In this document: piece after piece, positions 1 to 64,000 of the stretch | How positions within the stretch are numbered: position 1 is the first letter of the stretch | How the letters are laid out: every line of letters starts with the position of its first letter | DNA from: Sphingomonas sp. | Lineage (GTDB): Bacteria; Pseudomonadota; Alphaproteobacteria; Sphingomonadales; Sphingomonadaceae | Reading direction: 5' to 3' | NCBI RefSeq assembly: GCF_035998645.1 | Contig: NZ_DASYHL010000005.1 | Coordinates: 807,487 to 871,486 of the forward strand | Length of the DNA: 64,000 nt | Translations under genes and position numbers: made by a program | Notes under the pieces: generated by a model | The model's database searches: none | Told to the model about the DNA's origin: nothing | The model's input: only the letters and a program-made list of their open reading frames with translations

Positions 1-1485
1 GCGGTCGAGCGGCCGGACATCGACCGTCACCACGCCGTCCTTCGGCGAAAATTTGAGCGCGTTGGACAAGAGGTTGGCAAACACCTGCATCAGCCGGTCC
101 TCGTCCCCAAGCACTGCGGCGTTCGATGGGGGCGGGACCAGATCAATGCGCACGTCGAGTTGCCCGGCGAAACCAGAACTCTGCACCACAGCATTCTGCA
201 ACAACGTGTCGAGTCGCAACGGGCGGACATCGAACTGCATTCGCCCCGCCTCGATCTTTTCGATATCCAGAATGTCGTTGATCAAGCGGACGAGACGCGC
301 AGAATTGCTATGTGCAATCCCGACGAGCCGTGCGGCCTTCGCGGGCAACTCGCCAGCCGCACCCCCGTTGATCAGACCGAGCGAGCCCGCGATCGAGGTC
401 AGCGGTGTCCGCAGTTCGTGACTCACAGTGGCAACGAACTCGGTCTTCATCTGCTCCATCTCGCGTCGCTCGCTGATATCGCGGATGACGGCAAGATAGA
501 GGGTGACATCAGCAAGGCGGACCGGGCTAATCGACACCTCGACAGGTATTGTCGTCAGATCGGAACGGCGCGCGACGAACTCCTCGACCTGTCCGTTGGC
601 GTCCCGTCGGTTTGCCCCGAGGCGTCGCAAAAAGCTCTCGACTCGACCGCGGTCGGGCGCGACTTCGAACAATACGCCGATGTCACGGCGGAGCAGCGCG
701 TCGGGATCGTATCGAAATAGCGCAGCGGCCGCTGGATTCAGGCTCTCGATACTTCCGCTCGGGTTGATCACGATCATCCCGTCCTTGGCGCTTTCAAAGA
801 TGATCTCCTGTCGGGCCGCTGAGTCCTCGGCTCGGCGTAGCGCCGCCTGCCGCGCGGCGGTGCTGCGCTGGACCAGCCAAACCGCAAGTGCGAGCAGCAG
901 GATGAGCGTGATTTGCAGTGCGACCGTCTGCACGCGCAACCCGCCGCGAGCAGCGGCGGCAATTTCCGTCCGTTCGGCCAGGCGCGAGCGCTGAAGGCGG
1001 GAGAGTTCGGCGATATCCGCACGGATTCGGTCCATCATCCGCTTGCCTTCGCCGCCGCTGACGAGCGCGCGTGCTTCATCGCGCTGTCCCTGCGTGTACA
1101 GCGCCAGCGTGCGTTCGACGAACCGACGCTTCGCTTCCGAATCCACCTTCAGCCGCGCGAGACGCTCCCGGTCCGCGGGATCGACATCCGCAGTCGAAAG
1201 CGCATCGATCGACTGCCGCACATTCCGCTGCGCATCACGATACGGGGTTAAGAACGCCTCCTCGCCCGTAATCAGATACCCACGCTGACCCAGTTCGATG
1301 TCCTGATGAAGCGAAAGCACCCGATTGAGCGCTGCCCGCGTCTCGTAGGAGCGCTCGATCTCCACCCGCAGTCGCTCAGTTTCGTCAAATCCGCGATTTG
1401 CCAAGGTTGTGAGGATAAGAAGGATCAGCGGCACGCTCGCGGCGGCGGCGATAACCCCCATACGACCCCAGCGGATCCGGCCCAT
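1..1485 (-). CDS. CHASE3-PAS sensor histidine kinase (runs off left edge)
   Basis: Translated by hand from ATG at 1485: N-terminal TM, CHASE3-like QDIELGQRGYLITGEEAFLTPY, then HATPase N-box DRLMQVFANLLSNALKFSP near the edge. Not in the ORF track because it is truncated. Confidence 0.85.
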   Translation of the reverse strand, partial: MGRIRWGRMGVIAAAASVPLILLILTTLANRGFDETERLRVEIERSYETRAALNRVLSLHQDIELGQRGYLITGEEAFLTPYRDAQRNVRQSIDALSTADVDPADRERLARLKVDSEAKRRFVERTLALYTQGQRDEARALVSGGEGKRMMDRIRADIAELSRLQRSRLAERTEIAAAARGGLRVQTVALQITLILLLALAVWLVQRSTAARQAALRRAEDSAARQEIIFESAKDGMIVINPSGSIESLNPAAAALFRYDPDALLRRDIGVLFEVAPDRGRVESFLRRLGANRRDANGQVEEFVARRSDLTTIPVEVSISPVRLADVTLYLAVIRDISERREMEQMKTEFVATVSHELRTPLTSIAGSLGLINGGAAGELPAKAARLVGIAHSNSARLVRLINDILDIEKIEAGRMQFDVRPLRLDTLLQNAVVQSSGFAGQLDVRIDLVPPPSNAAVLGDEDRLMQVFANLLSNALKFSPKDGVVTVDVRPLDR

Positions 1486-1591
1486 AGCAACACCTCATCC
1501 GTCCATTGTCGGCCAGCGACCGACCTATCGGCGTTGCGCCTGCCTCTAGTCAATTGCCGTGCGGTGGATCGATGGAGTTCTGTCCGGCTGC

Positions 1592-2203
1592 TCAAACGAT
1601 CCGGGCGGCAGTCACCATTCGCACCAAATCCGACAAGGTTTTGGCCTGCATCTTCATCATCAAGTTGGCACGATAGACCTCGACCGTCCGTGCACTGATA
1701 CCCAAATCGAACGCAATCGCCTTGTTCGCGTCTCCCCGAACTAGCCCCTCCATCACCTCAAGCTCGCGCCCGCTCAGCGAGGCAATCCGGTCGCGCACCG
1801 CCAGACGCTCCATCCGGATCACTTCATCGCCAGCGTGGGTGGCGAGCGCCTTGCGGATCGCGGCGAGCATCATCTCATCATCGAACGGCTTCTCGATGAA
1901 ATCTGCAACTCCGGCATGCATCGCCTGAATCGCAAGCGGCACGTCGGCATGGCCAGTAATGACGATGACCGGCGTCCCGGCCCCCGCCCGCTTCATTTCC
2001 TCGACCAGCTCGATCCCGCTGCGCCCCGGCATGCGCACATCAGTGACGATACATGCTCCCGCCAGGGGCGGCGACGCAGTAAGAAAGGCATCTGCGGACA
2101 CGAACGCGCGAACGCGGATCCCGGCACAATCGAGGAGGAACTCGAGCGAGTGGCGCGCCGCTTCGTCATCGTCGATCACATAGACAATCGGGTCACGCGA
2201 CAT
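1592..2203 (-). CDS. fixJ: FixJ-family response regulator (REC + LuxR HTH)
   Basis: [47 protein letters not shown]; directly downstream of fixL. Confidence 0.9.
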
Positions 2204-3782
2204 CGTACACCTCCTCCCGGCCAATGCGCCTCAACGTCAGCCCGAATACCGCGCCGCCGCCGGGACGTGCGCCAGACCAGATATGCCCCCCGTGTGCCTC
2301 GACGATCGTGCGTGAGATCGACAGGCCAACACCCATGCCCGTGCGCTTCGTCGTGACGAAGGGCTGGAACAGGCGTTCCGCGACCTCGGGGTCTATGCCA
2401 GGACCGGTGTCCTCCACCGTGACCTCGGCCATGTTGTCGTCTAACGGCCGGATTGCGATGGTCAGTTCGCGCCGTGTTCCATCGCTCTGTGTCATTGCGT
2501 CGATTGCATTCCGGATCAGGTTCAACAAGACTTGCTGGATCTGGACCTTGTCGGCAAGAACGAGATCGACCGTCGGGTTGAAGGCGAACACCACGCGGAT
2601 CCCGGCCTCTTTTACCCCAACCAGCGCCAGCGCGCTCGCTTCCTCGACCAGCTTGGGAAGGTTCTCTACCCCGCGTTCGGTTTCGCCGCGCGCGACAAAC
2701 TCGCGCAACCGGCGAATGATATCACCGGCGCGCAGCGCCTGTTCCCCCGCGCGCTTCACTGCGTCCCGGACGCGCTCTAGCGGCACATTCTCGCGATCTA
2801 GCAGCAGCGTGCTGCCCTTGAGATAATTTGCGATCGCCGAAAGCGGCTGATTCAGCTCATGGGCGAGTGCCGACGCCATTTCTCCCAGCGCAGTCAACCG
2901 CGACACGTGCACCAACTCGCTCTGCAGTTCCTGGAGACGCGCCTCCGCCTGCTGCCGTTCGGTCAAGTCGCGGATGAAACCTGTGAAATGGCGCTGACTG
3001 CCCACACGCATCTCACCCACCGCCAGCTCCAGCGGGAATGTCGACCCGTCCCGACGCTCGCCGACAACCACGCGCCCTTTGCCGATGATCCGCTTCTCGC
3101 CCGTGTCATAGTAGCGCTGGAGATAACCAGCATGTGCGGTGCGGTACGGGTCCGGCATCAACAGATCTACCTTACGACCTAGCACCTCGTTCGCGTCCCA
3201 TCCGAACATGCGCTCCGCAGCCGGGCTGAAGTCGCGGATCAAGCCGCCTTCGTCGATCACCACAATCGCGTCGGGCACGGTGTCCAGCAGTGATCGCAGA
3301 TGCGCCTCGCGCTGCGCCAGACCTAGGGTCACCCGCTCGGCGTCGGCCCGCGCGCGCTGGAACCATTCGCCGCCCAATGCGATCGCCCCACCGATTACGA
3401 CAAAGGCACCCGACGCAATCCCGCTGCCCGCAGCGATCGGCCCGCTCAGCCAGTCACACCACAGGCCCACCGCCGCACCCGCGAGGCTGGCCAAGATCCC
3501 CGCGCGCAAGCCGCCAAGCGCGCTCGCAAGCACCACGGCAGGGACGAAGAAGATATAGGTCGCGCGCTGCCCCAGATGCTCGGCAAAGCCAATCCGCACC
3601 CCGGCACCCACAGCGACTGCGAGCGCGGCGAGTACCAACGTCACCGCAAGCGGTGGCGAAGGAAGGATCGTGTGGCGCAGGGACAGACGCGGCTGGGTCA
3701 CCGGCCCCTCATGCCCGGTCGCGCCCCCGAAGACCACCTCCGGTAAGGCCCTTAGGGTCATGATCTGAATTTCGGCCATCAC
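2193..3782 (-). CDS. fixL: FixL-family heme-PAS sensor histidine kinase with N-terminal TM region (true start may be downstream of 3782)
   Basis: [31 protein letters not shown]-box [29 protein letters not shown]. Confidence 0.9.
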
Positions 3783-3834
3783 CGGATCGGCCTAGCTCGG
3801 CACCACATCTTCAGCCGATTTCACGGAGACCCAA

Positions 3835-4524
3835 ATGACCCCGCCGTTCATCGACCTTGGCGTCCACCACCAGCCCACGGGCCTGTCCGACCGGATCGCC
3901 TACGGCTTTACGAAATTGCTGCGCTGGACCGCCGACACGTTCTTCGCTGAGCGCTACGGACATCGCGCCGTAGTCCTCGAAACCGTTGCGGCGGTTCCCG
4001 GGATGGTTGGCGCGACGATCACCCACCTCGCCTGCCTGCGCCGCATCTGCGACGACAAGGGGTGGATCAAGACCCTCATGGACGAGGCCGAAAACGAGCG
4101 GATGCACCTGATGACGTTCATCGAGATCTCCAAGCCGACCTGGTTCGAGCGTGCGGTAATCATTGGCGTCCAATGGGTCTTCTATCTATTCTTCTTCGCG
4201 CTCTACCTCGTCAGTTCCAAGACTGCGCACCGGGTGGTGGGCTATTTTGAAGAAGAGGCGGTGATCAGCTACACGCACTACCTCGCCGAGATCGACGAGG
4301 GACGCAGCGCGAATGTCGCCGCGCCGGAAATCGCCAAGCGCTACTGGAACCTGCCCGAGGACGCGATGCTGCGTGATGTGGTGCTGGTCGTCCGCGCCGA
4401 CGAGGCGCACCATCGCGACGTCAATCACGGCTTCGCGAACACGCTTGCCGGACTCCCCAGCGGCCCGATTGCTGACTGCCCGCCGCATGTGGCGCTTGAG
4501 CCGATCTGGAAGAACGTGGCCTGA
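3835..4524 (+). CDS. aox: Alternative oxidase (ubiquinol oxidase, di-iron)
   Basis: LETVAAVPGMVG, EAENERMHL, FEEEAV and ADEAHHRDVNH di-iron motifs. Confidence 0.95.
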   Translation: MTPPFIDLGVHHQPTGLSDRIAYGFTKLLRWTADTFFAERYGHRAVVLETVAAVPGMVGATITHLACLRRICDDKGWIKTLMDEAENERMHLMTFIEISKPTWFERAVIIGVQWVFYLFFFALYLVSSKTAHRVVGYFEEEAVISYTHYLAEIDEGRSANVAAPEIAKRYWNLPEDAMLRDVVLVVRADEAHHRDVNHGFANTLAGLPSGPIADCPPHVALEPIWKNVA

Positions 4525-4575
4525 AGTTCCCGGGCGTAACGGATGCCGCGCCCCACCCTTTCACTGGAGTAGATC

Positions 4576-5025
4576 ATGCGTACTGTCTCGTCGGAAACCA
4601 TGGCCATCGTCAAAGCAACTGCGCCCGCACTGGAGAAGCATGGCGTCGCAATCACCACAGCGATGTACCGCCGCCTTTTTGAGAACTCCGAGATCGAAGC
4701 GATGTTCGATCGCGCCGCGCAACAGAGCGGTGAGCAGCCGCGGCGGCTGGCAGGCGCGATCCTCGCCTACGCCAAGAATATCGACCGATTGCAGAATCTG
4801 GGGGCGGCTGTCGACCGGATGGTGCTTCGCCACGTCCAGACCGGCGTGAAGCCTGAACATTACCCCTATGTTGCAGCAGCGCTGCTTCCCGCCATCCGCG
4901 AGATCCTTGGAGAAGATGTCGCTACCGACGCAGTGCTGGCCGCATGGGGCGAAGCCTATTGGATGCTCGCCGAGATCCTGATTGCCGCAGAGGCAAACGC
5001 CTATGAAGACGCCGCCGCCGGGTGA
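4576..5025 (+). CDS. Single-domain bacterial globin (Vitreoscilla/flavohemoglobin N-domain type)
   Basis: ITTAMYRRLFE, QPRRLAGAILAYA, RHVQTGVKPEHYPYV, AWGEAY. Confidence 0.9.
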   Translation: MRTVSSETMAIVKATAPALEKHGVAITTAMYRRLFENSEIEAMFDRAAQQSGEQPRRLAGAILAYAKNIDRLQNLGAAVDRMVLRHVQTGVKPEHYPYVAAALLPAIREILGEDVATDAVLAAWGEAYWMLAEILIAAEANAYEDAAAG

Positions 5026-5148
5026 TAAAATTGGCGGCTTTCGGGAAGGCGAGGTGGGATGGGAATAGCGGGAATTGGGGCGCTTTGCCGACTGGCTGGC
5101 TTTTGTAATAGCGGACAGGCCGCTCATGGGCCGGGAGTAGACCGTTGG

Positions 5149-5161
5149 CTTTGAGGCGCAA
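5149..5161. repeat. Copy of a short intergenic repeat core (CTTTGAGGCGCAA)
   Basis: Exact reverse complement at 15708-15720; TTGAGGCGCA again at 41358-41367. Confidence 0.5.
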
Positions 5162-5536
5162 CAGCCCCCAAATGGTCACCTAGGCTTGCTTCGCCAACGG
5201 CCACCCCCAAGTCCCCCCATCCTGTCACTCTCTGGAGATAGCCCACGGAATCGTATCCTGCGAAAAATTCGGCACCTCGGTTCTCAACGGAGGCAACAAG
5301 AGCCATCCCCCTGTTCGCACCGGTCAATACGCATATGCTCGAAATGGCCGTGGTGTAGGATGCGCTAGCTGCGACTAGTGCGAAAGGCTGCTAAGTTGAC
5401 GGGTATCACCCCCTGAGTTCGCCGGTGACTGCGCTGTATTCCAGCCCGAAAACCGCCTCTTCTTGACGATCGAAGGTTTGCATGACCAACTGATCGGGCA
5501 AGGCGACTGTAAGTTCGTCAGCGCAGGGAGTTCGCC

Positions 5537-6409
5537 ATGTTGCCATCCCGTCAAACTGCCATCTCGTTCCATCGCATCCGCGCTGTTCAGCAGGCGCGCG
5601 ATCTGCTCATGATCGCAGTTACGGGATTGGCGGTGAGTGGTTGCATGTCGACGGAGCCAGCAGCCGCACCGGGACGGACTTGGGCATATTCGCCTTATGC
5701 TTCAGGTAGCCAGTCCAATCCAATAGCGATTGAAGTTCCGGACTCCGCGCTGTCAGGCGCAGCCCCTTCTGGTCCCAAAACACAGCCCCAGCAAAGTGGT
5801 CCCATATTGGCCGAGCGGCAATTCGAGACCAACCTCGAGTTATTCCAGATCCTTCCGCTCGTCATCGAGCATTTGCAAATGGAAGCCTTGCCGGGAGGCG
5901 CGGCCAAGCTTGCCGCCTTCATCCAGGCAGCCAGGAACACTGCCGAGGTGTCCAACCCATCGTTTCCAAGCCAAGTGGTGGTATCGACACGCGCATGTGG
6001 TCGCGCAGATGGCGCATTACGCCAATGGGCGGAGACCCGGTTCTGCAACGCGGGGTTGACCCGCTACGATGAACTTCGCATCGAGACCTTTGCGAGCTGG
6101 CGCCCTACAACAAATGTTCCCTGTTCCGATTGTGTAACACAATACACGAAGCGGCTGAACGCGTTGACGATAGACACGTTGACGGCACCCCTTGGTTCAA
6201 TCGGTTATACGGGCCGCGGGGTCATCGAGGGCGGACGTGGAGGCCCGTTCCCCTCACCCCTTGTCCATAGCGGCTTTGTCCGCGGACCTGCAGCGCCTCT
6301 GCTGGCTGCAAGCCATCGTCCGCTGGCAGATATGGCGGGCAAGCCGCTCGAGCTTCCGCCGGCCGTCTTCCAGCTGCAAATCTACTTTCCCGCAAGCGCA
6401 GAAAATTGA
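5537..6409 (+). CDS. Hypothetical protein, possible lipoprotein
   Basis: 290-codon ORF; lipobox-like LAVSGC after a hydrophobic stretch; no family recognised. Confidence 0.35.
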   Translation: MLPSRQTAISFHRIRAVQQARDLLMIAVTGLAVSGCMSTEPAAAPGRTWAYSPYASGSQSNPIAIEVPDSALSGAAPSGPKTQPQQSGPILAERQFETNLELFQILPLVIEHLQMEALPGGAAKLAAFIQAARNTAEVSNPSFPSQVVVSTRACGRADGALRQWAETRFCNAGLTRYDELRIETFASWRPTTNVPCSDCVTQYTKRLNALTIDTLTAPLGSIGYTGRGVIEGGRGGPFPSPLVHSGFVRGPAAPLLAASHRPLADMAGKPLELPPAVFQLQIYFPASAEN

Positions 6410-6643
6410 TGATTGGGTTCCAGCCAAACTCCGACCCTCACCTGCAGGAACGGCGATGATGGCCCCAAAGCGCCGCGGCGGGACGAACGGTCGCGTCTGG
6501 GTGCGTGTGCCGGGGTGTTGAGCCACCGAATCTCGGGCGCAGGCTGTCGGCGGAGCCATCAGGTGATCTGGCAGCAGCTTACGGCGCCCCTGCCGGCTTG
6601 GGTTCGGCTCGATACTGCGTGCAGATAACTGACGGGGAAAAAG

Positions 6644-6946
6644 TTGATGTTCAGCTCGAGTGTGACGGCAGCGGTCTTCATGTCAACCGCGCCGATTTCT
6701 TCAGCCACGCCGTTCCAGCAACAGGCGAGTTGCTGGATCAACCATGTCGTCGCCACCAAGAATGGTGTTCGGGTATATTTTCGTCGGAAAGGAGGTCCGC
6801 TTTTCGTGAATCTGGCCGATCGTGTTTTCATACCAGCCGCTGCGCCGGTTGATCCGGCGCGACCGGAGGATGCGGCGGTGGAGGTGATTTTAGGAGATCG
6901 GTCAACCGAAGCGGACAAATTGGCCTTGAGGCTGAAGAATCTTTGA
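6644..6946 (+). CDS. Hypothetical protein
   Basis: 100-codon ORF with ordinary globular composition; no motif recognised. Confidence 0.25.
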   Translation: MMFSSSVTAAVFMSTAPISSATPFQQQASCWINHVVATKNGVRVYFRRKGGPLFVNLADRVFIPAAAPVDPARPEDAAVEVILGDRSTEADKLALRLKNL

Positions 6947-7238
6947 GCCTGCCGGGGCTGCCACCATCGTCGAAACGCTTCATCCCAGCCAGTCACTGAG
7001 CGCCACGATTCCACCTATCAGCGGCGGAACCCCAAACACTTTTACGAATGGCTGCCTTGGGGAGCTTCAACCGACTGCACAAAGACCGACAGTGGTGCGC
7101 CTAGCGGCCATCGCTGCTGGATTTTCCCGGGAACAAATGTCGCTCGTGCGGCCAACCAGAGTCCAAACCCCGATCCCTCGCCCGCGCTTAGTTCAGGAAG
7201 CTGATTGCGGTCCGCACGAAGTCCGATAGACAAGGGCT

Positions 7239-8150
7239 ATGTTCCGGACCCCGATCCTCGCGCTCACCCTGTTCGCCTTGGCCAGCGGCTGCGCCGACGA
7301 GCGGCAGGCGGATGTATCGCGCCCTGCGTCGGCACCGCTCAAGATCACCAGCTGGAACCTCGAGCATCTCGCCGAGCGCAACGGCCAAGGCTGCCGTCCC
7401 CGCACCGATGCCGACTATGCCGAGCTGCGCCGTCATGCCGATGCGCTTGGCGCCGATGTGATCGCGCTCCAGGAGGTCGAGAGCAAGGCTGCAGCCGAAC
7501 GGGTCTTCGATCCGGCCCGCTATGATGTGGTGATGTCAGCGCGCCCACAAAGCCGCCGCGGTGGCAGCTGCTATGGCAAACCGGGACAGAGCATCGGCCA
7601 CCAGGCCGTCGGGTTTGCGATCCGCAAAGGGGTTTCCTGGACCCGCAACGACGATCTGTCGGCGTTGGCGCTCGGCAACCCGGACCTGCGCTGGGGTGTC
7701 GATGTCACGATCGCGGGACGCCGCCCGATGCGTCTCCTTGCCGTTCACCTCAAGTCGGGCTGCAATTCAGGGCGTACGCCGAGCGACGCCGACTGTCCGG
7801 TTCTGTTCGATCAGCTGCCCGTGCTCGAACGCTGGATCGACGGGCGCGCCGCCGCCGGCGAGAGCTTCGCGGTTCTTGGTGACTGGAACCGTCGGATCGC
7901 CGCAAGCAGCGACGCTTTCTATGCCGAAATCGATGACAATGCCCCCGCCGGCGCTGATCTGACGATCGCTTCGGGCAACCAGGCCGCCAGCTGCAAGGCG
8001 CGCTATCGCGAGTTCATCGATCATATCGTGTTGGGCGCGAAAGCCACCGCCCGCACGGTCCCGGGCTCGTTTGAAGAATATCGCTATGACCTGCCCGAGG
8101 ATCGGCATCCCTCGGACCACTGCCCGATCTCGATCAAGGTCGCGCCATAA
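7239..8150 (+). CDS. Endonuclease/exonuclease/phosphatase (EEP) family lipoprotein
   Basis: Lipobox LASGC; SWNLE, ALQEV, LGDWN, IDHI and SDHCP catalytic motifs. Confidence 0.9.
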   Translation: MFRTPILALTLFALASGCADERQADVSRPASAPLKITSWNLEHLAERNGQGCRPRTDADYAELRRHADALGADVIALQEVESKAAAERVFDPARYDVVMSARPQSRRGGSCYGKPGQSIGHQAVGFAIRKGVSWTRNDDLSALALGNPDLRWGVDVTIAGRRPMRLLAVHLKSGCNSGRTPSDADCPVLFDQLPVLERWIDGRAAAGESFAVLGDWNRRIAASSDAFYAEIDDNAPAGADLTIASGNQAASCKARYREFIDHIVLGAKATARTVPGSFEEYRYDLPEDRHPSDHCPISIKVAP

Positions 8151-8395
8151 CGCAGCGCTCCGATCCACCGGCCTGCGTCGGCCGCGTGGGAACGCTCAGG
8201 ACAGCAGCCAGCGGATGCCGCTCCAGATCCCTGCAACCGCCGACGCGCCGACAAGCAGCGCCAGCAGGACGGCCTCGATCATTCCGCCCGTGGAGAACTT
8301 GTCGCGCTTGCGGGCCATGAGCGCAAAACAACCACAGCGAACGGAGGGCGGCCAGCGGAATCGACTCCGGGCCGGTTCGCTGGCACCCTCCGCAT

Positions 8396-9079
8396 ATGTG
8401 CAACCGTTTCCATCAGTCGGAGAAGGTGGTCCACCATCTGGCCGAGTGTGGCGTGATCGTCGACGTCGACATTACCGACCGCCCCCGCCAGATCTTTCCG
8501 ACCGGCAAAAAGACGCCCCGCTTTGGCCTGGTCGTGAAGCGCCAGAGTGCCGGCAATCAGCCGCTCGTTGCCGCCATGCAGGAATGGGGCTTCCCGACCA
8601 CGATCAAGGGCGCCAAGGGTCAGCCGCTTCAGAAGTACGTGACCAACGCGCGCAACCTCGACAGCAGCTTCTGGCGCGCGAGCCTCACCAATCCCGAGCA
8701 GCGCTGCCTGGTCCCGTTCACGCATTTTGCCGAGCCGCATCCCGACGGGGGCAAGGGCGACGATGGCATGCCCAAACAAGCGTGGTTCAGCCTGCCCGAT
8801 CAACCCGTCGCGATGTTTGCGGGACTGTGGCGCCAGACCGAGCGCGGGCCTGCCTTTGCCTTCGCGACGTGCGAGCCGAACGCGATCGTCGGCCCGATCC
8901 ACCCCAAGGCGATGCCCGCGATCCTCACGCCCGCCGAATGGCTGGACTGGCTGAGCGCCGACGCGGGCACCGCAAAGGCACTGGTGCGCCCGTATGACGG
9001 ACCGATGGCGATGCAGGTCGAAACCCCGTTCCTCCCCGGGGAGAGCGCCCAGGACGCGCGCCCCGCTCTGCTGCTATGA
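8396..9079 (+). CDS. SOS response-associated peptidase (SRAP/HMCES/YedK, abasic-site protection)
   Basis: N-terminal MCNRF (catalytic Cys2), TNAR, CLVPFTHFAE, HPKAMPAIL. Confidence 0.9.
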   Translation: MCNRFHQSEKVVHHLAECGVIVDVDITDRPRQIFPTGKKTPRFGLVVKRQSAGNQPLVAAMQEWGFPTTIKGAKGQPLQKYVTNARNLDSSFWRASLTNPEQRCLVPFTHFAEPHPDGGKGDDGMPKQAWFSLPDQPVAMFAGLWRQTERGPAFAFATCEPNAIVGPIHPKAMPAILTPAEWLDWLSADAGTAKALVRPYDGPMAMQVETPFLPGESAQDARPALLL

Positions 9080-9228
9080 CGCCCGACCAGGAGCGATGGG
9101 CCGAGGCGCTCGCGGTCGAGCGATTGCATGGCGCGCTGGCGCTCGCCGGCGATTCGGCAGGCGTCGCGCGGTTCAGGCAGATCGCCGCCAAACTTGAATC
9201 GATCCAGCGCGCGTCTCGCGACGGGTGA
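9076..9228 (+). CDS. Small DUF6961-like protein (50 aa, possibly internally deleted)
   Basis: ATGA overlap with the SRAP stop; MTPDQERWAEALAVERLHGALALAGDSAGVARFRQIAAKL resembles sphingomonad DUF6961 proteins as I recall them. Confidence 0.5.
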   Translation: MTPDQERWAEALAVERLHGALALAGDSAGVARFRQIAAKLESIQRASRDG

Positions 9229-9463
9229 TCCTTCCACCAAAGTCACCGCCGCTTTGGCCGGTTCGACATCGGTCGGGGAGCCCGCGTCCGCTCGGACGCA
9301 GGCGGGACACACGTCGCGCCCTTTTGAGGGCCATCGCCAGCGTGGCTGGCGCATCTTGGGGAGCCGCAGCGCAAGCCCCCCCCGCGCTATCAAGCGCGCA
9401 GCGGAATTCGAGCTCAACCGACCCGCGTCGAGCGACCGAGGCGCGCCGCCACGCCTCCGTCCT

Positions 9464-11431
9464 TCAGATTGAGGAAATCTCTGGACCGCGTCGCCTGCTT
9501 CCAAGCTGCCAGTCGATACCGCCTGATTGCACGGTGCCCGCTACCCGATTGCCGAACTGCCGTTCGAGCACCGGACGCCACGGCACCAGCGTAAACTCGC
9601 GGCTGCGCTCAACGAGCGCGTAGCGACCACTCATCAACGCGATCCGACGCGTCAATCGCCCGTCGATTTTCTCGCCCTGCCTGGACTCGACAAAGACCTT
9701 GCGCAACGAGCCCTCGAGTTCGCCGGCCACGCGCAGCAACTCGCGCCGCTGCAATAGGGCAAGCGCGCCGCGGTTGAACGCGATCCCGCCGGCTACAGGC
9801 TGCGCCAGCCCCTGCTCGATCAACCATTGCCGACGCGCGGCAAGCGCGGCGCGCACCTCGCGACCGAACCCCGCGTCGCGCGCCACGATCGGCTCCTCGC
9901 CCGCAAGCGCCCGATCAAGCCAGGTTGCGGCATTCGCGCCCGGCAATTGATCGAGCGGGGCGCTGGACAGCGTCTCGATCAACACCGGCTGATCGCGCGC
10001 CAGCCGCCCCTCATAGGCACGCACTCGCTCGAGGTGCCGATCGCTGACAATCCAGCTCCCATCGTCCTGCCGCTCGACGACGCCCGCGCGCCGCAATGCC
10101 TCGAGCCTGCGCACATGGGCTTGCGCGAAGGTGCTGCTCGCCGCGGGATCGTCGCGAAGGTGCAACTCGACCGAATAGCGGCCGCCATTGGCAGCGGCGA
10201 TCCGCGCGATCGTCCGGTCGGCCTCGCGGACCTCGGCAACTTGGGCGGTCACGCGCACGATCGCCCCCTCGGGCAACGGGTCCGACGCACCGGCACTGCC
10301 GATATCGAGATAATGAACCCGTCCATCGACCCCATCCACGATCAGATACTGGCGGTCGCGATGTTCGTCTGAGAGCCCGCGCTGGACGACCCGCCCGACG
10401 ACCGGTGCCGCAAGCGTGCCCGCGATCACCCGATCGGCAGGCGCACGCTCGAGCTTCCGCGCGGTCAGTTCGCGCTGCATCAGGCGGATGATGTCGCCGC
10501 GCTCGCCCATGCGCCGCAGCGTATCCTCAAGGCCGTCGGCGAGCCGCCAGCGGCCCTGGCCCAGATCATCGGCAAGACCCATCGCGGCGAGCTTGCGCAA
10601 ACGACCGGTTGCGACCGCCTGCTGGAAGGGGTCGTTGTGCGCGGGACTGGTGATCCGATCGGGGTCCATCCGCGCCAGCAATCGGCGATCGATCGCCGTC
10701 AGCCGCTCCTGCTCGACATCCTGCCGGAGCCGGTTCTCGATCTCGCGGTCGGTTCTTGGTCCCAAATCGAGTGACGCAAGCTCGGCGGCGCGCTCACGGA
10801 AGCCATGCGCGATATATTCCCGAGCGATGACGAGGTTCTCGCCGCGATCATCGACCCCGCGCAGCACGATATGCGTGTGCGGGCGCTCGGTGTTGAAGTG
10901 ATCGACCGCGACCCAGTCGAGCTTCGTTCCAAGGTCATGCTCAGCCTGGGCCATCAGGCGCCGGATGAACGGCTTGAGGTCGGGATACTCAGCGCCATCC
11001 TCGGCCGACACAATGAAGCGGAACAGGTGACGATCGCCGCCGCAGCGCTCGAGAAACGCCTTGCCGTCGGCGGCATCGCGATCGCGCCCGTACAGCGCAC
11101 CCGGCGAACCCTCGCGGGTGACCCCGTCGCGCTGGATATAGCGCAGGTGTGCGCGGGTCGCGGCGAGCGCCGTTCCGCGCATCCGCACGAGCCGGGTTTT
11201 GACGATGGCCCGGCGCGCGCGCAGCCCGACGAAGCGATCGCGGCTCGACAGCAGCCGCCCGATGCTCGCGCCGCGTCCGATCCGGCTGCCATCGAAGCGG
11301 CCCCGCTTTACGCCGCCAGAGCCTCCGGCGAGACGGGCCGCAGCGAGCACGCGTCCGCCATATTTGACAACGCGCTTGCCGTCCTGGCCGCCGGGCTTGC
11401 CGAGCTTGGGGGTGAACTCGTCGTCGCTCAC
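9464..11431 (-). CDS. rlxS: Relaxase, RlxS/VirD2-like with DUF3363 C-terminus
   Basis: HLRYIQRDG (catalytic Tyr), HUH motif AVDHFNTERPHTHIVLRG, C-terminal RYALVERSREFTLVPW. Confidence 0.9.
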   Translation of the reverse strand: MSDDEFTPKLGKPGGQDGKRVVKYGGRVLAAARLAGGSGGVKRGRFDGSRIGRGASIGRLLSSRDRFVGLRARRAIVKTRLVRMRGTALAATRAHLRYIQRDGVTREGSPGALYGRDRDAADGKAFLERCGGDRHLFRFIVSAEDGAEYPDLKPFIRRLMAQAEHDLGTKLDWVAVDHFNTERPHTHIVLRGVDDRGENLVIAREYIAHGFRERAAELASLDLGPRTDREIENRLRQDVEQERLTAIDRRLLARMDPDRITSPAHNDPFQQAVATGRLRKLAAMGLADDLGQGRWRLADGLEDTLRRMGERGDIIRLMQRELTARKLERAPADRVIAGTLAAPVVGRVVQRGLSDEHRDRQYLIVDGVDGRVHYLDIGSAGASDPLPEGAIVRVTAQVAEVREADRTIARIAAANGGRYSVELHLRDDPAASSTFAQAHVRRLEALRRAGVVERQDDGSWIVSDRHLERVRAYEGRLARDQPVLIETLSSAPLDQLPGANAATWLDRALAGEEPIVARDAGFGREVRAALAARRQWLIEQGLAQPVAGGIAFNRGALALLQRRELLRVAGELEGSLRKVFVESRQGEKIDGRLTRRIALMSGRYALVERSREFTLVPWRPVLERQFGNRVAGTVQSGGIDWQLGSRRRGPEISSI

Positions 11432-11499
11432 CGCGCCGCGTCCTCAGTCTCGCGATTTTGCCCGGCAACCCACGCATTTGCGCCATTCTTCGCGATCAT

Positions 11500-11670
11500 G
11501 TCTCGCGCGACCGCTTCGCGGTCTCGCAACAAAAGGATGTGCAGACAATCACTTGAGCAGGGTCGAGAGACACTGCCTTTATCTTGTTTTCCCTTCTCCT
11601 TCCCCCCACCCCCTCCCCGGCTCAAAAAGAACGCCGGGACACGCCACCCCAAGGGCGGCGCATCCCGGCG
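11500..11670. other. Candidate oriT region upstream of the relaxase
   Basis: Non-coding; imperfect IR GCGACCGC-TTC-GCGGTCTCGC next to CACATCCT (minus strand, resembles the MOBP nic core YATCCTG); a second hairpin CGCCGGGA...TCCCGGCG at about 11632-11670. Confidence 0.3.
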
Positions 11671-11686
11671 CTGTGCAGGCAGAACC

Positions 11687-12043
11687 TCAGGCATCCGCGA
11701 ACGCCGCCAGCGCTTGCGATCGCCGTTGGAACGACCGTTTGCACAGCATGCCATGTGGGCTGCCCTCGCCATCCACGAGCATCGTGGCCACGAACCAGCG
11801 CCCCTCGAGACAGCCCAGAATGCGCACCCGATCGAGCTCGATGTCGTCGGCATCATCGTCCAAAAACGGCCCGATCCAGCGCTCCTCGATGCGCGCATCC
11901 CACGCAAAATCCAGCTCTTCTGCGCCCAGAAAGCGCTGCGCCAGCGCCGCGCCGGCATCGTCCCCGAACTCGATCTGCAAGCCGGCGATCAATGCCGAAA
12001 CCACACGCTCCGACGGGACTGAAATGGGTTGAAAGCAAGACAT
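11687..12043 (-). CDS. Hypothetical protein in the transfer operon
   Basis: ATG at 12043; acidic 118-aa globular sequence between the lytic transglycosylase and rlxS. Confidence 0.6.
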   Translation of the reverse strand: MSCFQPISVPSERVVSALIAGLQIEFGDDAGAALAQRFLGAEELDFAWDARIEERWIGPFLDDDADDIELDRVRILGCLEGRWFVATMLVDGEGSPHGMLCKRSFQRRSQALAAFADA

Positions 12044-12264
12044 GATCCGTTCCTTCGCTGTCGCCCTCCGACGTGAGGACCACAGTCGAACGACGGGCGG
12101 CGGAGCGGCTGTCAGGGCCGCCGGAGCGCTAGCGCAGGCGCCGCGAAGCGGACGCGGGGGGAGCCGATTTGCGCAGCAAATTGGGGGGCACCCGCGGGCC
12201 TTGATAGCCGCTTTGCCGCCCGTCATGCTTGGACGACCGAGACGCCACCCTCCCCCGCTCACGA

Positions 12265-12867
12265 TCATTGCGGCACCCTGCGGAGGAAGAAGATCGGATC
12301 GCCGCCATCCCCGGGCGCAGCCGCACGTCCCGCCACATCGGATGCCCGACCCACCACAAACACCTCCGGCGGATCGCCCGCTAGGGTCGCATCCCCCGGC
12401 CCCTGCGCGCCCACAGCCGCGAGATAGGCGACGGTCTCGCCGGGCAGCGATCGTTTGCCCGCAAGCCACGCGCGATAGCGCGCCGGCCCGGCATTATAGG
12501 CCGCAAAACAGCCGGGATATCCGAACTGATCGTACATCGCGCGCAGGTAGAAAGTGCCGGCGAGGATATTGTCGCGCGGATCGTCAGGGTCGGCGCCGAG
12601 CCCGAGCGTCGCGCGCACTTCGCCCCAGGTTCCCGGCATCAGCTGCATCAGCCCGATCGCGCCCTTGACGCTGCGGATCGGACGGCCGCCAAGACGGGTC
12701 CGCCCCCCGCTCTCGGCGCGCATCACCCGCTCGATCCACTCGGCGGGAACGCCGAACCGGGCCGAGGCCTCGGCGATATAGGGCTGCCAGCGCGCGACAT
12801 CGCGCGCCTGCGCAGGCGCTACGGCAACCAGCGCGATCGCAGCCACGGCAAGCCTCAGCGCTGCCAC
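12265..12867 (-). CDS. Lytic transglycosylase (SLT domain, Msi107-like)
   Basis: GTG start overlapping traF; signal peptide; MRAESGG, GAIGLMQLMP, AAYNAGP. Confidence 0.9.
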   Translation of the reverse strand: MAALRLAVAAIALVAVAPAQARDVARWQPYIAEASARFGVPAEWIERVMRAESGGRTRLGGRPIRSVKGAIGLMQLMPGTWGEVRATLGLGADPDDPRDNILAGTFYLRAMYDQFGYPGCFAAYNAGPARYRAWLAGKRSLPGETVAYLAAVGAQGPGDATLAGDPPEVFVVGRASDVAGRAAAPGDGGDPIFFLRRVPQ

Positions 12868-13433
12868 AGCAGCACCGCGCGGCCGACGATATCGGCGCCT
12901 TCCGTAACCCCGAAATAGCGCCCGTCGAACGAGCCGGGCGCGTCCATCAGCAGCAGCTGTTGCCGCCCGGACAGGCGCACGCACCCGCTCCACCACGGCA
13001 TTGCACGCCCCTGCCCGTCGCGGCGCAACCGCCGCGCGACCACCCGGCCACCGACCAGGATCACTGCCCCCGAAGCGCAGACCTCGCTGCCCGCGACGGC
13101 TGCAACGCGCTTCACCAGCGGCACATTCTGCGGGAGATAGCCGCGCACGGCAGCAAGCCGCCGCCACGGCAGCGGCACACGTGCGATCACCATGTCGCCG
13201 ACGGCGGCAGGCGTTCCGGGCGCAACGCGATAGAGCCCGATCGGCGCGCTCGCGCTGGCGTTCCACAGCAGCCGCGGCGCGGGCGGCGCGACGATCGTGC
13301 CTGCCAGCGCGAGCACGCCAGCGCCGATCCCGAGCGCGGCAACCCGCAGCTGCCGCGTCCGCCGCGCCGCGCGAAGCGCCTCGCCCCAGGCGAGCAGCGG
13401 CGCGTCGCCGGTGGAGGTCCGGCGCGCGCTCAT
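12855..13433 (-). CDS. traF: S26 family conjugal-transfer peptidase TraF
   Basis: WNASASAPIGLY, PLVKRVAA, SFDGRYFG. Confidence 0.9.
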   Translation of the reverse strand: MSARRTSTGDAPLLAWGEALRAARRTRQLRVAALGIGAGVLALAGTIVAPPAPRLLWNASASAPIGLYRVAPGTPAAVGDMVIARVPLPWRRLAAVRGYLPQNVPLVKRVAAVAGSEVCASGAVILVGGRVVARRLRRDGQGRAMPWWSGCVRLSGRQQLLLMDAPGSFDGRYFGVTEGADIVGRAVLLWQR

Positions 13434-13660
13434 GGCGCGATCTGCCGCGCGCTATGCTCGCGGCTCCAGTCGTCGAGATCGTCGATATGATATTGAACAA
13501 AGCGGCTATGGCGCCGGAACACCGGCCCCTTCCCGGCCCGGCGCAGGCGCTTCAACCCGCGCACCGAGATCTTGAGATAGGCCGCTGCCTGATCGGTATT
13601 GAGGAAGGGCGAGCCGCGCTTGGCGCGGCCGGCACGATCGATATCGTCGGGATAATCCAT
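13430..13660 (-). CDS. rdfS: Small winged-HTH excisionase / recombination directionality factor (RdfS-like)
   Basis: FLNTDQAAAYLKISVRGLKRLR...GPVF...VQYHIDDLDDW; first gene of the traF-LT-rlxS operon. Confidence 0.7.
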   Translation of the reverse strand: MDYPDDIDRAGRAKRGSPFLNTDQAAAYLKISVRGLKRLRRAGKGPVFRRHSRFVQYHIDDLDDWSREHSARQIAP

Positions 13661-13740
13661 GAGGGGCTTGCTCCGCACCGAAGCGGCCCCATGCCGCTTC
13701 GCGCGGCACTTCATCTGTCGCAGCAGACCCCCGCGCGGCA

Positions 13741-13772
13741 GGGTCGAAAACGCCTAGCAGCGAATTCGACCC
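13741..13772. promoter_or_regulatory. FseA-type inverted repeat GGGTCGAA-N16-TTCGACCC upstream of the rdfS-like gene
   Basis: Perfect 8-bp IR with a 16-nt spacer about 80 bp upstream of the ATG at 13660; same geometry as the GGCGAA-N16-TTCGCC box I recall for ICEMlSym PrdfS. Confidence 0.65.
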
Positions 13773-13790
13773 CCTACCGCTCCGGGCACG

Positions 13791-14696
13791 TCAGATGTCG
13801 GGCTCCGCAAGCCGCCGCTGCGCAATCGCCTTCACCTCGGCCTGCAGAAGTTCGACCCGCTCGACGATCCAGTCGAGCTCCTCGCGGGTGATCCGATAGT
13901 GCGGCGAGTAGCGCGCATTGACATAGGCCTGCTGCAGCAATTCAAAGCAGCGGCGCGCGAATTTGGTGTCGCGCGGCCACACCGGAATGAGGTCGCGCGC
14001 GACATTCTCGGCCTGATCGCGCAGGAAATTGAGCTTGTGCGACTTGGGACTGTAGAGCGTCAGCACAAGTAACAGCGTATGGTAGGCATGCTCGACGGCT
14101 TGGTGCAGAAGAAAGGCCGCGCGGTTGTTATAGCCCTTGTCCACTGCGCCCTGTGCGAGGTCTAAAAACTCGGCAGCGCTCGAATACCACTGAGCGAAAT
14201 TCGCCTGCGCCTCGGCCCGCGCAGCTTCCGGATCAAGCGGCTTCGGCGCCTCGAACGGGTGCCCGTCGAGCTGGTAGAGGGCGACCCCATCGCGCACGAT
14301 ATCGACAAAGAACGGACGCCCCCGCGCGAGCAGGTCGTTTACATCCTTGAGGCTGTGCACGATGAAATTGACCGGCGCCGAGAGCCGCTTGCTGATCGAA
14401 TACTCCCGCAGCAGATGGTCGGCAGCCTTGGCCCAATAGTCGAGCGTATCGGTGAGGCGCTCATCACTGACGACCACGAGAATGTCGTAATCCGAGTAAT
14501 AGCCACCGATCGGATCGGCGACCCAATCGCCACGCGCATAGGAGCCGTAGAGGATCACCTTGAGGATGCGCCCCTGCTTCTTCCATTGCTGGGTCGCAAG
14601 GCGCGTCGCGTCCTCGAATTCAGCGAACAGGATCTCGACAACGCGCTCGAGGTCGCGGCGCTTGGCGGATGGAAGATGATCGAGATCGGTTTTCAT
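13791..14696 (-). CDS. Nucleotidyltransferase (MNT) + HEPN fusion protein
   Basis: LYGSYARGD...SDYDIL (GS/DxD) followed by HEPN AAFLLHQAVEHAY and YVNARYSPHY. Confidence 0.85.
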   Translation of the reverse strand: MKTDLDHLPSAKRRDLERVVEILFAEFEDATRLATQQWKKQGRILKVILYGSYARGDWVADPIGGYYSDYDILVVVSDERLTDTLDYWAKAADHLLREYSISKRLSAPVNFIVHSLKDVNDLLARGRPFFVDIVRDGVALYQLDGHPFEAPKPLDPEAARAEAQANFAQWYSSAAEFLDLAQGAVDKGYNNRAAFLLHQAVEHAYHTLLLVLTLYSPKSHKLNFLRDQAENVARDLIPVWPRDTKFARRCFELLQQAYVNARYSPHYRITREELDWIVERVELLQAEVKAIAQRRLAEPDI

Positions 14697-14760
14697 GATG
14701 GTTCGAATCCTAGCGGGCTTCTGGCCAAGAACAACGGCAACATGAAGCAGAAAGGGAAGA

Positions 14761-14786
14761 GACCCCGCGCCGCTTGGCGCGGGGTC
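14761..14786 (-). terminator. Hairpin terminator after DUF736
   Basis: GACCCCGCGCC-GCTT-GGCGCGGGGTC, an 11-bp perfect stem followed by a pyrimidine-rich tract on the minus strand. Confidence 0.6.
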
Positions 14787-14793
14787 CAGGCGG

Positions 14794-15114
14794 TCAGTCG
14801 GCCGGATTCCAGATGATGGCGAAGCTGTCGTCATCGGTGTGACCAGCGGCGCGACCGAGATTGGCGTAGAGCCGGCGGGGTCCGAACTCGGGTGCAGCGA
14901 GGCTCAGCGACACATAGTCCTTGCCCGAGGTTTCGCTGCGGCGCAGCCACCCCGCGCCGACCTCGACGCCGCCCGAAGTAACCCGATAATCGGGCTGGTT
15001 GTCGCTGGTCTTGCGGTCGTTGGGGGCGATCAGGATATCCGCCCGGATTGAGAGGGTCTTGAGCTCGCCCTTGAAGGCGTTGCCGTCGCGGGTGACGTAA
15101 CCGATAGCAGCCAT
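14794..15114 (-). CDS. DUF736 domain protein
   Basis: MAAIGYV...QPDYRV...EVGAGW...GKDYVSLSLAAPEFG...LYANLG...IIWNP. Confidence 0.9.
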   Translation of the reverse strand: MAAIGYVTRDGNAFKGELKTLSIRADILIAPNDRKTSDNQPDYRVTSGGVEVGAGWLRRSETSGKDYVSLSLAAPEFGPRRLYANLGRAAGHTDDDSFAIIWNPAD

Positions 15115-15982
15115 GATACTTCTCCTTGTGGTTCGCCCCGCGGAATGCCGGGCGATGGGCAGACCAAGGGAACGGTGACAGCGGAACGGCGAACCCGAAG
15201 GGCCGCAGCGTCAGCGGAGGACCGGAGCGAAGCGACTTATTTGCAGCGAAGCGGCCGCGAGGAGCCCGCCTGCGGGCGGGGAAATAAGCCGCCACGCGAT
15301 GGTTTTGTCCGTACCGCGACCGTTCCAGGTCAAGTCCCAAGAGCCGCCTTTCCGTCGGGCGAAATCACGGAGGTTCTCGGTGCAAGCTGTCGGTGTTTAG
15401 CCTACACGCAAACGATCGGGGCGCACTCAACCGAGAACTTGCAAATCCGGCGAATGACGGGCTACGGCCACAGCTGCTACGGAACCCCATTCAAAGTTCG
15501 GGATGCGAATTGACGCTGGGCGGCAAACCGCGGGGCTAATAGCGAGCTCGCGACCGGCTTCGGCGCTTCTCCGAAACGGGCGCATCCGAGCGCACGAAGC
15601 GTGCCCGCCGTGGCGGTTAGCCGCGCGCGACCGCCATGCGCGGCGCCTTTGCAACGGTGCTGAGCTCCCTAACGTGAAGTGTCGTAACTAAGCAACGGTC
15701 GTCAGCTTTGCGCCTCAAAGTCGGTCGTCGAGCCTGCCGGATAAAAGCCGGAAATCTGCCGTTCGCTCACCGCGCGGGCCGCGCATCCGGGAACGGCTGA
15801 GATTGGGAGAAGGCGCCGCTCCTATGCCGCAGATTAAGCGTCAGCTGCTGTCGGGAGGCGACGTGCAGCGCTTGTTCGCGCGGCGTGACGTTAAGATGAA
15901 GCTGGGTCGGCTGGAGACCGGCCGCTTTCAGCAAACGATCCAATGAGCTGGACGTTCGGTGGCGCTCGGTCGCACCGCGCTT

Positions 15983-18900
15983 CTACTGTCCTCGCTTCTT
16001 TCCATTTTTATGGCCCTTTTTCGAGCTTGGTTTCGACATCTTCGCCGCCTTTTTGGCGGCTTTCGCGGCCTTGGTCGCCTTGGTATCGATGCCGCGCTTG
16101 GTCAGATCTATCCCGATGACGCGTATGTCCTCGACGCCGGGGTAGTCGTTAGAGATGAGTGTCCAGTGGCGCTGGAGCTCGTCGACCAGCATCTCGAAGG
16201 TGTCGGCCCGTCGGCCGTTTGGCAGCTCCCAGTACGACTTCGTGCCGAGGTAAACCAAAAGGAAGATGCCGCGGCTTGACCGGACGTCGCGCAGGTAGTC
16301 GCCGCACAGCTGGACCTCGAGTCGTTCGAAGAGGTGCGGTCCGGTCCATTTGTCTGCCAGCTTCAGCTCGGTCGGCACGGGTGCATCGAAGCCGACGCCG
16401 AAGAAGCGGAGGTCCGGCCGCTTGGCGTCCGCTAGTTCCTCTTCCTGCGGGACAACGTAGCGTCCGGCGGCATGGTCGCGGCACCATCCGCCGATGAACT
16501 TCCGGAACTCCGTCTCTTGGTCGATCGCCTGCAGGATCGATGCGATCGAGGAATCGCCGTTCTCGAGGTCGTGTTTCAGCGCGTCGAGCTTGTCGGCGGC
16601 GTGATACCAAAGTTCGCGGTGGTTCGCAGGCGTCGCGACGAGGGACTTTCCGAACTCGCGCACCTGTGCCGGGGTCCAGGCGTCGACGTCCGCATCGGCC
16701 GCGGCCTTCGCCTTCGCGTGGAAGCCCATCCAGGGTCTGCTTCCCTCATCGGGGTGCGCGCGCGCCATCTCGAGCAGCGCGAGGAACGCCGGTTTGCCGG
16801 GCGTCTCGCGGATGAAGGCGATGAGCGCGTTGCGCGCGTCCTGCGCGTCGTCACGCAGGCCCGGCGAGTAGACGCCCTTGCCGGCACGCTGGACGTCATC
16901 CTCCTGCCGTATGTAGCGAGCCATTAGGAGGTAGAGCGACTTCATGTGCTCGACCGTGCGGAAGGCCTGGCGCGCTCGACCCTCCTGCGAACGGCCGCCG
17001 AGCAGGGCGACGACGAAGGCGAGCGCCAGTTTCGTCTGCTCTGCGGGATCGTTCATCCCGGCAAAGCGGGCCGCGAGCGCGGGGATCGCCGCATCCGGGT
17101 CGACGCCGACCCATGTGGCGAACCAGATCGGGGAGAAGGTCAGGTTGCGGGTGGCATTTGCCTTCCGGGACGCGATCGCGGCGATCGTCTTGTCATCCAC
17201 CGACGAGCGGTTGATGATCGCCAGCAGGTAGCCGAGGTTCCTGGTGTTGAGCCGCTTGGCGCGTATCGCTGGTAGTAGGTCCGGCGCGATATGGTCCCAT
17301 ATCCAGTCGCCGCTCCAACTGACGTCATAGAGCGCGTAGTGGCTCTCGCCTGCGGCCGTCTCGGTGGACAGCTCCTGCATGATCTCGCGGCGGATGATGT
17401 CGACGACCTGCGAGGGGAACGTCTTGCTGAGCTGCGGGAGCCAGGTCGGGAAGCCATTCAGCTCCTGAAGCCCATAGCGGGTGGCGATCTCCGCTTGGTC
17501 CGCGTTCAGGCCGGATGGCCAGTTCTCGGTCTCCCGGGCCTCAATCGAGAGGCCGGTGAGCCCGAATATCGTCGTGAAGGGCGTCGTGTTGGCGGCCGCG
17601 CCCTCGGAACGGAGCTTCGGTATGTTCTGTCGCCAGTAGTCGACAGCACCGTCGCGGAACGCCTCCGCGAGGTCTTCGCCGAACTCGTCAATGAGGGAGC
17701 GCCAATTGCCGTCGGTCCAGCGATTATGCTGACCGTCGGTTTCCCGCATCTGGTCGTGGAGATAGGCCTGGTCTTGCGACACCAAGCCCGGTCGGCCGAA
17801 GTTCCGGACGGTGGCGATGCGACCCGCAAGAATCTTCTTCGCCCTCTGCTTCGCCTTCGCCTCTTTCGCGGCCCGCCGGTCGGATTCGCGCTTCCATGCT
17901 GCCTGCTGGCGCTTGAATTTTGCGCCGGCGCCCTTGGGAGGGTTGAGCAGCTTCGCGAGTTCTGCCTCGATCTCTGGCTCGATCGTAGCGGCCTTCTTGA
18001 GACGGTCCCGCCAAGCACGGAGCCGCCCGTTCTGGTAGTACAGCGCGACTGCGAGCGTGAGGGCCGTCAGCTTGTCGTCTTTGAGCGGCCGTCCGGTGAT
18101 CTGCTCGGCCACGTAGTCGAAGTCCGGTCCGCTGAACGCCCAATAGGAACCGAAGATTGACACGAGCCAGTAATCGGTCAGACATTCGCCGCTCTTACGC
18201 TTCCGCGAACGCTCCTCGGCGACGCAGTACCAGAACAACGCGCGGTTGAGCTCAGGCCATGCCTGGACCAGTTTCGGCAGGTCCTTGCGGATTTCCTCGA
18301 ACAGGCTGCGGCCATAGTCCTCGGCGATCGGAAGTTTCCGCAACACCGACAGTGCCGGCTTCTTGAGCGTCTCCGGATTGCGGCCCTGGATCATCTTCAC
18401 AACGATCTGACCGGCGGCCTGCCCAAGCCAGCTGTACCGCTTGGATATCTCGCAGTGGCGCTGCTCGACCACGGGCTTCCGGTTCAAAAGCTTGCTGATC
18501 CCCTCCAGCAGGGTCGCGAGCGATGAAGGCGGGAGCGATGCCACGTATCCGGACAGCGCGTTGGCGAGCGGATCGGTCTCGAACTGCTTCTTGGGTTCGG
18601 TGGCCGCAAGGGCCGAGAGGAGCCAATCCACGTCGGCCGGGGCGTTGCCGAGCCCGTCCAGAAGCTCACCCAGCCAGTCGCGCCTCAGCGGCGGCCGCTC
18701 CGCGACGAACGCCATGCGAACGTCGGCGACGTCCTCAGGCGTCCCCACCTCCACGATGGCCCGTACGGCGGCGATGCGCGCGTATTTCGACCGCGACGTA
18801 AGGGCGAATCGTTTCGCCTTGTCGGCGAGCGCGGCGATGCCGCCCTGTTGGACCATCCGCATGAGGAACCAGACGATGTCGTCGTCGTCCTTGTGGTTCT

Positions 18901-20374
18901 CGAGGAGCTCTCGGATGACGTCTGCGAGATCCGGGTTGGTGAAGCGCTGCACGGCCGAGTATTCGGTGACGCTGCGGCCATGCGCTGGCTGAGCGAGCTG
19001 CTCGCAGGATTCCCGGAGGATCTGGACCCGCGTCTCGAGCGGCAACCGCGCGGGATCGCCGCCCTCAAAAAGGACCTCGGGAGCGAGGCACATGACCCGT
19101 TCAAGGATCCGCTGATCCAGGATCGCCAGCCAAGGGAGGATCGGACGCATCGTTGGGACGACGACCTCGATGCCGTATTGCCGGCGGAAGAACAGGTTCT
19201 CGACGCGCGCGCGCGATCCTTCGTCGATCAGCAGCGAATGAATCCATTCTGCGGTGAGGAACTCGCGGACCGACCGGTGGTGGAAGCGGACAGTACCGTA
19301 GATGCCTTCGTCGAAGATCGGCCTGGTGAGAAGCGTGCGGCAGTCCGCGTCGTCCCAGTCGGTCAGGACCTGCCTGATGTCGAGGCCGCGGTCGTTCTTC
19401 TGTCCGTCTGGGACGCGTACCGCCGATTCCTTGGCCAGGGTGGACGCCGCGGCGACAAGGCGTGCACCTTCGCGAATGCGTTTCTTCGAGATCGGGTTGG
19501 CGTCTGCACGGTCCTGGTCACGCTCCTCAAGACGCTTGTCGATGCTCGCGCGCAGCAGCTCGAGGCGCGAGCCGACGCGGCCGTTCGCGAGCCAAAACTC
19601 GATTGTCTCGGCGAGATCGAGCGGCCGAGTCGTGAACGACCACGCCTCCGCGCGGTCCAGCGCCTTCCTGAACGCGGCGACGTCAATGACACCCTTCGCG
19701 TCCGCGAAGCGATCGACCTGGTTGCCGGCGAGGTCATCGAGCGCGACCATGCGGAACACCGACTTGCGCTGCTTGGAGTTTGCGCCGTCGGTGGTGGTGA
19801 CTGCTTCGTCTGATTCCTGGTCTTCGCCGGGCGCGGTCACTGGCGGGGTCCAGGACAGGTTGGTCTCGCAGAGCAGTAGATCGGTCTTAGGCCGCCATGC
19901 TTCGCCCCGGCTGGTGATGACGATGTGCGCGCGCTGCAGGGCGCCGCGCAGCTTGCGGCCGATCGTCCTTATTGCCCGCTCGAAGTCCTTGGGATCCTTC
20001 AGCCGTGCCTCGTCCACGGAGTCGAGGAGCAGCCAGCCGTCCTCGCCGGACGCGATCCAATCCTCGAATTCCTCCTGTGTCCCTTCCTCGAACGACCCGT
20101 CGAAGTCGAGCGCCAGGTGCTCGATGCGGAGGAAGAAGGCACGCTTCCCGCGGTGCCGGAGATCCCGGCATACATGCCTGATCTCCTCCGTCTTCCCGGA
20201 CCCCGCCTCGGAAAGCAGCACGACGCGTGGTTCGGCGAGCAGGTCGGGCCACTGCGCGGGCTTTTCCCGGCGCATCAGCCGGAAAAGCTCGGTGTCCTTT
20301 CCCTCCTCCTCGTGCAGGGCGAGGTCATGGAAGGTGCGGTGAAGCTGTATGAACTCGTCTAGGTCGTACGACAC
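15983..20374 (-). CDS. Large STAND/NACHT-type NTPase with C-terminal PD-(D/E)xK-like nuclease; Avs2-like anti-phage candidate
   Basis: GTG at 20374 with GAGAGGG RBS; Walker A SEAGSGKT, Walker B LLLDSVDE, ITSR, RFHHRSVREFLTAEW; helical middle; C-terminal EEELADAKRPDL...PTELK. Confidence 0.7.
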   Translation of the reverse strand: MSYDLDEFIQLHRTFHDLALHEEEGKDTELFRLMRREKPAQWPDLLAEPRVVLLSEAGSGKTEEIRHVCRDLRHRGKRAFFLRIEHLALDFDGSFEEGTQEEFEDWIASGEDGWLLLDSVDEARLKDPKDFERAIRTIGRKLRGALQRAHIVITSRGEAWRPKTDLLLCETNLSWTPPVTAPGEDQESDEAVTTTDGANSKQRKSVFRMVALDDLAGNQVDRFADAKGVIDVAAFRKALDRAEAWSFTTRPLDLAETIEFWLANGRVGSRLELLRASIDKRLEERDQDRADANPISKKRIREGARLVAAASTLAKESAVRVPDGQKNDRGLDIRQVLTDWDDADCRTLLTRPIFDEGIYGTVRFHHRSVREFLTAEWIHSLLIDEGSRARVENLFFRRQYGIEVVVPTMRPILPWLAILDQRILERVMCLAPEVLFEGGDPARLPLETRVQILRESCEQLAQPAHGRSVTEYSAVQRFTNPDLADVIRELLENHKDDDDIVWFLMRMVQQGGIAALADKAKRFALTSRSKYARIAAVRAIVEVGTPEDVADVRMAFVAERPPLRRDWLGELLDGLGNAPADVDWLLSALAATEPKKQFETDPLANALSGYVASLPPSSLATLLEGISKLLNRKPVVEQRHCEISKRYSWLGQAAGQIVVKMIQGRNPETLKKPALSVLRKLPIAEDYGRSLFEEIRKDLPKLVQAWPELNRALFWYCVAEERSRKRKSGECLTDYWLVSIFGSYWAFSGPDFDYVAEQITGRPLKDDKLTALTLAVALYYQNGRLRAWRDRLKKAATIEPEIEAELAKLLNPPKGAGAKFKRQQAAWKRESDRRAAKEAKAKQRAKKILAGRIATVRNFGRPGLVSQDQAYLHDQMRETDGQHNRWTDGNWRSLIDEFGEDLAEAFRDGAVDYWRQNIPKLRSEGAAANTTPFTTIFGLTGLSIEARETENWPSGLNADQAEIATRYGLQELNGFPTWLPQLSKTFPSQVVDIIRREIMQELSTETAAGESHYALYDVSWSGDWIWDHIAPDLLPAIRAKRLNTRNLGYLLAIINRSSVDDKTIAAIASRKANATRNLTFSPIWFATWVGVDPDAAIPALAARFAGMNDPAEQTKLALAFVVALLGGRSQEGRARQAFRTVEHMKSLYLLMARYIRQEDDVQRAGKGVYSPGLRDDAQDARNALIAFIRETPGKPAFLALLEMARAHPDEGSRPWMGFHAKAKAAADADVDAWTPAQVREFGKSLVATPANHRELWYHAADKLDALKHDLENGDSSIASILQAIDQETEFRKFIGGWCRDHAAGRYVVPQEEELADAKRPDLRFFGVGFDAPVPTELKLADKWTGPHLFERLEVQLCGDYLRDVRSSRGIFLLVYLGTKSYWELPNGRRADTFEMLVDELQRHWTLISNDYPGVEDIRVIGIDLTKRGIDTKATKAAKAAKKAAKMSKPSSKKGHKNGKKRGQ

Positions 20375-20967
20375 TGAAGCCCTCTCTGGCCGGCCACTTC
20401 TTGGTCCCTCCCCCCAAACTTGCAGGCCTCGTTGACGTGCGGCCATGCCTTTTCATGTAGCACGACTGGCGTGTCTGCTCACGCGCGCGATTCATGTCCG
20501 CTTATGGAGCTTGCAGATAACTGTCAGAGTGTGAGACCTGTGCCGCGTTGTTGCCAGGCACCTTGGGATGGGCGAATGGCGGGTTCTGGAGGAAGCTGTC
20601 GTCCAAAGCCCAATCCGCAAACGACGCATTTTGGTCGGAAGCCGTCTTGCGTGGTCAGTCGATTGCCGCGGCAGCTTTCCAGAGTTGGCCCGCTGAACCG
20701 GCCAGTCCGAAATCGGCCCACGAGCTGCCGAGCTGGTTTCGGCACGAACCGCCAGTCTACAAAGCGCCCCATGATCGGACGTTCAGCCTGTCTCCGCACG
20801 CGCTCGAAACCGGGCGTTTTTTTATCTCACTTAGCCGGTGGTGCGGAAGACGGCCCTTAGAAGTTTGCGGCCGTTCCGACGTTGTGTGCCGACCGGCGGA
20901 TTGTGGTCAGGAGCCGACATCAAAGCAGGTGTGTGCGGGGTGCTCCGGCCCACTCCCACCCACGTCT

Positions 20968-21576
20968 CTAACGCGCGGCACGCTCCCGGATTTGTAAGCG
21001 TATCTCGGCAGTCCGACGTTCGGTTTCGGTCAGCCCCGCCATCATTCCGGCCAGTGGTGCATGCGTGCCGCCCTCGAACTCCAGCCCTGCGCATACCTCC
21101 AGCGCCTTGCGATACTCGGTCCACCGTTCCTGCGCGACCCCAAAGGCCTCGGTCTCCTCGTCGCTCAGCAGCAGCCGGAGATTCACCATGGCTTCCTCCA
21201 AGTTGGCATCGGCAACCCCAAAGTCCGCGCCGGTTCGCGCCTTCATCGCCACATTCGACAGAAAGGCCGCGTATGTGTCCGGCTCATCCTCGATGGCTTC
21301 GACTACTACGGTCGCGGCTGCACTAGTCGCCAAGCTTGGCTTCCGCATAATCTTCTCGAACTGACGAACCTCGTCCAGCGTCGTGCCGCTGGCTTTCAAC
21401 TTCGCGGCTAGGTCCGCCACGCTGTTGAGGTATGCGGCCTGCTCCTGTTTTGGAGCGCCAGTCCACCAGCGATGAATTAAAAACGTGAACCCGCGTCCAA
21501 ACCAGCCGACTAGCCCCGCGACCAAGGTGATTGCGGCGACGATGAGGGTTGCTTGGGGGGCTGTGACCTGGAGCAT
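20968..21576 (-). CDS. Membrane-anchored LprI/DUF1311-like protein
   Basis: N-terminal TM; C-terminal AQERWTEYRKALEVC matches the LprI AQxxWxxYRxxxC pattern. Confidence 0.6.
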   Translation of the reverse strand: MLQVTAPQATLIVAAITLVAGLVGWFGRGFTFLIHRWWTGAPKQEQAAYLNSVADLAAKLKASGTTLDEVRQFEKIMRKPSLATSAAATVVVEAIEDEPDTYAAFLSNVAMKARTGADFGVADANLEEAMVNLRLLLSDEETEAFGVAQERWTEYRKALEVCAGLEFEGGTHAPLAGMMAGLTETERRTAEIRLQIRERAAR

Positions 21577-21660
21577 GTCTCAAGCTATCGTGTGCGGCGG
21601 CGCTTGGCGACCGTTCTACAGCACCGAGGTTAGGCCCCGCCTTGTTGGTTGAATAAGGAT

Positions 21661-21675
21661 GTTCTATCTTCGTTC
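21661..21675 (+). promoter_or_regulatory. Alphaproteobacterial LexA (SOS) box
   Basis: GTTC-TATCTTC-GTTC, 24 bp upstream of the ATG at 21700. Confidence 0.6.
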
Positions 21676-21699
21676 GATCAGCGGGGACGACGCGAGCGC

Positions 21700-24600
21700 A
21701 TGCCATTGGATCCAGTGACGACGACCATTGCGAAGGCGGCTGCGGCTCCAGCGGCTAAGCTCGGCCTCGATTTCATGAAGATTCAACTGGGGCGTCGGAA
21801 CGCACCTTTCGCGGACCTCGAAACGCTTCGAGGCGCTGACACGGAGCTGGACGAAGCAATATCGGTCCTGACCGGCAAGGCTGGTGGACTACCAGCCTCG
21901 CTCCTCGCGAAGCTTAAGGGCGTGATCTCGGACCGACCCGACAGCTTCGCTGACGCGGATTCGCGGCGGTTCCTCGAGGATTCTCGTGTCGTCAATCTGG
22001 TCAAGTCGGGAGCCCGACGCACGGTTCGCGGAGAGGACGTCGAGGAGGAGCGCGCGAAGGCGCGCGAGCTGCATGCCGAGATCTTCGGTGAGGACGGCAT
22101 CTACGGCGAGACACTGATCGAGGACGCGATCGCATTCGGCGCGCTTACGCTTCTCGCCCATCTGACCCCAGCCGACCGGCAGGTGGTCGAGCTGGTCTCC
22201 GACCTGCGGGCCGAGGTGCAAGAAGGCTTCGCGGAGGTCATCGACGCTTTCGAGGCGACAAAGGCCGCCATCGACGGCCGTCCGCTCGACGCCGCTCCGT
22301 TCGACGAGGTGGTTCGCAAGAAGCTGCGACAGCTGCGTCGTCGCCGAATGCTGCCTCAGCTGAAGCTCCCTGACGAGGCGGTTGCCCTCGGCGAACGGGT
22401 GGACAGCGGCCTCAGGCTGGCTTCTCCCGATATCCGAGGCGAGGTTTATAGAGAAGCCGCAGCGCTTCTCATTCGGGCAGATCGTACACCGGAAGCATCT
22501 CCATGGATCGCGAAGGCGAAGGCCGTCGGAGCGGACGTAACCTGCGAAGAGGCGAGGATCGCGACCTCCGAAGACCGCTGCGACGAAGCGCTCCGGATGC
22601 TGCGAGATCGGACGGACGCGCTTGCTCGCGGCCTCCTCTTGGACGCCATCGCCCGTCGCGACGGAGACGTCGCCGCGATCGCATACTTCGAGGAAAATCT
22701 CACCGCAGCCGACCTCACCGGCCATGCGCTTCAAGCGACATCGATGCGTCTCCTGGCGGCCGATCGCGACGGCGACGCGGCCACTCTGCTGGACCAGGCC
22801 ACGGGCGGACAGATCGACGAGAATCCGATGCTGCTATACCTGCGAGCCGGGCTCTCGCTGGCGAAGGCGCTGCCGCCCGACATCGCGAAGCGACTGCTAG
22901 ATAACGATGGCTTCCTTCCGCGCGTGTCCGATCTTCACGACGACGCTGAGGGACGGCGCAACCTGAAGAGAGCGGAGGCCGACCTCGCGGCTCTGACGCG
23001 GGCGCTGCCGGATCTAGAGGCGCCGGACCTCGCCGATCTCGTCGAGATCAAGCTCACCGCATTGAGACTATGCTCCTCCGACGAGACCACGCGGGAGTTG
23101 GCACGATCCGGGCTGGTGGCGAACATGGCGGACGTGGACCGAGCGGTCATGCTCGCACCGATCGCCAAGCAGTATGGCGTGAAGGTGGATTGGGCCGCGC
23201 TGAAGGCGAAGCTCTCGAAGGCCGAAGCCCTTGGCGGTCTCGACGACATGCAGCTCCGCGCCGCCTTCACCATTGTCATGGACGAAGGCGATCCTGCGAC
23301 GATCGCGGACTTCGTCCACCGACACCGCGCCAAGCTCGAGCACTACGTGCTGAACGAGAGCATCGTCGCGCTCGAAATCGAAGCGCTGGCGAAGTCGGAC
23401 AGGCTGGACGACGCGAAGGCGCTGCTAGCAGCCGAGCGGGAGATGATTGGCGAGACCGGAGCGAAGTTTCTCGAGACGACATTCGCGGAGCTGGAAGGCG
23501 CGGATACTGTTCAGCAGCGCCTGGAACAATTCGAGGCTTCGGGATCCACCCATGACCTCGAAATACTCGTCGAGGTCATGCGGCGTCGACGCGATCGCAG
23601 GCTGGGCGACTATCTCGAAAAGCTGTGGCGCATCAGCCGGCAGATCTCGGATGCGCGACGCGCGTGCGAAACGCATCTCCAGCAGGGCGAAGAGCTCAAG
23701 GCTGAGACCTTTCTCGAGGAGATCGGCGACGTCGCTCTTGGCGATCCGCGGCTGCGAACACACCTCGCCTGGACCCGATACCGCCAGGGACGCCTGGACG
23801 ACGCCGAAGCGGAACTGGTCAGCCTGCAATACATGGGGGTCGACGACGCCAACACGCGCCGTCTTCGCGTGCTTCTCCTGGTCGAGACCGGTCGGTGGAA
23901 CGAACTGGAGCCGTATGTCCAGAACGAGCTGGCCGAACGCGAAGAAAGGTCTGCCGACGACCTGATCGTGACGGCCGACGTCGCCCGCGCGATAGGCAGC
24001 GGCACCACGATGGACCTCCTGCGCGCGTCGACGGCCAAGGACCCGAACGACGCCCGGATTGCCGTGCAGGCCTACATGATCGCCACCGGGGCGGGTCTGG
24101 AGAGGAATCCGGAGGTCGGCGACTGGTGGACCGCCGCGATAGCGGACAAGGAGAGCAGCGGACTCGTCGAGAAGACCGATTTCAACGAACTGATCGATCA
24201 CGTCACCGGTTCGAGAGCCGAGGCAGAGCGGATCAGCGGCATGATCAATTCGGCAGCTGTCCCGATTTTCCTAGGCTTGGGAGCGCTCGGCGGCACGCAG
24301 AGCGAGCTGGTGATCCGGCAGATGGGTGCCAACGCTCGCCAGTCGGACAGCCGACGTCGCAGCGTCGTCCCTCTATTCGCAGGCAACAGAATGCTTCGCG
24401 TGGACCTACGACCGAAATCCATCTCGCTCGATCCGATATCGATCCTGCTGCTGGATCAGCTGGGTCTACTGAACACGGTGATCGACGCCTTCGAGGATGT
24501 CGTCCTGCCTTCCGGCACGCTGCACACCTTCTTCGAGGACCGCAGCAAGGCTTCGCACACCCAGCCAAGCCGCGTCGCTCAGGCCAGACGCATCCGTGAC

Positions 24601-25950
24601 GCCATCTCGACCGGGGTCCTCAAGGTGCACGACGGAAGCGCGCCGTCACGTGAGCACGACGTGGATGAGGAATTCTCGACGCTCTTTGCCGCCGCCGAGG
24701 CCCAGGACGGCTTCGTCGTCGACACTGCGCCCCTGCATCCGCCAAGCATTGTCGACACTGTCGTCGACCCCGCTCCTTACGCGCACCGCCTTCTCAGCCC
24801 TGTCGGACTGGTCGCCGCGCTGCATTCTGCTGGGACCGTGAGCCGCACCGTCGCCATCGCCGCCGAGACCGCGGTCGCTGGCAGCGGCAGCACCTTCCCC
24901 AGCGAGGCGGTGCCGCCGCGCGGCAAGCCGATCTTCCTGGCCAACATCGCCGTCCAGTATCTGAGCGACGCCAACCTTCTTCACGAAATCAGGGCGCACG
25001 CAGGCGAAATCTACACGTCGCGCGAGACGATGGATCTGGCCGATCGGGAGATCGCCGCGGCGGCCGCCGCAGAAGAGGTGGCAGCAGGGATCGAACGCGT
25101 TCGCGACACTCTGTCCCGCGCGATCAGCGAGGGGCGAGCGCGCGTCGGGCCGGCAAGACGCACGAAGGACGAGCTCGACCGCGAGGAACGCCGCGGCGAT
25201 CGCGCCGTCCGAATGAGCCCGGTCGTGAGCGTGCTGCGCGATGCAGCTGGGGTCGACGCTTTCGTCTGCGACGACCGCGGCATGAACAAGTATCTCGAAA
25301 TCACGCCGCAGAAGGGCGCCAGCGTGCCCCTCCTCACGACGACGGACATCCTCGCGATCCTGCACGCCAGAAAGGTCATCGACGACGACGCGGTCGACGC
25401 CGCACGAGAGAGAATCCGGCGCTCGGGAGCAGGACTGATGCTCGTCGATCCCGACGAGATGCGGCGCGCGGTCAGAGACAGCAACTGGAGCGTAGGACCG
25501 AATGCCGAGATGCGTGCAATCAGGGATTCGATCCATCTGCCTATCGCTCGCAGGATACTCCAGCTCCCCGAAGAGCGGATCTGGCTTCGTGCGACATCTC
25601 TCTCGATCGCTTATGCGATGCGGAACGCCTGGATCGAGATCGAGGACGACGACGACGCCGAGCGCGCCGCCAACTATCTGTTCGACATGCTTCCAGACCC
25701 TGCGGCGCTGAGCGCCAGCGACGAATCTCCAGATCGCCAGGCCTGGGTCAGCGAGCTCACGCGCTTCTTCGTCTGGGCGGTAGCGGCAATGTTCGACCTG
25801 CGCGACAGCCGGGTCGAGCGCCATCGCTTCTGGTTCGAGAGCCGGATCGAACTGATGGCGGAGCAGCGTGACCCCGGTGCGATTGAGGCCGTCGCCAAGA
25901 GTCTCTACGCCTCCATGACGGGCCCAATGGACCTTGACGATGACGACTGA
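21700..25950 (+). CDS. 1416-aa helical-repeat (TPR-like) protein with C-terminal PIN-like domain(s); defence candidate
   Basis: TPR-like helices (AWTRYRQGRLDDAEAEL, AYFEE); PIN-like ISLDPISILLLDQLGLLNTVIDAFEDVVLP, a second PIN-like block IFLANIAVQYL, and AFVCDDRGM/LLTTTDILAIL. Confidence 0.6.
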   Translation: MPLDPVTTTIAKAAAAPAAKLGLDFMKIQLGRRNAPFADLETLRGADTELDEAISVLTGKAGGLPASLLAKLKGVISDRPDSFADADSRRFLEDSRVVNLVKSGARRTVRGEDVEEERAKARELHAEIFGEDGIYGETLIEDAIAFGALTLLAHLTPADRQVVELVSDLRAEVQEGFAEVIDAFEATKAAIDGRPLDAAPFDEVVRKKLRQLRRRRMLPQLKLPDEAVALGERVDSGLRLASPDIRGEVYREAAALLIRADRTPEASPWIAKAKAVGADVTCEEARIATSEDRCDEALRMLRDRTDALARGLLLDAIARRDGDVAAIAYFEENLTAADLTGHALQATSMRLLAADRDGDAATLLDQATGGQIDENPMLLYLRAGLSLAKALPPDIAKRLLDNDGFLPRVSDLHDDAEGRRNLKRAEADLAALTRALPDLEAPDLADLVEIKLTALRLCSSDETTRELARSGLVANMADVDRAVMLAPIAKQYGVKVDWAALKAKLSKAEALGGLDDMQLRAAFTIVMDEGDPATIADFVHRHRAKLEHYVLNESIVALEIEALAKSDRLDDAKALLAAEREMIGETGAKFLETTFAELEGADTVQQRLEQFEASGSTHDLEILVEVMRRRRDRRLGDYLEKLWRISRQISDARRACETHLQQGEELKAETFLEEIGDVALGDPRLRTHLAWTRYRQGRLDDAEAELVSLQYMGVDDANTRRLRVLLLVETGRWNELEPYVQNELAEREERSADDLIVTADVARAIGSGTTMDLLRASTAKDPNDARIAVQAYMIATGAGLERNPEVGDWWTAAIADKESSGLVEKTDFNELIDHVTGSRAEAERISGMINSAAVPIFLGLGALGGTQSELVIRQMGANARQSDSRRRSVVPLFAGNRMLRVDLRPKSISLDPISILLLDQLGLLNTVIDAFEDVVLPSGTLHTFFEDRSKASHTQPSRVAQARRIRDAISTGVLKVHDGSAPSREHDVDEEFSTLFAAAEAQDGFVVDTAPLHPPSIVDTVVDPAPYAHRLLSPVGLVAALHSAGTVSRTVAIAAETAVAGSGSTFPSEAVPPRGKPIFLANIAVQYLSDANLLHEIRAHAGEIYTSRETMDLADREIAAAAAAEEVAAGIERVRDTLSRAISEGRARVGPARRTKDELDREERRGDRAVRMSPVVSVLRDAAGVDAFVCDDRGMNKYLEITPQKGASVPLLTTTDILAILHARKVIDDDAVDAARERIRRSGAGLMLVDPDEMRRAVRDSNWSVGPNAEMRAIRDSIHLPIARRILQLPEERIWLRATSLSIAYAMRNAWIEIEDDDDAERAANYLFDMLPDPAALSASDESPDRQAWVSELTRFFVWAVAAMFDLRDSRVERHRFWFESRIELMAEQRDPGAIEAVAKSLYASMTGPMDLDDDD

Positions 25951-27892
25951 AGAACGACCGCCACTGGACGAGGGCACGCGCGCCTTCGTCGTCACCATGT
26001 TGCAGAAGATGCCGGAGTCGATCAGCTCCGTCATCCTGGCGGATGAGGCGGCACGCCGGGATCTCGCGCTGCCGGTCGAGGAATCAATCCGAATTTTCGA
26101 CCGACGTTTCTCTCGACGCGCGGTGTTCGACGCGCTGCACGAGGTCGCGAACGGGCGAAAGGCCGAGCTGTCGTCGTCGGAAGGGAAGCTGACAGTCGAC
26201 GAGTCTTCCCTGAGGGACGACGGGAGCGCGATCCTCGTGGCCGGAGGGGAAGGCGCGCGTTTCCGCAATGTGGGACTGATGAGCGACGAGGCGGCGGTCA
26301 GGAGCAGGACGCTCGCCGCCCTGCTTCTCGACGAGGACCTGAGCGAGGAAGAAGAGAGGGGTATCAGGGCAGCAGTCGATGCAGGACCGATCGGCGAGGA
26401 TGCGCTTTCGGACCTTGAGACGCTCGTCAAGGCTACGCCCAAGGCCGTCTACCGCAATCTGGTCGGCGGCTCGGACGACGACGTCCGCTTCGACGAGCTC
26501 GTCCCCGGGGACCGGGAGTTCTTCAAGAAGCTGCTTGGCAGCGAGCCCCCAGCCACGCTCGGTGCTTACCGCGGGGAATGGCTGGTGGCTGCCGCATCGC
26601 TAGACCCGGTGCGGCGCGCGCGGTGGATCGCGCTGACGACACCGATCGCGATCCTGAAGGGCGATCTCATAGTTCCGGTGGTCAAGGATCTGGATCGCGA
26701 GGTCCGACTGAGGCTGGCCCGCTTCCTGAGCGGGGCCGCCGATCCCTTCAGCCAGGTCGCCGCCGTCCAGATTGCCGTCGCGGAGCATTCAGACGAGGAC
26801 TTCCGCGCCGTGGGCGACGAGCTTATCCCCCGCCTGCTCGACCGCAGTCACGAGCGGACGGCCGCTTCCCTTTCCTTTCTGTCGTCCGCCACCGTCCTCA
26901 CCGGCGCGGTGACCGCGCGGCGCAGGATCCTCGATGGCTGGCCCGTCTACGCCAAGCGCCTTGCCACTCATCTCCACGCCAGCCTCATCGTCCGCACCTT
27001 CGGCATTGAGCGCATCGACGTCGAGGACATGCAGCGGATGGTGGGGCGATCCCTCACGCAGAACCATCGGCTCGTCGAGCTGTGCGACGCAAGGTCGGTT
27101 CCGCACAATCTCTGGAGCGCTCCCTCCGCGGAGCGCATACATTCGGCCGTAGTGTCGCGCGTCATTCAGGCGCTCGACCTCATTCCAGAGAACGACCGGC
27201 CCTCGAACTGGATCGAAGCGATCGACAAGGTCGTCGAGACTATCACGTCCGGACCCGAGAGGCTGCCTCACATGGCGCCGGGACCGTTCGATCCGTTCGA
27301 GGACGACTGGAGCGGACTGATCGAGCTCGACAAAAAATCTGCCGAGGAGCTGGTCACCCGCATGATCGCGAAGGAGGTTCCGCAGCACACGGTCAGCGAC
27401 ATCTACAACCTCGTCGTCGCCTTTGACCTTGGATCCGAGGAGCGTGGCGCCGTCTCGCAGAAGCTGCCTGACTTCCTGGAAACCCTTCCCGACGACGGCT
27501 TCACCGTCGCCGTCGACTTCGCGCTCCAGCTTGCCGCGCGCTGGAAGATGTCGCAGCTCGGGGAGCGGCTGATCGACATGTCGTTGGCCCGCGCACGCTC
27601 GGACGGTTTGAAGAACCTGAGCGCGGGTCCGACGTTCAGCCTTCTCGCCGCTGCCAGCAACACCGATCCGGAGGTGTGGTCCCACAAGACCGGCGAATAC
27701 ATGAGCGGCTTCGCGTTCGCGCTGCGACCCGGCCCGGCGATCAGGAACATGATCGCGGCCATCGATCTGATAGGCGACTTCTCCCCCGCGCTGCAGCCGG
27801 CACTGACCTCGGCCAGATCGTTCGCCATGCTGGCGCTGGACGAAGTCCCGCCAGCTCCCGCGCCTCAATCCCTCGAGGTCGACGTAGACTAA
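25940..27892 (+). CDS. 650-aa helical hypothetical protein coupled to the TPR/PIN gene
   Basis: Long ORF; its ATG at 25940 overlaps the upstream stop by 11 nt; same codon style; no catalytic motif recognised. Confidence 0.75.
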   Translation: MTTEERPPLDEGTRAFVVTMLQKMPESISSVILADEAARRDLALPVEESIRIFDRRFSRRAVFDALHEVANGRKAELSSSEGKLTVDESSLRDDGSAILVAGGEGARFRNVGLMSDEAAVRSRTLAALLLDEDLSEEEERGIRAAVDAGPIGEDALSDLETLVKATPKAVYRNLVGGSDDDVRFDELVPGDREFFKKLLGSEPPATLGAYRGEWLVAAASLDPVRRARWIALTTPIAILKGDLIVPVVKDLDREVRLRLARFLSGAADPFSQVAAVQIAVAEHSDEDFRAVGDELIPRLLDRSHERTAASLSFLSSATVLTGAVTARRRILDGWPVYAKRLATHLHASLIVRTFGIERIDVEDMQRMVGRSLTQNHRLVELCDARSVPHNLWSAPSAERIHSAVVSRVIQALDLIPENDRPSNWIEAIDKVVETITSGPERLPHMAPGPFDPFEDDWSGLIELDKKSAEELVTRMIAKEVPQHTVSDIYNLVVAFDLGSEERGAVSQKLPDFLETLPDDGFTVAVDFALQLAARWKMSQLGERLIDMSLARARSDGLKNLSAGPTFSLLAAASNTDPEVWSHKTGEYMSGFAFALRPGPAIRNMIAAIDLIGDFSPALQPALTSARSFAMLALDEVPPAPAPQSLEVDVD

Positions 27893-28418
27893 TCTAGGGC
27901 TGCGGTGCGCTTCGTCTCCAATCCGGGATGCGCTGGTCCCGCTGCAGGCGCAGCCGTCGCCAGTCCAGGGCCGCGAAGATCTCATCGGCGCCGCCATCGC
28001 GGGCGACGGGAGGTGCCGCGGCGACCTCGCGCAGGAAGCGGGGGCCAAGCGCGTCATCGTAGAGGTAGGCCCGCTCCCACGAGCCGAAGCTGTCGGTCAC
28101 ATCAGCGGCTCCAAGTCTGTTGAGTTGGTCGGCAACTATCGTCTGGAATTTTCGACCGGCAGTGGCAGCTATCGCCCGTTGGGCACATGGAAGCTGCGAG
28201 TCCGCAAACGGCCCAAGAGCCGACACGCGACTCTCGATTGAGCGATTGAGCGATGGCCATGTCTCGCAACCTAACGCCGAGCCGAAACTGCGAAGCGTGA
28301 CTCATTGACAATGCCGGCAGCACAATCGCGTGTATTCAGCCGGGTCGCCAAGCGTCGGATTCCCGGCGGCTCCCGCCCCCACGATCCAAGCCAGCTCAGG
28401 CAAACCACGTTGCCTCAC

Positions 28419-28433
28419 GTTCACTTTATGTTC
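28419..28433 (+). promoter_or_regulatory. LexA (SOS) box
   Basis: GTTC-ACTTTAT-GTTC, about 50 bp upstream of the ATG at 28486. Confidence 0.65.
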
Positions 28434-28485
28434 TATCGCACTCCCCACCGCGATTCGCGGCCGTTGACATCGATGGAGCCTGAGC

Positions 28486-28689
28486 ATGGAGCATGACCTC
28501 CAGCTGCGTGCGGCTGCGCGCGCAATCTACGACGCCTGTTATCCGAGCGAGGACTGGTCTCCGCTGGGCTTCGACGAGGCAGAGCGGTTCGGGACAGTCC
28601 ATTATCGCCAGGCGGTTGGCGCTGCGCAGAGCGCCCGGGCGCTGCTGGCAAGCCAGGGCGAACAGCTGGCACTGCCCGTCTTCGCGTAA
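28486..28689 (+). CDS. Small hypothetical protein (67 aa)
   Basis: GGAG RBS, upstream LexA box, MEHDLQLRAAARAIYDACYP. Confidence 0.7.
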   Translation: MEHDLQLRAAARAIYDACYPSEDWSPLGFDEAERFGTVHYRQAVGAAQSARALLASQGEQLALPVFA

Positions 28690-28699
28690 CCGATCGCCC

Positions 28700-29218
28700 G
28701 TGGTCGGCCATCCGAAGAGCCTCTCCGATCTCTATCGCGTCGAAGCGCAGGTGCGGGTCACGTGCCGGGGCTGCAAGGCGACCGAGATCTGGGAGCTGGA
28801 CATGCTGATCCCAGAGGTCCGGCGCAACGGCGGCAATACCGACTGGCGCGCGGCGCGCGCGGCGATCAAATGCCCGCGCCACTGCCCCGCGCCATTGATC
28901 GACCTGTCCCCGATCCCGTTCGGCAAACAGCGCGCCCGGCGGCGCGCGCATCGCGAGGCGCTGGTGAACCTGGCACTCCAGGTTCTGCGCAAAGCGGCGG
29001 ACCGATCCGCGAATGAAGCCGTCGGCACGATCGAGGTCCGGCTGGCGCTGCACGTGCTGCGCCCGTTCGTGCGCGACAGCCACCTGCTCATTGCGTTCTG
29101 GAAGGCCGCGACGTCCGAGCCCCGCCATCCCTGGACCAGCTGCCACCTGCCTTACCGCTGGATCGCGGAGCGGCTGATCGAGCGCGGCGTTCCGATCGAA
29201 GACGCGAACCGGCCCTGA
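28700..29218 (+). CDS. Hypothetical protein with Zn-ribbon-like CxxC...CPxxC
   Basis: GTG at 28700; TCRGCK and KCPRHCP. Confidence 0.65.
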   Translation: MVGHPKSLSDLYRVEAQVRVTCRGCKATEIWELDMLIPEVRRNGGNTDWRAARAAIKCPRHCPAPLIDLSPIPFGKQRARRRAHREALVNLALQVLRKAADRSANEAVGTIEVRLALHVLRPFVRDSHLLIAFWKAATSEPRHPWTSCHLPYRWIAERLIERGVPIEDANRP

Positions 29219-29383
29219 TCTGCTGGGCAACGCTCACGCGATCGGGAAGCCGATCGACCTCCAGTTGCAGGCCAACGACAACGCCTCGGCGCGGTCCCGC
29301 ACGGCTCATCGCAACTGGTGCTACCCTCCCCTTTTCGACGGCGTCTTCGCTCCTAACTCTCTGGGAAAAAAGGGAGAGCGAAC

Positions 29384-29602
29384 ATGACGCAACCAAACAT
29401 GATTGCGCCTGAGGTTATCGCCTGCATCGCCGAAGGGCGCGATCCCAGCCTCGCCGAACTCAACCGGGTCGCCGACAGCATCTGGGCCGATCTCAAGGCC
29501 GCCCGCCCCGCCTTTGCGTGGGACGAGCCCCAAAGCGACAGCGAACGGCTGCTCATCCTGCGCGCCGCCCACGCCGCGCTGCTCGGCGACACCACGCGCT
29601 AG
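29384..29602 (+). CDS. Small hypothetical protein (72 aa)
   Basis: GGGAG RBS; compact helical ORF. Confidence 0.6.
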   Translation: MTQPNMIAPEVIACIAEGRDPSLAELNRVADSIWADLKAARPAFAWDEPQSDSERLLILRAAHAALLGDTTR

Positions 29603-29789
29603 TCGAGCGCGCAGCGTTGGCGCATCGCTCTGCAGCTGCCCACGCGCGCACCGCCGATCGATCATCTTGCAAGACCGACGCGAGCAAGGATTGCCGAGAA
29701 GCGCACTGAGGAAGACGGCGGCAGGTGCATCGCCCCCTCCGCACGGCGCATCAACCGGGCGAGGCCAGGCACCCAATGAGCGGAGACGA

Positions 29790-30020
29790 TCAGCCGGCGC
29801 TGACGATCGGATGCTCAAGCCGGATCATGTCGAGCATGCGCTCAACTTCGGCGATCTCGCGCGTGCCGCCGCTGGGGGCGAGCGACCAGTTGCAATGGGC
29901 ATGGGTCTCGGGATCGTGGACCTTGACGGGGCCGATCACCGAGCGCCACCGCCGCTGCGTTCCCCCGGCATGGCGCACAAGGCGCACGATCAACAGGTCC
30001 TGAAGCTGGCTCGCGGTCAT
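29790..30020 (-). CDS. Small hypothetical protein (76 aa)
   Basis: MTASQLQDLLIVRLVRHAGG...HCNWSLAPSGG; globular composition. Confidence 0.6.
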   Translation of the reverse strand: MTASQLQDLLIVRLVRHAGGTQRRWRSVIGPVKVHDPETHAHCNWSLAPSGGTREIAEVERMLDMIRLEHPIVSAG

Positions 30021-30230
30021 CGGCCCCTTAGGCAGAGACGCCCCGCCCCGCGCAAGCCCCTATTGGCCTAGATCGCGCCCGACCGCGCCGTCGCGTTGGT
30101 CCGAGCAACGACCGCTCGCTGCAGCCGTCAGGGACGAATGCCGAACGGCACCGAGGACTGGTGTAAGGAGAGCTATAGAGCCCCGATGAAAGGAAAAGTG
30201 AGGGCGCTCGCGCGCCCTCCCTCCCGATCG

Positions 30231-31385
30231 CTAATTGCCCTCGACCTTCGCCTTGTCGGTGCCGCCGTCGAGCAGGGCTGACCATTGCGCCGCAGCCTCC
30301 GCAGTGAAGAACGCCGACAAGCGAGAGTCGTGCGGCATGATGCTCTCGACCCGCTGCCCCACCACGATGTCGGGTCGCAGAGCATGCCCGCTGCCAGTCC
30401 GGAACAGCCATGAGGCGAGTGCCTGCTCGGCCAGCCGAGCCTGCCGTGATCGCCGCGCATGGGATTTGACGGCGAGTGCGGCCCGCCGCGTGTTGCGCAC
30501 GCTCTCTCCGGCGAGCACGGCGATGAACGCGGCCAGGTCGAGACCATCCGTGACCAAATCCGCTCCTCGCATCGCCCGGAACCTCAAGACGAACTGATAA
30601 CGCTCGGCGAGCGACAGCGCGGTCTCCCGGATTGCGAGCGGATCGCGCTTGCGCCGATTGAGGCCACTGCTCCGGTCACGCACAAGGTCCGCCAGCTGCG
30701 TCGGCAAAAGTGCTGCCTGGGCCGCGATGATCAAATCTTCCTCGCGCAGGCGACCGCCGTGCCGACGCCTCGTTGCCGGGCTTGCCGAATGGCGGCGCCG
30801 GGCCGCCATATCGCTTTTGTCCAGCATTTCCCGCACCAGCGCGCGCTGGATCGCATGGGGAACACGACTGGCGACTACATCAGACCGGTCGGCAACGACC
30901 CGAGGCCGCGCCATCTCGGCAGCGATCGCCTCAATGATCGGCCTGACCGCATTTCCGTCGCCATGGCCTGGCTCTGTGCCGAGTGCCATGCGCGCAGAGC
31001 GGATGTTTGTAACCTTCTTGGCCCGCTTGCGCTCGCCCAGTGCGAGGATGAAGAAACCGACATTTCCGGTTCCATCAGGATCGATGTCAGGGGGAGCATC
31101 GAAGACGAAATCGACAATCACCATGGCATCGAGCGAGAATTCGAAAATGTACGTGACAGGCCCGTAAACACACCAGCCCGCAAGAGTTAGGCGCGCCCGT
31201 CCACGATGGTCGCACAGGCGATCGATCGCCTCGGCAAAGTGCTCATAGATGAAGATCGCTCCGTTCACCACGTCGAGCCGCGTTTCTTCCTCAAGTAGAT
31301 CCAGCTTGGCCTGAACCAGGTCAAAAAGGATCACGATCTCATCGATCGGAGTGAATTGAGAAACCGCGGGCATGGGCGACTCCAT
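30231..31385 (-). CDS. Hypothetical protein (384 aa)
   Basis: Long ORF with an acidic beta-rich N-terminal ~110 aa and an Arg-rich helical C-terminus; no family recognised. Confidence 0.6.
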   Translation of the reverse strand: MESPMPAVSQFTPIDEIVILFDLVQAKLDLLEEETRLDVVNGAIFIYEHFAEAIDRLCDHRGRARLTLAGWCVYGPVTYIFEFSLDAMVIVDFVFDAPPDIDPDGTGNVGFFILALGERKRAKKVTNIRSARMALGTEPGHGDGNAVRPIIEAIAAEMARPRVVADRSDVVASRVPHAIQRALVREMLDKSDMAARRRHSASPATRRRHGGRLREEDLIIAAQAALLPTQLADLVRDRSSGLNRRKRDPLAIRETALSLAERYQFVLRFRAMRGADLVTDGLDLAAFIAVLAGESVRNTRRAALAVKSHARRSRQARLAEQALASWLFRTGSGHALRPDIVVGQRVESIMPHDSRLSAFFTAEAAAQWSALLDGGTDKAKVEGN

Positions 31386-31549
31386 CGAGCAAGGGTCTGT
31401 TGATTATCCGGTGGGCTGAGGGTTGATGGAATGAGGGCGGGAGAACGAAAAACGCCGCCCCGACCCCAAGGGATCGTGAGCGGCGCCTGCGAGCGTAAGC
31501 ACGGTTGCACCCGTGCCTGCTCGTGACAGGAGGGGGGAAGTCGGGGGCA

Positions 31550-31891
31550 TCATCCGCCCAGAGCCTTTTCGGGGCGGCGCCGGGCTAAGGGTGCGTGCGG
31601 CTCCTCGGCCTCCATCGCAACTTCTTCAGCATCGACTGGAAGCGGGTCAGGTGCCCCGCGGCGGCGCGAGCGCCGCCCGCTCCGGATCGCCGCTTCATCA
31701 CGACGGCCATGTTCAACATCCTTCAGAATCTCGTTGCGATCGTTCGAACGGAGCCACTGCAGCAGCTTCACGCTGATCGCCGACCGGATCAGGTCGCTCT
31801 TGGTCACGTTGAGCTCATGCGCGAGCTGGCGCAGCTGCGCATCCTCCGCAGGGCGCAGATATACAGAACGCATCACCATATCATCGGCCAT
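31550..31891 (-). CDS. Ribbon-helix-helix (CopG-like) DNA-binding protein
   Basis: MRSVYLRPAEDAQLRQLAHELNVTKSDLIRSAI (beta strand plus two helices with the S-x-L-I-R turn). Confidence 0.75.
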   Translation of the reverse strand: MADDMVMRSVYLRPAEDAQLRQLAHELNVTKSDLIRSAISVKLLQWLRSNDRNEILKDVEHGRRDEAAIRSGRRSRRRGAPDPLPVDAEEVAMEAEEPHAPLARRRPEKALGG

Positions 31892-31926
31892 AAAAACTCC
31901 TTTCCCCCTTCGTTACACGGAAAGGT

Positions 31927-31940
31927 ATATATGCATATAT
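31927..31940. promoter_or_regulatory. AT-rich 14-bp palindrome ATATATGCATATAT, candidate RHH operator
   Basis: Perfect palindrome 36 bp upstream of the RHH start in otherwise GC-rich DNA. Confidence 0.45.
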
Positions 31941-31977
31941 GTACTACCGCAAGGTTACTACAAGCTGAACAGCTTCT

Positions 31978-33285
31978 TCACGAAAGATAGGGCTGGAGAA
32001 TCTTGCGCGCCATCAATCCCAGACAACCGAGATTTCCAATGCCAGGTCCCTGGGCCAGGCCAGCCAGCGAAGGGACATGAATACCAGGCGGGAAGCCCTC
32101 GCTTGTCGGGAGCGACAAATCGCCCTGGATTTTCCATTCTACGCCCTTGCGCAACGCATCCAGCGTCACGCGATTGGCGTCGGTGCGTGTCACTGACAGG
32201 GCGGTCGTTTTCGGATGGTCGACAAGCGCCAGGCGGGTCCATGCGTCAAACCCGACTGCGTTGACCACGAAATCGACACTTAGCGGTTCGCGTGGCCGCT
32301 CGTCATAGTCGAGCGACAGCGTGAGCTGTCCGTCCGCATCAACCGCAACGCTGCGCAGATACCCGGCTTCGTAGTCAATAACGCCCGACCCATCGATCAC
32401 GCTCTTGTTGCGCATCGAGATAACGCCTGCCTCGGTGCGCTCGATCAGCTTTCGGCGATGGTCGAGTGTGAGCTTCGACCAGTCCGCGGGATCGGTGAAC
32501 CAGCGTCGCTCAGCATGCCCGTCACCACGGGGAAACAAGGTCCCCATAGGACTGATTGAGATGATCCGACCCTTGCGTTCAGCAAAACGCTGCGCCAGCC
32601 AGGCGACGATCGTTCCTGCAGAACCGCCATCGCCGGCGACTGCCACCAGGGTGCGGCCATGACGCCCGAGCAGAGTTTCGCGATGCTTCCAGAACGAGGC
32701 TGCATCGAACACTCTCTTCGCTGGAACGCCTGCCTCGACATCAACCGGTCGCGGCTCGCCATTTCCGGTCAAAACCACCCCGTCCACGACGCAAGGGTGC
32801 ATGACTCCGGACCGCTCATACTCGACGCACCATTTACCCGTCGGCAGCTGCCAGATCCGTTTAACATCCCCCTGAACGATATCGTGATCCGCGGCGTCGA
32901 ACACCCAATCGAGATAATCGGCAAATCGCTCGTGATCGGGATGGTCGCGGCCACGATCGACCCAGGTCGCGTAGCGGCCGGTTGCGACTAGATAGGCCGA
33001 CCACGAGAAGCGCGCATGAAGGCGGGAGGCAAGCGAGACGAATTCGCCCTCGCCATCCCAAACATCGTCATAAGGGAAGCAGACATCCTTCTCGCCAGGC
33101 GTACAAAGCGACACAAAGCCGCTGCTATATTCGTCGGTCCCGTCCCAAGCCGCTCCGACCTTGGCGCGTTCGAAAACGATCAGCTCAGGAACACGGTGTG
33201 TTCCCAACTCCGCGCGCAATTCAGAAGCACGCGCCACGAGCGCGGCGGCTTTAGGCCCCGCCCCGACAATTGCCAATCGAGTCAT
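31978..33285 (-). CDS. Flavin-dependent N-hydroxylating monooxygenase (SidA/IucD/PvdA family, MbtG-like)
   Basis: LAIVGAGPKA (FAD), TPGEKDVCFPY, SWSAYLVATGRYATWVDRGR, VAGDGGSAG, VPSLAGLAQGPGIGNLGCLGL: blocks I recognise from mycobacterial MbtG. Confidence 0.8.
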   Translation of the reverse strand: MTRLAIVGAGPKAAALVARASELRAELGTHRVPELIVFERAKVGAAWDGTDEYSSGFVSLCTPGEKDVCFPYDDVWDGEGEFVSLASRLHARFSWSAYLVATGRYATWVDRGRDHPDHERFADYLDWVFDAADHDIVQGDVKRIWQLPTGKWCVEYERSGVMHPCVVDGVVLTGNGEPRPVDVEAGVPAKRVFDAASFWKHRETLLGRHGRTLVAVAGDGGSAGTIVAWLAQRFAERKGRIISISPMGTLFPRGDGHAERRWFTDPADWSKLTLDHRRKLIERTEAGVISMRNKSVIDGSGVIDYEAGYLRSVAVDADGQLTLSLDYDERPREPLSVDFVVNAVGFDAWTRLALVDHPKTTALSVTRTDANRVTLDALRKGVEWKIQGDLSLPTSEGFPPGIHVPSLAGLAQGPGIGNLGCLGLMARKILQPYLS

Positions 33286-33459
33286 CGTCCCCCCAGTGCT
33301 CGAACCGGAACCTACAGAAGTGCGTGGACGCCGCGAATTTTCCTAATGCTTTTTTCGAACCATAATGGAGGTATCACCCATCAACGGTTAAGCGCAAACA
33401 TGGCCCATACTTCAGGCAATCAGGTAGGCATCTCGCAAGACAGGGCGCTCTAGTCACGT

Positions 33460-33909
33460 CTAGCGCGCTTCATCGAGCAGTCGAATTGTCTCAGGGTCCG
33501 CGTTGCCGCCGAACCAGCGAACGAGCGCATCTTCGAACAAGGCAAGAGGACGCGCCGCCTCGAACAAGGTCAGCGAAGAACGCAACTTAAGCGCATCCAC
33601 ATCGCCGAACACGGCAACTGCGTCGGCATTGTCGAGGTCCTGCAACTCGCTCACGCACTCAAGGTAGCGGGCACCCAGGATCGGGTCGCGAAGATAAGCG
33701 CGCGCTTCCTCGAGCGAGCGGATCGCAAAGAACTGCGCCGTCTCGCTGCGCCCGAGGCCCGTGAGTTGGGGGAAGATGAACCACATCCAGTGCGACCGCT
33801 TGGCACCAGCGCGGATCTCCGCCAGTGCCAGATCATAAACGCCCTGCTGCGCGGTCACGAACCGGTCCAGATCGATCTCGCCAATACCGCCATGCTCGAT
33901 CACCGCCAC
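33460..33909 (-). CDS. DUF1810 family protein
   Basis: LDRFVTAQ...KRSHWMWFIFPQL...ALKLRSSLTLF; GTG start chosen from the GAAGGGG RBS. Confidence 0.85.
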   Translation of the reverse strand: MAVIEHGGIGEIDLDRFVTAQQGVYDLALAEIRAGAKRSHWMWFIFPQLTGLGRSETAQFFAIRSLEEARAYLRDPILGARYLECVSELQDLDNADAVAVFGDVDALKLRSSLTLFEAARPLALFEDALVRWFGGNADPETIRLLDEAR

Positions 33910-33938
33910 TGCGCGATCCCCCTTCGTCGATTCCCCAT

Positions 33939-33953
33939 GTTCTTGCATTGTTC
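33939..33953 (-). promoter_or_regulatory. LexA (SOS) box
   Basis: GTTC-TTGCATT-GTTC, 30 bp upstream of the DUF1810 GTG start. Confidence 0.6.
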
Positions 33954-34130
33954 GTAGCATAACTGCCTGTCATGTCGACCGCGCTGGCCCTGATCCGGTC
34001 ACATGTTGCGCCGGCTCAAGCAGCTGGACCTGCACGCAGCCGACCCGCTCGCCTCGCGTGCACCGGTCCTGCTGACGGGCGCCTGCAGAGCCGTGCCGAC
34101 CGAGTTCTATGTCTATAAGCCCGTCCGTCG

Positions 34131-34460
34131 TCAGCGCAGCGCGGCGAACCAGTCGGCATAGGGCGTGTTGACCGCCATGCACCGGTTGAAGTCCGGTGCA
34201 CCGTCATCCCACCACATCGGTCCACGCTCGCCCAGCGCGCGCTTGGAGCGATCGACCTGCGCGCGCGCCTGCGCCACCGCCGATGCGTCGCCGGCCTTCC
34301 CCGCAAGCCCGACCGCGCGCCGCGCCGCCATCAGCTCGGCGACCAGCCGCGCGCGCTCGGTTTCGTCAAGCGCCGGATTGCTCCTGCGCCACAGCCGCCC
34401 GCGCACCACGAAATAGCGGCCATCGGGGGTGGTGGGGTAGCGCGGGTCGTCCTGCGACAC
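34131..34460 (-). CDS. Conserved hypothetical protein
   Basis: TPDGRYFVVRGRLWRRSNP...KRALGERGPMWW.D.APDFNR pattern. Confidence 0.7.
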   Translation of the reverse strand: MSQDDPRYPTTPDGRYFVVRGRLWRRSNPALDETERARLVAELMAARRAVGLAGKAGDASAVAQARAQVDRSKRALGERGPMWWDDGAPDFNRCMAVNTPYADWFAALR

Positions 34461-34463
34461 GGA

Positions 34464-35036
34464 TCAGCGCCCTGCCGCGAGGCTGCGAAAGGTGATCGAC
34501 CAGCGCGGTGCCTCAAGCGGGGCGATGCTGTGCTCCCAGCCATGGCGGGCCTCGCCCGCGAGGTGATAGACCGACCCCGGCGCGAGCGGCACACTGCGCC
34601 GTTCGAACTTCGCGCCGACCCGCCGCCGCAAGCGCAGCGCTGCCGCCGCGCCGAGCGAGACCCCGACGACATGCTCAAACACCGGGCGGTCCCTGTGCCA
34701 GCCGATGCTCGCTCCGGGATCATAGCGGATCAGCAGCGCCTGGACGAGCGCGTCGGGCGCTAGCCCGGCGAACGCGGCAGCCCGCATGCGTACCGCCTCG
34801 AGCCAGTCCGGCATGGGCGTGGTCGGGGCAAAGCGTCCGGTATCGAAATCATAGGACCAGCCGAACGATTGCGTGAGCCGCTTGCCGGTCCAGCCCTGGA
34901 AGCGGAACGGGGTCAGCCCGCTGGCATCGATCCCGGCAATCAGCGCCGCCTGCTCGGGCGCGCTCACCAGATCGGGCGCCATCTTGAGCCCGGGAAGCAG
35001 CGGCGCGTCGAACAGGCCGGGCAGCGCCAGCGTCAT
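34464..35036 (-). CDS. AlkB-like 2OG-Fe(II) dioxygenase
   Basis: RYDPGASIGWHRD (HxD), GVSLG, WEHSI, RWSITFR. Confidence 0.9.
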   Translation of the reverse strand: MTLALPGLFDAPLLPGLKMAPDLVSAPEQAALIAGIDASGLTPFRFQGWTGKRLTQSFGWSYDFDTGRFAPTTPMPDWLEAVRMRAAAFAGLAPDALVQALLIRYDPGASIGWHRDRPVFEHVVGVSLGAAAALRLRRRVGAKFERRSVPLAPGSVYHLAGEARHGWEHSIAPLEAPRWSITFRSLAAGR

Positions 35037-35440
35037 CGTCGTCCGCGTCCACCTTCGCCGATCCCGGCGGCGCGCATCCGGTCGCCAAGCGCGACCCCGC
35101 CAAGCGTGCAGCGGGCAACCACCCGGTCGTAGCTGCGCCGGCCCGCGCGGCAGACCAAATTGCGGCCGCGCGTCAGCGTCTCGAGCGCGCGCTTGGCATC
35201 GCGCCCGCCCGGCGCGTTGAGCTCGGGCGCGTAGAAGTCGGCGAGACGGATTTCGATCCAGCGTGCAGGCTGCCCCGCCGGCCCGACGCACAGGCTGTCG
35301 CCATCACCGACATAGCGCACCACCCCGGAGAACTGCGTCCCCGGCGCGGGGAGCTTGCCCTCGCACGGATCGGCCAGCGCGGGCGTCGCCCAGCCGGCAA
35401 GCAGGACGGGGAGGATCAGATATCGAAGGCGCAGGTGCAT
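35033..35440 (-). CDS. Thermonuclease (SNase-like), secreted
   Basis: Signal peptide; GDGDSL, IRLADFYAPE, SYDRVVARC. Confidence 0.85.
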   Translation of the reverse strand: MHLRLRYLILPVLLAGWATPALADPCEGKLPAPGTQFSGVVRYVGDGDSLCVGPAGQPARWIEIRLADFYAPELNAPGGRDAKRALETLTRGRNLVCRAGRRSYDRVVARCTLGGVALGDRMRAAGIGEGGRGRR

Positions 35441-36023
35441 GCGCGCGATATGAGGTTGGAATGTCGGCTTTTCACCCCGGCATGGGCGACAAACACGACG
35501 GACCGAGGTGCCGACCGGCTCCCTGCCCCCTCCCCGTCCTCCCGTCGCTCGGCGCTTCGCCTCCTCCTGCTAACTCAATCACTTCGCGCCGAATTCTCCG
35601 ACCGCTCCTTAGCATCACGACCCTTCCCATGCGTCCCGCGACGGTCATCCGCCTACGCCTTGCGCCGTGCGTCCCAGCCGGTCCCGTGCTCTCGGCAACG
35701 TCCAGCCGCGCAAACCTCTCGCCCCGCACCGTCCCGCGCCCGGTCCGGTCCCCGCGCGCCGCCCTGCCCTCGCCGCCATCCTGTCCTCGCCGTCCCCCTG
35801 CCGTCCCCGTCACGCTTCCCGCTCGCGCGCGCAACTCCGCACTCCCCGCCCGCCTGTGCTCTCCCATTCGTCCGCGTGCCGCGTCCTCACCGCGCCAGCG
35901 GTTGCCGCCCGCCCGCGCCCGGCCACGGGTGCAGGCGGGCGGCCAAATTTTCGATGCGCATCCGTAACAGACGCGACAAGCCCCCCGCGCGCCACACGCG
36001 CGGGGGTAAAGCTGGGCACAGGA

Positions 36024-37826
36024 TCAGGCAGCGAGCCGGGGTTCGTCCTCGGGCACGATCGCGCCTGCTGGGGCGGTGGGATCGGGGTCCTCGGGGGCAT
36101 CCGCCGTCGCCGCTGCCGATGTCGCCGCCGAGGCAGCAGGAGCAGCGGTGCGCACCGTGCCGACCCCGCCGCGCGCGGTATAGGCGGCGGGCGGGAACGC
36201 CATCCAGCGCGGCACCCAGCGCTCGATCCTGGCGCGCCCCCCGGTCCCCTCAAGGCAGTCGCGGATGATTGCCTTGAGCGCCTTGCCCTTCTCGCCTGCA
36301 TTGGCGGTCACGACGGCCTCCCCTGCGACCTCGGCGAGGATCGCGAGCAGCACCTCGCGGTCGCGGATCAGGTCAAAGAACGCGGCATCGGCCTGCCACC
36401 AGTCGGCCATATCGACGCCCAGCTGCAGCCCGGCGGCATCGACCGCTGCGCTGCCGCTCGCCAGCGCCTCGCCCATCACCACCGCGACCACCTCCATCAC
36501 GCACGGGTCGGGAAGCTCGATCAGCCGGTAGAACAGCCCGGCCAGTCCGAACGCGTCACCATGGCCGCCGGTAACCGTTGCCGCCTCGGGGTCGAAGCCG
36601 AGCAGGCCGAGCACCGCGCGGCGCTTGGCGTCGAACACGGCTTCGCCGCGACAGGTCTCGACCGACTCGGCGACCGCATCGCTGCGCACGCTTTGCGGCT
36701 CGGGGGTGACGCGGAACAGGTGCGATCCGACAATCGCGTGGGCGACCATCAGCCGCAGCGCGATGCCCGGCTGATCGACCAGCACCGCGCGCACCGCGGC
36801 ATGGCGATGCAGGTCGAGATAGGTCTGCATGATCGACGTCACCTCGGGCCGTGCGGGCTTGGTCGCCTCGGGCGCGTCGCCCTTGGCGGCGCGGCGCGCC
36901 TCGGCGCGGCTGACATAGCCTTCGTGAAAGATCACCTCGCCATTGGCGCGGACATCGACATAGACGCGCCCGCCCCGGCGCTTGCCCGCCTTTTCAACTT
37001 CCCAGACGTGGAACTGCTCGGACGGCGGCACGATCACGACATCGGCCCAGCCTTCCTCGAGATAGTCGGCGCGGCGCGCATCGATCGCGGCATTCTGCGC
37101 GATCCAGAACGCATCGGGGTCGGCGACATAGGCGTCCTCGCCGAACAGGTCGGCGATGATCGCGACCCCGCTCTCCGCGATCGGGAACAGCGCATTTGCC
37201 GCCTTGATCGCCGCGCCGCCGAACAGCCACGCCTTGAGCTGATAGCCCGATGGGGCGTAGGCGTCCGGATCGTCATATAGCGCCAGCCATGATTTTTGCT
37301 GCGCCTTGCTCGCCATGGTCAAATGGCGGACGGTCGCGGGATCGAGCCTGTCGGCGCGGTAGAGGTCGCGGATGCGCGGCAGCAGGTTGCCGAGCGCGAG
37401 GATGCGCCGCACGGTCAGGTCGGGAAGCCCGAAGGTCGCGCCGATATCCTCCGGCGTCTGGCCCTGCTTGACCAGCCGCACGAACGTCTCCCAGCGGCTG
37501 ACTTCATTGGGGTCGAGCCGCGCGATATTCTCGATCAGCGAGGCCTCGATCGCGGCGGCATCATCGTCATGGTCGAGGATCGCGCAGGGCAGCGGTTCGG
37601 CATGCCCGGTTTCTTCCGCGACGATCTGCGCCGCGCGAAAGCGCCGCGCGCCCGCGACGATCTCGAACGCGCCAGCCTCGCAATTGGGGCGGACCAGCAC
37701 CGGCACGATCACCCCGCGCTTGCGCACGGTGGGCAGGATGTCGGACACATCGGGCGGCTTCTTGCCATAACGCATATTGGTCTTGCTGACCGAGAGGCGG
37801 TCGAGCGGGATATGGTCGAGTTTCAT
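36024..37826 (-). CDS. ParB/RepB/Spo0J-family protein (long mobile-element type)
   Basis: EIVAGARRFRAA, ASLIENIARL, followed by a long helical C-terminus. Confidence 0.9.
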   Translation of the reverse strand: MKLDHIPLDRLSVSKTNMRYGKKPPDVSDILPTVRKRGVIVPVLVRPNCEAGAFEIVAGARRFRAAQIVAEETGHAEPLPCAILDHDDDAAAIEASLIENIARLDPNEVSRWETFVRLVKQGQTPEDIGATFGLPDLTVRRILALGNLLPRIRDLYRADRLDPATVRHLTMASKAQQKSWLALYDDPDAYAPSGYQLKAWLFGGAAIKAANALFPIAESGVAIIADLFGEDAYVADPDAFWIAQNAAIDARRADYLEEGWADVVIVPPSEQFHVWEVEKAGKRRGGRVYVDVRANGEVIFHEGYVSRAEARRAAKGDAPEATKPARPEVTSIMQTYLDLHRHAAVRAVLVDQPGIALRLMVAHAIVGSHLFRVTPEPQSVRSDAVAESVETCRGEAVFDAKRRAVLGLLGFDPEAATVTGGHGDAFGLAGLFYRLIELPDPCVMEVVAVVMGEALASGSAAVDAAGLQLGVDMADWWQADAAFFDLIRDREVLLAILAEVAGEAVVTANAGEKGKALKAIIRDCLEGTGGRARIERWVPRWMAFPPAAYTARGGVGTVRTAAPAASAATSAAATADAPEDPDPTAPAGAIVPEDEPRLAA

Positions 37827-37937
37827 GGGTCTGCTCCTTCTTGGGACCGGTGCGCGCCACGGCGACGCCCCGGTCGGATGGCGGCGGACGGCCGCCCGCG
37901 TTCGGAGGCGGGTCGAAGCGGTGTTCGACCCGCCCCC

Positions 37938-38375
37938 TCAACCGCCTCCCGGTCCGGAGGGCGGAAGCTCGGGGTCGCGCCGCGCGGCGGCGCTGCCGAC
38001 AAAGTCGAGCAGGCGCTGCGCGCCGATGATGCCGCCGGTCAGCTGCGCGGCGTCGAGCCAGACCGAGAGCGGAAAGCGCGTGGCAAAGCCGGGGTCGCGC
38101 GCGATGCGCAGGCCAAAGGGCAGGCGCACCGCGCCGATCTCGCTCAGCGAGAAACAGCCAAGCTCGGGATAGCCAAAGCCAAGATCGGCAAGGCCGAACA
38201 GCGTGTCGCCATCGCGATCGAGTTCGGTGGCAAGCCAGGTCGCCGCGCCGCACGGGTTGAACAATTTGACCAAAGGCACCGGATCGGGGGTCGGGGCGCC
38301 CGCTGCCATGGCGGCATGGCGGTTGCGGTCAGCGGCGCGCAGCGCCGCAATCAGCGCGGGCGGGATCAGGCACAT
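37938..38375 (-). CDS. DUF2958 family protein
   Basis: VKLFNPCGAATWLATELD.DGDTLFGLADLGFGYPELG.FSLSEI. Confidence 0.9.
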   Translation of the reverse strand: MCLIPPALIAALRAADRNRHAAMAAGAPTPDPVPLVKLFNPCGAATWLATELDRDGDTLFGLADLGFGYPELGCFSLSEIGAVRLPFGLRIARDPGFATRFPLSVWLDAAQLTGGIIGAQRLLDFVGSAAARRDPELPPSGPGGG

Positions 38376-39394
38376 GGTGCTTCCTCCCGCGCCTGCGCCT
38401 CGGCATGGCGCGCGAGCAGCCAGTCGGCGGCCTTGCTCGCCTGCGAGGCGGCGCGAAAGATCGCGCGGTTATCCTCCTTGAGCACCGCCAGCCACGCGCC
38501 GAGATAATCGGCGTGGCGCACGGTCGGCGCGATCCCGAGCGCAGCGCACAGGAATGCCGAGCCGAGTTCGGCGACCAGTTCCTCGCGCGCATAATCCTTC
38601 GACCCGAACGGATTGAGGATCTGGCGCGCAAGCCGTGAGGGGTGGCCCGTCGCGTGGGTCAGCTCGTGCAGTGCGGTGCGGTAGTAGTTGATCTGCTCGA
38701 AAAAGGCGGGCTGCGGCGGGACCTGCACGAAATCCTGCGCGGGCGCGTAATAAGCCTGCGCCCCGCCGATCCGGAACGGCACCCCCGAAGCGGCGATCAC
38801 CTGTTCGGCGACCGGCACGATCTCGCGTTCGGCAAGCGGCGCGGGATCGCTTGCGAGTCCCGCGCGCAAGCCTTCGCACTGCGCGACGTTGAACACGGTA
38901 AAGCGCTTGAGGAACGGCACCGCTTTGGCCTCGCCGCCATCGCGCGCGGCGCGCTGCTTCTCGCCCTGCGGCACGAAGCGGTCGGCATAGACCACCCCGG
39001 TGCCGCGCTCGCCCTTGCGCACGCGCCCGCCCGCCTCAATCGCTTGCTTGAAGGTCACCCAGCTTTGCGAGGGCCAGCCCTGTTCGATCACCGCGCCCCA
39101 CAGGATCAGGACATTGATCCCCGAATAGGGCCGGGCGGTGAGCGCGTTGCGCGGCATCGCGACCCCGGTCGCGGCCCCTGACCCCCAAGGCTGCACCCAT
39201 GGCACGCGCCCGGCTTCAAGCTGCGCGATGATCGCGGCGGTCACCTCGGCATAAAGGTCACGGCGCGGCGGCGCTGTCCCGCGCGCGCGTGCGCTTGCCG
39301 CGTCGGCCCGGCTCGCTCGGGTGCGCTTGGTCGACGTCGACGATTGATCGGGGGTCCGGCGGATGGTCCGGACGGAACGTTTGGTAGCAGGCAT
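38366..39394 (-). CDS. ardC: ArdC-family ssDNA-binding antirestriction protein (DUF1738 + zincin)
   Basis: GRVPWVQPW, YSGINVLILW, VRKGERG, ALHELTHATGH (HExxH), YAREELVAELGSAFL. Confidence 0.92.
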   Translation of the reverse strand: MPATKRSVRTIRRTPDQSSTSTKRTRASRADAASARARGTAPPRRDLYAEVTAAIIAQLEAGRVPWVQPWGSGAATGVAMPRNALTARPYSGINVLILWGAVIEQGWPSQSWVTFKQAIEAGGRVRKGERGTGVVYADRFVPQGEKQRAARDGGEAKAVPFLKRFTVFNVAQCEGLRAGLASDPAPLAEREIVPVAEQVIAASGVPFRIGGAQAYYAPAQDFVQVPPQPAFFEQINYYRTALHELTHATGHPSRLARQILNPFGSKDYAREELVAELGSAFLCAALGIAPTVRHADYLGAWLAVLKEDNRAIFRAASQASKAADWLLARHAEAQAREEAPCA

Positions 39395-40404
39395 CAGCGT
39401 CACTCCTTCCCCGCCCCGCACAAGGCCTCCCCGGAAAAGCGGGGGTGGGCGGCACGAGCGACCGCAGAGGCGCGGCAACGAGCGGGGCCTGCACCCTGTC
39501 CGGGGTCCCCGGCGCGCAGCGACGGGGTGGCAGGGCCGCAACGCAGTGAAGGAGCCGCGTCAGCGGCTTGCCGGCCCCGCGGCCGCGCCTAGCAGGGCGC
39601 GCCGCCCATCCCCGCTTGAACGGGAGAGGCCACAAGCAACGCCGCCGCGCGCCAGCGTGGCGACCGCACGCACCCCGCCGGGCGGCAAGCCCGGCGGCAA
39701 CAGAAAACCGGCACCCCGCACCGCGTCGGCCGGAACAGCGGCAGCGCACCGGGCTTCGCAGCCTGGACGGGGCATGGCGTCCGGGCGCGAAACCGGGCGC
39801 GCCGCCCGGCCGCAAGGCGGAGTGCCTGCGGGGCCGCGATCGGGCGCCGCACCCTGTCCGGCGGCTGCGGCCACCCCACCGCGCCAGCGTGTGGGCGGCC
39901 GCAGCCGTCCGGCAGTGTGCGTCAAGAGCCCCGCTCCACGTTCGGCCAGCAGCGCTGGCCCCGCCAGCCGATCGTCACCGCATGGCCGAGACCCGCCCCG
40001 AGGCTCGGTGGGGACGGGACCGGAGCCATAGAGCGGCGATCGCGCGGACAGTCCCGCGCGAGGCGGCAGGGTCCCGACACGACCGATCGCCCCCGCCCAT
40101 CAATCGATGGCAATCTCGAACCGTTACCCGCAGTCTTCGAAGGTGGGACGAACCCCCTGCGCGCATGCGCGCATTTGGTCGAGCTTCTGGTGGAGCGTCT
40201 TCGATTCGCGCACGCCTTGGGCAACCGCCAACGATCCGCGATGTTGTCCGGGGTCAGTTCGCCGACTGGCTGCAGGTTCCGAACCGGGCCGGCGATTTTT
40301 GGGCCGTGAGTGGACTGGCAGGTATCGGGCGCGACGCAACGGATACCCGCCTTGCGGGCGCAGGCGTCGTCATCGCTCTCGGCTGTTTAACAAGGGCGCG
40401 AACG

Positions 40405-41178
40405 TTACCGGCTCGCGTCAAGGATCACGGAGACAGTTTCTTCCGGCTGGTCCCACATAGGAAAATGTCCGCTGTGCTCAAACCAATGCATTTGGGCAGA
40501 AGGAAAGGCAGCCATCGCCCGCGCCGCCTGCGTCGGCAGACACAGCCGATCATGGCGACCCCAACCGATTACAATCCGCTGTGAAGGATCGGCTGCTGGG
40601 CCAACTTGCTCGGGCCCGCTCGCCAGATCTTGAACCAATGCGTCGAATGTCGGAGTTGTACTCAGGCTTCCCAGTTCCGTCGCAACGGTTTGCGGATCAA
40701 GCGCCCAAGGTCGCGCGGACAGCTGCGCCAGCAACGCTGTGCGTGATGCGGCATTATTGCTCAGCGTGGGCAGAGCCGGCCGAATTGCCCGAAGCAGCCG
40801 GCCGGAGACGCCTATAGTCGTCTTGAAGAATGTGCGCTCCCACCCGCGCCAAAAGCCACCAGGGTCAAGTGCCACGACGGAGCCAACGCGGCCTCGCCGT
40901 GCCAGTTCGAGCACGATCCTTGCTCCCATCGAGCTACCGACGACGTCGATGCCGTCCAGTTGGTTGTCGGAGATATACCGCTCAACGCTGCCAACAAGTC
41001 CGAGAAAGGTTCCGCTATCGCGTTCTGCCGGGGTGGCGCCATGACCAGGAAGATCAATCATAATCACCGTCCTTTCGGCGGCGAGCGCGGCCATGACGGT
41101 GCTCCACGATTGCCAACTGCCGCCTAGACCGTGAACAAGTAATAGCCTGCGACCGGTGCCGCGTTGGACTTCGTTCAT
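40405..41178 (-). CDS. Alpha/beta-fold hydrolase
   Basis: LLVHGLGG, DLPGHG, GSSMG nucleophile elbow, WGRHD, SGHFP. Confidence 0.9.
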   Translation of the reverse strand: MNEVQRGTGRRLLLVHGLGGSWQSWSTVMAALAAERTVIMIDLPGHGATPAERDSGTFLGLVGSVERYISDNQLDGIDVVGSSMGARIVLELARRGRVGSVVALDPGGFWRGWERTFFKTTIGVSGRLLRAIRPALPTLSNNAASRTALLAQLSARPWALDPQTVATELGSLSTTPTFDALVQDLASGPEQVGPAADPSQRIVIGWGRHDRLCLPTQAARAMAAFPSAQMHWFEHSGHFPMWDQPEETVSVILDASR

Positions 41179-41635
41179 TCAGGAAACCTCCGATGGATCA
41201 TATTGCTCAACGATCGGAGTTAGACTTCGGGGCCAATCAAGTTTCTCTGTGATCGACTCCTATTTCCGGGTAACTAAGAGCAGCGGGCATGGTCGTTCGT
41301 AAGGCTGAGCCAGTGGCAGCTAACGGGTAACTAAGCCTCAAACCGTAACGACTGAAATTGAGGCGCATTGCGGACAGGGAGTTTGCGCCGAAGCCAGCCG
41401 ACAGATTTTGGCAGCGCCTATAGGACCGTCAGATAATAAGCCGAACCTGCCCCCTCCCCGGAAGCGGACCGTCACCCGCAGGGCCGGGATCCGGCGTCAG
41501 CCGGGCCCGGTCGGCACTAGCCGATAGGGCGGCGGTGAACCTGAAAGGCACCGGACGCCGCGTTGCTGACGACCACCCGGCCCACCCCGTAACCGGTAGC
41601 GCCTGGCGCATCGCAGTGCGATCAAGTCGTCGGCT

Positions 41636-42208
41636 TCACGCCGGCGCGAAGTCGCCCTGGATCGCAGCAACCTGATCTAGCGCCGATGCGATTGCCATTT
41701 CTCGCTGTTCGGGCCCGTAGGCGACACCTTCGGCGATCACGAATTCGGGCTGCGCGATGCCGATAAAGCCAAGCATTGCGCGCAGATGCGTTTCGGCATG
41801 TTCCGATGCAGCCGAGCCATCGGCATAGTGGCCGCCGCGTGCCAGTGCGACCAGGACGCGCTTGCCGCCGGCCAGACCTTCGACCCCGTTCTCGCCATAG
41901 CGGAACGTCTTGCCGGCGATGAGGATGTGGTCGAACCAGCTCTTGAGCTGTGTGGGGATCCCGAAATTGTACATCGCAGCGCCAATCACCACGATGTCGG
42001 CAGCAAGGAACGCGTCGAGCGTGGCGGTCGCCTCGGGCGTGGCGAAGCCGGGAAGGGTCAAGTGTGGCAGCGGCTGTGCGCAAAGATCGCGGTAGGACAG
42101 CTCAAGTCCGCTGTGCGACCGGCGCAGCTGTTCGACGATCGCGGCGGAAAGGATGCGGCTGACCGAAGAGTCGCCTTGGATCGATGAATCAAGATGAAGT
42201 AGGTGCAT
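41636..42208 (-). CDS. azoR: FMN-dependent NADH-azoreductase
   Basis: LHLDSSIQGDSSVSR, MYNFGIPTQLKSWFD, GKTFRYGENG. Confidence 0.9.
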   Translation of the reverse strand: MHLLHLDSSIQGDSSVSRILSAAIVEQLRRSHSGLELSYRDLCAQPLPHLTLPGFATPEATATLDAFLAADIVVIGAAMYNFGIPTQLKSWFDHILIAGKTFRYGENGVEGLAGGKRVLVALARGGHYADGSAASEHAETHLRAMLGFIGIAQPEFVIAEGVAYGPEQREMAIASALDQVAAIQGDFAPA

Positions 42209-42294
42209 GGGGCCTGTTCCTGTCTTACGTGGCCCACACCACGTAGAGTGCCCCTTCGCCCGGCCAAGAACGCATATTTTCGAGACCTAGTCAC

Positions 42295-42675
42295 ATGGAT
42301 ATGACCGCTTCCACGACGCATAACCCCGCCCGATGCCAGGAGGTGGCGCGCCATCTGGGATGGATCGGGGATCGATGGACGTTGCCGGTCGTCGTCGTGC
42401 TTGCGTCGGGTACGCTGCGCTTCAATGAACTGCGCAGGGCTGTCGCGGGGATATCACAACAGATGCTCACCCGCACGCTGCGCCGCCTCGAACGCGATGG
42501 CGTAGTGACCCGGACAGTGCGTCCCACGGTTCCGCCGATGGTCGAATATGCCCTCACCCCGCTGGGGCATTCGCTGGCTGCGCTCGGCCAGGACTTGGGG
42601 CGCTGGGTGGTGGATCAAGAAGCGGCGATCCATGCCAGCCAAGCCGCGTTCGACGCGCGGGTAGCTTCGGAATAA
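42295..42675 (+). CDS. HxlR-family winged-helix regulator, divergent from azoR
   Basis: IGDRWT, LRFNELRR, ISQQMLTRTLRRLERDG, PPMVEYALTPLG. Confidence 0.92.
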   Translation: MDMTASTTHNPARCQEVARHLGWIGDRWTLPVVVVLASGTLRFNELRRAVAGISQQMLTRTLRRLERDGVVTRTVRPTVPPMVEYALTPLGHSLAALGQDLGRWVVDQEAAIHASQAAFDARVASE

Positions 42676-43250
42676 CGGTCTGTGCGATGAACGTGCCGGG
42701 GCGGCGCGACAATTTCCGGGGCTCATCGGGCACTGGGCGCCTGATTGGCTGATATGGCGCTTTGCTAATTGTCAGCTGATGGCGAAACCGGCCCGGCCGT
42801 TTGTGGCCGCTTGCCGCATATCCGCTTTTGGACAGACACCCGCCGAAGCAGACGGTCGAGGACATGTCACTCATTCTCGGTCGAGAGCGTGTGCCGTGGT
42901 TATGGCTCGCAGTATAAGCACGGTTATGGGGGCACGATTAGCGGCTCCGGACACGTTGAGGGGCGAGCTGTGCAAGACGCACCCAAATCGCGAGCACCAC
43001 ACCCACGTGCATCGATCTCAGCGCCGGGCTCGCGCTCAATTATGACGACATTCCAACCGCCACAGGTGGACCGTGCTTTGCGACTCAGCGCACGGTTGAA
43101 TGCCGCTTCAGCGGATCGATTAACCCGGACAGGATGTGCAACTACCGCGTAAAATTGGGCCTGCGCACCGCTCAGTGACCTGAGGCCATGACCCGCCACC
43201 TCGAACGTGCTCCAATCCAATGACTATCTCGACAAGTTGGAGGCCGCTCC

Positions 43251-44174
43251 CTAGCCCGTCAGGAAAATCTGGTAACGCCAAGAGGCGTAGGCCAGTATTT
43301 CGTTGTGGCTTTCCGAAAATAGCGCGAGCCGTTCTGCTGACACGGGGACATAAGGTTTTGGCTCGCCCCCGGAGGCCTTTGCGTCCCGCTGACCGCACCA
43401 TGGCGGTGCCGATTCGGGATCGAGCCCGAAGTGCGCCAGTATTTCGGCGTAGCGCGCGCTAAGTTGTTCGTAGCCCACTGAAATCATATTTTCTCGGGAG
43501 AGCGACGCAAAAGAATCAAGCGCCGCGCAATAGCGGTGAGTCGCTGCAATCAGCACCGGATCCGACTCGGTCGGAGTAATTATCGGCAATGAGATCAACT
43601 CCTTCAACCTGCCCGCCTGAAGATACGGCGGTGGCTTTCGGGAGAGGGATTCCAGCACAGCGCTTGGCTCTCGATGCAGGAAGATGAACCGCGCTGCAGG
43701 CATTCGATCGAGTAGATTGCGGTGGTGAAGGTGCATTTGGCTTCCGAACTTGACCACCAGGGGCGCTCCGCGTTCCTGCGCCCAGCCGCGCCAGGCGTTC
43801 AGCATCGCAAGACAGGCGCGCATCGCCACATCGGCGCTAATGCTGCCCCACATGCGATGACGAAGGATGCGGAAAAATGGTGGCTCGCTCAATACCATAG
43901 CCTGCCCACTCGCTCTGATATTGCTCGCAAGCAATGTCGAGCCGCACCGGGACACATGAAATATGGCGCTAAAGTTAGCGAAGCCATCGCTCACTTCAGG
44001 TTGGACAGAGAGCCACTCGTCGAACCCTATCATGCCAACATGTCCGGTCCTCTCCGCGACGCTCGCGCTGAAAAACGGCTGAGTCATATCGAGCAGATCG
44101 GGATCGATCAGGCGAACAACATTGTGGTGACCATAGCGCTTAAACAGATATGGCAGACGCAAATTGCTGCTCAC
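43251..44174 (-). CDS. Sulfotransferase-fold protein (RiPP tailoring candidate)
   Basis: GTGA overlap with the upstream stop; 5'-PSB-like HVSRCGSTLL, LSEPP, 3'-PB-like IFLHREPSAVLESL. Confidence 0.75.
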   Translation of the reverse strand: MSSNLRLPYLFKRYGHHNVVRLIDPDLLDMTQPFFSASVAERTGHVGMIGFDEWLSVQPEVSDGFANFSAIFHVSRCGSTLLASNIRASGQAMVLSEPPFFRILRHRMWGSISADVAMRACLAMLNAWRGWAQERGAPLVVKFGSQMHLHHRNLLDRMPAARFIFLHREPSAVLESLSRKPPPYLQAGRLKELISLPIITPTESDPVLIAATHRYCAALDSFASLSRENMISVGYEQLSARYAEILAHFGLDPESAPPWCGQRDAKASGGEPKPYVPVSAERLALFSESHNEILAYASWRYQIFLTG

Positions 44175-45076
44175 GGCGTGGCCCAGTGTGACGTGTCGGC
44201 AAGTTTTCGAACATGGCTGCTGACTGCGAAGCGACCGCCCGCGAAGTGATGTTCGGCGAGATGGGTTGGCCCGACCGCATGATAGAACCAGCTGGGAAAC
44301 ACAACTAGCCGGTTCGGGATCGCCGCTACTTTGGTAAACCAGCTGGGCGAGATTTCCTGCCTCCCGAGATCTGTGTCCAGGACCGACAATTCGCCTCCAG
44401 TAAACCGTACCGGGACCTGCGCGAAATAATAGAGCCAAGTAATAGCTCGCCCCGCGCTTGCAACAGGGCCGTGGTTGTCGGCATGAGGCTTGAAGAAGCC
44501 ACCTTCGATATGATTTGTTAGCTTAATCTCGACCCGGTCCACCTTGAACTTCGGCAGACCGAGTGCACGTTGAAATCTCTCGAGATTAGCGTCGAGGAAA
44601 TCGAGAAAATATTGGCGCTTATAAGTGAATTGCGGGTTTACGAGCGTACGCCGCTTTGCCGGATCATAAACCGCGGTTTCCGAGAATGTTCGCGCATCAA
44701 AAAACTGCGGCTCAAGATCGCAAGCGTGTCGATGCAGCGCGTTCATCTCGTCCACGGGCAGAAAATCGTCGATCACTAGAATCGGCGAAATGACGTGGTT
44801 GCCCGGCGACCGGAGGCCCGGCGGGATGACGGCCTCTGGATCGAAAGCCTCTAGTACGTCCTCCGCCCCCACCGCGTTCAGATGGTCGACAAAGGCTGCC
44901 CGCGCTGACCTTAGATCCCCACATCGCCTCAGAAGATTCGCCCGCATGAGATGGGGTTGCGCACCGGCCCTGCCCAAGGCGATGCGCGCGTCCAGCTGCT
45001 CCAGCAATGCGTGCGTGTCACTACGATTGCTCAGTCGCGTCAGCTTCTCATAATATTCCTGCGTCTGGTTCCGCAT
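44171..45076 (-). CDS. 2OG-Fe(II) oxygenase (prolyl-4-hydroxylase-like) with short N-terminal helical/TPR-like extension
   Basis: KPHADN (HxD), ITWLYYF, FTGGEL, NRLVVFPSWFYHAV, RFAVS. Confidence 0.85.
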   Translation of the reverse strand: MRNQTQEYYEKLTRLSNRSDTHALLEQLDARIALGRAGAQPHLMRANLLRRCGDLRSARAAFVDHLNAVGAEDVLEAFDPEAVIPPGLRSPGNHVISPILVIDDFLPVDEMNALHRHACDLEPQFFDARTFSETAVYDPAKRRTLVNPQFTYKRQYFLDFLDANLERFQRALGLPKFKVDRVEIKLTNHIEGGFFKPHADNHGPVASAGRAITWLYYFAQVPVRFTGGELSVLDTDLGRQEISPSWFTKVAAIPNRLVVFPSWFYHAVGPTHLAEHHFAGGRFAVSSHVRKLADTSHWATP

Positions 45077-45084
45077 CTGTGCTG

Positions 45085-45354
45085 TTAATCCGCTCGTTTC
45101 ACGAGTTTTGCAGATTGGAGCCCCGCGAAGAAATTTTTTAGATCCGCCTCACATTGTAACGAAGTTAGCGAGTATTTCTCTTGGATTATTGCGGCGATCT
45201 GATCCAACGTCCGAGCGCCATCAACAAGATCCCAAATGACGCGACCCGTCTTGTTCAGTTCGATGAAATCTCCGGTGTCTATCGACATTAAAATTTTCAT
45301 CTCGCCCGACTCAGCCATCATCACATCATCGGCATATGCGAATACGTCCTGCAT
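45085..45354 (-). CDS. PqqD-family RiPP recognition element (lasso B1/E-like)
   Basis: FIELNKTGRVIWDLVDGARTLDQIAAIIQEKY...CEADLKNFFAGL. Confidence 0.88.
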   Translation of the reverse strand: MQDVFAYADDVMMAESGEMKILMSIDTGDFIELNKTGRVIWDLVDGARTLDQIAAIIQEKYSLTSLQCEADLKNFFAGLQSAKLVKRAD

Positions 45355-45355
45355 T

Positions 45356-46285
45356 TCAGCCAACTGAGCCCCTCCTCCTTCTTTCATCAGCGATTTTCGC
45401 AATGGCGTCCTCCGCTTTGGCCACTACCTCCGCCACCGTATCGTGCGCCGCCGGGCGGGCGATCCGCCAGACCGGTACAGCGTGCGCCAAAGCAGTCCAT
45501 TTTATCAACAATCCCGGCAGCTTGGCCCGCGCGATGAACCGCTTGCGAAAGCTGTGCGCCCATAGCAGGGCAATCGCTTCGCTTACTGGCACGCGTTCCA
45601 AGGAAACCTGAGTAACGCCACGTTGCTCGAGCACGATAACGCCCGAAAGGGGGTAAGGTGTGGCAGCAAAAAGGTGCTCGGTCGGCAGAACGCGTTTCCC
45701 TTTACTGCAGCGCATTTCGGTCTTCATCGTTTGGAAATCGGGTAGCCCGACCAAAACATCGTCAGCCAATTTGGTAACGCGTGGTCCGGCGGGGATCATG
45801 AACTCCGGCGCGTCGCCTACGACGGTGACATCATCTCCCAGCGTCTCGCCGCCGTTAGCCAGCAAGTGCGCGAGAGTCGTAGACTTGCCTGCGCCGCTCC
45901 GCCCACAAATGAGGTAGGCGTGCCCGGCACGGCACAGGCTGCCTCCGTGAAGAACGACGTTGCCGCGCTGATGGTGAATGGTCGCCAAACCGGTGCCCAG
46001 CAGATGGGCAAAAATAGGAGCGTCAGGGCCCGTTGGCGCTCGCTCAAAAACGATTCTCTTGCCCTCGGTGATCAGTAGCCGACCTATCCCTGGCACTTCG
46101 ACAAGGACTTGATCGCCTGAGACCTCGTAGAGGGGGCGAACCTTCTCAGCCTGCTCGAGGGATGCTGGAACATTGCCTTCATCCACTTGCACTTGGTTTT
46201 CGCAAAACGGACTGGACAGGGCTTCGAGCCCGGGGACCGGCAAACCCGCCTGAATCGTCAAGCCCAAAACGTCATAACAATGCAT
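45356..46285 (-). CDS. HPr-kinase-like peptide kinase (lasso K type)
   Basis: VLHGGSL, Walker A GRSGAGKST, LGDDV. Confidence 0.85.
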   Translation of the reverse strand: MHCYDVLGLTIQAGLPVPGLEALSSPFCENQVQVDEGNVPASLEQAEKVRPLYEVSGDQVLVEVPGIGRLLITEGKRIVFERAPTGPDAPIFAHLLGTGLATIHHQRGNVVLHGGSLCRAGHAYLICGRSGAGKSTTLAHLLANGGETLGDDVTVVGDAPEFMIPAGPRVTKLADDVLVGLPDFQTMKTEMRCSKGKRVLPTEHLFAATPYPLSGVIVLEQRGVTQVSLERVPVSEAIALLWAHSFRKRFIARAKLPGLLIKWTALAHAVPVWRIARPAAHDTVAEVVAKAEDAIAKIADERRRRGSVG

Positions 46286-46393
46286 ATGTCATTTGACCGA
46301 ACTCGACACGCCAGTGCCCGCAACAAGCGCCATATCACCCGACGCGAAAGCTGCATCCATGCATCGACGATAGTGCGTGTGGCGGCCTTCCTA

Positions 46394-46525
46394 TCAGGAA
46401 GGGCGTCCGGTGAAATCCTCGTCTAGGTCTATGATCCCGCCGCGGATATCGTCAGTTCCGGCTACGACTGTGAAAGTCGGCGTTTCCCAAGGCATCTTTT
46501 CGTCTGGCTCGGCAGGTGTCGTCAT
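46394..46525 (-). CDS. RiPP precursor peptide, 43 aa: MTTPAEPDEKMPWETPTFTVVAGTDDIRGGIIDLDEDFTGRPS
   Basis: GGGA RBS; lies between cyclase and kinase; WxxP leader motif; Gly-rich junction with Asp/Glu at positions 7-9 of the putative core; C-terminal Ser. Confidence 0.8.
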   Translation of the reverse strand: MTTPAEPDEKMPWETPTFTVVAGTDDIRGGIIDLDEDFTGRPS

Positions 46526-46642
46526 GCTCGATTCCCGGTTTGGATCCAAGTTATTCGCAAGCTTGGCAAAAGTTGTCAATTTCCTATCAAAACCAGACGG
46601 AGATGCAATCCTCGCAAGTCCTTAACTGTGGCTGCAGCTGGC

Positions 46643-48526
46643 TTACCCGGACAGGGCGGACGCCGACTTTTGAAATTCCTGCCATAAGCAAAACTGCGCG
46701 ATACGGTGGAATTGCCTGACGCTGAGCTGACCAACGTTGCCTGCGCTCGCTGCCGACTGGCGCAATTCGTCGACCACGAAATCCATATCGACAAAATCCG
46801 CGACCGCCGGATCAGAGCGATGCCTCTCGAATAAGGCCATGAAATCGCCTGCCTCTGCAAAAAAGCGGGAAATGGCGAACGGTACAGAAGCCCAGGACTT
46901 GTCGTCGCGCATGCGCACGCGATCGGGCAACCGCCCTGACATTGCGGAACGGATGAGCGTCCGGCGCTGCCCACCGGGATGAAGCTTCAGACGATCCGGA
47001 AGTCGCAAACAGAACTCCACGAGACGCAGGTCCAGCATCGGATAGGCATACTCGAATCCAAGGGATCCAGCGCCAACGGCGCTATCCTGTGCGCGATGGC
47101 CAATATGTGGGCTGCTGATGACACTGCGCTCGCGAGAGCCGATTGTGCCCCAATAGGGACGCAACGGAAAACGCATGCGGCGCCGGGCTAGTTCGTCATC
47201 GGACAGTAGAGTGGGGCGAGTCAGGCGCGGCGCCTTTCGGCAACGGAGTTCGAACGCCCGCCGGGCGCGCCAATGTAGCAAAGTGCGGCCGACCGGAGTG
47301 CGCCAAGCGAGCCGGGCCAATGGACTGGCGACCAGTCGCGCGAGATCCTCCCACCGCGCTTCGCGCGCGAGACTTTCCACCAGTCCCGCTCCCTGGGAGG
47401 TCGCGAGCTGATCGCCGCCAAATCCCGATAGCAAAACTCTGCAATCATTCTCGCGCATCGCCTCTGCAACGCCGAGCTGCAGAGAATTGAAATCCCGTCG
47501 ATGCAATCCGCCGTGGCGCGCAATCGTGTCTGCTAGGGCAGAAACTTGAGGGACCGCACTGTTCGCAAGCCAGTAATGTTTGCCTACGGGAATTGCATCT
47601 AGAACGGCTTCAATCTCTACCCGCTCGTCGCTCAGCGGTGCATCGCCGCAGGTGGGCTCATTTAAGACGTGCGAAAGAGTGAGCATTATATCGCCCCGCG
47701 CTGCGATCACTGGCGCAGCGGTCACGGCAATACTTGTGGAATCGAGACCGCCGCTCAGTTCGCTTGCAACAGAGCCTGAAGCAGGCACGCGGCAAGCTAC
47801 AGCCTGATCGAACAGATGCCGATATTCGGCAACCGCGTCAGCGAGTGAGATAGTGTCTAACGACCCTGTAGTGGGTGGCGCCCAGATCTTGTCACGATTC
47901 TCAAAATGCGCCAGCTTTGAAATCCGCGTCGCCGGCGGAACAGCGGCAATTCCCTTGTAGGGCGTCGATCCCGAATCGGGTTTCACAATTTCCAGGAAAT
48001 CGCTGATCCACAACCTGTCTTCCGCGCGATCAACAAAGGGCAGCGCAAGCAGCGCGTCCATGGAACTGGCGAATGCGTAATAGCCTCCTCCTTCGGAGGT
48101 AAACAGGGGTCGGGTGCCCATGGCATCTCGCACAAGCTCCAGACAAGCTCGACCGGAATCCGCAACCGCCAGAGTAAATTCACCGACTAATCGCGCGGCA
48201 AAATCTTTTCCCCAGCGCTTATATGCAGCTAGGATCAGCGATGCATCGTTTCCCCGAATGCTCAACGCGTGCTGCAATTCAGCTCGATTGTGGAGCCGGC
48301 CGTCGATGACGGCACAGCTGTGGCCATCGTTGGCTGTTGCAAAGCCGCCTGGCATGTCGCGGGGTGACTGCGTGCGTTCGTGCACGCCAATGTAGCACTT
48401 GGACGCCGCAAAACGCGCTTGGTGATCGGAGGGCCACCGCCCGGCCCGCGACTCCATAGCTTCTATCCATGCTGTCGGGACAGGGTTTTGACTAAAGGAA
48501 AAGATACCAAATATGATGCTCAACAT
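46643..48526 (-). CDS. Asparagine-synthetase-like lasso cyclase (C protein)
   Basis: No N-terminal catalytic Cys (MLSIIFG); RDAMGTRPL, PP-loop SELSGGLDSTS, LLSGFGGDQ, YPMLDLRLVEF, LPDRVRMRDDK. Confidence 0.85.
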   Translation of the reverse strand: MLSIIFGIFSFSQNPVPTAWIEAMESRAGRWPSDHQARFAASKCYIGVHERTQSPRDMPGGFATANDGHSCAVIDGRLHNRAELQHALSIRGNDASLILAAYKRWGKDFAARLVGEFTLAVADSGRACLELVRDAMGTRPLFTSEGGGYYAFASSMDALLALPFVDRAEDRLWISDFLEIVKPDSGSTPYKGIAAVPPATRISKLAHFENRDKIWAPPTTGSLDTISLADAVAEYRHLFDQAVACRVPASGSVASELSGGLDSTSIAVTAAPVIAARGDIMLTLSHVLNEPTCGDAPLSDERVEIEAVLDAIPVGKHYWLANSAVPQVSALADTIARHGGLHRRDFNSLQLGVAEAMRENDCRVLLSGFGGDQLATSQGAGLVESLAREARWEDLARLVASPLARLAWRTPVGRTLLHWRARRAFELRCRKAPRLTRPTLLSDDELARRRMRFPLRPYWGTIGSRERSVISSPHIGHRAQDSAVGAGSLGFEYAYPMLDLRLVEFCLRLPDRLKLHPGGQRRTLIRSAMSGRLPDRVRMRDDKSWASVPFAISRFFAEAGDFMALFERHRSDPAVADFVDMDFVVDELRQSAASAGNVGQLSVRQFHRIAQFCLWQEFQKSASALSG

Positions 48527-49061
48527 CCACCTGCAAGCGCTTGATTATGCGTCCTCGTCTAATCCTCAAGACCCCGTAGTCAAATCGCGCTCCGAAGGCC
48601 GAACTTTCGTTGCTTGCGTCGTAAACGCCCGGAGCACCCCCTCTTGTCTGTCGGATCATGCTCTGTGCCGCAGTCGGATCGTAGGAAAGAACGACCGCTT
48701 CCGGGAACACCCATAGGGGCGTTCGACGATTGCTCATGGGGTGCATTTCCGACCGGCCGGTTATGCCAATAGCGGCCTGGCTGCTGATGGGCCGTTAGCC
48801 GACTGGCGGCTGTTGGCATGACGAACTACGGAAGCAGCCGTCGCGTCACTTGCGCGGACAGATTGTGTATCCTCTGGAAGAGGCTATCGGATTTCTGCGT
48901 TTTAATCCGCTAATTGCCAGAGATTATCTCTGGCGATCGGTCGCTAGGAGTTGGGTGGCTTCGGGGCGGCGACCGAGGCTATGCGCTTGCTCAGTATACA
49001 TTGCTCGAACCGGTAGGCTGGTTTCGCTAATCTGGCATCGCGAGGTCACGAAGTAGCCGCC

Positions 49062-49412
49062 TTAAAGCCGAACCCCGAACCGTCCCAGCACGATCGTCAT
49101 CCCCGCGTAGAGCAGGACCGTCAGCACGCACCCTGCGGCGAGTGCAGGCCAGAAACCGATGCCGCGCTTGAGCAACAGCGGGATCAACACGAACATCGGC
49201 AAGCTGGGAAGCACATACCAGAAGGTCGCGAGTGCGTGATCGGCCATCAGCGTTACGTCGGGTTTGTCGCGCCAGAGCCAGATCATGCCGAGGACCGAGA
49301 CCAGCGGCAGCGATGCGACCAGCGCGCCGAAGCCGGGAGAGCGGCGGGCGATTTCCGAGACCAGCGCGATGAGCACCCCGGAAATCGCCGCCTTGATCGC
49401 AAGGTAGAGCAT
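49062..49412 (-). CDS. DUF3147 family membrane protein
   Basis: KAAISG...ALVASLPLVS...TFWYVLPSLP. Confidence 0.8.
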   Translation of the reverse strand: MLYLAIKAAISGVLIALVSEIARRSPGFGALVASLPLVSVLGMIWLWRDKPDVTLMADHALATFWYVLPSLPMFVLIPLLLKRGIGFWPALAAGCVLTVLLYAGMTIVLGRFGVRL

Positions 49413-49473
49413 CGGAAGTCCTAAACCACACTGTGCGCATGCGCTGCCATCTTCAGCACTGCCCTTATTTCCT

Positions 49474-50502
49474 TCAGAACCAGGCGCGGACCCCCAGGAC
49501 GAGACTGGTCGAGTGCGTATCCTCTCCGCCCGCACGGGCGAACGACGCGGTTCGTCCGAACTTCCGCTCGTGCACGATGCCCACATAGGGCGCGAACTCG
49601 CGGGCGATTTCGTAGCGGAGCCGGACGCCGGCTTCGCCACTCGACAAGCCGGACCCGATACCGAGCGCAGGAATGTCCTGCGCCGAAAGGTCGAACTCGA
49701 TTTTCGGCTGGAGGATGAGGCGCTGGGTCAGACGCTGGTCATATTCCGCCGACGCACTGGCGCGTAGTTCGCCTTGCGTCGAAAGCGACAGATAGGCATC
49801 GACCTCGAACCAATAGGGGGCAAGTCCCTCGATACCGATCACCGCATGCGTCCGGTCAGGACCATGGCCGATCTCCTGGCGCAGGCCGCCCTGGAGATTG
49901 AAATAGGGGCCGATCGCACGCGAATAGAGTGCCTTCAGATCGACGCCCTCGATTGCTTCGCCGAAGGTGCCTTCGCCCTCAGCCTTCAGAGCGAGGCGGT
50001 TGATGTCGCCACCGAACCAGGCGTCCGTCTCGAAACGATAGCCTTCATGTCCTTTGCTAATGGTCAGTTCGGCCAGATCGATCGTCACCTTGCTGAACGT
50101 GCCGCCGCCGTGATGGCGGCGCAGGTCGTCGCGGGTCGGCTGCATCGCGTCCCGCCCCCAGACGCGGTCGGCATAGTTCGCCGCGACGGGGGCCGGTGCC
50201 GGGCTAGTGCCCGGCACCAGGTCGGTGCCGACCGCATCCTCTGCCGGTGCCGCGTCCTTGGGCGTGCAGTGACCCATTTTTGCGTGTTCGGGGGGACAAT
50301 CCGGGTCGCTGGCGGGTGGGCTTGCCGGAGCTTTGGCATCGGGCATCCGGCAATGCCCCATCGCCGCATGTTCGGGCGTGCAGGCTGACGCGGCCTGGGC
50401 ACTATCCTTGCGGGCGGCCATCGGCGGCATCGTCTGTCCGGCGGGGGCAAGACCCAGGACAGACACGAAGCCGGTCCCGGCGAGAAGCAAGCTGCCGATC
50501 AT
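49474..50502 (-). CDS. copB: Copper resistance protein B
   Basis: His/Met-rich N-terminus; WFGGDINRL, LYSRAIGPYF, GLAPYWFEV, RYEIAREFAPYVG, terminal WF. Confidence 0.92.
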   Translation of the reverse strand: MIGSLLLAGTGFVSVLGLAPAGQTMPPMAARKDSAQAASACTPEHAAMGHCRMPDAKAPASPPASDPDCPPEHAKMGHCTPKDAAPAEDAVGTDLVPGTSPAPAPVAANYADRVWGRDAMQPTRDDLRRHHGGGTFSKVTIDLAELTISKGHEGYRFETDAWFGGDINRLALKAEGEGTFGEAIEGVDLKALYSRAIGPYFNLQGGLRQEIGHGPDRTHAVIGIEGLAPYWFEVDAYLSLSTQGELRASASAEYDQRLTQRLILQPKIEFDLSAQDIPALGIGSGLSSGEAGVRLRYEIAREFAPYVGIVHERKFGRTASFARAGGEDTHSTSLVLGVRAWF

Positions 50503-52268
50503 GCCGCGTCCTCCTGCGGGCGCACCGTCACGACCTGCATCATCCCGGCATGCATGTGATAGAGCATGTGGCAGTGGAACGCCCAGTCGCCCACCGCATC
50601 GGCGGTAAAGTCGAACGCAGCGGTCCCGCCGGGTTGAACGTTGACGGTGTGCTTGCGCGGCGAATGGTCGCCATGCCCCGTCACCAGCTCGAAGAAATGT
50701 CCGTGCAGATGGATCGGGTGGGTCATCATCGTGTCGTTGACCAACGTGACGCGGACCCGCTCGCCTTCGGTGAACGGGATGGGTGCGCGCACTTCCGACA
50801 GCTTCTCGCCGTCGAACGCCCACATATAGCGTTCCATATTGCCGGTCAGGTGGATGCGCACTTCGCGCTCAGGTCCGCGAATGTCGGGGTTGCGATCGAG
50901 CGCGACCAGATCACGATAATTGAGAACACGATGGCCGACATCGTCCAGCCCCTGTCCGGGATCGCCCATCCGGTCGACCGGCATCGGTGAGATCGATTGG
51001 ACCGTCGGCGTCTTGGCAACGCCAGGGGCGACCGAAAAATCGCGCATCGAATGCTTCATCGCTGTGCCACCGCTGTGTTCCGCGCCGTCGCCGCTTGGCA
51101 TCGTGCAATGGCCCATCGCCGCATGCTCAGGCGTGCAGACGGCAGCGCCATGACCGCCCATGTCGCCCATCCCCATATCCTTCATCGTCGCCAGCGGTCG
51201 CTTGCGCAGGGGCGGCACGGCACCGCGCATGCCGGGCCGGGGTGCCAACGTCGCCACGCCCATGCCCGAGCGATCGACCGTCTCGGCGACCAAGGTGTAG
51301 GCGCGGTCCTCGCTTGGCTCGACGATCACGTCATAGGTTTCGGCGACCGCGATCTGAAACTCATCAACGGCCACTGGACGGACGTTCATTCCGTCCGCCT
51401 GCACGATGCTGAGCTTCAGCCCCGGAATGCGCAGGTTGAATGTCGTCATCGCCGACGCATTGACGATGCGCAGCCGCACGCGCTCGCCCGGTCGAAACAG
51501 TCCGGTCCAGTTCTCTTTCGGGCCATGGCCGTTGACGAGGTAGGTGTAGGTCGCGCCCGTGACGTCCGAGATGTCGGTCGGGTCCATACGCATCTTGCCC
51601 CACGCCATCCGCTCGGCGGTCGACATCGGCTCGCCGTCCGTCGCCGTCAGCTTCTGATGGTTGAAGTAGCCGCCCATCTGCTTGAGCTTCTGGAAGATCC
51701 GGTGCGGATGCATGAAGCTGTAGTCGGACAGCACGATCACATGCTCGCGATCCGACACGATCGGATCGGCACCTTCGGGATCGATCACGATCGGGCCGTA
51801 ATGGCCCATCTGCTCCTGCAACCCCGAATGGCTGTGATACCAGTAGGTGCCCGCCTGAACGATCGGGAACTCGTAGGTAAAGGTGGTGCGTGGCTTGATC
51901 CCAGGAAAGCTGACCCCCGGCACCCCGTCCATGTGAAAGGGGAGGATCAGGCCGTGCCAATGAATCGAGCTGTCTTCGTCCAGAGCGTTTTCGACATGAA
52001 GCCGGACATTCTGCCCCTCGCGCAACCGGATCAGCGGCCCCGGCACGGTGCCGTTGATCCCGATCGCATGGCCGTGGCGGCCGTCGAGATGGATCATCTG
52101 GTGCGCAATGCGCAGCCGGATGTCTTCGCCGGACACCGTCTTGAGGTCAGCAACCAGACCGGGAGAATTGCTGCGCGCCCATGCCGGCATCCATTGCGAA
52201 AGCGCAAGGGCAGCGCCCCCCATCCCGACGCCGCCGAGCAGCTGTCGTCGATCCATTGTTCGAACCAT
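50499..52268 (-). CDS. copA: Multicopper oxidase CopA (Tat-exported)
   Basis: RRQLL Tat motif; HWHG, WYHSH, HPIHLHG, HCHMLYHMHAGM. Confidence 0.95.
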   Translation of the reverse strand: MVRTMDRRQLLGGVGMGGAALALSQWMPAWARSNSPGLVADLKTVSGEDIRLRIAHQMIHLDGRHGHAIGINGTVPGPLIRLREGQNVRLHVENALDEDSSIHWHGLILPFHMDGVPGVSFPGIKPRTTFTYEFPIVQAGTYWYHSHSGLQEQMGHYGPIVIDPEGADPIVSDREHVIVLSDYSFMHPHRIFQKLKQMGGYFNHQKLTATDGEPMSTAERMAWGKMRMDPTDISDVTGATYTYLVNGHGPKENWTGLFRPGERVRLRIVNASAMTTFNLRIPGLKLSIVQADGMNVRPVAVDEFQIAVAETYDVIVEPSEDRAYTLVAETVDRSGMGVATLAPRPGMRGAVPPLRKRPLATMKDMGMGDMGGHGAAVCTPEHAAMGHCTMPSGDGAEHSGGTAMKHSMRDFSVAPGVAKTPTVQSISPMPVDRMGDPGQGLDDVGHRVLNYRDLVALDRNPDIRGPEREVRIHLTGNMERYMWAFDGEKLSEVRAPIPFTEGERVRVTLVNDTMMTHPIHLHGHFFELVTGHGDHSPRKHTVNVQPGGTAAFDFTADAVGDWAFHCHMLYHMHAGMMQVVTVRPQEDAA

Positions 52269-52299
52269 GGCTTGTTAAAGCTCCGTTGAATTGCACCTG

Positions 52300-52327
52300 A
52301 CTACGCGCCGATGCGGGTCATCCCTCA
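52300..52327 (-). promoter_or_regulatory. ECF-sigma promoter for copAB
   Basis: TGAGGGA-N15-CGTAGT; same spacing as three other promoters in the cluster. Confidence 0.7.
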
Positions 52328-52347
52328 CGGCGATGCATGCTTTGGGC

Positions 52348-53109
52348 TCAGTGCGTGGCGAGCAGCGATGGTTTTGCCACCATCCACACCGCCATCGCGA
52401 CCATCATCACATTCTCGGTCAGCGAGACGAAACCCAGCGGAACCTTGCTATCGCCGCCGACACAGGCGCATTTGAGCTCCCGCCGCTCGATATAGACGGC
52501 ATAGAACACGGATACCGCGCCGATCGTGCCGATGAACAATGCGATGGGCACCGAAAGCCACATCATCGTCCCCGCGACCATCAGAACGCCGGCGGCCAAC
52601 TCTGCAAAGGGATAGATGCGGCCATAGGGCACCCACCGCTTCGCCAGCAGGTCGTAATTGAGGAACATCGTCGCGAAGCTCTCGACATCCTTGAGCTTCT
52701 GAAGCGCGAGCAGACACATGGCAAACGCGATGAACCACTCGGCCGCGCGAACCGTGAACAGGCTCTGTTCGATCGCCCAGCTCGCCGACAGCGCCATCGC
52801 GGCGGCGACGCCGAACAGAGCGATGACCGGGACATAGGTCACCGCGTCCTTGTCGCGGACGCGCTTGCCCAGATAACGGCGCAAATCGTCATAGCCGCCG
52901 ATCCGCCGCCCGTCGATGAAGACCTGTGGCGTGGTCGCCACCTCATGCTCTGCCTTGAACGCGTCGGTTTCGGACCGCGTCGTCAAATGATGGTCATCGA
53001 CCGAAAAGCCTTCGCGCCGGAGCAGGTCGAGTGCCTTCAGCCCATAGGGGCAGGTGTGCTTGGGCATCACCATGCGAAACAATTCTGCGGTCTTTGCAAT
53101 GCGTGTCAC
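52348..53109 (-). CDS. Glutaredoxin + MauE/DoxX membrane-domain fusion
   Basis: CPYG, TTPQVFIDGRRIGGYDDL, then TM helices and CACVGG. Confidence 0.85.
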   Translation of the reverse strand: MTRIAKTAELFRMVMPKHTCPYGLKALDLLRREGFSVDDHHLTTRSETDAFKAEHEVATTPQVFIDGRRIGGYDDLRRYLGKRVRDKDAVTYVPVIALFGVAAAMALSASWAIEQSLFTVRAAEWFIAFAMCLLALQKLKDVESFATMFLNYDLLAKRWVPYGRIYPFAELAAGVLMVAGTMMWLSVPIALFIGTIGAVSVFYAVYIERRELKCACVGGDSKVPLGFVSLTENVMMVAMAVWMVAKPSLLATH

Positions 53110-53164
53110 GTCGAACTCCTTGAATTTGCGGAGTCGGGGTCACTTCCAACCCCAACGTGATGGG

Positions 53165-53195
53165 CCAATAATCCTTCCAACCATTGGAAGGTCAA
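53165..53195 (-). promoter_or_regulatory. CueR-type MerR promoter/operator
   Basis: Minus strand TTGACC-TTCCAATGGTTGGAAGGA: -35 overlapping the dyad ACCTTCC-N7-GGAAGGA, matching the known CueR box; faces the grx-MauE gene. Confidence 0.85.
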
Positions 53196-53243
53196 GCCGG
53201 TGCCATTATATTTTTTTCCGTCGGTATCAGCGGGCGGGCAGAC

Positions 53244-53657
53244 ATGAATATAGGCACGGCGGCGCGGTTGACGGGCATCTCGGCCAAGATGATCCGCTAT
53301 TATGAAGAGATCGGGCTCATCCCGCCCGCCGATCGCCGCGATTCCGGCTATCGCGACTATTCGGATGCCAATGTCCACGAGCTACGATTCATCGGACGCG
53401 CACGCGACCTGGGATTTTCGGTCGCAGAGATTTCCGAACTGTTGGGCCTGTGGCGCGATCGCGGGCGCAAGAGCGCCGATGTGAAGGCCATGGCCGCGGG
53501 CCACATCCGTAAACTTCAGGCCAAGATCGACTCGTTGCAGGCGATGGTCGACACGCTGAGGGATCTTGCGTCGCACTGCGCGGGGGATGATCGTCCGGAA
53601 TGTCCGATCATCGCGAAGCTGAACGATCCATCGGATCACCCTGCATCCAGCAGATAG
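53244..53657 (+). CDS. cueR: Cu(I)-responsive MerR-family regulator
   Basis: MNIG.AA...IRYYE, SGYRDY, metal loop CAGDDRPEC. Confidence 0.92.
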   Translation: MNIGTAARLTGISAKMIRYYEEIGLIPPADRRDSGYRDYSDANVHELRFIGRARDLGFSVAEISELLGLWRDRGRKSADVKAMAAGHIRKLQAKIDSLQAMVDTLRDLASHCAGDDRPECPIIAKLNDPSDHPASSR

Positions 53658-54190
53658 CGGCGCGCGCGGTATAGCCGCGTCTCGACGGCCTTTTCGCTGA
53701 TCCCGAGCAGTTCGGCGACCTCCGCCTGGGACAGTTCGTCCATCGTCCGCAGCAGCAGCACTTCCCGCAGGCGCGCGGGCATTCCCGCTATCCTCCGTTC
53801 GATGCTGGTCAGTTCGCTGCGGTCGGCCAGCTGGCGATCGGGCAAGGCAGCGTCATCGGCGACATTCTGACCCTCGCCGATCGGCAGCAGTGCCCGAAGC
53901 GCCGCGCGCACGCGCTCCTTGCGCCGCCAGTCCCGCGCCTTGTTGAGCGCGATCCGCGCGAGCCAACCCCGTAGCGGGCGATCGGGATCATACCGCCGGA
54001 GCGCAGCATGCGCCGACACGAACGCCTCCTGAACCAGGTCTAGCGCTTCGTCGGGATCGCCAACCAGCCGGACGATGATGGCGTAGAGATAGCGTTTATA
54101 GCGCCCGACCAGAATGGCGAACGCGTGCTGGTCCCCCGCCAGCGTTCGCGACACCAAAGCGGCATCGCTGACATCGTCGCCGACGCTCAC
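53636..54190 (-). CDS. ECF RNA polymerase sigma factor (CnrH-like)
   Basis: DLVQEAF, WLARIALNKARD, EVAELLGISEKAVETRLYRAR. Confidence 0.9.
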   Translation of the reverse strand: MSVGDDVSDAALVSRTLAGDQHAFAILVGRYKRYLYAIIVRLVGDPDEALDLVQEAFVSAHAALRRYDPDRPLRGWLARIALNKARDWRRKERVRAALRALLPIGEGQNVADDAALPDRQLADRSELTSIERRIAGMPARLREVLLLRTMDELSQAEVAELLGISEKAVETRLYRARRYLLDAG

Positions 54191-54621
54191 TGGGGCGCTT
54201 CGACAAGCGCCTTGGTCACCGCCTCATCGAACACCCCGACCTGATCTTCCCGCAGCAAGGCGCGCATCGCGAATACATGCGCAACGGTCGCCTTTTGCAG
54301 CTCGCCCATCGTCATATGCGTGGCATCGATCGCCGCCTCGACCGCAGGGCCGTTGCGGTGCTCCGCCTGGATCGCGGCGGCCAACCTACGATTGTCTGCG
54401 CGCATCCGCGCCTCGAGCGACCGACGCTGCTCCGCGAAATCGCGCTCCAGAATCTCCAGCTTCTTCGCCTGCTCGACGTCGAGGTTCAGCCGGTCGTGCA
54501 GCACGGCGTGAATATCGACCGAGGGCTTGGTAGGTGCAGGGATCAGAAAATGCGCGACCAACGCGCCGCACAGCGCGGCAGCAAACGCAATCATCGCGAG
54601 TCCGGCGCGGCGGCGGATCAT
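54187..54621 (-). CDS. Periplasmic heavy-metal sensor (CnrX-like)
   Basis: TM anchor; IHAVLHDRLNL, THMTMGELQKATVAHVFAMR. Confidence 0.8.
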   Translation of the reverse strand: MIRRRAGLAMIAFAAALCGALVAHFLIPAPTKPSVDIHAVLHDRLNLDVEQAKKLEILERDFAEQRRSLEARMRADNRRLAAAIQAEHRNGPAVEAAIDATHMTMGELQKATVAHVFAMRALLREDQVGVFDEAVTKALVEAPQ

Positions 54622-54902
54622 TCGGCCGCGCTGCCCAGCAACAACGTGGAGGGGGCGAGCGGCCCCGGCTCAACCAACCCATGCGGCGTTGCGGCCACCG
54701 CGCGCTGGCCGGGCACGCCGCCGACGACCGCGCCGATCATCAGTGCGCTCGCCGCAAGCATCACGGTCATGCGCAGCCCCACCGCGTCGGAACTTCGCGC
54801 ATCAATGCCTGCGATGACGCGGACCTCGATGCCGTCGAGGCCGGGATGCTCGGACCATCGCGTTTGCGCCATGTGCGCGGTATAGTCGATTTCGGTTGTC
54901 AT
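54618..54902 (-). CDS. Anti-sigma factor (CnrY-like)
   Basis: 94 aa, single TM, C-terminal LAPSTLL; first gene of the Y-X-H operon. Confidence 0.65.
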   Translation of the reverse strand: MTTEIDYTAHMAQTRWSEHPGLDGIEVRVIAGIDARSSDAVGLRMTVMLAASALMIGAVVGGVPGQRAVAATPHGLVEPGPLAPSTLLLGSAAE

Positions 54903-54922
54903 CTCTGTCGTCTCCGCCCCTC

Positions 54923-54950
54923 ATTACGTGCGTATGGGCGCGTGCCCTCG
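54923..54950 (-). promoter_or_regulatory. ECF-sigma promoter for the cnrYXH-like operon
   Basis: CGAGGGC-N15-CGTAAT. Confidence 0.7.
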
Positions 54951-54956
54951 AAATTT

Positions 54957-54984
54957 CGAGGGGTGCGATATGCCTGCACGTATC
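54957..54984 (+). promoter_or_regulatory. ECF-sigma promoter for copCD
   Basis: CGAGGGG-N15-CGTATC, back-to-back with the cnrY-like promoter. Confidence 0.7.
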
Positions 54985-55010
54985 ATGCATCGAACCAACT
55001 GGAGTAGTTC

Positions 55011-55400
55011 ATGCGCTTCCTTTCGAAATCCATCTTCGCGGCAGCGATCTTCGCGCTGCTCGCAGTGCCGGGCATCGCGCTGGCTCATCCCAAGCTGCTG
55101 TCGGCGAGCCCAGCCGAGAATGCGACGGTCAAGACCGCCTCGCGTATTGTCCTGAAGTTCAGCGAGCGGCTGACGCCGAAGCTGTCGGGAGCGACGCTGA
55201 CCATGACCGGCATGCCGGGGATGGCCAACCACCCCGACATGAAGATGACCAGCGTCAACGCAGCGATCGGCAGCGACGGCAGCTCGATCGTGCTGACCTC
55301 GCCCAAGCCGCTCCCGGCTGGCACCTATCGGGTCGACTGGCACGTCGTCGGCGGCGACACGCATCGGATTACCGGCACACACAGCTTCACCATCGGCTGA
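55011..55400 (+). CDS. copC: Copper resistance protein CopC
   Basis: ALA|HPKLLSASP (N-terminal His), Met-rich loop, YRVDWHVVGGDTHRITG. Confidence 0.93.
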   Translation: MRFLSKSIFAAAIFALLAVPGIALAHPKLLSASPAENATVKTASRIVLKFSERLTPKLSGATLTMTGMPGMANHPDMKMTSVNAAIGSDGSSIVLTSPKPLPAGTYRVDWHVVGGDTHRITGTHSFTIG

Positions 55401-55401
55401 C

Positions 55402-56274
55402 ATGATCGGGGTGATGGCGGGGGAAGGCGTGACGGTCGCGCTGCGCCTTCTCCTCTACCTCGATCTGATGGCGGTTGCCGGATTGCTCCTCTGCGCGCGG
55501 CGAACCGCGCCGGCCGAGATGTCGCCGCGTTTGATCGCGTTGCTCGCTGGCATTGGCGTGGTGGTCACTGCCGCGCATTTGGCGGCAAGCGCCGCAGCCA
55601 TGGTCGGGGGTGATGCCGCCCTTCTCGATGCCGAAATGCTCCGCTTCATCGCGCTCGAAACGAGCCATGGACAAGGGGCGGCGGTCCGGCTTCTGGCCTT
55701 GGGCGCGCTGGCTATGCTGGCGCGATCCAGCCGCCCCGCCGCGCTGCCAACAGTGCTGGGCGTCGTTGCTCTCGCGAGCCTCGCCTGGTCCGGCCATGCG
55801 GGGGCTGGCGAAGGTGCGACCGGTATCCTGCACAAGGCGTCGGATATCCTCCATCTGATCGCGGCGGCGATGTGGATCAGCACGCTGGCGCTTCTGCTTT
55901 TGTCCGTCGCGCGACTTGAGCCAGCGATCGACGAGATCGTCGTAGCATTGCGCCGCTTCGCCAACACCGGCACCGCAGTCGTTGGCGTGCTGATCGTGAC
56001 CGGCGTGATCAACCTCGCCATGATCGCCGATCTCGCCCGACCAACGGCCTTGATCGCGAGCGCCTACGGCCAGACGCTGGCGGTCAAGGTCGCGCTGTTT
56101 CTCGCCATGCTCGCATTCGCGGCAGCAAACCGCTGGCGCTTCACCCCACAACTCGAACATGCCGCCGGTCGCGACACACGCGCAATCCGCATGAGCCTCA
56201 GCCTCGAATTATGCCTCGGGATCGCCGTTGTGCTGGTTGTCGCGCTGCTCGGGACGCTCTCGCCCGACGCCTAA
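55402..56274 (+). CDS. copD: Copper resistance membrane protein CopD
   Basis: SGHAG, HLIAAAMW, RRFANTG, TGVIN, KVALF, NRWRFTP. Confidence 0.88.
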   Translation: MIGVMAGEGVTVALRLLLYLDLMAVAGLLLCARRTAPAEMSPRLIALLAGIGVVVTAAHLAASAAAMVGGDAALLDAEMLRFIALETSHGQGAAVRLLALGALAMLARSSRPAALPTVLGVVALASLAWSGHAGAGEGATGILHKASDILHLIAAAMWISTLALLLLSVARLEPAIDEIVVALRRFANTGTAVVGVLIVTGVINLAMIADLARPTALIASAYGQTLAVKVALFLAMLAFAAANRWRFTPQLEHAAGRDTRAIRMSLSLELCLGIAVVLVVALLGTLSPDA

Positions 56275-56741
56275 CGCTTGGTCGCGGACGACCAGTGGAT
56301 ATGGACGATCTTCCACGCACCGGCGGCTCGGCGCAGGATCATCGTCTCGGTGCCGGTAAGGGACAGCGCCCGGCCCTTGAAGGTGCCGGCGGTCTCGGTC
56401 TCGCTCGTGACCCAGGCAGTGTCGGTTCCAACCCAGGACGCGCGCTTCACCAGCTTGCGCTGGGTCGCACCGGCGAACTCGGCGTCGGCCTTCAAATGAT
56501 GGCTCGCATATTCCGCCTTGCTCCGCTCGGCGCGACCGGACTCGTAGATCAGCACATCCTCGCTCAGCAGCTTGAGCGCGGCTTCAACCTTCCCTTCGGT
56601 CAACGCCGCGTGAAACCTGTCCACCGTTGCGATTGGTGATTGGGGCGCGGCGATGTCCTCTGCCGTTTTGGCAACCGCGAGGGGTGCCTCGCTCAAACCG
56701 ACAAGAGCCAGCGTCATTGCGGTCAACAGCCCTGTATTCAT
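56271..56741 (-). CDS. Secreted NTF2/DUF4440-family protein
   Basis: Signal peptide; FHAAL, YASHHLKAD, ETMILRR...WKIVHIHWSS. Confidence 0.8.
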   Translation of the reverse strand: MNTGLLTAMTLALVGLSEAPLAVAKTAEDIAAPQSPIATVDRFHAALTEGKVEAALKLLSEDVLIYESGRAERSKAEYASHHLKADAEFAGATQRKLVKRASWVGTDTAWVTSETETAGTFKGRALSLTGTETMILRRAAGAWKIVHIHWSSATKR

Positions 56742-56764
56742 GAGTCCCTCTATACTGGCACTGT

Positions 56765-56792
56765 AATACGTGAACTCCCAACCTGTCCCTCA
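56765..56792 (-). promoter_or_regulatory. ECF-sigma promoter for the NTF2-family gene
   Basis: TGAGGGA-N15-CGTATT. Confidence 0.7.
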
Positions 56793-56987
56793 TCGGGCGT
56801 AACGCTCAGCGGTTCGTCCTTCGCGCTGATCGACAGCTTCCTATCCTTCAGCTCACGCGGTCTCCCAACCGGCAAGCCCAAAAACCCGATCGCTGTTTTG
56901 CAACTTGGCCCCGTCGCTACCCGCGAGAGCAGGCTTGTCGATACGTGCGAGGATGGTATTCTCTCCCCTCCAAATTGGAGGTCGGCG

Positions 56988-57056
56988 ATGAACATGAGCG
57001 ACTGCTGCGATAAGGACTGCCCCTGCTGTGCCAAAGAAAAAGACAAAGGCAAATGA
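56988..57056 (+). CDS. 22-aa Cys-rich peptide MNMSDCCDKDCPCCAKEKDKGK
   Basis: GGAGG RBS 6 nt upstream of the ATG; 5 Cys; at the edge of the copper cluster. Confidence 0.4.
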   Translation: MNMSDCCDKDCPCCAKEKDKGK

Positions 57057-57071
57057 CACTCGGGCCTCGGG

Positions 57072-57659
57072 TTAAACCGAGGCCCCGTCCAGTGATGGCA
57101 ATCCATTCGACGAGGCCGATTTCGATAGGCCACTCAAGGCAAGCATAGCCGCAAGGTCGGCGCGGGTGTTGATGTTGGAGAGGCCCAGACGCGCATCGTC
57201 CACTATTCTCGCATTGGTCGCCCCGATCCAGGACCGCAGTGAACGACAGCCGGATAGGATGTGCAGATCCAGCCGTGGACCAAGATCGGCGGGCCAGAGG
57301 CCAATCAGATGCTGGGTGGCAAACACGCAGGGGCCGGATGAGCCGAGACGATCGACGAGATCCAGCGGGAGCGGAAATACGTCGACGGGTACCGTCACAA
57401 CCGCCTCGTATCCGCGCGCGCGCGCGTCAGCGAGCGCGGCGTTGAGCCCGCCCAACGGCCCGAGCCCAGGCGCAGGGCAATCGGAGATCCAGCGCATTCG
57501 ATGCGATGGGCGGCCACAGAGAACCAGTTCATCCACCTGGGCTTCGAGCGCGCCGCGCGCATGCTCGATCAGGCTGACGCCGCCGATCGTCGCAAGCGCT
57601 TTGTCGCTTCCGAAGCGGCGCGAGGCGCCGCCAGCGATGAGGGCCCCCAGCCGCCGCAT
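57072..57659 (-). CDS. mobA: Molybdenum cofactor guanylyltransferase
   Basis: LIAGGASRRFGSDKA, GPLGGL, VPVDV, NINTRADL. Confidence 0.88.
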   Translation of the reverse strand: MRRLGALIAGGASRRFGSDKALATIGGVSLIEHARGALEAQVDELVLCGRPSHRMRWISDCPAPGLGPLGGLNAALADARARGYEAVVTVPVDVFPLPLDLVDRLGSSGPCVFATQHLIGLWPADLGPRLDLHILSGCRSLRSWIGATNARIVDDARLGLSNINTRADLAAMLALSGLSKSASSNGLPSLDGASV

Positions 57660-57660
57660 C

Positions 57661-58896
57661 TCAATGGCCAAGCGCGAGAGCGGGGACCGGCGCTCCTGCG
57701 GGGAGTGCGGGGGCGTTGGCCGGACGGCGGATGAGAAACCGGGTATGTGCAAGCAGCGCCTGTCCCGACGCCGATTGGCGGTCGAGCATGCGGACGCGGT
57801 CGCCTTCTTCGGCCGCGCAGAGAAAGGCCTCACGCGAACCGTTGGCCGGGACCGCGTCCACAAGAGTTGCGGTGCGCCAATCCAACGCGCTTGCAAGGGG
57901 GCGCCCGCTGAGACCGGCGAGCAAAGGTGCGAGGAACAGGCGGGCGACAGTCAGCGCTGCCGTCGGGTTGCCGGGCAGGCCCAACACCGCAAGTCCGCCG
58001 AGACGCCCGAACCAGACCGGCTTGCCCGGCTTGATCGCCAAATCTGCAAATGCGATCTCCAGTCCCATTGCGGTCAATGCGGCGCGGCAGTGATCTCGGT
58101 CACCGCGCGACGCGCCGCCGGCGATGACCAGCAGATCGGCCTCGGCGAGCGCCTCCCGCGCGGCGGCGCGGATCGCAGGCGGGTCATCGGCGACACGCCG
58201 CGTTGAGATGTCGCCACCGCCCCATTCGCGCGCGAAAGCGCAAAGCGCGATCGACAGGCTGTCGGGGATCGCCTGCGCATTGCCGATCGCCGTCCCCGGT
58301 TCGACGATCTCATCCCCGGTTGCAAGGATGAGGACCCGGGGCTTTCGCCATACCCGCACCACTGCGACATCGGCGGCAGCCACGGTGACCAGTGCGAAGG
58401 GATCCAGCAGCGCGCTACGTGGCAGCAACGTCGCCCCAGCTTGAAAGTCGCTCCCCCGCAACCGGACATGCGCGCGCTCACCGGGAGACGCATGGAGAAC
58501 AACATGGTCGCCTTGCAGAAGGCTCCGCTCGGCGACGATGACCCGATCAGCGCCACGCGGCATCGGCGCGCCCGTCATTACCCGCATCGCCTCGCCCGCC
58601 GCGACCGATCCGGCATCGCACGCACCGGCGTAGCACGTCCCCACAATCCGAAGCGGCGCGCCATCTAGGTCAACGCTTCGCACCGCATAGCCATCCATCG
58701 CCGCGCAATCGCGCCGGGGCGAGTCGATCTGCGCAATCACCGGTTCGGCGAGGACACGGCCGGCCGCCGCTGCAAGCGCAATCTCTTCTTCGCCGAGCGG
58801 GAGAGCGTGCAGAGTGAGGATGGCCTGCGCGACGTCGTAATCCATCGCGGCGGCACAGGGTTCAGGGTTGGCAGCAAGCGCCTCGGGTTTACCCAT
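57661..58896 (-). CDS. moeA: Molybdopterin molybdotransferase
   Basis: AMDGYAV, VMTGAPMP, TGDEI, GGASRGDRD, KPGKP, GLPGNP. Confidence 0.92.
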   Translation of the reverse strand: MGKPEALAANPEPCAAAMDYDVAQAILTLHALPLGEEEIALAAAAGRVLAEPVIAQIDSPRRDCAAMDGYAVRSVDLDGAPLRIVGTCYAGACDAGSVAAGEAMRVMTGAPMPRGADRVIVAERSLLQGDHVVLHASPGERAHVRLRGSDFQAGATLLPRSALLDPFALVTVAAADVAVVRVWRKPRVLILATGDEIVEPGTAIGNAQAIPDSLSIALCAFAREWGGGDISTRRVADDPPAIRAAAREALAEADLLVIAGGASRGDRDHCRAALTAMGLEIAFADLAIKPGKPVWFGRLGGLAVLGLPGNPTAALTVARLFLAPLLAGLSGRPLASALDWRTATLVDAVPANGSREAFLCAAEEGDRVRMLDRQSASGQALLAHTRFLIRRPANAPALPAGAPVPALALGH

Positions 58897-59671
58897 GGGC
58901 GACTCTCCGACCTTTGTCATCGACCAGAGCGACATCCTCGACCCGTACCGCTTCCCCGATCAGGATCAGCGTCGGCGCGTCATCGGCGAATGCACGGGTA
59001 GCAATGTCGAGCAGATCAAGGCGTGTCGAGAGCCGTTTTTCAGTTCCCAAGCTGACGTTGCAAGCAATCAGAACTGGGGTCGCGCGGTCCACGCCCGCCG
59101 CGATCAGCCGTCGTGCAATCTCTCCCGCCGCGCCACGGCCCATATAGAAAGCGAGCGTCGCGCCTGGGGTCGCAAGCGATGTCCAGTCCAGATCGAGTGC
59201 CGCGCCGTTTCGGCTATGCGCGGTCACGAACCGCACCTCGCGCGCAAGACCGCGCAGCGATAGCGACACCCCCGCCGAGGCTGCGGCAGCGCTTGCCGCT
59301 GTTACGCCGGGGCAGACCTGCACGATGCACCCTGCCTCGCGCAGCGCGGTCATTTCCTCGGCCGAGCGTCCAAACAGCGACGGATCGCCCCCCTTGAGCC
59401 GCACCACGCGCCGTCCCGCGCGCGCGGCGGCGACCAGCAGCGCATCGATGCTGCTCTGATCCTTCGAATGCCGCCCGGCGCGCTTACCGACACTGACGCG
59501 CTCGACACCGGCAGGGATCAGGTCGAGAACGCCCTGTCCGACCAATGCGTCATGATAAACGATGTCGGCCGCTTCGATCAGCCGCACCGCCTTGCGCGTC
59601 AGCAGGTCGGGATCGCCCGGACCTGCGCCGACCAGCCAAACGCTACCCCGTGGAAACGCGTCATGCTGCAT
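58889..59671 (-). CDS. cobA: Uroporphyrinogen-III C-methyltransferase (siroheme synthesis)
   Basis: LVGAGPGDPDLLT, RLKGGDP, PGVTAA. Confidence 0.93.
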   Translation of the reverse strand: MQHDAFPRGSVWLVGAGPGDPDLLTRKAVRLIEAADIVYHDALVGQGVLDLIPAGVERVSVGKRAGRHSKDQSSIDALLVAAARAGRRVVRLKGGDPSLFGRSAEEMTALREAGCIVQVCPGVTAASAAAASAGVSLSLRGLAREVRFVTAHSRNGAALDLDWTSLATPGATLAFYMGRGAAGEIARRLIAAGVDRATPVLIACNVSLGTEKRLSTRLDLLDIATRAFADDAPTLILIGEAVRVEDVALVDDKGRRVAHG

Positions 59672-62255
59672 CGGACGTTACCTCCGAAAGAATGCGGGCG
59701 AGCGCCGGACGGCACGATCCGCAATTGGTGCCGGCCTGCAGCGCCCCGCCGATTGCGGCGACATCAGCAAGCCCACGGTCACGGATTGCCGCGACGATGG
59801 AGTTGAGCCCGACATCGAAACAGGCGCAGATCACCGCACCGCGATCGGGCTGCGCCCCCGGCGCGCGACCGGCGAGCAGAGTCGGTGCGGCGTGTTCCTC
59901 GCTGAGTTGTGCGATCAGCCAGTCACGTGTCGGCAACTCGCCGGTGCGGGTAACGAACAGCACCGCCGCCAGCTTTCCGTGAGCGAGCACGGCGATCCGC
60001 CGCGTGCCGCGCGCGGCATCGATCGCCTCGACCCGCTCGCCGCGCGGCAGCAGCGCCTCGATCCGCGTCGCATCGCCATTGCCCGCGAGCTCCCACAGGC
60101 TGCCCTGCGGCACCGCCACCCGCGTCGCCCACAGGCAGCGCGGGGGTGCGGCCAACTCGCCCGACAGGATCAGGAAGCCGCGCCATTCGGTCGCGATGGG
60201 CGCAATCTTCGCCGGCGTCGATTTGAACCCGGGCTGGCCCGAATGCGGATCGGTGAGCGGACGCGGGAGCAGCCCGGTGCGCCCACCGGTCGAAGTGCGG
60301 TCGGTCCAGTGGATCGGCGTGAACAGTTCGCCACGCCGCTGCGTCTCGGTCAGCGCGACGCGGAAGATGCTGTCCCCCTGTGGCGTCGCCACCCGCGCAA
60401 GCCCGCCATCGGTCAGCTCGAGTTCGACGGCATCCTCAGGATGCACCTCGACCAGCGGTTCCTCGCGGTGACGCGCCAGTTTCGGCGACAGGCCGGTGCG
60501 CGTCATCGTGTGCCACTGGTCGCGATAGCGCCCGGTGTTGAGCGTCATCGGCCAGTCGCGCAGCGGCGCGGGGATCGGCTTCTGCGCCACGCTGATCAGC
60601 CGCGCGCGACCGTCCGGGGTCGAAAATCGGCCAGTTGCGAACGGCACGCCACCCCAGCGGAACGGCGTCATCGTGTCATAGGCGGCGTTGCCCCCGGCCC
60701 CGCCATCGGTCAGCGCGAACAGGCGCTTGCCGTCATTGCCATAGGTCGACAGCCGGCAGTGCTCGCGCCAGATTTCGGCGGGGCGGTCATAGGCAAAGGC
60801 GGTTTTCCACCCCATCCGCCGCGCGACCTCTTTGATGATCCACCAGTCGGGTTTCGCCTCACCGGGGAGCGGGAAGAGCGCGCGCTGGCGGCTGATCGTG
60901 CGGTCGCTGTTGGTGACCGTCCCGTCCTTCTCCCCCCAGGCAGCGGCGGGCAGGCGGACATGGGCATAATCTGCGCTGTCGGTCCTCTCGATCACGTCGC
61001 TGACCACGACGAACGGACAGCCAGCCAGCACCTCACGCACCCGCCCCGCGTCGGGCATCGAAACGGCCGGATTGGTCGCCATGATCCACAGCGCCTTGAT
61101 CCGCCCTTCGCCGATCGACCGGAACAGGTCGACCGCCTTGAGTCCCGGCTTCTGAGCGATGGCGGGCGAGGCCCAGAAGCGCTGGACAAGGTCGCGGTTC
61201 TCGGGTGCGAAATCCATGTGCGCAGCGAGGGTGGAGGCGAGCCCTCCTACCTCCCGACCGCCCATCGCATTGGGTTGCCCGGTGATCGAGAATGGCGCGG
61301 CACCCGGCTTACCAATCCGCCCCGTCGCCAGATGGACGTTGAGGATCGCGTTGACCTGATCGGTGCCGGCAAGCGCCTGGTTCACCCCCTGACTGAACAG
61401 CGTCACCGTCCGCGGCGTCGCGGCGAAGAGCTCATAGAAGCGCCTGAGGTCTGATGGCGACACGTCACAGACCCGCGCCACCGACCACAGGTCACTCCCC
61501 TCTCCTACCTCGTCCCAGAATTCCTTGGGCGTCGCGACATGCGCGTTGAGATACGCCTCATCCAGCACACCCGCCTCACGGCACCAGTGGAGCAAGCCGT
61601 TCATCAGAGCGACGTCGCTTCCGGGCCGGATCGGCAGATGCAGATCCGCCTCCTCCGCGGTCTCGGTACGGCGCGGATCGATCACCACCAGTTTCGCACC
61701 CGCCTCGCGCCGCGCGGCGATGCGCTGATAGACCACCGGGTGGCACCATGCGGTGTTGCTCCCCACCAGAACGATCAGGTCGGCGGCGTCGAGATCGTCA
61801 TAGCTGGCGGGAACCACATCCTCGCCAAAAGCGCGGTTATGGCCCGCCACCGCGCTCGACATGCACAGCCGCGAATTGGTGTCGATGTTCGCCGTGCCGA
61901 TGAAGCCCTTCATCAGCTTGTTGGCGACATAATAGTCCTCGGTCAGCAACTGGCCCGAGACGTAGAAGGCGACGCTGCCCGGCCCATGCCGAGCGATCGT
62001 GTCGCGAAAGCGTTTTGCGACGAGGTTGAGGGTCTTGTCCCAGCTAGCGCGCTTGAGGCCGATCATCGGATGGAGCAGCCGCCCTTCCAGACCGACGGTT
62101 TCGCCGAGATGGGTGCCCTTCGAACACAGCCGCCCGCGATTGGCGGGATGGTCGGGATCGCCCTCGATCCGCACCGCGCGCTTACCCGTGACGGTCGCGC
62201 GAATGCCGCAGCCGACCCCACAATAGGCGCAGGTGGTGCGGATCACCTCGTTCAT
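59661..62255 (-). CDS. nasA: Assimilatory nitrate reductase catalytic subunit
   Basis: TTCAYCGVGCG, LCSKG, NSRLCM, GQPNAMGGRE, LNTGRYRDQWH, C-terminal ICAC...CGSC (BFD-like). Confidence 0.95.
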   Translation of the reverse strand: MNEVIRTTCAYCGVGCGIRATVTGKRAVRIEGDPDHPANRGRLCSKGTHLGETVGLEGRLLHPMIGLKRASWDKTLNLVAKRFRDTIARHGPGSVAFYVSGQLLTEDYYVANKLMKGFIGTANIDTNSRLCMSSAVAGHNRAFGEDVVPASYDDLDAADLIVLVGSNTAWCHPVVYQRIAARREAGAKLVVIDPRRTETAEEADLHLPIRPGSDVALMNGLLHWCREAGVLDEAYLNAHVATPKEFWDEVGEGSDLWSVARVCDVSPSDLRRFYELFAATPRTVTLFSQGVNQALAGTDQVNAILNVHLATGRIGKPGAAPFSITGQPNAMGGREVGGLASTLAAHMDFAPENRDLVQRFWASPAIAQKPGLKAVDLFRSIGEGRIKALWIMATNPAVSMPDAGRVREVLAGCPFVVVSDVIERTDSADYAHVRLPAAAWGEKDGTVTNSDRTISRQRALFPLPGEAKPDWWIIKEVARRMGWKTAFAYDRPAEIWREHCRLSTYGNDGKRLFALTDGGAGGNAAYDTMTPFRWGGVPFATGRFSTPDGRARLISVAQKPIPAPLRDWPMTLNTGRYRDQWHTMTRTGLSPKLARHREEPLVEVHPEDAVELELTDGGLARVATPQGDSIFRVALTETQRRGELFTPIHWTDRTSTGGRTGLLPRPLTDPHSGQPGFKSTPAKIAPIATEWRGFLILSGELAAPPRCLWATRVAVPQGSLWELAGNGDATRIEALLPRGERVEAIDAARGTRRIAVLAHGKLAAVLFVTRTGELPTRDWLIAQLSEEHAAPTLLAGRAPGAQPDRGAVICACFDVGLNSIVAAIRDRGLADVAAIGGALQAGTNCGSCRPALARILSEVTSDAA

Positions 62256-62596
62256 CAGGCAGCGGCCTTCAGCGTGCTCGCACGGCAGATCAGCACGCGT
62301 CCCGCGCTGATCTTGACCGGGACGGTCGGCGTGCACCCCTTGTCCTCGCCCAGCGCTTCGCCAGTGGTCAGCGAGATGCGCCAGTTATGAAGCGGACACG
62401 CCACCGCGCCGCCATGGACGATCCCCTGCGACAGCCGCCCATGTTTGTGCGGGCAGCGGTCGCGCAGCGCGAACACCTTATTTTCGCCGGTGCGGAAGAT
62501 CGCGATGTCGTCGCCGCCCTCGACCTGCACCGTGCGGCTGCCGCGCACGGGAATCTCGTTCAGCCAGCCGATATCGAGCCATTCGGCGGTGGTCAT
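62255..62596 (-). CDS. nirD: Nitrite reductase small subunit (Rieske-type)
   Basis: CPHKHG and CPLHNW. Confidence 0.92.
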   Translation of the reverse strand: MTTAEWLDIGWLNEIPVRGSRTVQVEGGDDIAIFRTGENKVFALRDRCPHKHGRLSQGIVHGGAVACPLHNWRISLTTGEALGEDKGCTPTVPVKISAGRVLICRASTLKAAA

Positions 62597-64000
62597 GCCA
62601 TCTCTCCAACGGGGGTGAAGCGCGCCATCGGCGCGTGATGTTCGCGCTCGGCACCCTGCGCGCGCTGCGCCCAAGGGTCGTCCTGCGAGAACGTCTGGGA
62701 ATAGAAGAAGCGCGCGGCGAGGTCGGCGCGGACGGCATCGTCATCGAGCAGCCGCGACCGCACATACTCGACGCCCACCCGCTCGATCCACGGCGCGGTG
62801 CGCTCCAGATAGCGCGCTTCCTCGCGATAAAGCTGGATGAAAGCGGCGCAATGCTCGATCGCCTCGGCCTCCGTCGCAACCTTGCACAACAGGTCGGTGG
62901 CGCGGACATGGATGCCGCCATTGCCGCCGACATGCAGCTCATAGCCGCTGTCGACGCACACTACGCCGAAATCCTTGATCGTCGCCTCGGCGCAGTTGCG
63001 CGGACAGCCGCTGACCGCGATCTTGAATTTGTGCGGCATCCACGACCCCCAGGTCGCGCGCTCGATTCTGACGCCAAGGCCGGTCGAATCCTGCGTGCCG
63101 AACCGGCACCATTCAGAGCCGACGCACGTCTTCACCGTGCGCAGCGACTTGCCATAGGCGTGGCCGCTGACCATCCCGGCGGCGTTGAGGTCGGCCCAGA
63201 CCGCGGGCAGATCCTCTTTCCTGATCCCGAAAATGTCGAGCCGCTGGCCGCCGGTCACCTTGACCATCGGCGCGTTGTACTTCTCCACCACGTCGGCGAT
63301 CGCGCGCAGCTCGCGCGGGTTGGTCAGACCACCCCACATGCGCGGGACGACCGAATAGGTGCCGTCCTTCTGGATATTGGCGTGCATGCGCTCATTGACG
63401 AAGCGGCTTTGCTGGTCGTCGACATACTCGCCCGGCAGCGCGCAGAGCAGGTAATAGTTGAGCGCAGGACGGCACGAGGAACAGCCATCGGGCGTGCTCC
63501 AGTGCAGCTTCTGCATCACCTCCGGTATCGATCGCATGTTCTGTGCGACGATCTCGCGCCGGACATCGTCATGGCCAAAGCTGGTGCATTTGCACATCGT
63601 GCGGGCACCGGCCTGCACTTCATCGCCCAGCGTCAGCGCAAGGACGGTCTCGACCAGCCCGGTGCAGCTCCCGCAGCTCGCCGACGCCTTGCAGATCGCC
63701 CGCACCGTATCGAGGCTATGTGCGCCCTTGGCGATGCACGATACCACCTGCCCCTTGGTCACGCCGTTGCAGCCGCAGATTTCCGCATCATCGGAAAGCG
63801 CCGCAACGGCCGCCTTAGGGTCCGCCGCGCCCCCTCCCTGGGCGAAGGCCTGGCCGAAGATCAGCAGGTCGCGGACATCGGCAACGCTCTCCTGCTTCTT
63901 CAAAAGGTCGAAATACCAATTGCCGTCGGCGGTATCGCCATACAGCACCGCGCCGACGATGCGATCGTCCTTGACCACCACGCGCTTGTACACCCCGCGC
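62593..64000 (-). CDS. nirB: Nitrite reductase large subunit (partial, runs off right edge)
   Basis: ICGCNGV, SCGSC, VKTCVGSEWC, VSGCPRNC (siroheme/4Fe-4S ligands). Confidence 0.95.
   Translation of the reverse strand, partial: RGVYKRVVVKDDRIVGAVLYGDTADGNWYFDLLKKQESVADVRDLLIFGQAFAQGGGAADPKAAVAALSDDAEICGCNGVTKGQVVSCIAKGAHSLDTVRAICKASASCGSCTGLVETVLALTLGDEVQAGARTMCKCTSFGHDDVRREIVAQNMRSIPEVMQKLHWSTPDGCSSCRPALNYYLLCALPGEYVDDQQSRFVNERMHANIQKDGTYSVVPRMWGGLTNPRELRAIADVVEKYNAPMVKVTGGQRLDIFGIRKEDLPAVWADLNAAGMVSGHAYGKSLRTVKTCVGSEWCRFGTQDSTGLGVRIERATWGSWMPHKFKIAVSGCPRNCAEATIKDFGVVCVDSGYELHVGGNGGIHVRATDLLCKVATEAEAIEHCAAFIQLYREEARYLERTAPWIERVGVEYVRSRLLDDDAVRADLAARFFYSQTFSQDDPWAQRAQGAEREHHAPMARFTPVGEMA

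Follow-up and report, generated by a model that had tools for sequence, protein, structure and literature searches.

Hypnos was reportedly described by van den Berg et al. in 2024 (Cell Host Microbe 32:1427), and the Avs1-4 (AVAST) receptors are said to go back to Gao et al. in 2020 and 2022. The literature places Hypnos, Erebus and bNACHT64 together in Avs10, STAND receptors for which the phage major capsid protein is the reported trigger (PMC13581612). Terminase is reported to be sensed by Avs1-3 and the major capsid protein by Avs10; every Avs family reportedly responds to a single target protein, and folds are recognised across homologues without detectable sequence similarity (PMC13581612). 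The family names Hypnos and Erebus were checked against PMC13581612 and PMC12803255.

In the window, the whole stretch of 64,000 nucleotides of Sphingomonas sp. DNA that was analysed, the gene at 15983-20374 very probably encodes a HyoA (Hypnos)-family single-protein anti-phage NLR-like receptor, grouped with Erebus and bNACHT64 as Avs10. The following features were assigned (residues are those of the protein).

15905..20532, minus strand: mobile single-gene cassette, made up of the gene plus roughly 158 bp on its upstream side and roughly 78 bp on its downstream side, delimited by identity to locus L017
15983..20374, minus strand: HyoA (Hypnos-type) coding sequence, 1463 aa plus stop, by match to NCBIfam NF058534
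20380..20387, minus strand: ribosome-binding site AGAGAGGG, 5 nt upstream of the GTG start at 20374, read from the sequence
20255..20374, minus strand: short N-terminal extension, residues 1-40, predicted beta-hairpin (model strands 15-21 and 29-32), no effector domain
19850..20254, minus strand: predicted NACHT nucleotide-binding domain, residues 41-175 (pLDDT 80-94, Foldseek, invariant motifs)
20189-20203, minus strand: Walker A GSGKT, residues 58-62, within the NACHT domain
20009-20032, minus strand: Walker B LLLDSVDE, residues 115-122, within the NACHT domain
19757..19849, minus strand: variable acidic, probably disordered insert, residues 176-206 (pLDDT about 36, no alignment consensus)
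19025..19756, minus strand: predicted helical and winged-helix part of the STAND module, residues 207-450, aligned with NLRC4/NOD2 by fold search
16925..19024, minus strand: putative sensor region, residues 451-1150, least conserved part, weak HEAT/alphaRep matches
16535..16924, minus strand: predicted helical pre-nuclease region, residues 1151-1280 (helices at positions 24-132 of the C-terminal-model fragment, pLDDT mostly >85)
16091..16534, minus strand: predicted PD-(D/E)xK nuclease core, residues 1281-1428 (invariant residues, model topology, VIA-align)
15986..16090, minus strand: Lys/Ala-rich basic tail, residues 1429-1463, past the HyoA model, 33% K+R

Gene call and family assignment

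Reading-frame analysis gave a minus-strand ORF at 15983..20446 with 1487 codons without a stop. The GTG at 20374, already proposed as start in the first-pass annotation, is preceded by the ribosome-binding site at 20380-20387. Both were found kept in three homologous loci (L016, L017 and L018), where the upstream ATG is not kept. The GTG is likely the true start of the gene, and on the grounds of this conservation the protein was taken as 1463 aa. With a GC3 of 0.83 and more than 1,300 homologues found for the protein, the ORF was regarded as a real gene and not as a chance frame. The frame carries no interruption, and none of the catalytic motifs has been lost. A genome-wide profile search showed one HyoA copy only, at 1674.9 bits. 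An Rfam scan of the window gave no match, and promoter and terminator scans yielded scores no better than those of shuffles.

The NCBIfam equivalog NF058534, "NACHT domain-containing antiphage protein HyoA", was matched with 1675 bits at a curated cut-off of 1200 bits, residues 11-1427 covering positions 1-1430 of the 1430 model positions. The EruA model NF058535 gave 173 bits over residues 212-1380, far under its cut-off of 1000 bits. HyoA membership was assigned because the full-length match lies above the cut-off of its own model while the sister model reached so low a score. Judged by these profiles, the gene is an ordinary member of an already known antiphage family, without Avs2-like novelty; the initial suggestion of an anti-phage protein thus agrees with the curated family. 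We take HyoA to be Hypnos, given the name pattern (HYpnOs/ERebUs to Hyo/Eru) and the fact that both are NACHT antiphage proteins. A literature search under the names HyoA and EruA returned nothing relevant and no text stating that HyoA is Hypnos. The placement in Avs10 is based on this name pattern and on the published grouping of Hypnos (PMC13581612), and we hold the reading as a whole with good confidence. The family label is corrected from Avs2/terminase to Hypnos/Avs10/capsid. This adds little new biology, as current NCBI models would name the gene automatically and the trigger of the family is already published.

Domain architecture

The first-pass annotation had described a large ORF with Walker A near its start and almost no N-terminal domain, an NLR-like STAND NTPase, about 1000 aa of helical repeats and a terminal, nuclease-like E...RPD...ELK motif. 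Most of this description held. GSGKT lies at residues 58-62 of 1463, preceded by an extension of about 40 residues in which L11, R13 and L18 are invariant in the family alignment. Walker A and Walker B were found invariant across 34 sequences, and Walker B is of the NACHT type, its D-S-V-D-E fitting the D-[GAS]-h-D-E form. The model of the N-terminal module reached a pLDDT of 67.5 overall and 80-94 in the nucleotide-binding domain, with low confidence for residues 297-370. Foldseek placed NLRC4 on top with an E-value of 1.2e-7, followed by NOD2, NAIP5, NLRP3 and Avs4, and the predicted fold of the module is an NBD-HD-WHD arrangement resembling that of NLRs. As the Pfam NACHT family PF05729 scored 17.8 bits, below its gathering score of 26.7, the assignment to the NACHT clade rests on the fold, the D-S-V-D-E Walker B and the NCBIfam family name.

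For the region between the NACHT module and the nuclease, the proposed helical repeats were judged indirectly, by weak HEAT/alphaRep matches; a family-profile search of the PDB gave only such weak matches, and a PDB sequence search with the single protein gave no match. The putative sensor is divided near residues 811-860 by a linker of basic, low-complexity sequence. In distant homologues the identity of the sensor was 30-34%, compared to 51-53% for the nucleotide-binding domain and the nuclease. The sensor is thus the most variable region, as would be expected for a pattern receptor.

The terminal motif is present. In 45 sequences, down to 38% identity, no variation was seen at E1287, E1311, D1321, E1336, K1338, Q1355 and Y1360. 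The first five of these are the predicted catalytic residues, with Q1355 and Y1360 as further invariant positions of the core. The C-terminal model (pLDDT 87.5) showed an alpha-beta-beta-beta-alpha-beta topology with E1287, D1321, E1336 and K1338 placed on helix 1, strand 2 and strand 3. Using VIA-align, BglII was found with Z 8.3 (rmsd 3.9, 132 aligned), Can2 with Z 8.1, OkrAI and BamHI each with Z 8.0, then McrC, HamA and NucC, a Z of about 8 falling in the middling range of the tool's own scale. Nucleases of the restriction-endonuclease fold made up 16 of the 17 top rows. Foldseek with the same model found no PDB match below E 1e-3, which is why the fold call rests on VIA-align and the motifs; a Pfam search with the nuclease domain gave no family at E<=10. 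By its model, the C-terminal domain has the restriction-endonuclease (PD-(D/E)xK) fold with an E...D...ExK signature. Most homologues carry a basic tail, variable in length and sequence, after a conserved VIGIDLT(K/R)RG. Among the best 150 of 1642 cluster representatives, the nuclease is C-terminal in every full-length protein (about 1400-1490 aa), and the order with NACHT first and nuclease last is fixed in this large family.

Mobility and ICE setting

The gene adjoins the rdfS-traF-relaxase (DNA-processing) module of an ICE that measures about 158 kb and is integrated at a tRNA-Lys. The first-pass annotation had placed it in the ICE transfer region; it does lie inside the element, but the T4SS genes are about 70 kb away, and the gene is cargo of the conjugative ICE beside the DNA-processing module. 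Compared with a Sphingobium MAG contig (L017), the span 15905..20532 is 94.3% identical at the nucleotide level; the match covers this span and nothing more, with unrelated flanks and no adjacent gene in common. No partner gene travelling with HyoA was found, as no neighbour is common to the five closest loci. Judging from these comparisons, the gene spreads as a stand-alone cassette of 4.6 kb that occurs sporadically among relatives. Among 201 genomes from the same family, 5 had a HyoA above cut-off; the two other genomes of the genus had none. In relatives, several of the copies are broken: TGA stops split the frame, IS elements interrupt it, or fragments are all that is left. Elsewhere, the neighbours of HyoA are recombinases and defence-like genes. 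Conjugative plasmids accounted for 29 of the 60 plasmids matching HyoA; a megablast search with the locus found no matching plasmid. The ICE slot beyond the DUF736 gene also carries an MNT-HEPN gene and the adjacent TPR/PIN (TGP) module.

A HyoA with 27% identity fills the same ICE slot in another genus. Tentatively, and with considerable doubt, the slot past the DUF736 gene and beside rdfS-traF-relaxase might be, in this alphaproteobacterial ICE class, a dedicated hotspot of defence cargo at which HyoA alleles differing in their sensors are swapped. As a further possibility, the receptor could recognise the resident HK97-type capsid protein and would in this way also police a prophage or GTA-like element of the host itself. 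The setting of the cassette is a defence-rich cargo zone of the 158-kb tRNA-Lys ICE, which could serve studies of immunity-gene carriage by conjugative elements.

Proposed trigger and mechanism, and related systems

A complex prediction of the sensor (residues 451-1150) with the genome's own HK97-type capsid protein (L021:1318-2370) gave an ipSAE of 0.32, the best of three controls 0.00. Among solved complexes 58 of 80 reached the mark, and among mismatched pairs 2 of 110. With values <=0.60, however, only 7 of these 80 did so, together with both of the mismatches, which makes the pass a weak one. The three runs agreed in at least 54% of the contacts, with a pLDDT of at least 68 for the capsid partner. 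This weakness leaves room for a receptor of the same HyoA family whose diverged sensor recognises a target other than an HK97-fold capsid protein, be it a different phage protein or one encoded by a competing plasmid or ICE. Conservation is lowest in the sensor, whose identity to distant family members falls to 23-35%, so that trigger specificity may differ between members; the 27%-identical HyoA in the corresponding slot of another genus likewise suggests allelic diversity in specificity. Nevertheless, the complex score exceeded those of all three controls, and the reported restriction of each Avs family to one target, with fold recognition across homologues (PMC13581612), argues for the capsid, which makes a different target unlikely.

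An Avs2-like (AVAST type II) receptor sensing the phage large terminase, the label given in the first-pass annotation, resembles the protein in a general way only, both being large, nuclease-bearing STAND NTPases from a mobile defence setting. PADLOC-DB v2.0.0, which presumably includes AVAST/Avs models with Avs2 among them, returned 0 families at E<=1, and the HyoA equivalog was passed instead. Avs2 membership was rejected, there being no Avs2 profile match in that search and no N-terminal effector, with the nuclease at residues 1281-1428. STANDs typically carry the effector N-terminally, and terminase sensing is reported for Avs1-3 while capsid sensing is reported for Avs10 (PMC13581612), so the terminase label is hardly tenable. 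Very improbable, too, is a non-immune gene, either a STAND protein for ICE maintenance or regulation or a decaying passenger. The position next to the ICE DNA-processing module and the several broken relatives would fit such a gene; yet the frame studied here is intact with all catalytic motifs, the HyoA family is curated as antiphage, and the cassette is present in unrelated contexts without ICE genes, which indicates that the gene is not part of the ICE backbone.

For the preferred reading, a capsid-sensing HyoA receptor, we infer trigger, oligomerisation, DNase activity and phage protection by comparison with Avs proteins that have been characterised. At rest, the protein would be kept closed by its NACHT NTPase. 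Upon infection, the large, fast-evolving helical sensor would wrap a conserved phage protein, for the HyoA family presumably the HK97-fold major capsid protein. Binding would open the NACHT module and drive oligomerisation, by which the C-terminal PD-(D/E)xK domains may be joined into an active DNase that would degrade DNA and abort the infection.

Compared with known systems, the protein resembles the HyoA family (NF058534) in length, in being a single gene and in the order of short N-terminus, NACHT, putative helical sensor and C-terminal nuclease. It shows no structural difference from the model, past which it extends by a 35-residue Lys/Ala-rich tail that is common and variable in the family. 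With Avs10 it shares the STAND NTPase, a putative helical sensor and a predicted nuclease effector; it differs in a sensor strongly diverged within the family. The sister family EruA (Erebus) has the NACHT-first, nuclease-last order in common with it, but the protein stays far below the EruA cut-off. Avs1-4/AVAST are likewise STAND NTPase pattern receptors, which assemble into oligomers upon binding a conserved phage protein and switch on a nuclease, and the N-terminal module had Avs4 (8dgf) as one of its structural matches; in contrast to the C-terminal nuclease of the protein studied, they have an N-terminal effector and respond to terminase or portal. For the NACHT module, the animal NLRs NLRC4, NOD2, NAIP5 and NLRP3 were structurally closest, in keeping with the NACHT-type D-[GAS]-h-D-E form of its Walker B. 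Identity to them is 12-13%, and they carry an LRR sensor and N-terminal CARD/PYD signalling domains where the protein described here has a fused C-terminal nuclease.

Gene Start and Family Assignment of HyoA

The hyoA gene lies in a single long open reading frame on the minus strand (window 15983..20446). The GTG at 20374 sits 5 nt past the ribosome-binding site AGAGAGGG; both elements are kept in the Sphingobium, Pseudoxanthobacter and Aquamicrobium loci, and the sequence upstream diverges. Because of this ribosome-binding site and its conservation in three genera, the GTG is preferable to the upstream ATG as start, yielding a product of 1463 aa. A GC3 of 0.83 and > 1,300 homologues show that the gene is real. 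The first-pass annotation had observed the GTG start at 20374, a Walker A motif close behind it and an E...RPD...ELK motif at the C-terminus, and all three were confirmed. The following nucleotide-binding motifs were read from the protein sequence:

HyoA residues 58-62, Walker A, GSGKT
HyoA residues 115-122, Walker B, LLLDSVDE

Pfam searches yielded a sub-threshold NACHT match (17.8 bits versus a cutoff of 26.7) and a weak HEAT repeat match. Using NCBIfam release 20, the equivalog NF058534 ‘NACHT domain-containing antiphage protein HyoA’ was found with 1675 bits versus a cutoff of 1200, the alignment spanning model positions 1-1430 of 1430, and the sister model EruA scored 173 bits versus a cutoff of 1000. 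No family (0) of PADLOC-DB v2 matched HyoA at E<=1. We take this library to include the AVAST/Avs models, and an assignment as Avs2 was therefore rejected. A literature search for the names HyoA and EruA gave nothing relevant. Hypnos and Erebus reportedly go back to a study of van den Berg et al. from 2024 (Cell Host Microbe 32:1427). We infer that HyoA is Hypnos, since the names are built in parallel and the descriptions agree. Judged by its sequence, the hyoA gene encodes an ordinary HyoA/Hypnos (Avs10) family member. The earlier label ‘Avs2-like, terminase-sensing’ was wrong, since PADLOC-DB v2 gave no match, the NF058534 cutoff was passed, and terminase is the trigger of Avs1-3 (PMC13581612, Nature 2026; preprint PMC12803255).

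Domain Architecture and Predicted C-Terminal Nuclease

The N-terminal 456 residues were modeled with 34 sequences (pLDDT 67.5 overall, 80-94 within the nucleotide-binding domain), and the fold search returned NLRC4 (E 1.2e-7), followed by NOD2, NAIP5, NLRP3 and Avs4. Only about 40 residues, modeled as a small beta-hairpin, precede the NTPase, and HyoA thus lacks an N-terminal effector. Residues 176-206 form a disordered, acidic and variable insert.

The C-terminal 314 residues, modeled with 45 diverse sequences (pLDDT 87.5), showed a helical region followed by an alpha-beta-beta-beta-alpha-beta core. Pfam contained no family over this domain. Foldseek gave no match below E 1e-3 for the model, and its weak matches were nicking and restriction enzymes, McrC and FokI. 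The Foldseek-independent VIA-align search of 48,161 chains found BglII as best match (Z 8.3, rmsd 3.9, 132 aligned), followed by Can2 (Z 8.1), OkrAI (8.0) and BamHI (8.0); the tool’s own note ranks Z values near 8 as middling. Further down were PaqCI, CdiA-CT toxin, LlaBIII, BstYI, Card1, McrC, HamA and NucC. Residues E1287, E1311, D1321, E1336, K1338, Q1355 and Y1360 were invariant in the alignment, which extends to 38% identity. Because 16 of the 17 top VIA-align rows were PD-(D/E)xK nucleases and invariant residues of catalytic type were found, the restriction-endonuclease fold presupposed in the earlier reading was not contradicted. Past the HMM end, HyoA closes with a Lys/Ala-rich tail of 35 residues; basic tails of varying length are common in the family.

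Using the C-terminal fragment as query, 1642 cluster representatives were obtained (E<=1e-3), and among the best 150 of these the nuclease domain was always C-terminal in full-length proteins (~1400-1490 aa). Identity was computed region by region for 42 homologues. The nucleotide-binding domain (51%) and the nuclease (53%) were most conserved in the distant set, and the two sensor halves (30 and 34%) least. This pattern fits a receptor with a putatively fast-evolving recognition surface. In two records labeled Acinetobacter phage MD-2021a (H1/H2), a ‘Predicted NTPase (NACHT family)’ with 25% identity aligns from residue 35 to 1425; genes of this architecture therefore occur on phage or prophage DNA, too.

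Cassette Mobility and the Integrated Element

The source genome contains one hyoA copy by whole-genome search. Within its taxonomic family, 5 of 201 genomes, source genome included, gave an over-cutoff match, and within the genus 0 of 2 others did. The cassette, i.e., hyoA with short flanks (window 15905-20532), shares 94.3% nucleotide identity with a Sphingobium MAG contig; for Pseudoxanthobacter and Aquamicrobium 79-83% was restricted to the coding region (window about 16040-20390). No neighboring gene was common to the window and the compared nucleotide-level loci, and the transfer unit is therefore one gene together with its upstream region, without a travelling partner gene. Neighbors elsewhere encode a large serine recombinase, a TCAD9/AAA protein, an HD phosphohydrolase, a PLD-like protein and an AAA_21 ATPase. 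In Sphingomonas sp. PP-CE-3A-406 (L019:10001-11371) a C-terminal remnant only of the same allele was present (residues 1035-1452, 93% nucleotide identity). Among plasmids, 60 bear the gene, and 29 of these are conjugative. Some plasmid copies are interrupted by IS elements, and several of the 201 genomes hold broken copies. Cassette decay appears common, judging from the Sphingomonas remnant and from the 94%-identical Sphingobium copy, which is broken into ORFs of 133 and 1348 aa.

On one side, genes for a DUF3363 relaxase, a TraF-type S26 peptidase, an HTH_17 protein (rdfS-like), MNT-HEPN and DUF736 precede hyoA on the same strand; on the opposite side lie an LprI-like gene, which falls outside the transferred unit, and a TPR/PIN two-gene module. 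The ~790 bp from the DUF736 gene to the cassette end (window 15115-15904) contained no convincing ORF, Rfam match or similarity to related loci. ParB-like and ArdC genes are located at window 36-39.5 kb, TrbE and TraG genes at ~750-755 kb of C2, a contig of the source genome.

Window 20968-21576, minus strand, LprI/DUF1311-like gene, 202 aa, directly upstream of the cassette, same strand
C2:742,484-742,559, tRNA-Lys with adjacent integrase
C2:742,513-742,561 and C2:900,217-900,265, perfect 49-bp att direct repeat, tRNA-Lys 3' end, outside the window

The whole 64-kb window is therefore ICE DNA within a ~158 kb integrated element bounded by the 49-bp repeats. Its relaxase, ParB and ArdC genes are located within the window, and hyoA is ICE cargo adjoining the DNA-processing module, ~70 kb from the T4SS genes. 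Comparing L011:1-12284 (G143:C5, another genus of the same family) with window 9464-20374, the arrangement relaxase-traF-rdfS-DUF736 with a HyoA-family gene behind it was observed again. This HyoA is only 27% identical to that of the window, yet over the NCBIfam cutoff, which suggests a cargo hotspot with exchanged alleles.

Capsid Protein as a Possible Trigger and Relation to Known Systems

Avs10 (Erebus/Hypnos/bNACHT64) senses major capsid proteins, contacting the A-domain at the penton/hexon-forming interface (PMC13581612; PMC12803255). The source genome encodes one HK97-type capsid protein (351 aa) beside a prohead protease gene:

L021:47-2373 (own-genome locus, G000:C3:510078-512404), prohead-protease-like ORF, capsid gene and long fiber-like ORF

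For the predicted complex of sensor residues 451-1150 and capsid residues 58-351 an ipSAE of 0.32 was obtained versus 0.00 for three controls (tool verdict ‘weak support’). Of 80 solved complexes 58 passed the mark, as did 2 of 110 mismatched pairs; passes with scores <= 0.60 came from only 7 of the 80 solved complexes and from both passing mismatches. Contact agreement between the runs was at least 54% and partner pLDDT at least 68. This weak prediction, which describes a model and not behavior in the cell, fits the published Avs10 trigger.

The first reading was right in general terms, in that hyoA encodes a STAND receptor of anti-phage type with a predicted C-terminal DNase and is carried on an ICE. 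Only the cassette boundaries, the limits of the ICE and its slot, which a highly divergent allele shares, are mildly new; the HyoA/Hypnos (Avs10) family itself is already known, with a curated model and a published trigger.

Follow-up and report, generated by a model that had tools for sequence, protein, structure and literature searches.

A split double-PIN TGP-type cassette with a LexA operator, carried on a Sphingomonas integrative conjugative element and probably under SOS control

Two overlapping genes and a short promoter region form a compact cassette within the window, the whole 64,000-nt stretch of Sphingomonas sp. DNA analyzed here (Table 1). Re-derived coordinates agree with the original prediction of 1416-aa and 650-aa ORFs overlapping by 11 nt, with a GTTC-N7-GTTC motif 24 bp before the first start. 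The ATG at 21700 is backed as the start of ORF A by an M-x-x-DP N-terminus conserved in homologs, 38 of which are of similar length. ORF B ends at 27892 and can begin either at ATG 25940 (650 aa, giving the 11-nt overlap) or at TTG 25934 (652 aa). Both genes are kept in every split locus fetched, most of which show a start/stop overlap of 8–14 nt between them. In a DNA comparison with the closest relative, L004, identity is 83% from position 21638 and homology ends at 27834, with unrelated flanks on either side. The locus is best explained as a self-contained mobile unit—promoter plus two translationally coupled genes—that travels as cargo of an integrative conjugative element (ICE).

Table 1. 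Coordinates of the cassette and its features within the window
Feature	Positions	Strand	Basis or remark
Whole cassette (promoter/operator, ORF A, ORF B)	21638..27892	+	Nucleotide homology to closest relative L004
-35 element CTTGTT	21641..21646	+	CTTG(T/C)(T/C) at a fixed place before the box
LexA operator, GTTC repeat with spacer TATCTTC (alphaproteobacterial direct repeat)	21661..21675	+	Exact match; shared with SOS genes
-10 hexamer CTATCT, within operator spacer	21664..21669	+	17 nt after the -35 element
ORF A, 1416 aa	21700..25950	+	Stop-free translation
A residues 1-600, helical, no recognized family	21700..23499	+	Conserved among homologs
A residues 601-800, TPR-like repeats	23500..24099	+	Weak profile matches
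A residues 828-897, HTH_upst_double_PIN	24181..24390	+	PF24407, E 7.6e-13
A residues 905-1045, PIN-1	24412..24834	+	PIN-type strand/helix order in model
A residues 1075-1250, PIN-2	24922..25449	+	PF20698 PIN-TPR-GreABC
A residues 1251-1416, C-terminal helical domain	25450..25947	+	Helices modeled confidently
ORF B, 650 aa, start overlapping end of ORF A	25940..27892	+	23 homologs of 640-665 aa
B residues 47-115, small beta-rich domain, probable permuted GreA/B-C	26078..26284	+	PF24388 (subthreshold) and model
B residues 116-632, alpha-solenoid (ARM/HEAT-like)	26285..27835	+	Structure model, pLDDT 89

Relatives of the pair bear out the earlier suspicion that A and B may form one protein elsewhere. 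The family comprises 1324 cluster representatives; among the best 150, 32 (about a fifth) are single A–B chains of 1900–2130 aa. ORF B matches the C-terminal part of such chains along its full length, as with residues 1431–2062 of P0033 (33% identity, E 7e-93), and the C-terminal helical domain of A runs on into the B-equivalent part in fused relatives. At the level of sequence, ORFs A and B are thus the two halves of one giant protein. In a scan of 24 fused relatives, PF24407 was found in 24, PF20698 in 18, and PF24388 in 3.

The N-terminal 800 residues of A are helical, and residues 1–600 match nothing in Pfam, NCBIfam, or PADLOC; in some fused relatives, HNH or Mrr nuclease domains take the place of this helical region. 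The TPR label originally given to A applies at most to a limited stretch, where TPR_19 matches residues 660–721 (Pfam, E 0.013) and residues 664–766 match the profile of the solved TPR protein PA4667 (E 0.024). This long helical/TPR-like scaffold is probably the sensor or regulatory part of the system. Downstream, PF24407 scores 49 bits (cut-off 27), and a confident AlphaFold2 model of residues 800–1416 (pLDDT 87.9) places three helices there.

The same model contains two tandem beta-alpha-alpha-beta-alpha-alpha-beta-alpha-beta units, which correspond to the two PIN-like blocks proposed at the outset. PF20698 matches residues 1084–1198 above its cut-off (E 3.9e-8; 34.1 versus 27.8 bits), and comparison by hhalign shows PIN-1 and PIN-2 to be homologs (E 2.9e-5 over 154 columns). 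A whole-model Foldseek search of A returned no PIN match; all matches were helical, with E values of at least 0.3. Conserved acidic residues are D911 (100% acidic), E946/D947, and D1008 in PIN-1, where the fourth position is nonacidic, and D1115/E1117, D1191-D1192 (97–100%), and D1216 (97%) in PIN-2, where the first position is Ala or Thr. The expected PIN fold is therefore predicted, with three of the four positions of the acidic tetrad in each domain; as neither carries the full tetrad, their catalytic competence is uncertain.

ORF B opens with a small domain whose residues 49–108 are modeled as beta-beta-alpha-beta-beta-beta. PF24388 reaches only 13.3 bits here (cut-off 27) and E ≤ 0.1 in only 4 of 26 B homologs; at the equivalent place in the fused relative P0040 (1450–1496) it scores E 4e-5, and its best match among 24 fused relatives is E 1.2e-6. 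This probable permuted GreA/B-C-type domain would most likely serve to dock B at the secondary channel of RNA polymerase. Of all parts of the cassette, the alpha-solenoid that follows evolves fastest; it probably forms a recognition surface, and Foldseek gives PP2A-A, importin-alpha, and designed armadillo proteins as its best matches (E about 5e-3, low TM-scores).

Because PF24407 (HTH_upst_double_PIN) and PF20698 (PIN-TPR-GreABC) both match A, the protein falls among the TPR-GreA/B-C-PIN (TGP) conflict systems, in their double-PIN branch; these systems were predicted computationally by Kaur, Iyer, Burroughs and Aravind 2021 (eLife 10:e70394, PMC8195603). A is a full member of the PF24407/PF24388 giants (about 1400 aa split, about 2000 aa fused), and B equals the C-terminal third of the fused forms. 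The pair had at first been matched to no named, tested system; a named family does exist (double-PIN/permuted-GreAB-C TGP; PF24407, PF20698, PF24388). PADLOC, one of the defense tools suggested earlier, contains no model of A or B, nor does NCBIfam; it is the Pfam models that match. A literature search on "permuted GreAB-C" found no paper describing this branch.

Classical TGP systems and the cassette share helical/TPR repeats, a GreA/B-C-type domain, a PIN of the PF20698 family, rapid evolution, a stand-alone organization with few conserved neighbors, and variable HNH/Mrr heads in some relatives. Unlike them, the cassette has two tandem PINs preceded by a dedicated HTH domain; its GreA/B-C-type domain is permuted, lying after rather than before the PINs, and is followed by an added solenoid of about 500 residues. 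It is also split into two overlapping genes, lacks a recognizable effector head, and, in its clade, has a promoter predicted to be LexA-gated. The one tested case known of this wider kind is Bab/Agp of E. coli ECOR25, a classical TGP system that acts by abortive infection against T5-like phages and whose response is abolished by a GreA/B-C mutation (Ibarlosa et al., bioRxiv 10.1101/2024.11.07.622273). Bab/Agp likewise pairs a TGP-type protein with an adjacent-gene partner, there a 109-aa pore-type executioner with a Bell domain, coupled by a shared amyloid motif; the available part of the preprint reports no SOS control. By contrast, the 650-aa partner B of the cassette makes up half of the giant and has neither a Bell domain nor a shared terminal motif; recognizable effector domains are limited to the PINs. 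The cassette is a variation on an already predicted type of conflict system and has unusually clear SOS wiring.

That wiring centers on the 15-mer GTTCTATCTTCGTTC, which ends exactly 24 nt 5′ of the ORF A ATG, inside the cassette homology boundary. GTTC-N7-GTTC is the LexA operator of alphaproteobacteria, as established in Rhodobacter, Rhizobium, and Caulobacter. In agreement with the original reading of the motif, the same box stands upstream of recA, lexA, uvrA, uvrD, dinB, mmcB, rmuC, and a radical-SAM repair gene in the same genome. The window contains 6 matches (1.68 expected). Genome-wide there are 91, whereas third-order Markov simulations give 138–158, which marks the word as avoided, yet it is enriched at gene starts: 28 of these matches fall within −150 to +10 of called starts (10.3 expected, p = 5e-7). 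Upstream of A–B genes, the box is kept at 11 distinct loci, down to 45% protein identity, which answers the earlier call to check its conservation. These carry six spacer variants around invariant GTTC half-sites (chance about 0.01 per upstream region); the entire 15-mer is identical in six loci and differs in its spacer in the other five. By these sequence criteria, the box is a real, selected operator at which LexA is predicted to bind.

The box is absent from 11 of 22 loci examined, the more distant or rearranged ones, including a 94%-identical ortholog with a replaced promoter. Predicted SOS control thus characterizes a single clade rather than the whole family, and the operator is specific to one clade of Sphingomonadales. 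That the box is inert and the cassette constitutive, its conservation reflecting recent common descent of the promoter, is highly improbable: Six of the 11 boxes are indeed identical and the loci are phylogenetically related, but the half-sites stay invariant even at 50–65% protein identity, where the intergenic DNA around them can no longer be aligned, and the word is counter-selected across the genome.

Promoter geometry points the same way. The alphaproteobacterial sigma-70 consensus is CTTGAC-N17-CTATAT, and the CTTGTT of the cassette resembles its -35 element. In 7 of 8 box-anchored loci, CTTG(T/C)(T/C) precedes the box by a constant 14 nt, with variable sequence between, and a -35 element lies at a fixed distance in other SOS promoters of the genome as well. 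The -10 hexamer reads CTATCT, CTAGCT, CTATAT, CTAAGT, or CTACAT across loci (CTAnnT), so that the box appears to enclose the -10 of a conserved CTTGnn-N17-CTAnnT promoter; an E. coli-type promoter scan did not call CTTGTT-N17-CTATCT. The cassette shares with the alphaproteobacterial SOS regulon both the exact operator and, as at recA, uvrD, and other SOS promoters of the genome, the overlap of that operator with the -10/spacer of the promoter, although its genes are of a mobile conflict type rather than for repair or mutagenesis. With the -10 inside the operator, LexA should repress and its cleavage should induce, so that the SOS response probably turns the cassette on.

An alternative is that the 15-mer serves another regulator, such as the HTH domain of A itself in autoregulation, with GTTC-N7-GTTC incidental to a conserved promoter. 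The presence of that domain and the six loci with identical spacers, as a co-evolving site might show, fit this account, which we nevertheless judge improbable. Elsewhere the spacer varies around two invariant half-sites, a LexA signature, and its conserved letters are explained by the -10 hexamer. In the fused relative L013 the box has shifted relative to the -35 element with GTTC-N7-GTTC intact, canonical SOS genes of the genome bear the same motif in the same geometry, and PF24407 occurs in all family members, including those at the 11 boxless loci.

We favor, with moderate confidence, an SOS-gated split double-PIN TGP defense module on an ICE. LexA, if it binds in vivo, would keep the cassette off, and RecA-stimulated LexA cleavage would turn it on upon DNA damage, prophage induction, or anything else that generates ssDNA. 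An A–B complex would then most likely dock on RNA polymerase, where the PIN domains may cut nascent or invader RNA and so stop the invader or the infected cell, giving a putative anti-phage effect. Abortive infection, RNase activity, DNA-damage induction, and an ssDNA trigger, as put forward in the original prediction, keep this conditional standing. A survey of E. coli, in which defense-system expression was mostly negatively correlated with recA (bioRxiv 10.64898/2025.12.14.694197), counts against SOS-gated defense.

The cassette is rare: Only 3 of the 301 genomes covered for the order carry it, and all 20 congeners lack it. Its ICE cargo neighbors include a NACHT-like giant and an MNT-HEPN gene; relatives adjoin CBASS, ApeA-HEPN/RES, nSTAND3, YobI-ATPase, SIR2/HsdR, and TerB/BrxD-like genes, as well as integrases and transposases. 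Judged by eye, these neighborhoods accord with the defense-type setting first suggested. The ICE also carries an SRAP gene, and one fused relative adjoins umuDC-like genes.

The SRAP and umuDC-like genes, membership of the LexA regulon by sequence, and the action of the GreA/B-C domain family on backtracked RNA polymerase (PMC8195603) could instead indicate a role in DNA-damage physiology: an RNA polymerase-docking RNase that clears or silences R-loops or transcription complexes halted or backtracked at lesions and is mobile like imuABC, umuDC, and SRAP genes. We regard this as unlikely. Half of the loci are boxless, the distribution is extremely patchy (1% of the order), variable nuclease heads occur at the N-terminus of some relatives, the solenoid evolves fast, and neighbors are repeatedly defense genes—features typical of conflict systems, not of repair factors.

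A defense role must also be weighed against an addiction or competition module, in which a PIN toxin restrained by B is freed on SOS induction and stabilizes the ICE or harms cells that lose it or gain rivals. PIN is the commonest toxin fold of type II toxin–antitoxin systems, several toxin–antitoxin modules of this type are LexA-controlled in E. coli, and the cassette moves with integrases, transposases, and an ICE, all of which favor such a module. Like VapBC toxins, it has a PIN fold with conserved acidic residues and a frequent association with mobile elements; hhalign against a VapC sequence gave no match, and no classical antitoxin family was matched. Unlike VapBC, the cassette is a giant multidomain system without a small antitoxin. 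We hold this account to be quite improbable, since B, at 650 aa and with its docking-type domain, is no small DNA-binding antitoxin, and since roughly one in five of the best relatives joins the toxin-like and partner parts in a single chain, an arrangement incompatible with a labile antitoxin.

Domain searches place A, the 1416-aa product of the first of the two overlapping genes, in the double-PIN branch of the TPR–GreA/B-C–PIN (TGP) conflict systems. Residues 828–897 match HTH_upst_double_PIN (PF24407; E = 7.6e-13, 49 bits vs. a cut-off of 27) over the full model, immediately before the PIN region, and residues 1084–1198, within the second PIN domain (PIN-2, residues 1075–1250), match PIN-TPR-GreABC (PF20698; 34.1 bits vs. 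27.8). As both exceed curated cut-offs, the pair, which the original prediction could not match to a named, tested system, can be placed in a named family. In an AlphaFold2 model of residues 800–1416, built on 37 homologs (pLDDT 87.9, pTM 0.82), a three-helix HTH is followed by two consecutive PIN-type α/β units and then by a helical C-terminal domain, and PIN-1 (residues 905–1045) is homologous to PIN-2 by hhalign (E = 2.9e-5 over 154 columns); the two PIN-like blocks expected in A are thus confirmed. Foldseek of the whole model against the PDB returned no PIN match, only helical-repeat noise (E ≥ 0.3); a profile search of PDB sequences gave weak TPR matches and otherwise none. PADLOC, proposed as a check for a known defense model, matched neither A nor B, nor did NCBIfam. 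PIN-1 and PIN-2 gave no informative hhalign match to one single VapC, from locus L014, and tblastn of that VapC found no homolog in the genome of the window.

The canonical acidic positions are complementary between the PIN domains. Position 1 is D911 in PIN-1 and lost (Ala/Thr) in PIN-2; position 2 is E946/D947 and D1115/E1117; position 3 is D1008 and D1191–D1192; position 4 is lost in PIN-1 and D1216 in PIN-2. The tetrads sought in each domain are therefore three-quarters kept but complete in neither. Because three of the four positions survive per domain, catalysis is plausible, not assured; PIN-1 and PIN-2 may form a pseudo-dimer in which one or two sites are altered. For the TPR part of the predicted "TPR/PIN-like" giant the matches are only weak (TPR_19 below cut-off at E = 0.013; a PDB TPR protein at E = 0.024), and some relatives reach TPR_19. 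Pfam, PADLOC, and NCBIfam scans found no effector or adaptor family in residues 1–600, and the N-terminus of the window protein is a helical region without an assigned family. Nuclease families occur in 3 of the 24 fused relatives of alignment A4 (HNH_2 in two, Mrr_cat in one), and P0039, a homolog outside A4, matches Mrr_cat weakly over residues 14–69. Because some fused relatives carry nuclease domains and window A none, the "swappable head" principle of TGP proteins may extend to the double-PIN branch.

B is modeled confidently (pLDDT 89) as a short helical start, a small β-β-α-β-β-β domain (residues 49–108), and a long α-solenoid whose nearest solved folds by Foldseek are ARM/HEAT proteins, at low TM-scores. 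Permuted_GreAB-C (PF24388) is subthreshold on B (13.3 bits vs. 27) and reaches E ≤ 0.1 in 4 of 26 B homologs; in the homolog P0040 it covers residues 1450–1496 (E = 4e-5), the place aligned with the β-domain of B, and its best match among the 24 fused relatives reaches 1.2e-6. Single-chain homologs of ~2040–2060 aa exist: B matches residues 1431–2062 of P0033 along its whole length (E = 7e-93, 33% identity) and also covers the C-termini of P0038 and P0040. The alignments make A and B the halves of a single protein, as had been suspected, with the split point between the PIN part (A) and the putative GreAB-C part (B). The architecture and this fusion relationship are direct observations.

The HTH+PIN+PIN+C-terminal region of A, used as the query of an exhaustive profile search, returned 1324 cluster representatives at E ≤ 1e-3 and 603 at E ≤ 1e-30. 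They fall into size classes of ~1360–1560 aa and ~1900–2130 aa, and 32 of the 150 best representatives belong to the larger one. In every split locus fetched, a ~620–660-aa gene lies directly 3′ of A, mostly overlapping it by 8–14 nt. Programmed frameshifting at the junction is unlikely, because the split and its overlaps are conserved in most of these loci and there is no slippery heptamer. Homologs of A start M-x-x-D-P, which identifies the ATG at 21700 as the conserved one; the predicted gene lengths, overlap, and operator-to-start distance are all borne out by the window coordinates (table below). B changes faster than A overall (74% vs. 87% identity in the closest relative, 36% vs. 50% further out), and the end of its solenoid fastest.

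Features of the cassette and its surroundings, in window positions
Feature	Position	Strand	Description
MNT-HEPN gene	13791–14834	−	adjoins the cassette
NACHT-like gene	15983–20446	−	1487 aa; adjoins the cassette
DNA homology to closest relative (L004)	21638–27834		starts just 5′ of the −35 element
LexA box GTTCTATCTTCGTTC	21661–21675	+	exact GTTC-N7-GTTC; 24 nt 5′ of ATG; encloses predicted −10
A	21700–25950	+	open frame, 1416 residues
B	25940 (ATG, 650 aa) or 25934 (TTG, 652 aa) to 27892	+	11-nt overlap with A from the ATG start
Second promoter region	28408–28441		TTGCCT −35, CTATCG −10, 17-nt spacing
Second box GTTCACTTTATGTTC	28419–28433		between −35 and −10; last half-site overlaps the −10
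67-aa ORF	28486–28689	+	MEHDLQLRAAARAIYDACYPSEDW...; no family match
241-aa ORF	28493 (called start)		looks over-extended at 5′ end
Third box GTTCTTGCATTGTTC	33939–33953	+	AT-rich spacer; over first codons of DUF1810 gene
DUF1810 gene	33460–33960	−	after the AlkB-like gene and a minus-strand 109-aa ORF
AlkB-like dioxygenase gene	34464–35291	−	

The cassette shares with the double-PIN TGP branch the HTH before the PINs (PF24407) and the tandem PINs (PF20698). The published TGP order is TPR, GreA/B-C, and PIN on one chain, whose N-terminal effector or adaptor varies (Kaur et al. 2021, PMC8195603), whereas the cassette runs helical/TPR–HTH–PIN–PIN and then, on a second gene, GreAB-C-like–solenoid. 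The small Bell-domain neighbor of the TGP-type abortive-infection system Bab/Agp, which shares a terminal amyloid motif with the TGP protein, is absent, the conserved neighbor here being the ~650-aa B. Also absent is the small labile antitoxin that stands beside a single-domain PIN toxin in VapBC; the partner has 650 aa and is fused in many relatives. An addiction module accounts for these fusions less well than does a putative RNase complex under LexA control. The gene family is already recognized by Pfam, and the classical TGP kind is published, with one member tested; particular to this case are the double-PIN/permuted-GreAB-C arrangement, on which a literature search found no paper, the split between the PIN part and the putative GreAB-C part, and a well-supported LexA operator in the promoter of one clade.

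lexA and recA are each present once in the genome, and GTTC-N7-GTTC lies just upstream of both. The box also stands directly before uvrA, uvrD, and an imuA-like gene (all assigned by eye) and before dinB (IMS), MmcB-like, rmuC, radical-SAM repair, and S24 repressor genes (Pfam-confirmed); the organism thus uses the alphaproteobacterial operator. Its other SOS promoters carry a TTGAC/CTTG element 12–15 nt before the box. Genome-wide, the word occurs 91 times vs. 138–158 expected from third-order Markov simulations, yet 28 of the 91 lie within −150 to +10 of called gene starts vs. 10.3 expected (P = 5e-7); the box is therefore avoided overall, consistent with selection against spurious LexA sites, and concentrated at gene starts. 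Promoter-proximal boxes also precede noncanonical genes, namely a glutathione S-transferase (C1:804436), an uncharacterized 156-aa ORF (C3:734619), and a 460-aa XRE/IrrE-like/ScfR regulator (XRE-M78-ScfR, C2:61073). SOS control in this organism seems to extend beyond the repair core.

Within the window, GTTC-N7-GTTC occurs six times (1.68 expected). The box before A recurs in 11 distinct A–B loci whose proteins range from 89% to 45% identity; genomic word density predicts ~0.01 boxes per 430-nt upstream region. Together with the motif at recA and lexA, this conservation upholds its predicted identity as a LexA operator, as judged from sequence. Six spacer variants occur among the boxed loci: GTTCTATCTTCGTTC in the window and in L004, L006, L009, L010, and L011; GTTCTAGCTTCGTTC in L007; GTTCCACCTTCGTTC in the fused locus L013; GTTCTATATACGTTC in Novosphingobium (L020); GTTCTAAGTTCGTTC in L022; and GTTCTACATCCGTTC in Sphingopyxis bauzanensis (L027). 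Both GTTC half-sites are invariant throughout. An inert box, or autoregulation of the cassette through the HTH of A, fits this combination of variable spacer and invariant half-sites less well than repression by LexA. The cassette shares with the alphaproteobacterial LexA regulon the exact operator, its promoter position, and its conservation in orthologous promoters.

In seven of eight box-anchored loci CTTG(T/C)(T/C) lies exactly 14 nt 5′ of the box, and the DNA between is unrelated. The predicted promoter is CTTGnn-N17-CTAnnT, with the −10 hexamer within the operator; part of the spacer is therefore conserved while the half-sites are invariant. That the operator lies across the predicted −10 and is conserved is likewise observed directly. 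L013 is arranged differently, with its −35 at a distance of 25 nt and a CAATAT hexamer ahead of the box, which then likely covers the start site instead of the −10. An E. coli-type scan of 21300–28600 found no promoter; the proposed one fits the alphaproteobacterial consensus rather than TTGACA/TATAAT. Because DNA homology to the closest relative extends over them, promoter and operator are part of the mobile cassette. The box might have served the divergent LprI-like gene, a candidate we rejected: this neighbor is not conserved, and the box travels with A.

Conservation of the box, proposed as a check, held in these 11 loci but not in 11 more distant or rearranged ones. Those without it are the more distant members (L016–L019 and Agrobacterium and Methylophaga plasmids) and loci from Erythrobacter, Blastomonas, two genomes of the same family, and S. 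panaciterrulae; no gamma-type LexA box was found at the Methylophaga homolog. The proteins of S. panaciterrulae (L012) and S. bauzanensis (L027) share 94% identity, and homology begins only 28 nt before the ATG. L027 has the LexA-box promoter; in L012 (2626–4193) the cassette instead lies behind an XRE gene (HTH_31), an ImmA/IrrE-like Peptidase_M78 gene, and a 111-aa gene. XRE/M78 (ImmR/ImmA-like) regulator pairs respond to DNA damage in other elements. On the more speculative reading given below, this promoter swap in a near-identical ortholog would be a hint that selection acts on damage-responsive control itself.

The window cassette is among the cargo of an integrative conjugative element (ICE) with a DUF3363 relaxase, a TraF peptidase, and an SRAP gene. 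Its 1487-aa neighbor has an N-terminal P-loop and a weak NACHT match (E = 0.0033); in PADLOC the MNT-HEPN gene matched PDC-S09 weakly, and the other window neighbors matched nothing. This cargo stretch looks like a small defense island. A tRNA scan of the window found no integration site. B is the only conserved neighbor. Flanks otherwise differ at every locus, often with defense or mobility genes: CBASS in L018; ApeA-HEPN, RES, PIN_8, and umuDC in the prophage-like region of L019; nSTAND3 in L013; a YobI-ATPase and an integrase in L009; AAA_15/21 and Metallophos in L006; TerB/BrxD-like/DEAD genes in L016; SIR2, HsdR-N, VapBC, and an integrase in L014 on an Agrobacterium pAt plasmid; and recombinases or transposases elsewhere. 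A relative is present in 3 of 301 genomes of the order and in none of 20 congeners. Named hosts of close relatives are all Sphingomonadales; a contig scan found eight Sphingomonadales loci with the alignment query and none with A alone, and tblastn against phage records gave no match. A role in DNA damage or transcription stress fits this patchy, defense-type distribution less well than an immune function under LexA, and it shares with the inert box, autoregulation, and the addiction module a poorer fit to the spacer pattern, the fusions, and the distribution alike.

In the most likely mechanism, LexA would keep the cassette off until RecA-stimulated cleavage derepresses it; A and B, from coupled translation, would assemble as in the fused chains; the GreA/B-C-like domain of B would dock the complex on the RNA polymerase secondary channel, the PIN domains would cut RNA, and the solenoid and TPR parts would sense or regulate. 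Such docking has been proposed for TGP proteins (PMC8195603), and a preprint on Agp, a tested classical TGP, reports that its GreA/B-C domain is required to trigger abortive infection (bioRxiv 10.1101/2024.11.07.622273). It is possible, though we think it rather unlikely, that in one Sphingomonadales clade the −10-in-operator arrangement puts a transcription-surveillance immune giant under direct LexA control, as a damage-gated second-line defense that is silent in healthy cells, made on a RecA-filament signal, and shuts transcription from within the secondary channel. Silence would presumably reflect the cost of a polymerase-docking RNase, and the signals would be phage replication, prophage induction, or incoming conjugative ssDNA. 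The literature offers precedent for DNA-damage-linked control of defense; E. coli defense systems mostly correlate negatively with recA (bioRxiv 10.64898/2025.12.14.694197).

If this proposal is true, the cassette would be a tractable model for SOS scheduling of toxic immune effectors and for the role of the double-PIN family. The family of double-PIN/permuted-GreAB-C giants is large (>1300 clusters at 50% identity) and recognized only from Pfam domain models. The cassette is a compact, 6.3-kb, natural two-part version with a predicted on/off switch legible from sequence. In it, mobile cargo would join a global regulon of the host through a LexA operator that overlaps its own −10 element. It raises the questions of whether an immune-type RNase complex is deliberately kept silent before SOS induction, whether such effectors truly dock on RNA polymerase through GreA/B-C-like domains, and what role two half-degenerate PIN domains play.

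Two further boxes in the window lie near gene starts. The second precedes the 67-aa ORF, and the third overlies the start of the DUF1810 gene, which may be another SOS-controlled cargo gene.

Follow-up and report, generated by a model that had tools for sequence, protein, structure and literature searches.

A putative kinase-type lasso peptide cluster with a coupled oxygenase and sulfotransferase in Sphingomonas sp.

Introduction

[quoted passage not shown] The motif of the Bradymonas kinase BsfK is made up of H148, G163, G166, G168, K169, S170, D186 and D187 (PMC10368454). Ile or Val at leader position -2 of such kinase-type precursors was shown by experiment for BsfA and observed in silico for the Sphingomonadales (PMC10368454); Duan et al. 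2023 already list Ile/Val(-2) precursors from this order on in silico grounds. In five hosts the Bsf cluster remained silent (PMC10368454), and our literature search found no report of the mature product of any proteobacterial kinase-type cluster, which counts against the reading we prefer here. As for sulfation, a published search for the co-occurrence of RiPP and sulfotransferase genes reported matches for LanM only. The original prediction for the locus described below held that no characterised sulfated lasso peptide is known, and none turned up in our literature search.

Here, we analyse a 64,000-nucleotide stretch of a Sphingomonas sp. contig (NZ_DASYHL010000005.1), hereafter the window. 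Six of its genes appear to make up a single operon dedicated to a lasso peptide of the kinase type (paeninodin/Syan/Bsf-like), with two tailoring enzymes added, and the full pathway as we propose it has, in our judgement, somewhat better than an even chance of being right. If so, the cluster would yield a sulfated lasso peptide, a type for which we found no published example.

Results

Gene arrangement and conservation

The six genes, C, A, K, B1, Ox and ST, lie co-oriented and closely spaced on the minus strand between 43251 and 48526 (Table 1), as the original prediction had placed them. The intergenic distances are 117 nt (C-A), 108 nt (A-K) and 8 nt (B1-Ox), while K overlaps B1, and Ox overlaps ST by 4 nt (GTGA). 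The lower GC content noted earlier is also found (0.53-0.63 in the cluster vs 0.62-0.79 in the flanks). The flanking genes encode CopB and CopA on one side and an AzoR-like Flavodoxin_2 protein and HxlR on the other.

Table 1. Genes of the cluster and the conserved block that carries them.
Feature	Coordinates	Strand	Description
C	46643..48526	-	lasso-cyclase-like Asn-synthase homologue, 627 aa; Pfam Asn_synthase + GATase_7
A	46394..46525	-	43-aa precursor
K	45356..46285	-	HPr-kinase-like peptide kinase, 309 aa; weak HprK + HprK_rel_A matches
B1	45085..45387	-	PqqD-family RRE leader-binding chaperone, 100 aa from ATG; PF05402
Ox	44171..45076	-	2OG/Fe(II) oxygenase, 301 aa; PF13640 (2OG-FeII_Oxy_3)
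ST	43251..44174	-	PAPS-type sulfotransferase, 307 aa from GTG; motifs + fold
Conserved mobile block	42805..48807	.	carries all six genes; blastn against L011, L016, L012

The same C-A-K-B1-Ox-ST order was found in about ten other Sphingomonadales genomes or contigs, namely those of Alteriqipengyuania lutimaris (locus L008), Aurantiacibacter zhengii (L009) and Porphyrobacter (L017), Erythrobacter and Altererythrobacter MAGs, and several metagenome contigs. Since this order and a homologous small ORF recur in many other genomes, the arrangement is, on sequence grounds, far beyond chance. Furthermore, C, K, B1 and Ox accompany ST in all eight of the closest loci among species-representative genomes (L016-L023), and in none of 72 more distant ST loci.

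The cyclase and the precursor

C starts with MLSIIFG, devoid of the Cys2 nucleophile, and retains the SGGLDS PP-loop. In NCBIfam it comes closest to the lasso cyclase NF033535, with 238 bits against a cut-off of 525; none of C, B1, K and ST reaches its curated family cut-off, which speaks against our preferred reading. The genome encodes 13 Cys-less C paralogues (the window C included) vs 2 true MCG Asn synthases. In the cyclase tree, C joins its counterparts from other ST-type clusters in one clade (support 99/99) and is set apart from the true Asn synthases (100/100), so the grouping with such synthases that the original prediction had named as refuting is not seen.

The 43-aa precursor, MTTPAEPDEKMPWETPTFTVVAGTDDIRGGIIDLDEDFTGRPS, comprises a leader (residues 1-28, nt 46442-46525) with a W-x-x-P-x-F motif and Ile(-2)-Arg(-1), followed by the predicted core GGIIDLDEDFTGRPS (nt 46394-46441, stop included). 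Its conservation beside homologous cyclases is borne out by 12 orthologues and 12 further in-genome paralogues, all of which, like the window precursor, end in Ser. The orthologues (L008-L014 and L016-L021) share a DED(F/W)xG..S core with D-(I/V)-x ahead of it; more fully, the core pattern in the orthologous clusters is (G/S/A)-x5-6-DED(F/W)-x-G-x-P-S, with Ile or Val at leader position -2. The core proposed earlier agrees with this Ile/Val(-2) cleavage register, which sets Gly, Ser or Ala at position 1 and Asp or Glu at positions 7-9 in every orthologue. Arg13, by contrast, is unlikely to be the conserved plug that had been suggested, because the residue varies (R/S/N/T/F/V/L/D). The DED(F/W)xGxPS sub-family was not found in the searchable text of the published alignment.

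These data bear on whether the locus makes a peptide at all. The Asn-synthase homologue, kinase, oxygenase and sulfotransferase could instead decorate a surface polysaccharide or another non-peptide, the small ORF being spurious; sugar-nucleotide and glycosyltransferase genes do flank some orthologous loci (L008 and L014), and C lies under the lasso-cyclase cut-off. However, the small ORF recurs in 12 loci and 13 in-genome clusters with its sequence, length and position conserved, a PqqD/RRE gene is always present, and C has no glutaminase Cys and splits from the true Asn synthases. We find this alternative scarcely credible, as precursor conservation largely refutes it. The original prediction is supported in that the locus is a kinase-class RiPP cluster of the lasso type, in line with its family matches, conserved synteny, precursor conservation and kinase motif.

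Kinase and leader-binding protein

The K motif, LH-x14-GRSGAGKS-x15-DD, has the same spacing as the BsfK residues. K is predicted to phosphorylate, possibly to polyphosphorylate, the C-terminal Ser43. B1 matches PqqD (PF05402) at 58.7 bits, and its best NCBIfam match is NF033536 lasso_PqqD. Its ORF reaches 45402 from a TTG, with an ATG at 45387, and the protein is called at 100 aa in L011.

Oxygenase and sulfotransferase

Catalytic motifs are retained in K, Ox and ST, in keeping with the assignments first made for them. Ox matches 2OG-FeII_Oxy_3 at 41.6 bits and has an invariant H198-x-D200...H266 and R282. Its AF2 model (pLDDT 88.5) suggests an N-terminal helical (TPR-like) domain and a PHD/P4H-like double-stranded beta-helix, and its top 47 PDB fold matches are protein prolyl-4-hydroxylases. 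The true start of ST is the GTG at 44174, overlapping the Ox stop. Its Pfam sulfotransferase matches are sub-threshold, and its invariant motifs are HVSRCGSTLL (5'-PSB-like) and R168-x7-S176 (3'-PB-like); the top 19 PDB fold matches of its AF2 model (pLDDT 90.6) are all sulfotransferases, CurM/OLS ST and TPST1/2 foremost. The subfamily is rare (2 of 401 Sphingomonadales genomes), and in every close relative examined ST is located in such a cluster. An APS kinase is encoded in the genome, so PAPS is available.

We infer that Ox hydroxylates the peptide and that ST then sulfates the new hydroxyl, because the two genes overlap by 4 nt and, in a distant homologue from the Burkholderiales (L024), are joined into one ST-Ox protein of 604 aa. 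The overlap is also 4 nt in L008, L011 and L013, and 1 nt in L010; adjacent Ox/ST pairs are found away from any lasso context in L046, L081 and L085. Moreover, no hydroxyl residue other than the C-terminal Ser, which K presumably targets, occurs in all 12 orthologous cores, so ST would most simply use a hydroxyl made by Ox.

The two enzymes could also decorate the lasso separately: Ox, like CanE in canucin, would beta-hydroxylate one Asp in the DED triad, while ST would sulfate a pre-existing hydroxyl (Thr12, or else the C-terminal Ser, for which it would compete with K) or act on the folded lasso. Asp beta-hydroxylation of a lasso precursor has precedent, a lanthipeptide sulfotransferase works on the cyclised peptide without needing the leader, and Thr or Ser follows F/W in 11 of the 12 cores. 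Besides Gly and Ser, Asp is the one residue type that all cores linked to Ox and ST share, even the Pseudoalteromonas Ox+ST core GGTFLSVEGGDSKGGS, which lacks Pro; this core and a Pro-less Aurantiacibacter precursor (DEDFTGVS) count against our preferred reading. On the other hand, the modelled Ox fold resembles prolyl hydroxylases and not other 2OG classes, core position 11 (Thr/Ser/Asp across the orthologues) is Asp in L008, and the translational coupling and gene fusion point to joint, ordered action. We consider separate decoration unlikely.

The missing leader peptidase

No B2, ABC exporter or nucleotidyltransferase gene is found in or near the window cluster, which weighs against the proposed pathway. 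The long orthologous clusters have, after ST, B2, an FG-GAP/ASPIC protein, a PAP2/VCPO protein and NTP_transf_5, and the genome has no homologue of this B2 or of the other three proteins. The original prediction made no mention of the missing cis B2 leader peptidase and exporter. With no B2 in cis, lasso formation must depend on a trans-encoded one. For about 13 C/K/B1 clusters the genome offers two B2 genes, one of these genes being stand-alone at contig C3:30702-31214, within a second kinase/ST cluster. Cross-processing of the Ile(-2) precursor is only putative, since both B2 genes belong to clusters with Thr(-2) precursors, a further point against the preferred reading.

The modified peptide might therefore not be a threaded lasso. 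Without a cognate B2 it could stay linear, leader-bearing or trimmed by housekeeping proteases, with C inactive or making an unthreaded (branched-cyclic) lactam. The dearth of B2 genes fits this, as does the short B2-less block itself, kept by selection in at least three lineages, so that an adjacent B2 is not needed. But all orthologous cores have the lasso signature, the Cys-less cyclase is strongly constrained, and the orthologous long clusters carry B2. Furthermore, of the 8 genomes that carry an ST-type cluster, 7 have a stand-alone B2, in many cases at a distance of more than 10 kb, and the title of the pseudomycoidin paper, as cited in a review, speaks of lasso synthesis without leader and leader peptidase. 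We give the unthreaded product some weight, though it is still on the unlikely side.

Mobility and selection

The six-gene cluster is horizontally acquired, and the copy in the window represents a short form that is mobile and derived. By blastn, the window matches L011 over 42805-48744 (97.8%) and L016 over 42805-48807 (95.7%), two copies with different flanks; L012 (85%) also has the CopB-side flank, as far as 50580. In the cyclase tree the short form nests within the long forms, and is thus derived. Compared with an 85%-identical relative, each of the six genes shows purifying selection (dN/dS 0.14-0.54; C 0.17, K 0.40, B1 0.19, Ox 0.14, ST 0.23), vs about 0.7, with stops, in neighbouring pseudo-ORFs.

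That the short form is derived, that its partner genes are missing from the genome, and that the related Bsf cluster stays silent under laboratory conditions could mean that the window holds a remnant, silent or in decay, which has lost B2, the exporter, the FG-GAP protein and the nucleotidyltransferase, and makes no product. The six intact frames and their constraint argue against this, as does the retention of the block at 96-98% identity across different genomic contexts, and we regard such decay as quite improbable.

Discussion

We infer every chemical step of the pathway, and hence all product chemistry. B1 would bind the W-x-x-P-x-F leader and present the precursor to the tailoring enzymes, and K would phosphorylate, possibly polyphosphorylate, the invariant C-terminal Ser. 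The PHD-like Ox may hydroxylate a residue of the DED(F/W)-x-G-x-P-S tail, with Pro14 as first guess and Asp as second, and the translationally coupled ST would O-sulfate this hydroxyl. A B2 cysteine protease from elsewhere, for which C3:30702-31214 is the candidate, would cut after Ile(-2)-Arg(-1), and C would link Gly1 to Asp7, Glu8 or Asp9. The outcome would be a strongly anionic lasso of roughly 15 residues, with phospho and hydroxy/sulfo decorations.

The locus resembles the kinase-type clusters of paeninodin (PadeK), ThcoK, Sphingobium yanoikuyae (SyanK), pseudomycoidin and Bradymonas (Bsf) in its Cys-less Asn-synthase cyclase, its split B1 (PqqD), its HprK-like kinase with an H/G/GKS/DD motif, its Ser-terminated precursor, the aromatic-x-x-P-x-hydrophobic motif of the leader and, as in BsfA, Ile(-2). 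Unlike them, it adds a coupled PHD-like 2OG oxygenase and PAPS sulfotransferase, and is without a B2, D or N gene in cis.

A Fe/2OG hydroxylase gene is also found in the canucin A cluster, where CanE acts on the linear precursor. However, CanE, compared here by its description, targets the beta-carbon of a C-terminal Asp, whereas the window peptide ends in Ser and the fold of Ox is nearest to protein prolyl-4-hydroxylases.

PAPS-dependent sulfotransferases occur in the clusters of other RiPPs, such as RaxX (RaxST, sulfotyrosine), sulfonated methanobactins (MbnS) and sulfonated class II lanthipeptides (SslST), and the fold matches of the ST model include TPST1/2, with which peptide sulfotransferases have been compared. 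Yet those enzymes sulfate a pre-existing Tyr or Thr; the lasso cores here are devoid of Tyr, and the window ST belongs to a different subfamily, paired with an oxygenase.

Curacin-type CurM/OLS sulfotransferases sulfate an enzymatically generated beta-hydroxyl. These activating enzymes are both the best structural match (Foldseek E 1e-6, with TM-scores of only about 0.4) and the best PDB sequence match of ST. They differ in being PKS domains that act on acyl-ACP, with sulfate as leaving group; the window cluster has no thioesterase or decarboxylation partner. In conclusion, kinase-type lasso clusters and Ile(-2) leaders were already known, and what is added here is the Ox-ST pair and, judging from the searchable alignment text, the DED(F/W)xGxPS precursor sub-family.

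Results

Layout and core enzymes of the cluster

Six ORFs in the same direction lie on the minus strand from 48526 to 43251 in the ORF listing of the window. They encode a lasso-cyclase-like Asn-synthase homologue (C), a small precursor (A), an HPr-kinase-like kinase (K), a PqqD/RRE protein (B1), a 2OG/Fe(II) oxygenase (Ox) and a PAPS-type sulfotransferase (ST). The original prediction of six tightly packed, co-oriented genes, poorer in GC than their cop and azoR neighbours, was borne out in every particular by the ORFs, the family matches, the GC content (0.53-0.63 inside the cluster against 0.62-0.79 around it) and the flanks. Genes for an AzoR-like flavodoxin and for HxlR border one side of the cluster; those on the opposite side encode CopB, CopA and a PRK09272-type membrane protein. 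The ORF listed for ST has 395 aa and shares 268 nt with Ox. The true start codon of ST is the GTG at 44174, so that ST start and Ox stop overlap as GTGA and the protein has the length of the ST homologues. The small ORFs next to the operon on either side, 48492-48746 (84 aa) and 42924-43220 (98 aa), were treated as non-coding because of a dN/dS of about 0.7 with stops and indels, or of a lack of conservation. Promoter and terminator sites were not more numerous in 42600-49200 than in shuffled sequence, the RNA fold of the A-K intergenic region is not more stable than its shuffles (z = +0.97), and Rfam and tRNA scans of the window gave no matches.

Positions of the cluster genes in the window, of related genes and clusters in the same genome (contigs C1-C5; loci L006 and L007) and of a partner gene in orthologous loci
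Feature	Position	Strand	Remarks
C	46643-48526	-	627 aa; Asn_synthase and GATase_7
A	46394-46525	-	43 aa, sequence MTTPAEPDEKMPWETPTFTVVAGTDDIRGGIIDLDEDFTGRPS
K	45356-46285	-	weak HprK and HprK_rel_A matches
B1	45085-45387	-	PqqD PF05402
Ox	44171-45076	-	2OG-FeII_Oxy_3 (PF13640)
ST	43251-44174	-	307 aa; sub-threshold Stf0 and Sulfotransfer_3 matches
Canonical lasso cluster (L006)	C2:890711-897800 (L006 9711-16797)
B2, fused B of canonical cluster (L006)	C2:890711-891370		PF13471
B2, stand-alone (L007)	C3:30702-31217		171 aa; PF13471; second kinase-type cluster
ArsP/FG-GAP/ASPIC protein	L008 10972-14265; L009 10879-14205; L010 10967-14251		about 1100 aa; also in L013 and L014
Further clusters, C1	217-222k, 869-872k
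Further clusters, C2	294-305k, 335-337k, 774-777k, 912-916k, 937-941k
Further clusters, C3	24-35k, 625-632k
Further clusters, C4	878-881k
Further clusters, C5	6-10k

It is highly probable that these genes form a functional kinase-type lasso-like RiPP module. Among NCBIfam models, C scores highest with the lasso cyclase NF033535, at 238 bits (the curated cut-off, 525, is not reached), against 137 bits with the true Asn synthase TIGR01536; its SGGLDS loop is present, Cys2 is absent and the N-terminus reads MLSIIFG. The two true Asn synthases of the genome start with MCG and form a 100/100 clade of their own in the tree, where C belongs to a 99/99 clade with cyclases of other ST-type clusters. 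A grouping of C with true asparagine synthetases, which the original prediction had named as one outcome that would count against it, is not the case in this tree. B1 scores 58.7 bits against PF05402 (cut-off 23.4), with lasso PqqD models as its best NCBIfam matches. The Pfam and NCBIfam scores of K lie under the cut-offs; its motif LHGGSLCRAGHAYLICGRSGAGKSTTLAHLLANGGETLGDD, i.e. LH-x14-GRSGAGKS-x15-DD, has the spacing of H148/G163/G166/G168/K169/S170/D186/D187 of BsfK, residues that are essential in that enzyme and conserved in PadeK-type kinases (Duan et al. 2023, PMC10368454). The phospho-acceptor of PadeK-type kinases is the C-terminal Ser of the linear precursor; as many as four phosphates are added by SyanK (Sphingobium).

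The precursor and its leader/core boundary

All orthologous precursors share the leader motif W-x-x-P-x-hydrophobic. When the cut is placed after (D/Q)-(I/V)-x, which sets Ile or Val at position -2, 12/12 orthologues have G, S or A at position 1 and D or E at positions 7-9. The use of Ile(-2) has been proven experimentally for BsfA, from a kinase-type lasso cluster, and Ile/Val(-2) precursors of Sphingomonadales have been recorded in silico (Duan et al. 2023, PMC10368454). The core GGIIDLDEDFTGRPS proposed from the sequence is therefore well supported, with D7, E8 and D9 as possible macrolactam acceptors for residue 1. Two other boundaries were rejected: a Thr(-2) cut (core DIRGG...) gives Asp, Gln or Ala at position 1 and nothing acidic at 7-9 in L008 and L009, and the canonical Y(-17)xxP(-14)xL(-12) spacing moves the cut by one residue, gives Gln or Val N-termini and is less consistent. 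The spacing of the leader motif is variable among the in-genome paralogues.

The DED triad, Phe/Trp10, Gly12 and the terminal Ser are conserved in the cores; of the two plug positions first proposed, position 10 is kept, as Phe or Trp, and Arg13 is not conserved. Pro is found in 11/12 orthologous precursors. Ser43, the predicted phospho-acceptor, is invariant in the 12 orthologues and in 13 in-genome precursors, and this C-terminal Ser is the sole hydroxyl residue common to all 12 orthologous cores. A precursor query of the 5.8-billion protein set returned only 2 matches, as small ORFs are rarely called.

Gene order at orthologous loci and precursor tails, with a slash at the leader/core boundary
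Locus	Source	Gene order	Precursor tail
Window			...DDIR/GGIIDLDEDFTGRPS
L008	Alteriqipengyuania lutimaris	same	...SDVR/SQIGPTVDEDFDGFPS
L009	Aurantiacibacter zhengii	same; A between Ox and ST	...AQVA/SSVGPDVDEDWSGTPS and ...ADVA/AVLGSSTDEDFTGVS
L010	metagenome contig	same	...QDIH/GGIIDDDEDFTGNPS
L011	near-identical contig (98%)	same	...DDIR/GGIIDLDEDFTGRPS
L012	near-identical contig (84-85%)	same	...EDIR/GGVIDVDEDFTGSPS
L013	metagenome contig	same	...ADIA/GGAIDDDEDFTGNPPPS
L014	metagenome contig	same; A between Ox and ST	...SDVA/GKIGVDLDEDFTGLPIPS
L015	Pseudoalteromonas phenolica (gammaproteobacterium)	same
L017			...KDIR/SGAFFDDEDFTGVPS
L018			...EDIC/SGTSDLDEDFTGTPS
L021			...ADIS/SFAVDIDEDFTGDPLNS

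Conservation, selection and mobility

The cluster is real, conserved, under selection and horizontally mobile. Only about 31 close protein clusters were found among 5.8 billion sequences with the ST query, mostly unnamed, the named ones being from Erythrobacteraceae, and 2/401 sampled genomes of the host's order carry an ST orthologue. The order C-(A)-K-B1-Ox-ST is kept in every locus compared (L008-L015), A holding the same position as in the window except at the two loci marked in the table. Among the species-representative genomes scanned, 8/8 of the closest ST loci (L016-L023) have C, K, B1 and Ox, and 0/72 more distant sulfotransferase loci have C, K or B1. All six genes are intact relative to the 85%-identical copy L012, with dN/dS values of 0.17 (C), 0.54 (A), 0.40 (K), 0.19 (B1), 0.14 (Ox) and 0.23 (ST).

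The block (42805-48744/48807) shows 96-98% identity to L011 and L016, whose flanks differ, which argues that the six-gene module is mobile; its lower GC agrees. No convincing terminal direct or inverted repeats were found at the block ends. Genes for ParB-N (600 aa) and for an ArdC antirestriction/zincin protein are located about 4 kb from the cluster (window 36024-39541). After them come 500 nt (39500-40000) with a GC content of 79%, in which no ORF is convincing. ArdC and ParB-N are typical of conjugative elements, and this neighbourhood points to a conjugative-element context.

Some features of the surroundings are recorded here as separate observations. The orthologous cluster of Aurantiacibacter zhengii abuts TrbC/VirB3/VirB4/TrbL genes. 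L016 (contig CALRJR020000066.1), with the six-gene block at 95.7% DNA identity and a two-B2 pattern in its genome (3.8 Mb) like that of the window's genome, is labelled 'MAG: Prosthecochloris vibrioformis'; this label or the binning looks wrong for a green sulfur bacterium. Copper-resistance genes stand directly beside the module in 2/4 contexts of the short form, i.e. the block without B2 and exporter (window 49062-52268; L012 79-1519), the neighbours in both being CopA, CopB and a PRK09272/BV97_02767 membrane protein; L011 and L016 do not share this neighbourhood. According to a 2024 paper, methanobactins have a higher affinity for copper when sulfated, and a metal-binding role for a polyanionic product is conceivable.

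A leader peptidase possibly supplied in trans

A six-frame search of the whole genome for B2, the transglutaminase-like (PF13471) leader peptidase, found none in the window, and tblastn of the genome with orthologous B2 found none near the cluster. The entire genome holds two B2 genes. One belongs to a canonical alphaproteobacterial lasso cluster (L006), about 20 kb past the window end, with the order GntR regulator, fused B, C, S9 prolyl-oligopeptidase-type (lasso isopeptidase-like) gene and TonB-dependent receptor. The other lies in a cluster (L007) that includes a 2OG oxygenase as well as a homologue of ST, the only one in the genome besides the ST of the window.

Orthologous clusters that continue past ST (long forms) have an ArsP_1 permease/FG-GAP/VCBS/UnbV_ASPIC protein directly after it. 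At L008 the genes that come next encode, in this order, B2, a PAP2/VCPO-like protein, an ABC transporter and an NTP_transf_5 nucleotidyltransferase, of which the other long clusters have only some. The host genome lacks homologues of the long-form FG-GAP/ASPIC protein, B2, PAP2/VCPO protein and nucleotidyltransferase, and has only a general match to the ABC transporter. An FG-GAP protein borders the Bradymonas bsf cluster and was dismissed as unrelated (Duan et al. 2023, PMC10368454); the ArsP/FG-GAP/ASPIC protein may be a partner of kinase-type lasso clusters that is conserved and has so far gone unrecognised. Since it is nested among long forms in the cyclase tree, we regard the short form as derived. 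B2 is in cis in L008, L009, L017 and L015, and elsewhere in the genome for others of the orthologous clusters. In long forms, too, it is often not within 10 kb, and it occurs somewhere in 7/8 genomes with an ST-type cluster, so that action of a B2 in trans is plausible; here it would have to accept an Ile(-2) leader.

Elsewhere in the genome are about 12 clusters in which a Cys-less Asn-synthase homologue is paired with an HprK-like kinase, usually with a PqqD gene as well. Its 13 small precursors each end in Ser and have a W-x-x-P leader, mostly with Thr(-2). Twelve congeners have 0-2 strong kinase matches, the kinase lying there less than 2 kb from a B2, and the kinase-type clusters of this genome are a striking lineage-specific expansion. 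Tandem small genes were also seen beside kinase/ST-type lasso clusters of unrelated bacteria, in L007 (11142-12416; C3) and L015 (19734-20981; Pseudoalteromonas phenolica). Those of L015 are annotated with the phage-tail-collar domain PF07484; two ORFs of about 200 aa in L007 are putatively collar-like, as judged from their sequence only.

Ox and ST as a candidate relay

Searches of PDB sequences with K, Ox and ST gave only weak matches, and structure prediction was therefore used. Ox scores 41.6 bits against PF13640 (cut-off 27), and its invariant H198-x-D200, H266 and R282 correspond to the HxD...H facial triad and the 2OG-binding Arg. The 47 best PDB fold matches of its AlphaFold model (pLDDT 88.5) are protein prolyl-4-hydroxylases, in line with a DSBH fold; among them are Pseudomonas PPHD with EF-Tu, PHD2 and Dictyostelium PhyA (DdPhyA), these three with TMt of 0.6-0.72. 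ST has the invariant PAPS-binding motifs HVSRCGSTLL (5'-PSB) and R168-x7-S176 (3'-PB). Its Pfam scores (17 bits) are below the gathering cut-offs; sulfotransferases fill the top 19 places among the fold matches of its model (pLDDT 90.6; probability 1.00), with CurM/OLS ST and tyrosylprotein sulfotransferases in the lead. An APS kinase gene in the genome makes a supply of PAPS possible.

The two genes share 4 nt in the window and at L008, L011 and L013, and a single nucleotide at L010. Distant homologues of both also occur together where lasso genes are absent from the vicinity: they are adjacent in Acidovorax and Telluria, at L046 (3903-5658), L081 and L085 (640-2392), and the Burkholderiales MAG L024 (9950-11764) encodes an ST-Ox fusion of 604 aa. 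In L024, L046 and L085, for which ORFs were listed, the pair or fusion is directly upstream of a giant DUF4347-like Ig-repeat adhesin; the N-domain of this adhesin contains ...FADD(F/Y)(T/N)xP..., with a faint likeness to the lasso core DEDFTGxP.

We propose that ST would sulfate the hydroxyl that Ox installs. This is the simplest reading, because the only hydroxyl shared by the cores is that of the C-terminal Ser, the presumed kinase target. As the residue hydroxylated, Pro14 is favoured by the prolyl-4-hydroxylase-like fold of the model and by the near-universal Pro. By analogy with CanE/canucin, the lasso precedent for Asp beta-hydroxylation, Ox might modify an Asp instead, and Pro is indeed missing from one Aurantiacibacter precursor and from the Pseudoalteromonas core GGTFLSVEGGDSKGGS. 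Pro content fails to separate Ox-linked from Ox-free in-genome precursors. Pro14 would be our first candidate and an Asp the second.

Discussion

Lasso peptides are prized as very stable scaffolds, and to our knowledge few tailoring reactions of lasso peptides have been described. Among RiPPs as a whole, sulfation is rare. The full pathway that we propose, in which B2 supplied in trans, lasso formation, phosphorylation and a hydroxylation-then-sulfation relay would lead to the predicted product, seems to us slightly the better bet. The cluster offers a directly testable route to a first sulfated lasso peptide, triply decorated and polyanionic, and Ox-ST is a candidate two-enzyme relay (C-H hydroxylation, then O-sulfation) reusable in peptide engineering. 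It also provides a natural case in which to ask how a leader peptidase with a gene at another site could serve many clusters.

Much more tentatively, Ox-ST could be a portable 'hydroxylate-then-sulfate' cassette, placing an O-sulfated hydroxy-amino acid on the lasso (e.g. sulfo-hydroxyproline at Pro14) beside (poly)phosphoserine. If so, the product would be the first sulfated lasso peptide and carry a peptide modification without precedent in RiPPs, and in Burkholderiales the fused form would modify giant adhesins of the DUF4347 type, at an acidic-aromatic-Thr-Pro motif that is similar. As a corollary, six-gene modules devoid of B2 would spread horizontally, one resident B2 serving many clusters (13 precursors here).

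The cluster is a good genome-mining target and not a categorically new system. Indeed, kinase-type lasso clusters have been published in Firmicutes and Proteobacteria, as have C-terminal (poly)phosphorylation, Ile(-2) leaders and 2OG hydroxylation of lasso precursors. A putative sulfotransferase gene beside Firmicutes lasso clusters was mentioned in 2016, uncharacterised, and a Pontixanthobacter comparative-genomics table shows families for B2, nucleotidyltransferase, sulfotransferase, 'aspartyl beta-hydroxylase', PqqD and Asn synthase next to one another but does not comment on them. Sulfated RiPPs comprise, according to a 2024 paper, RaxX, some methanobactins, conopeptides and two new lanthipeptides; we found no characterised sulfated lasso peptide in the literature searched. 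To the known kinase-type lasso pathways this cluster adds a distinctive core, DED(F/W)xGxPS, and a hydroxylase and a sulfotransferase as a dedicated pair.
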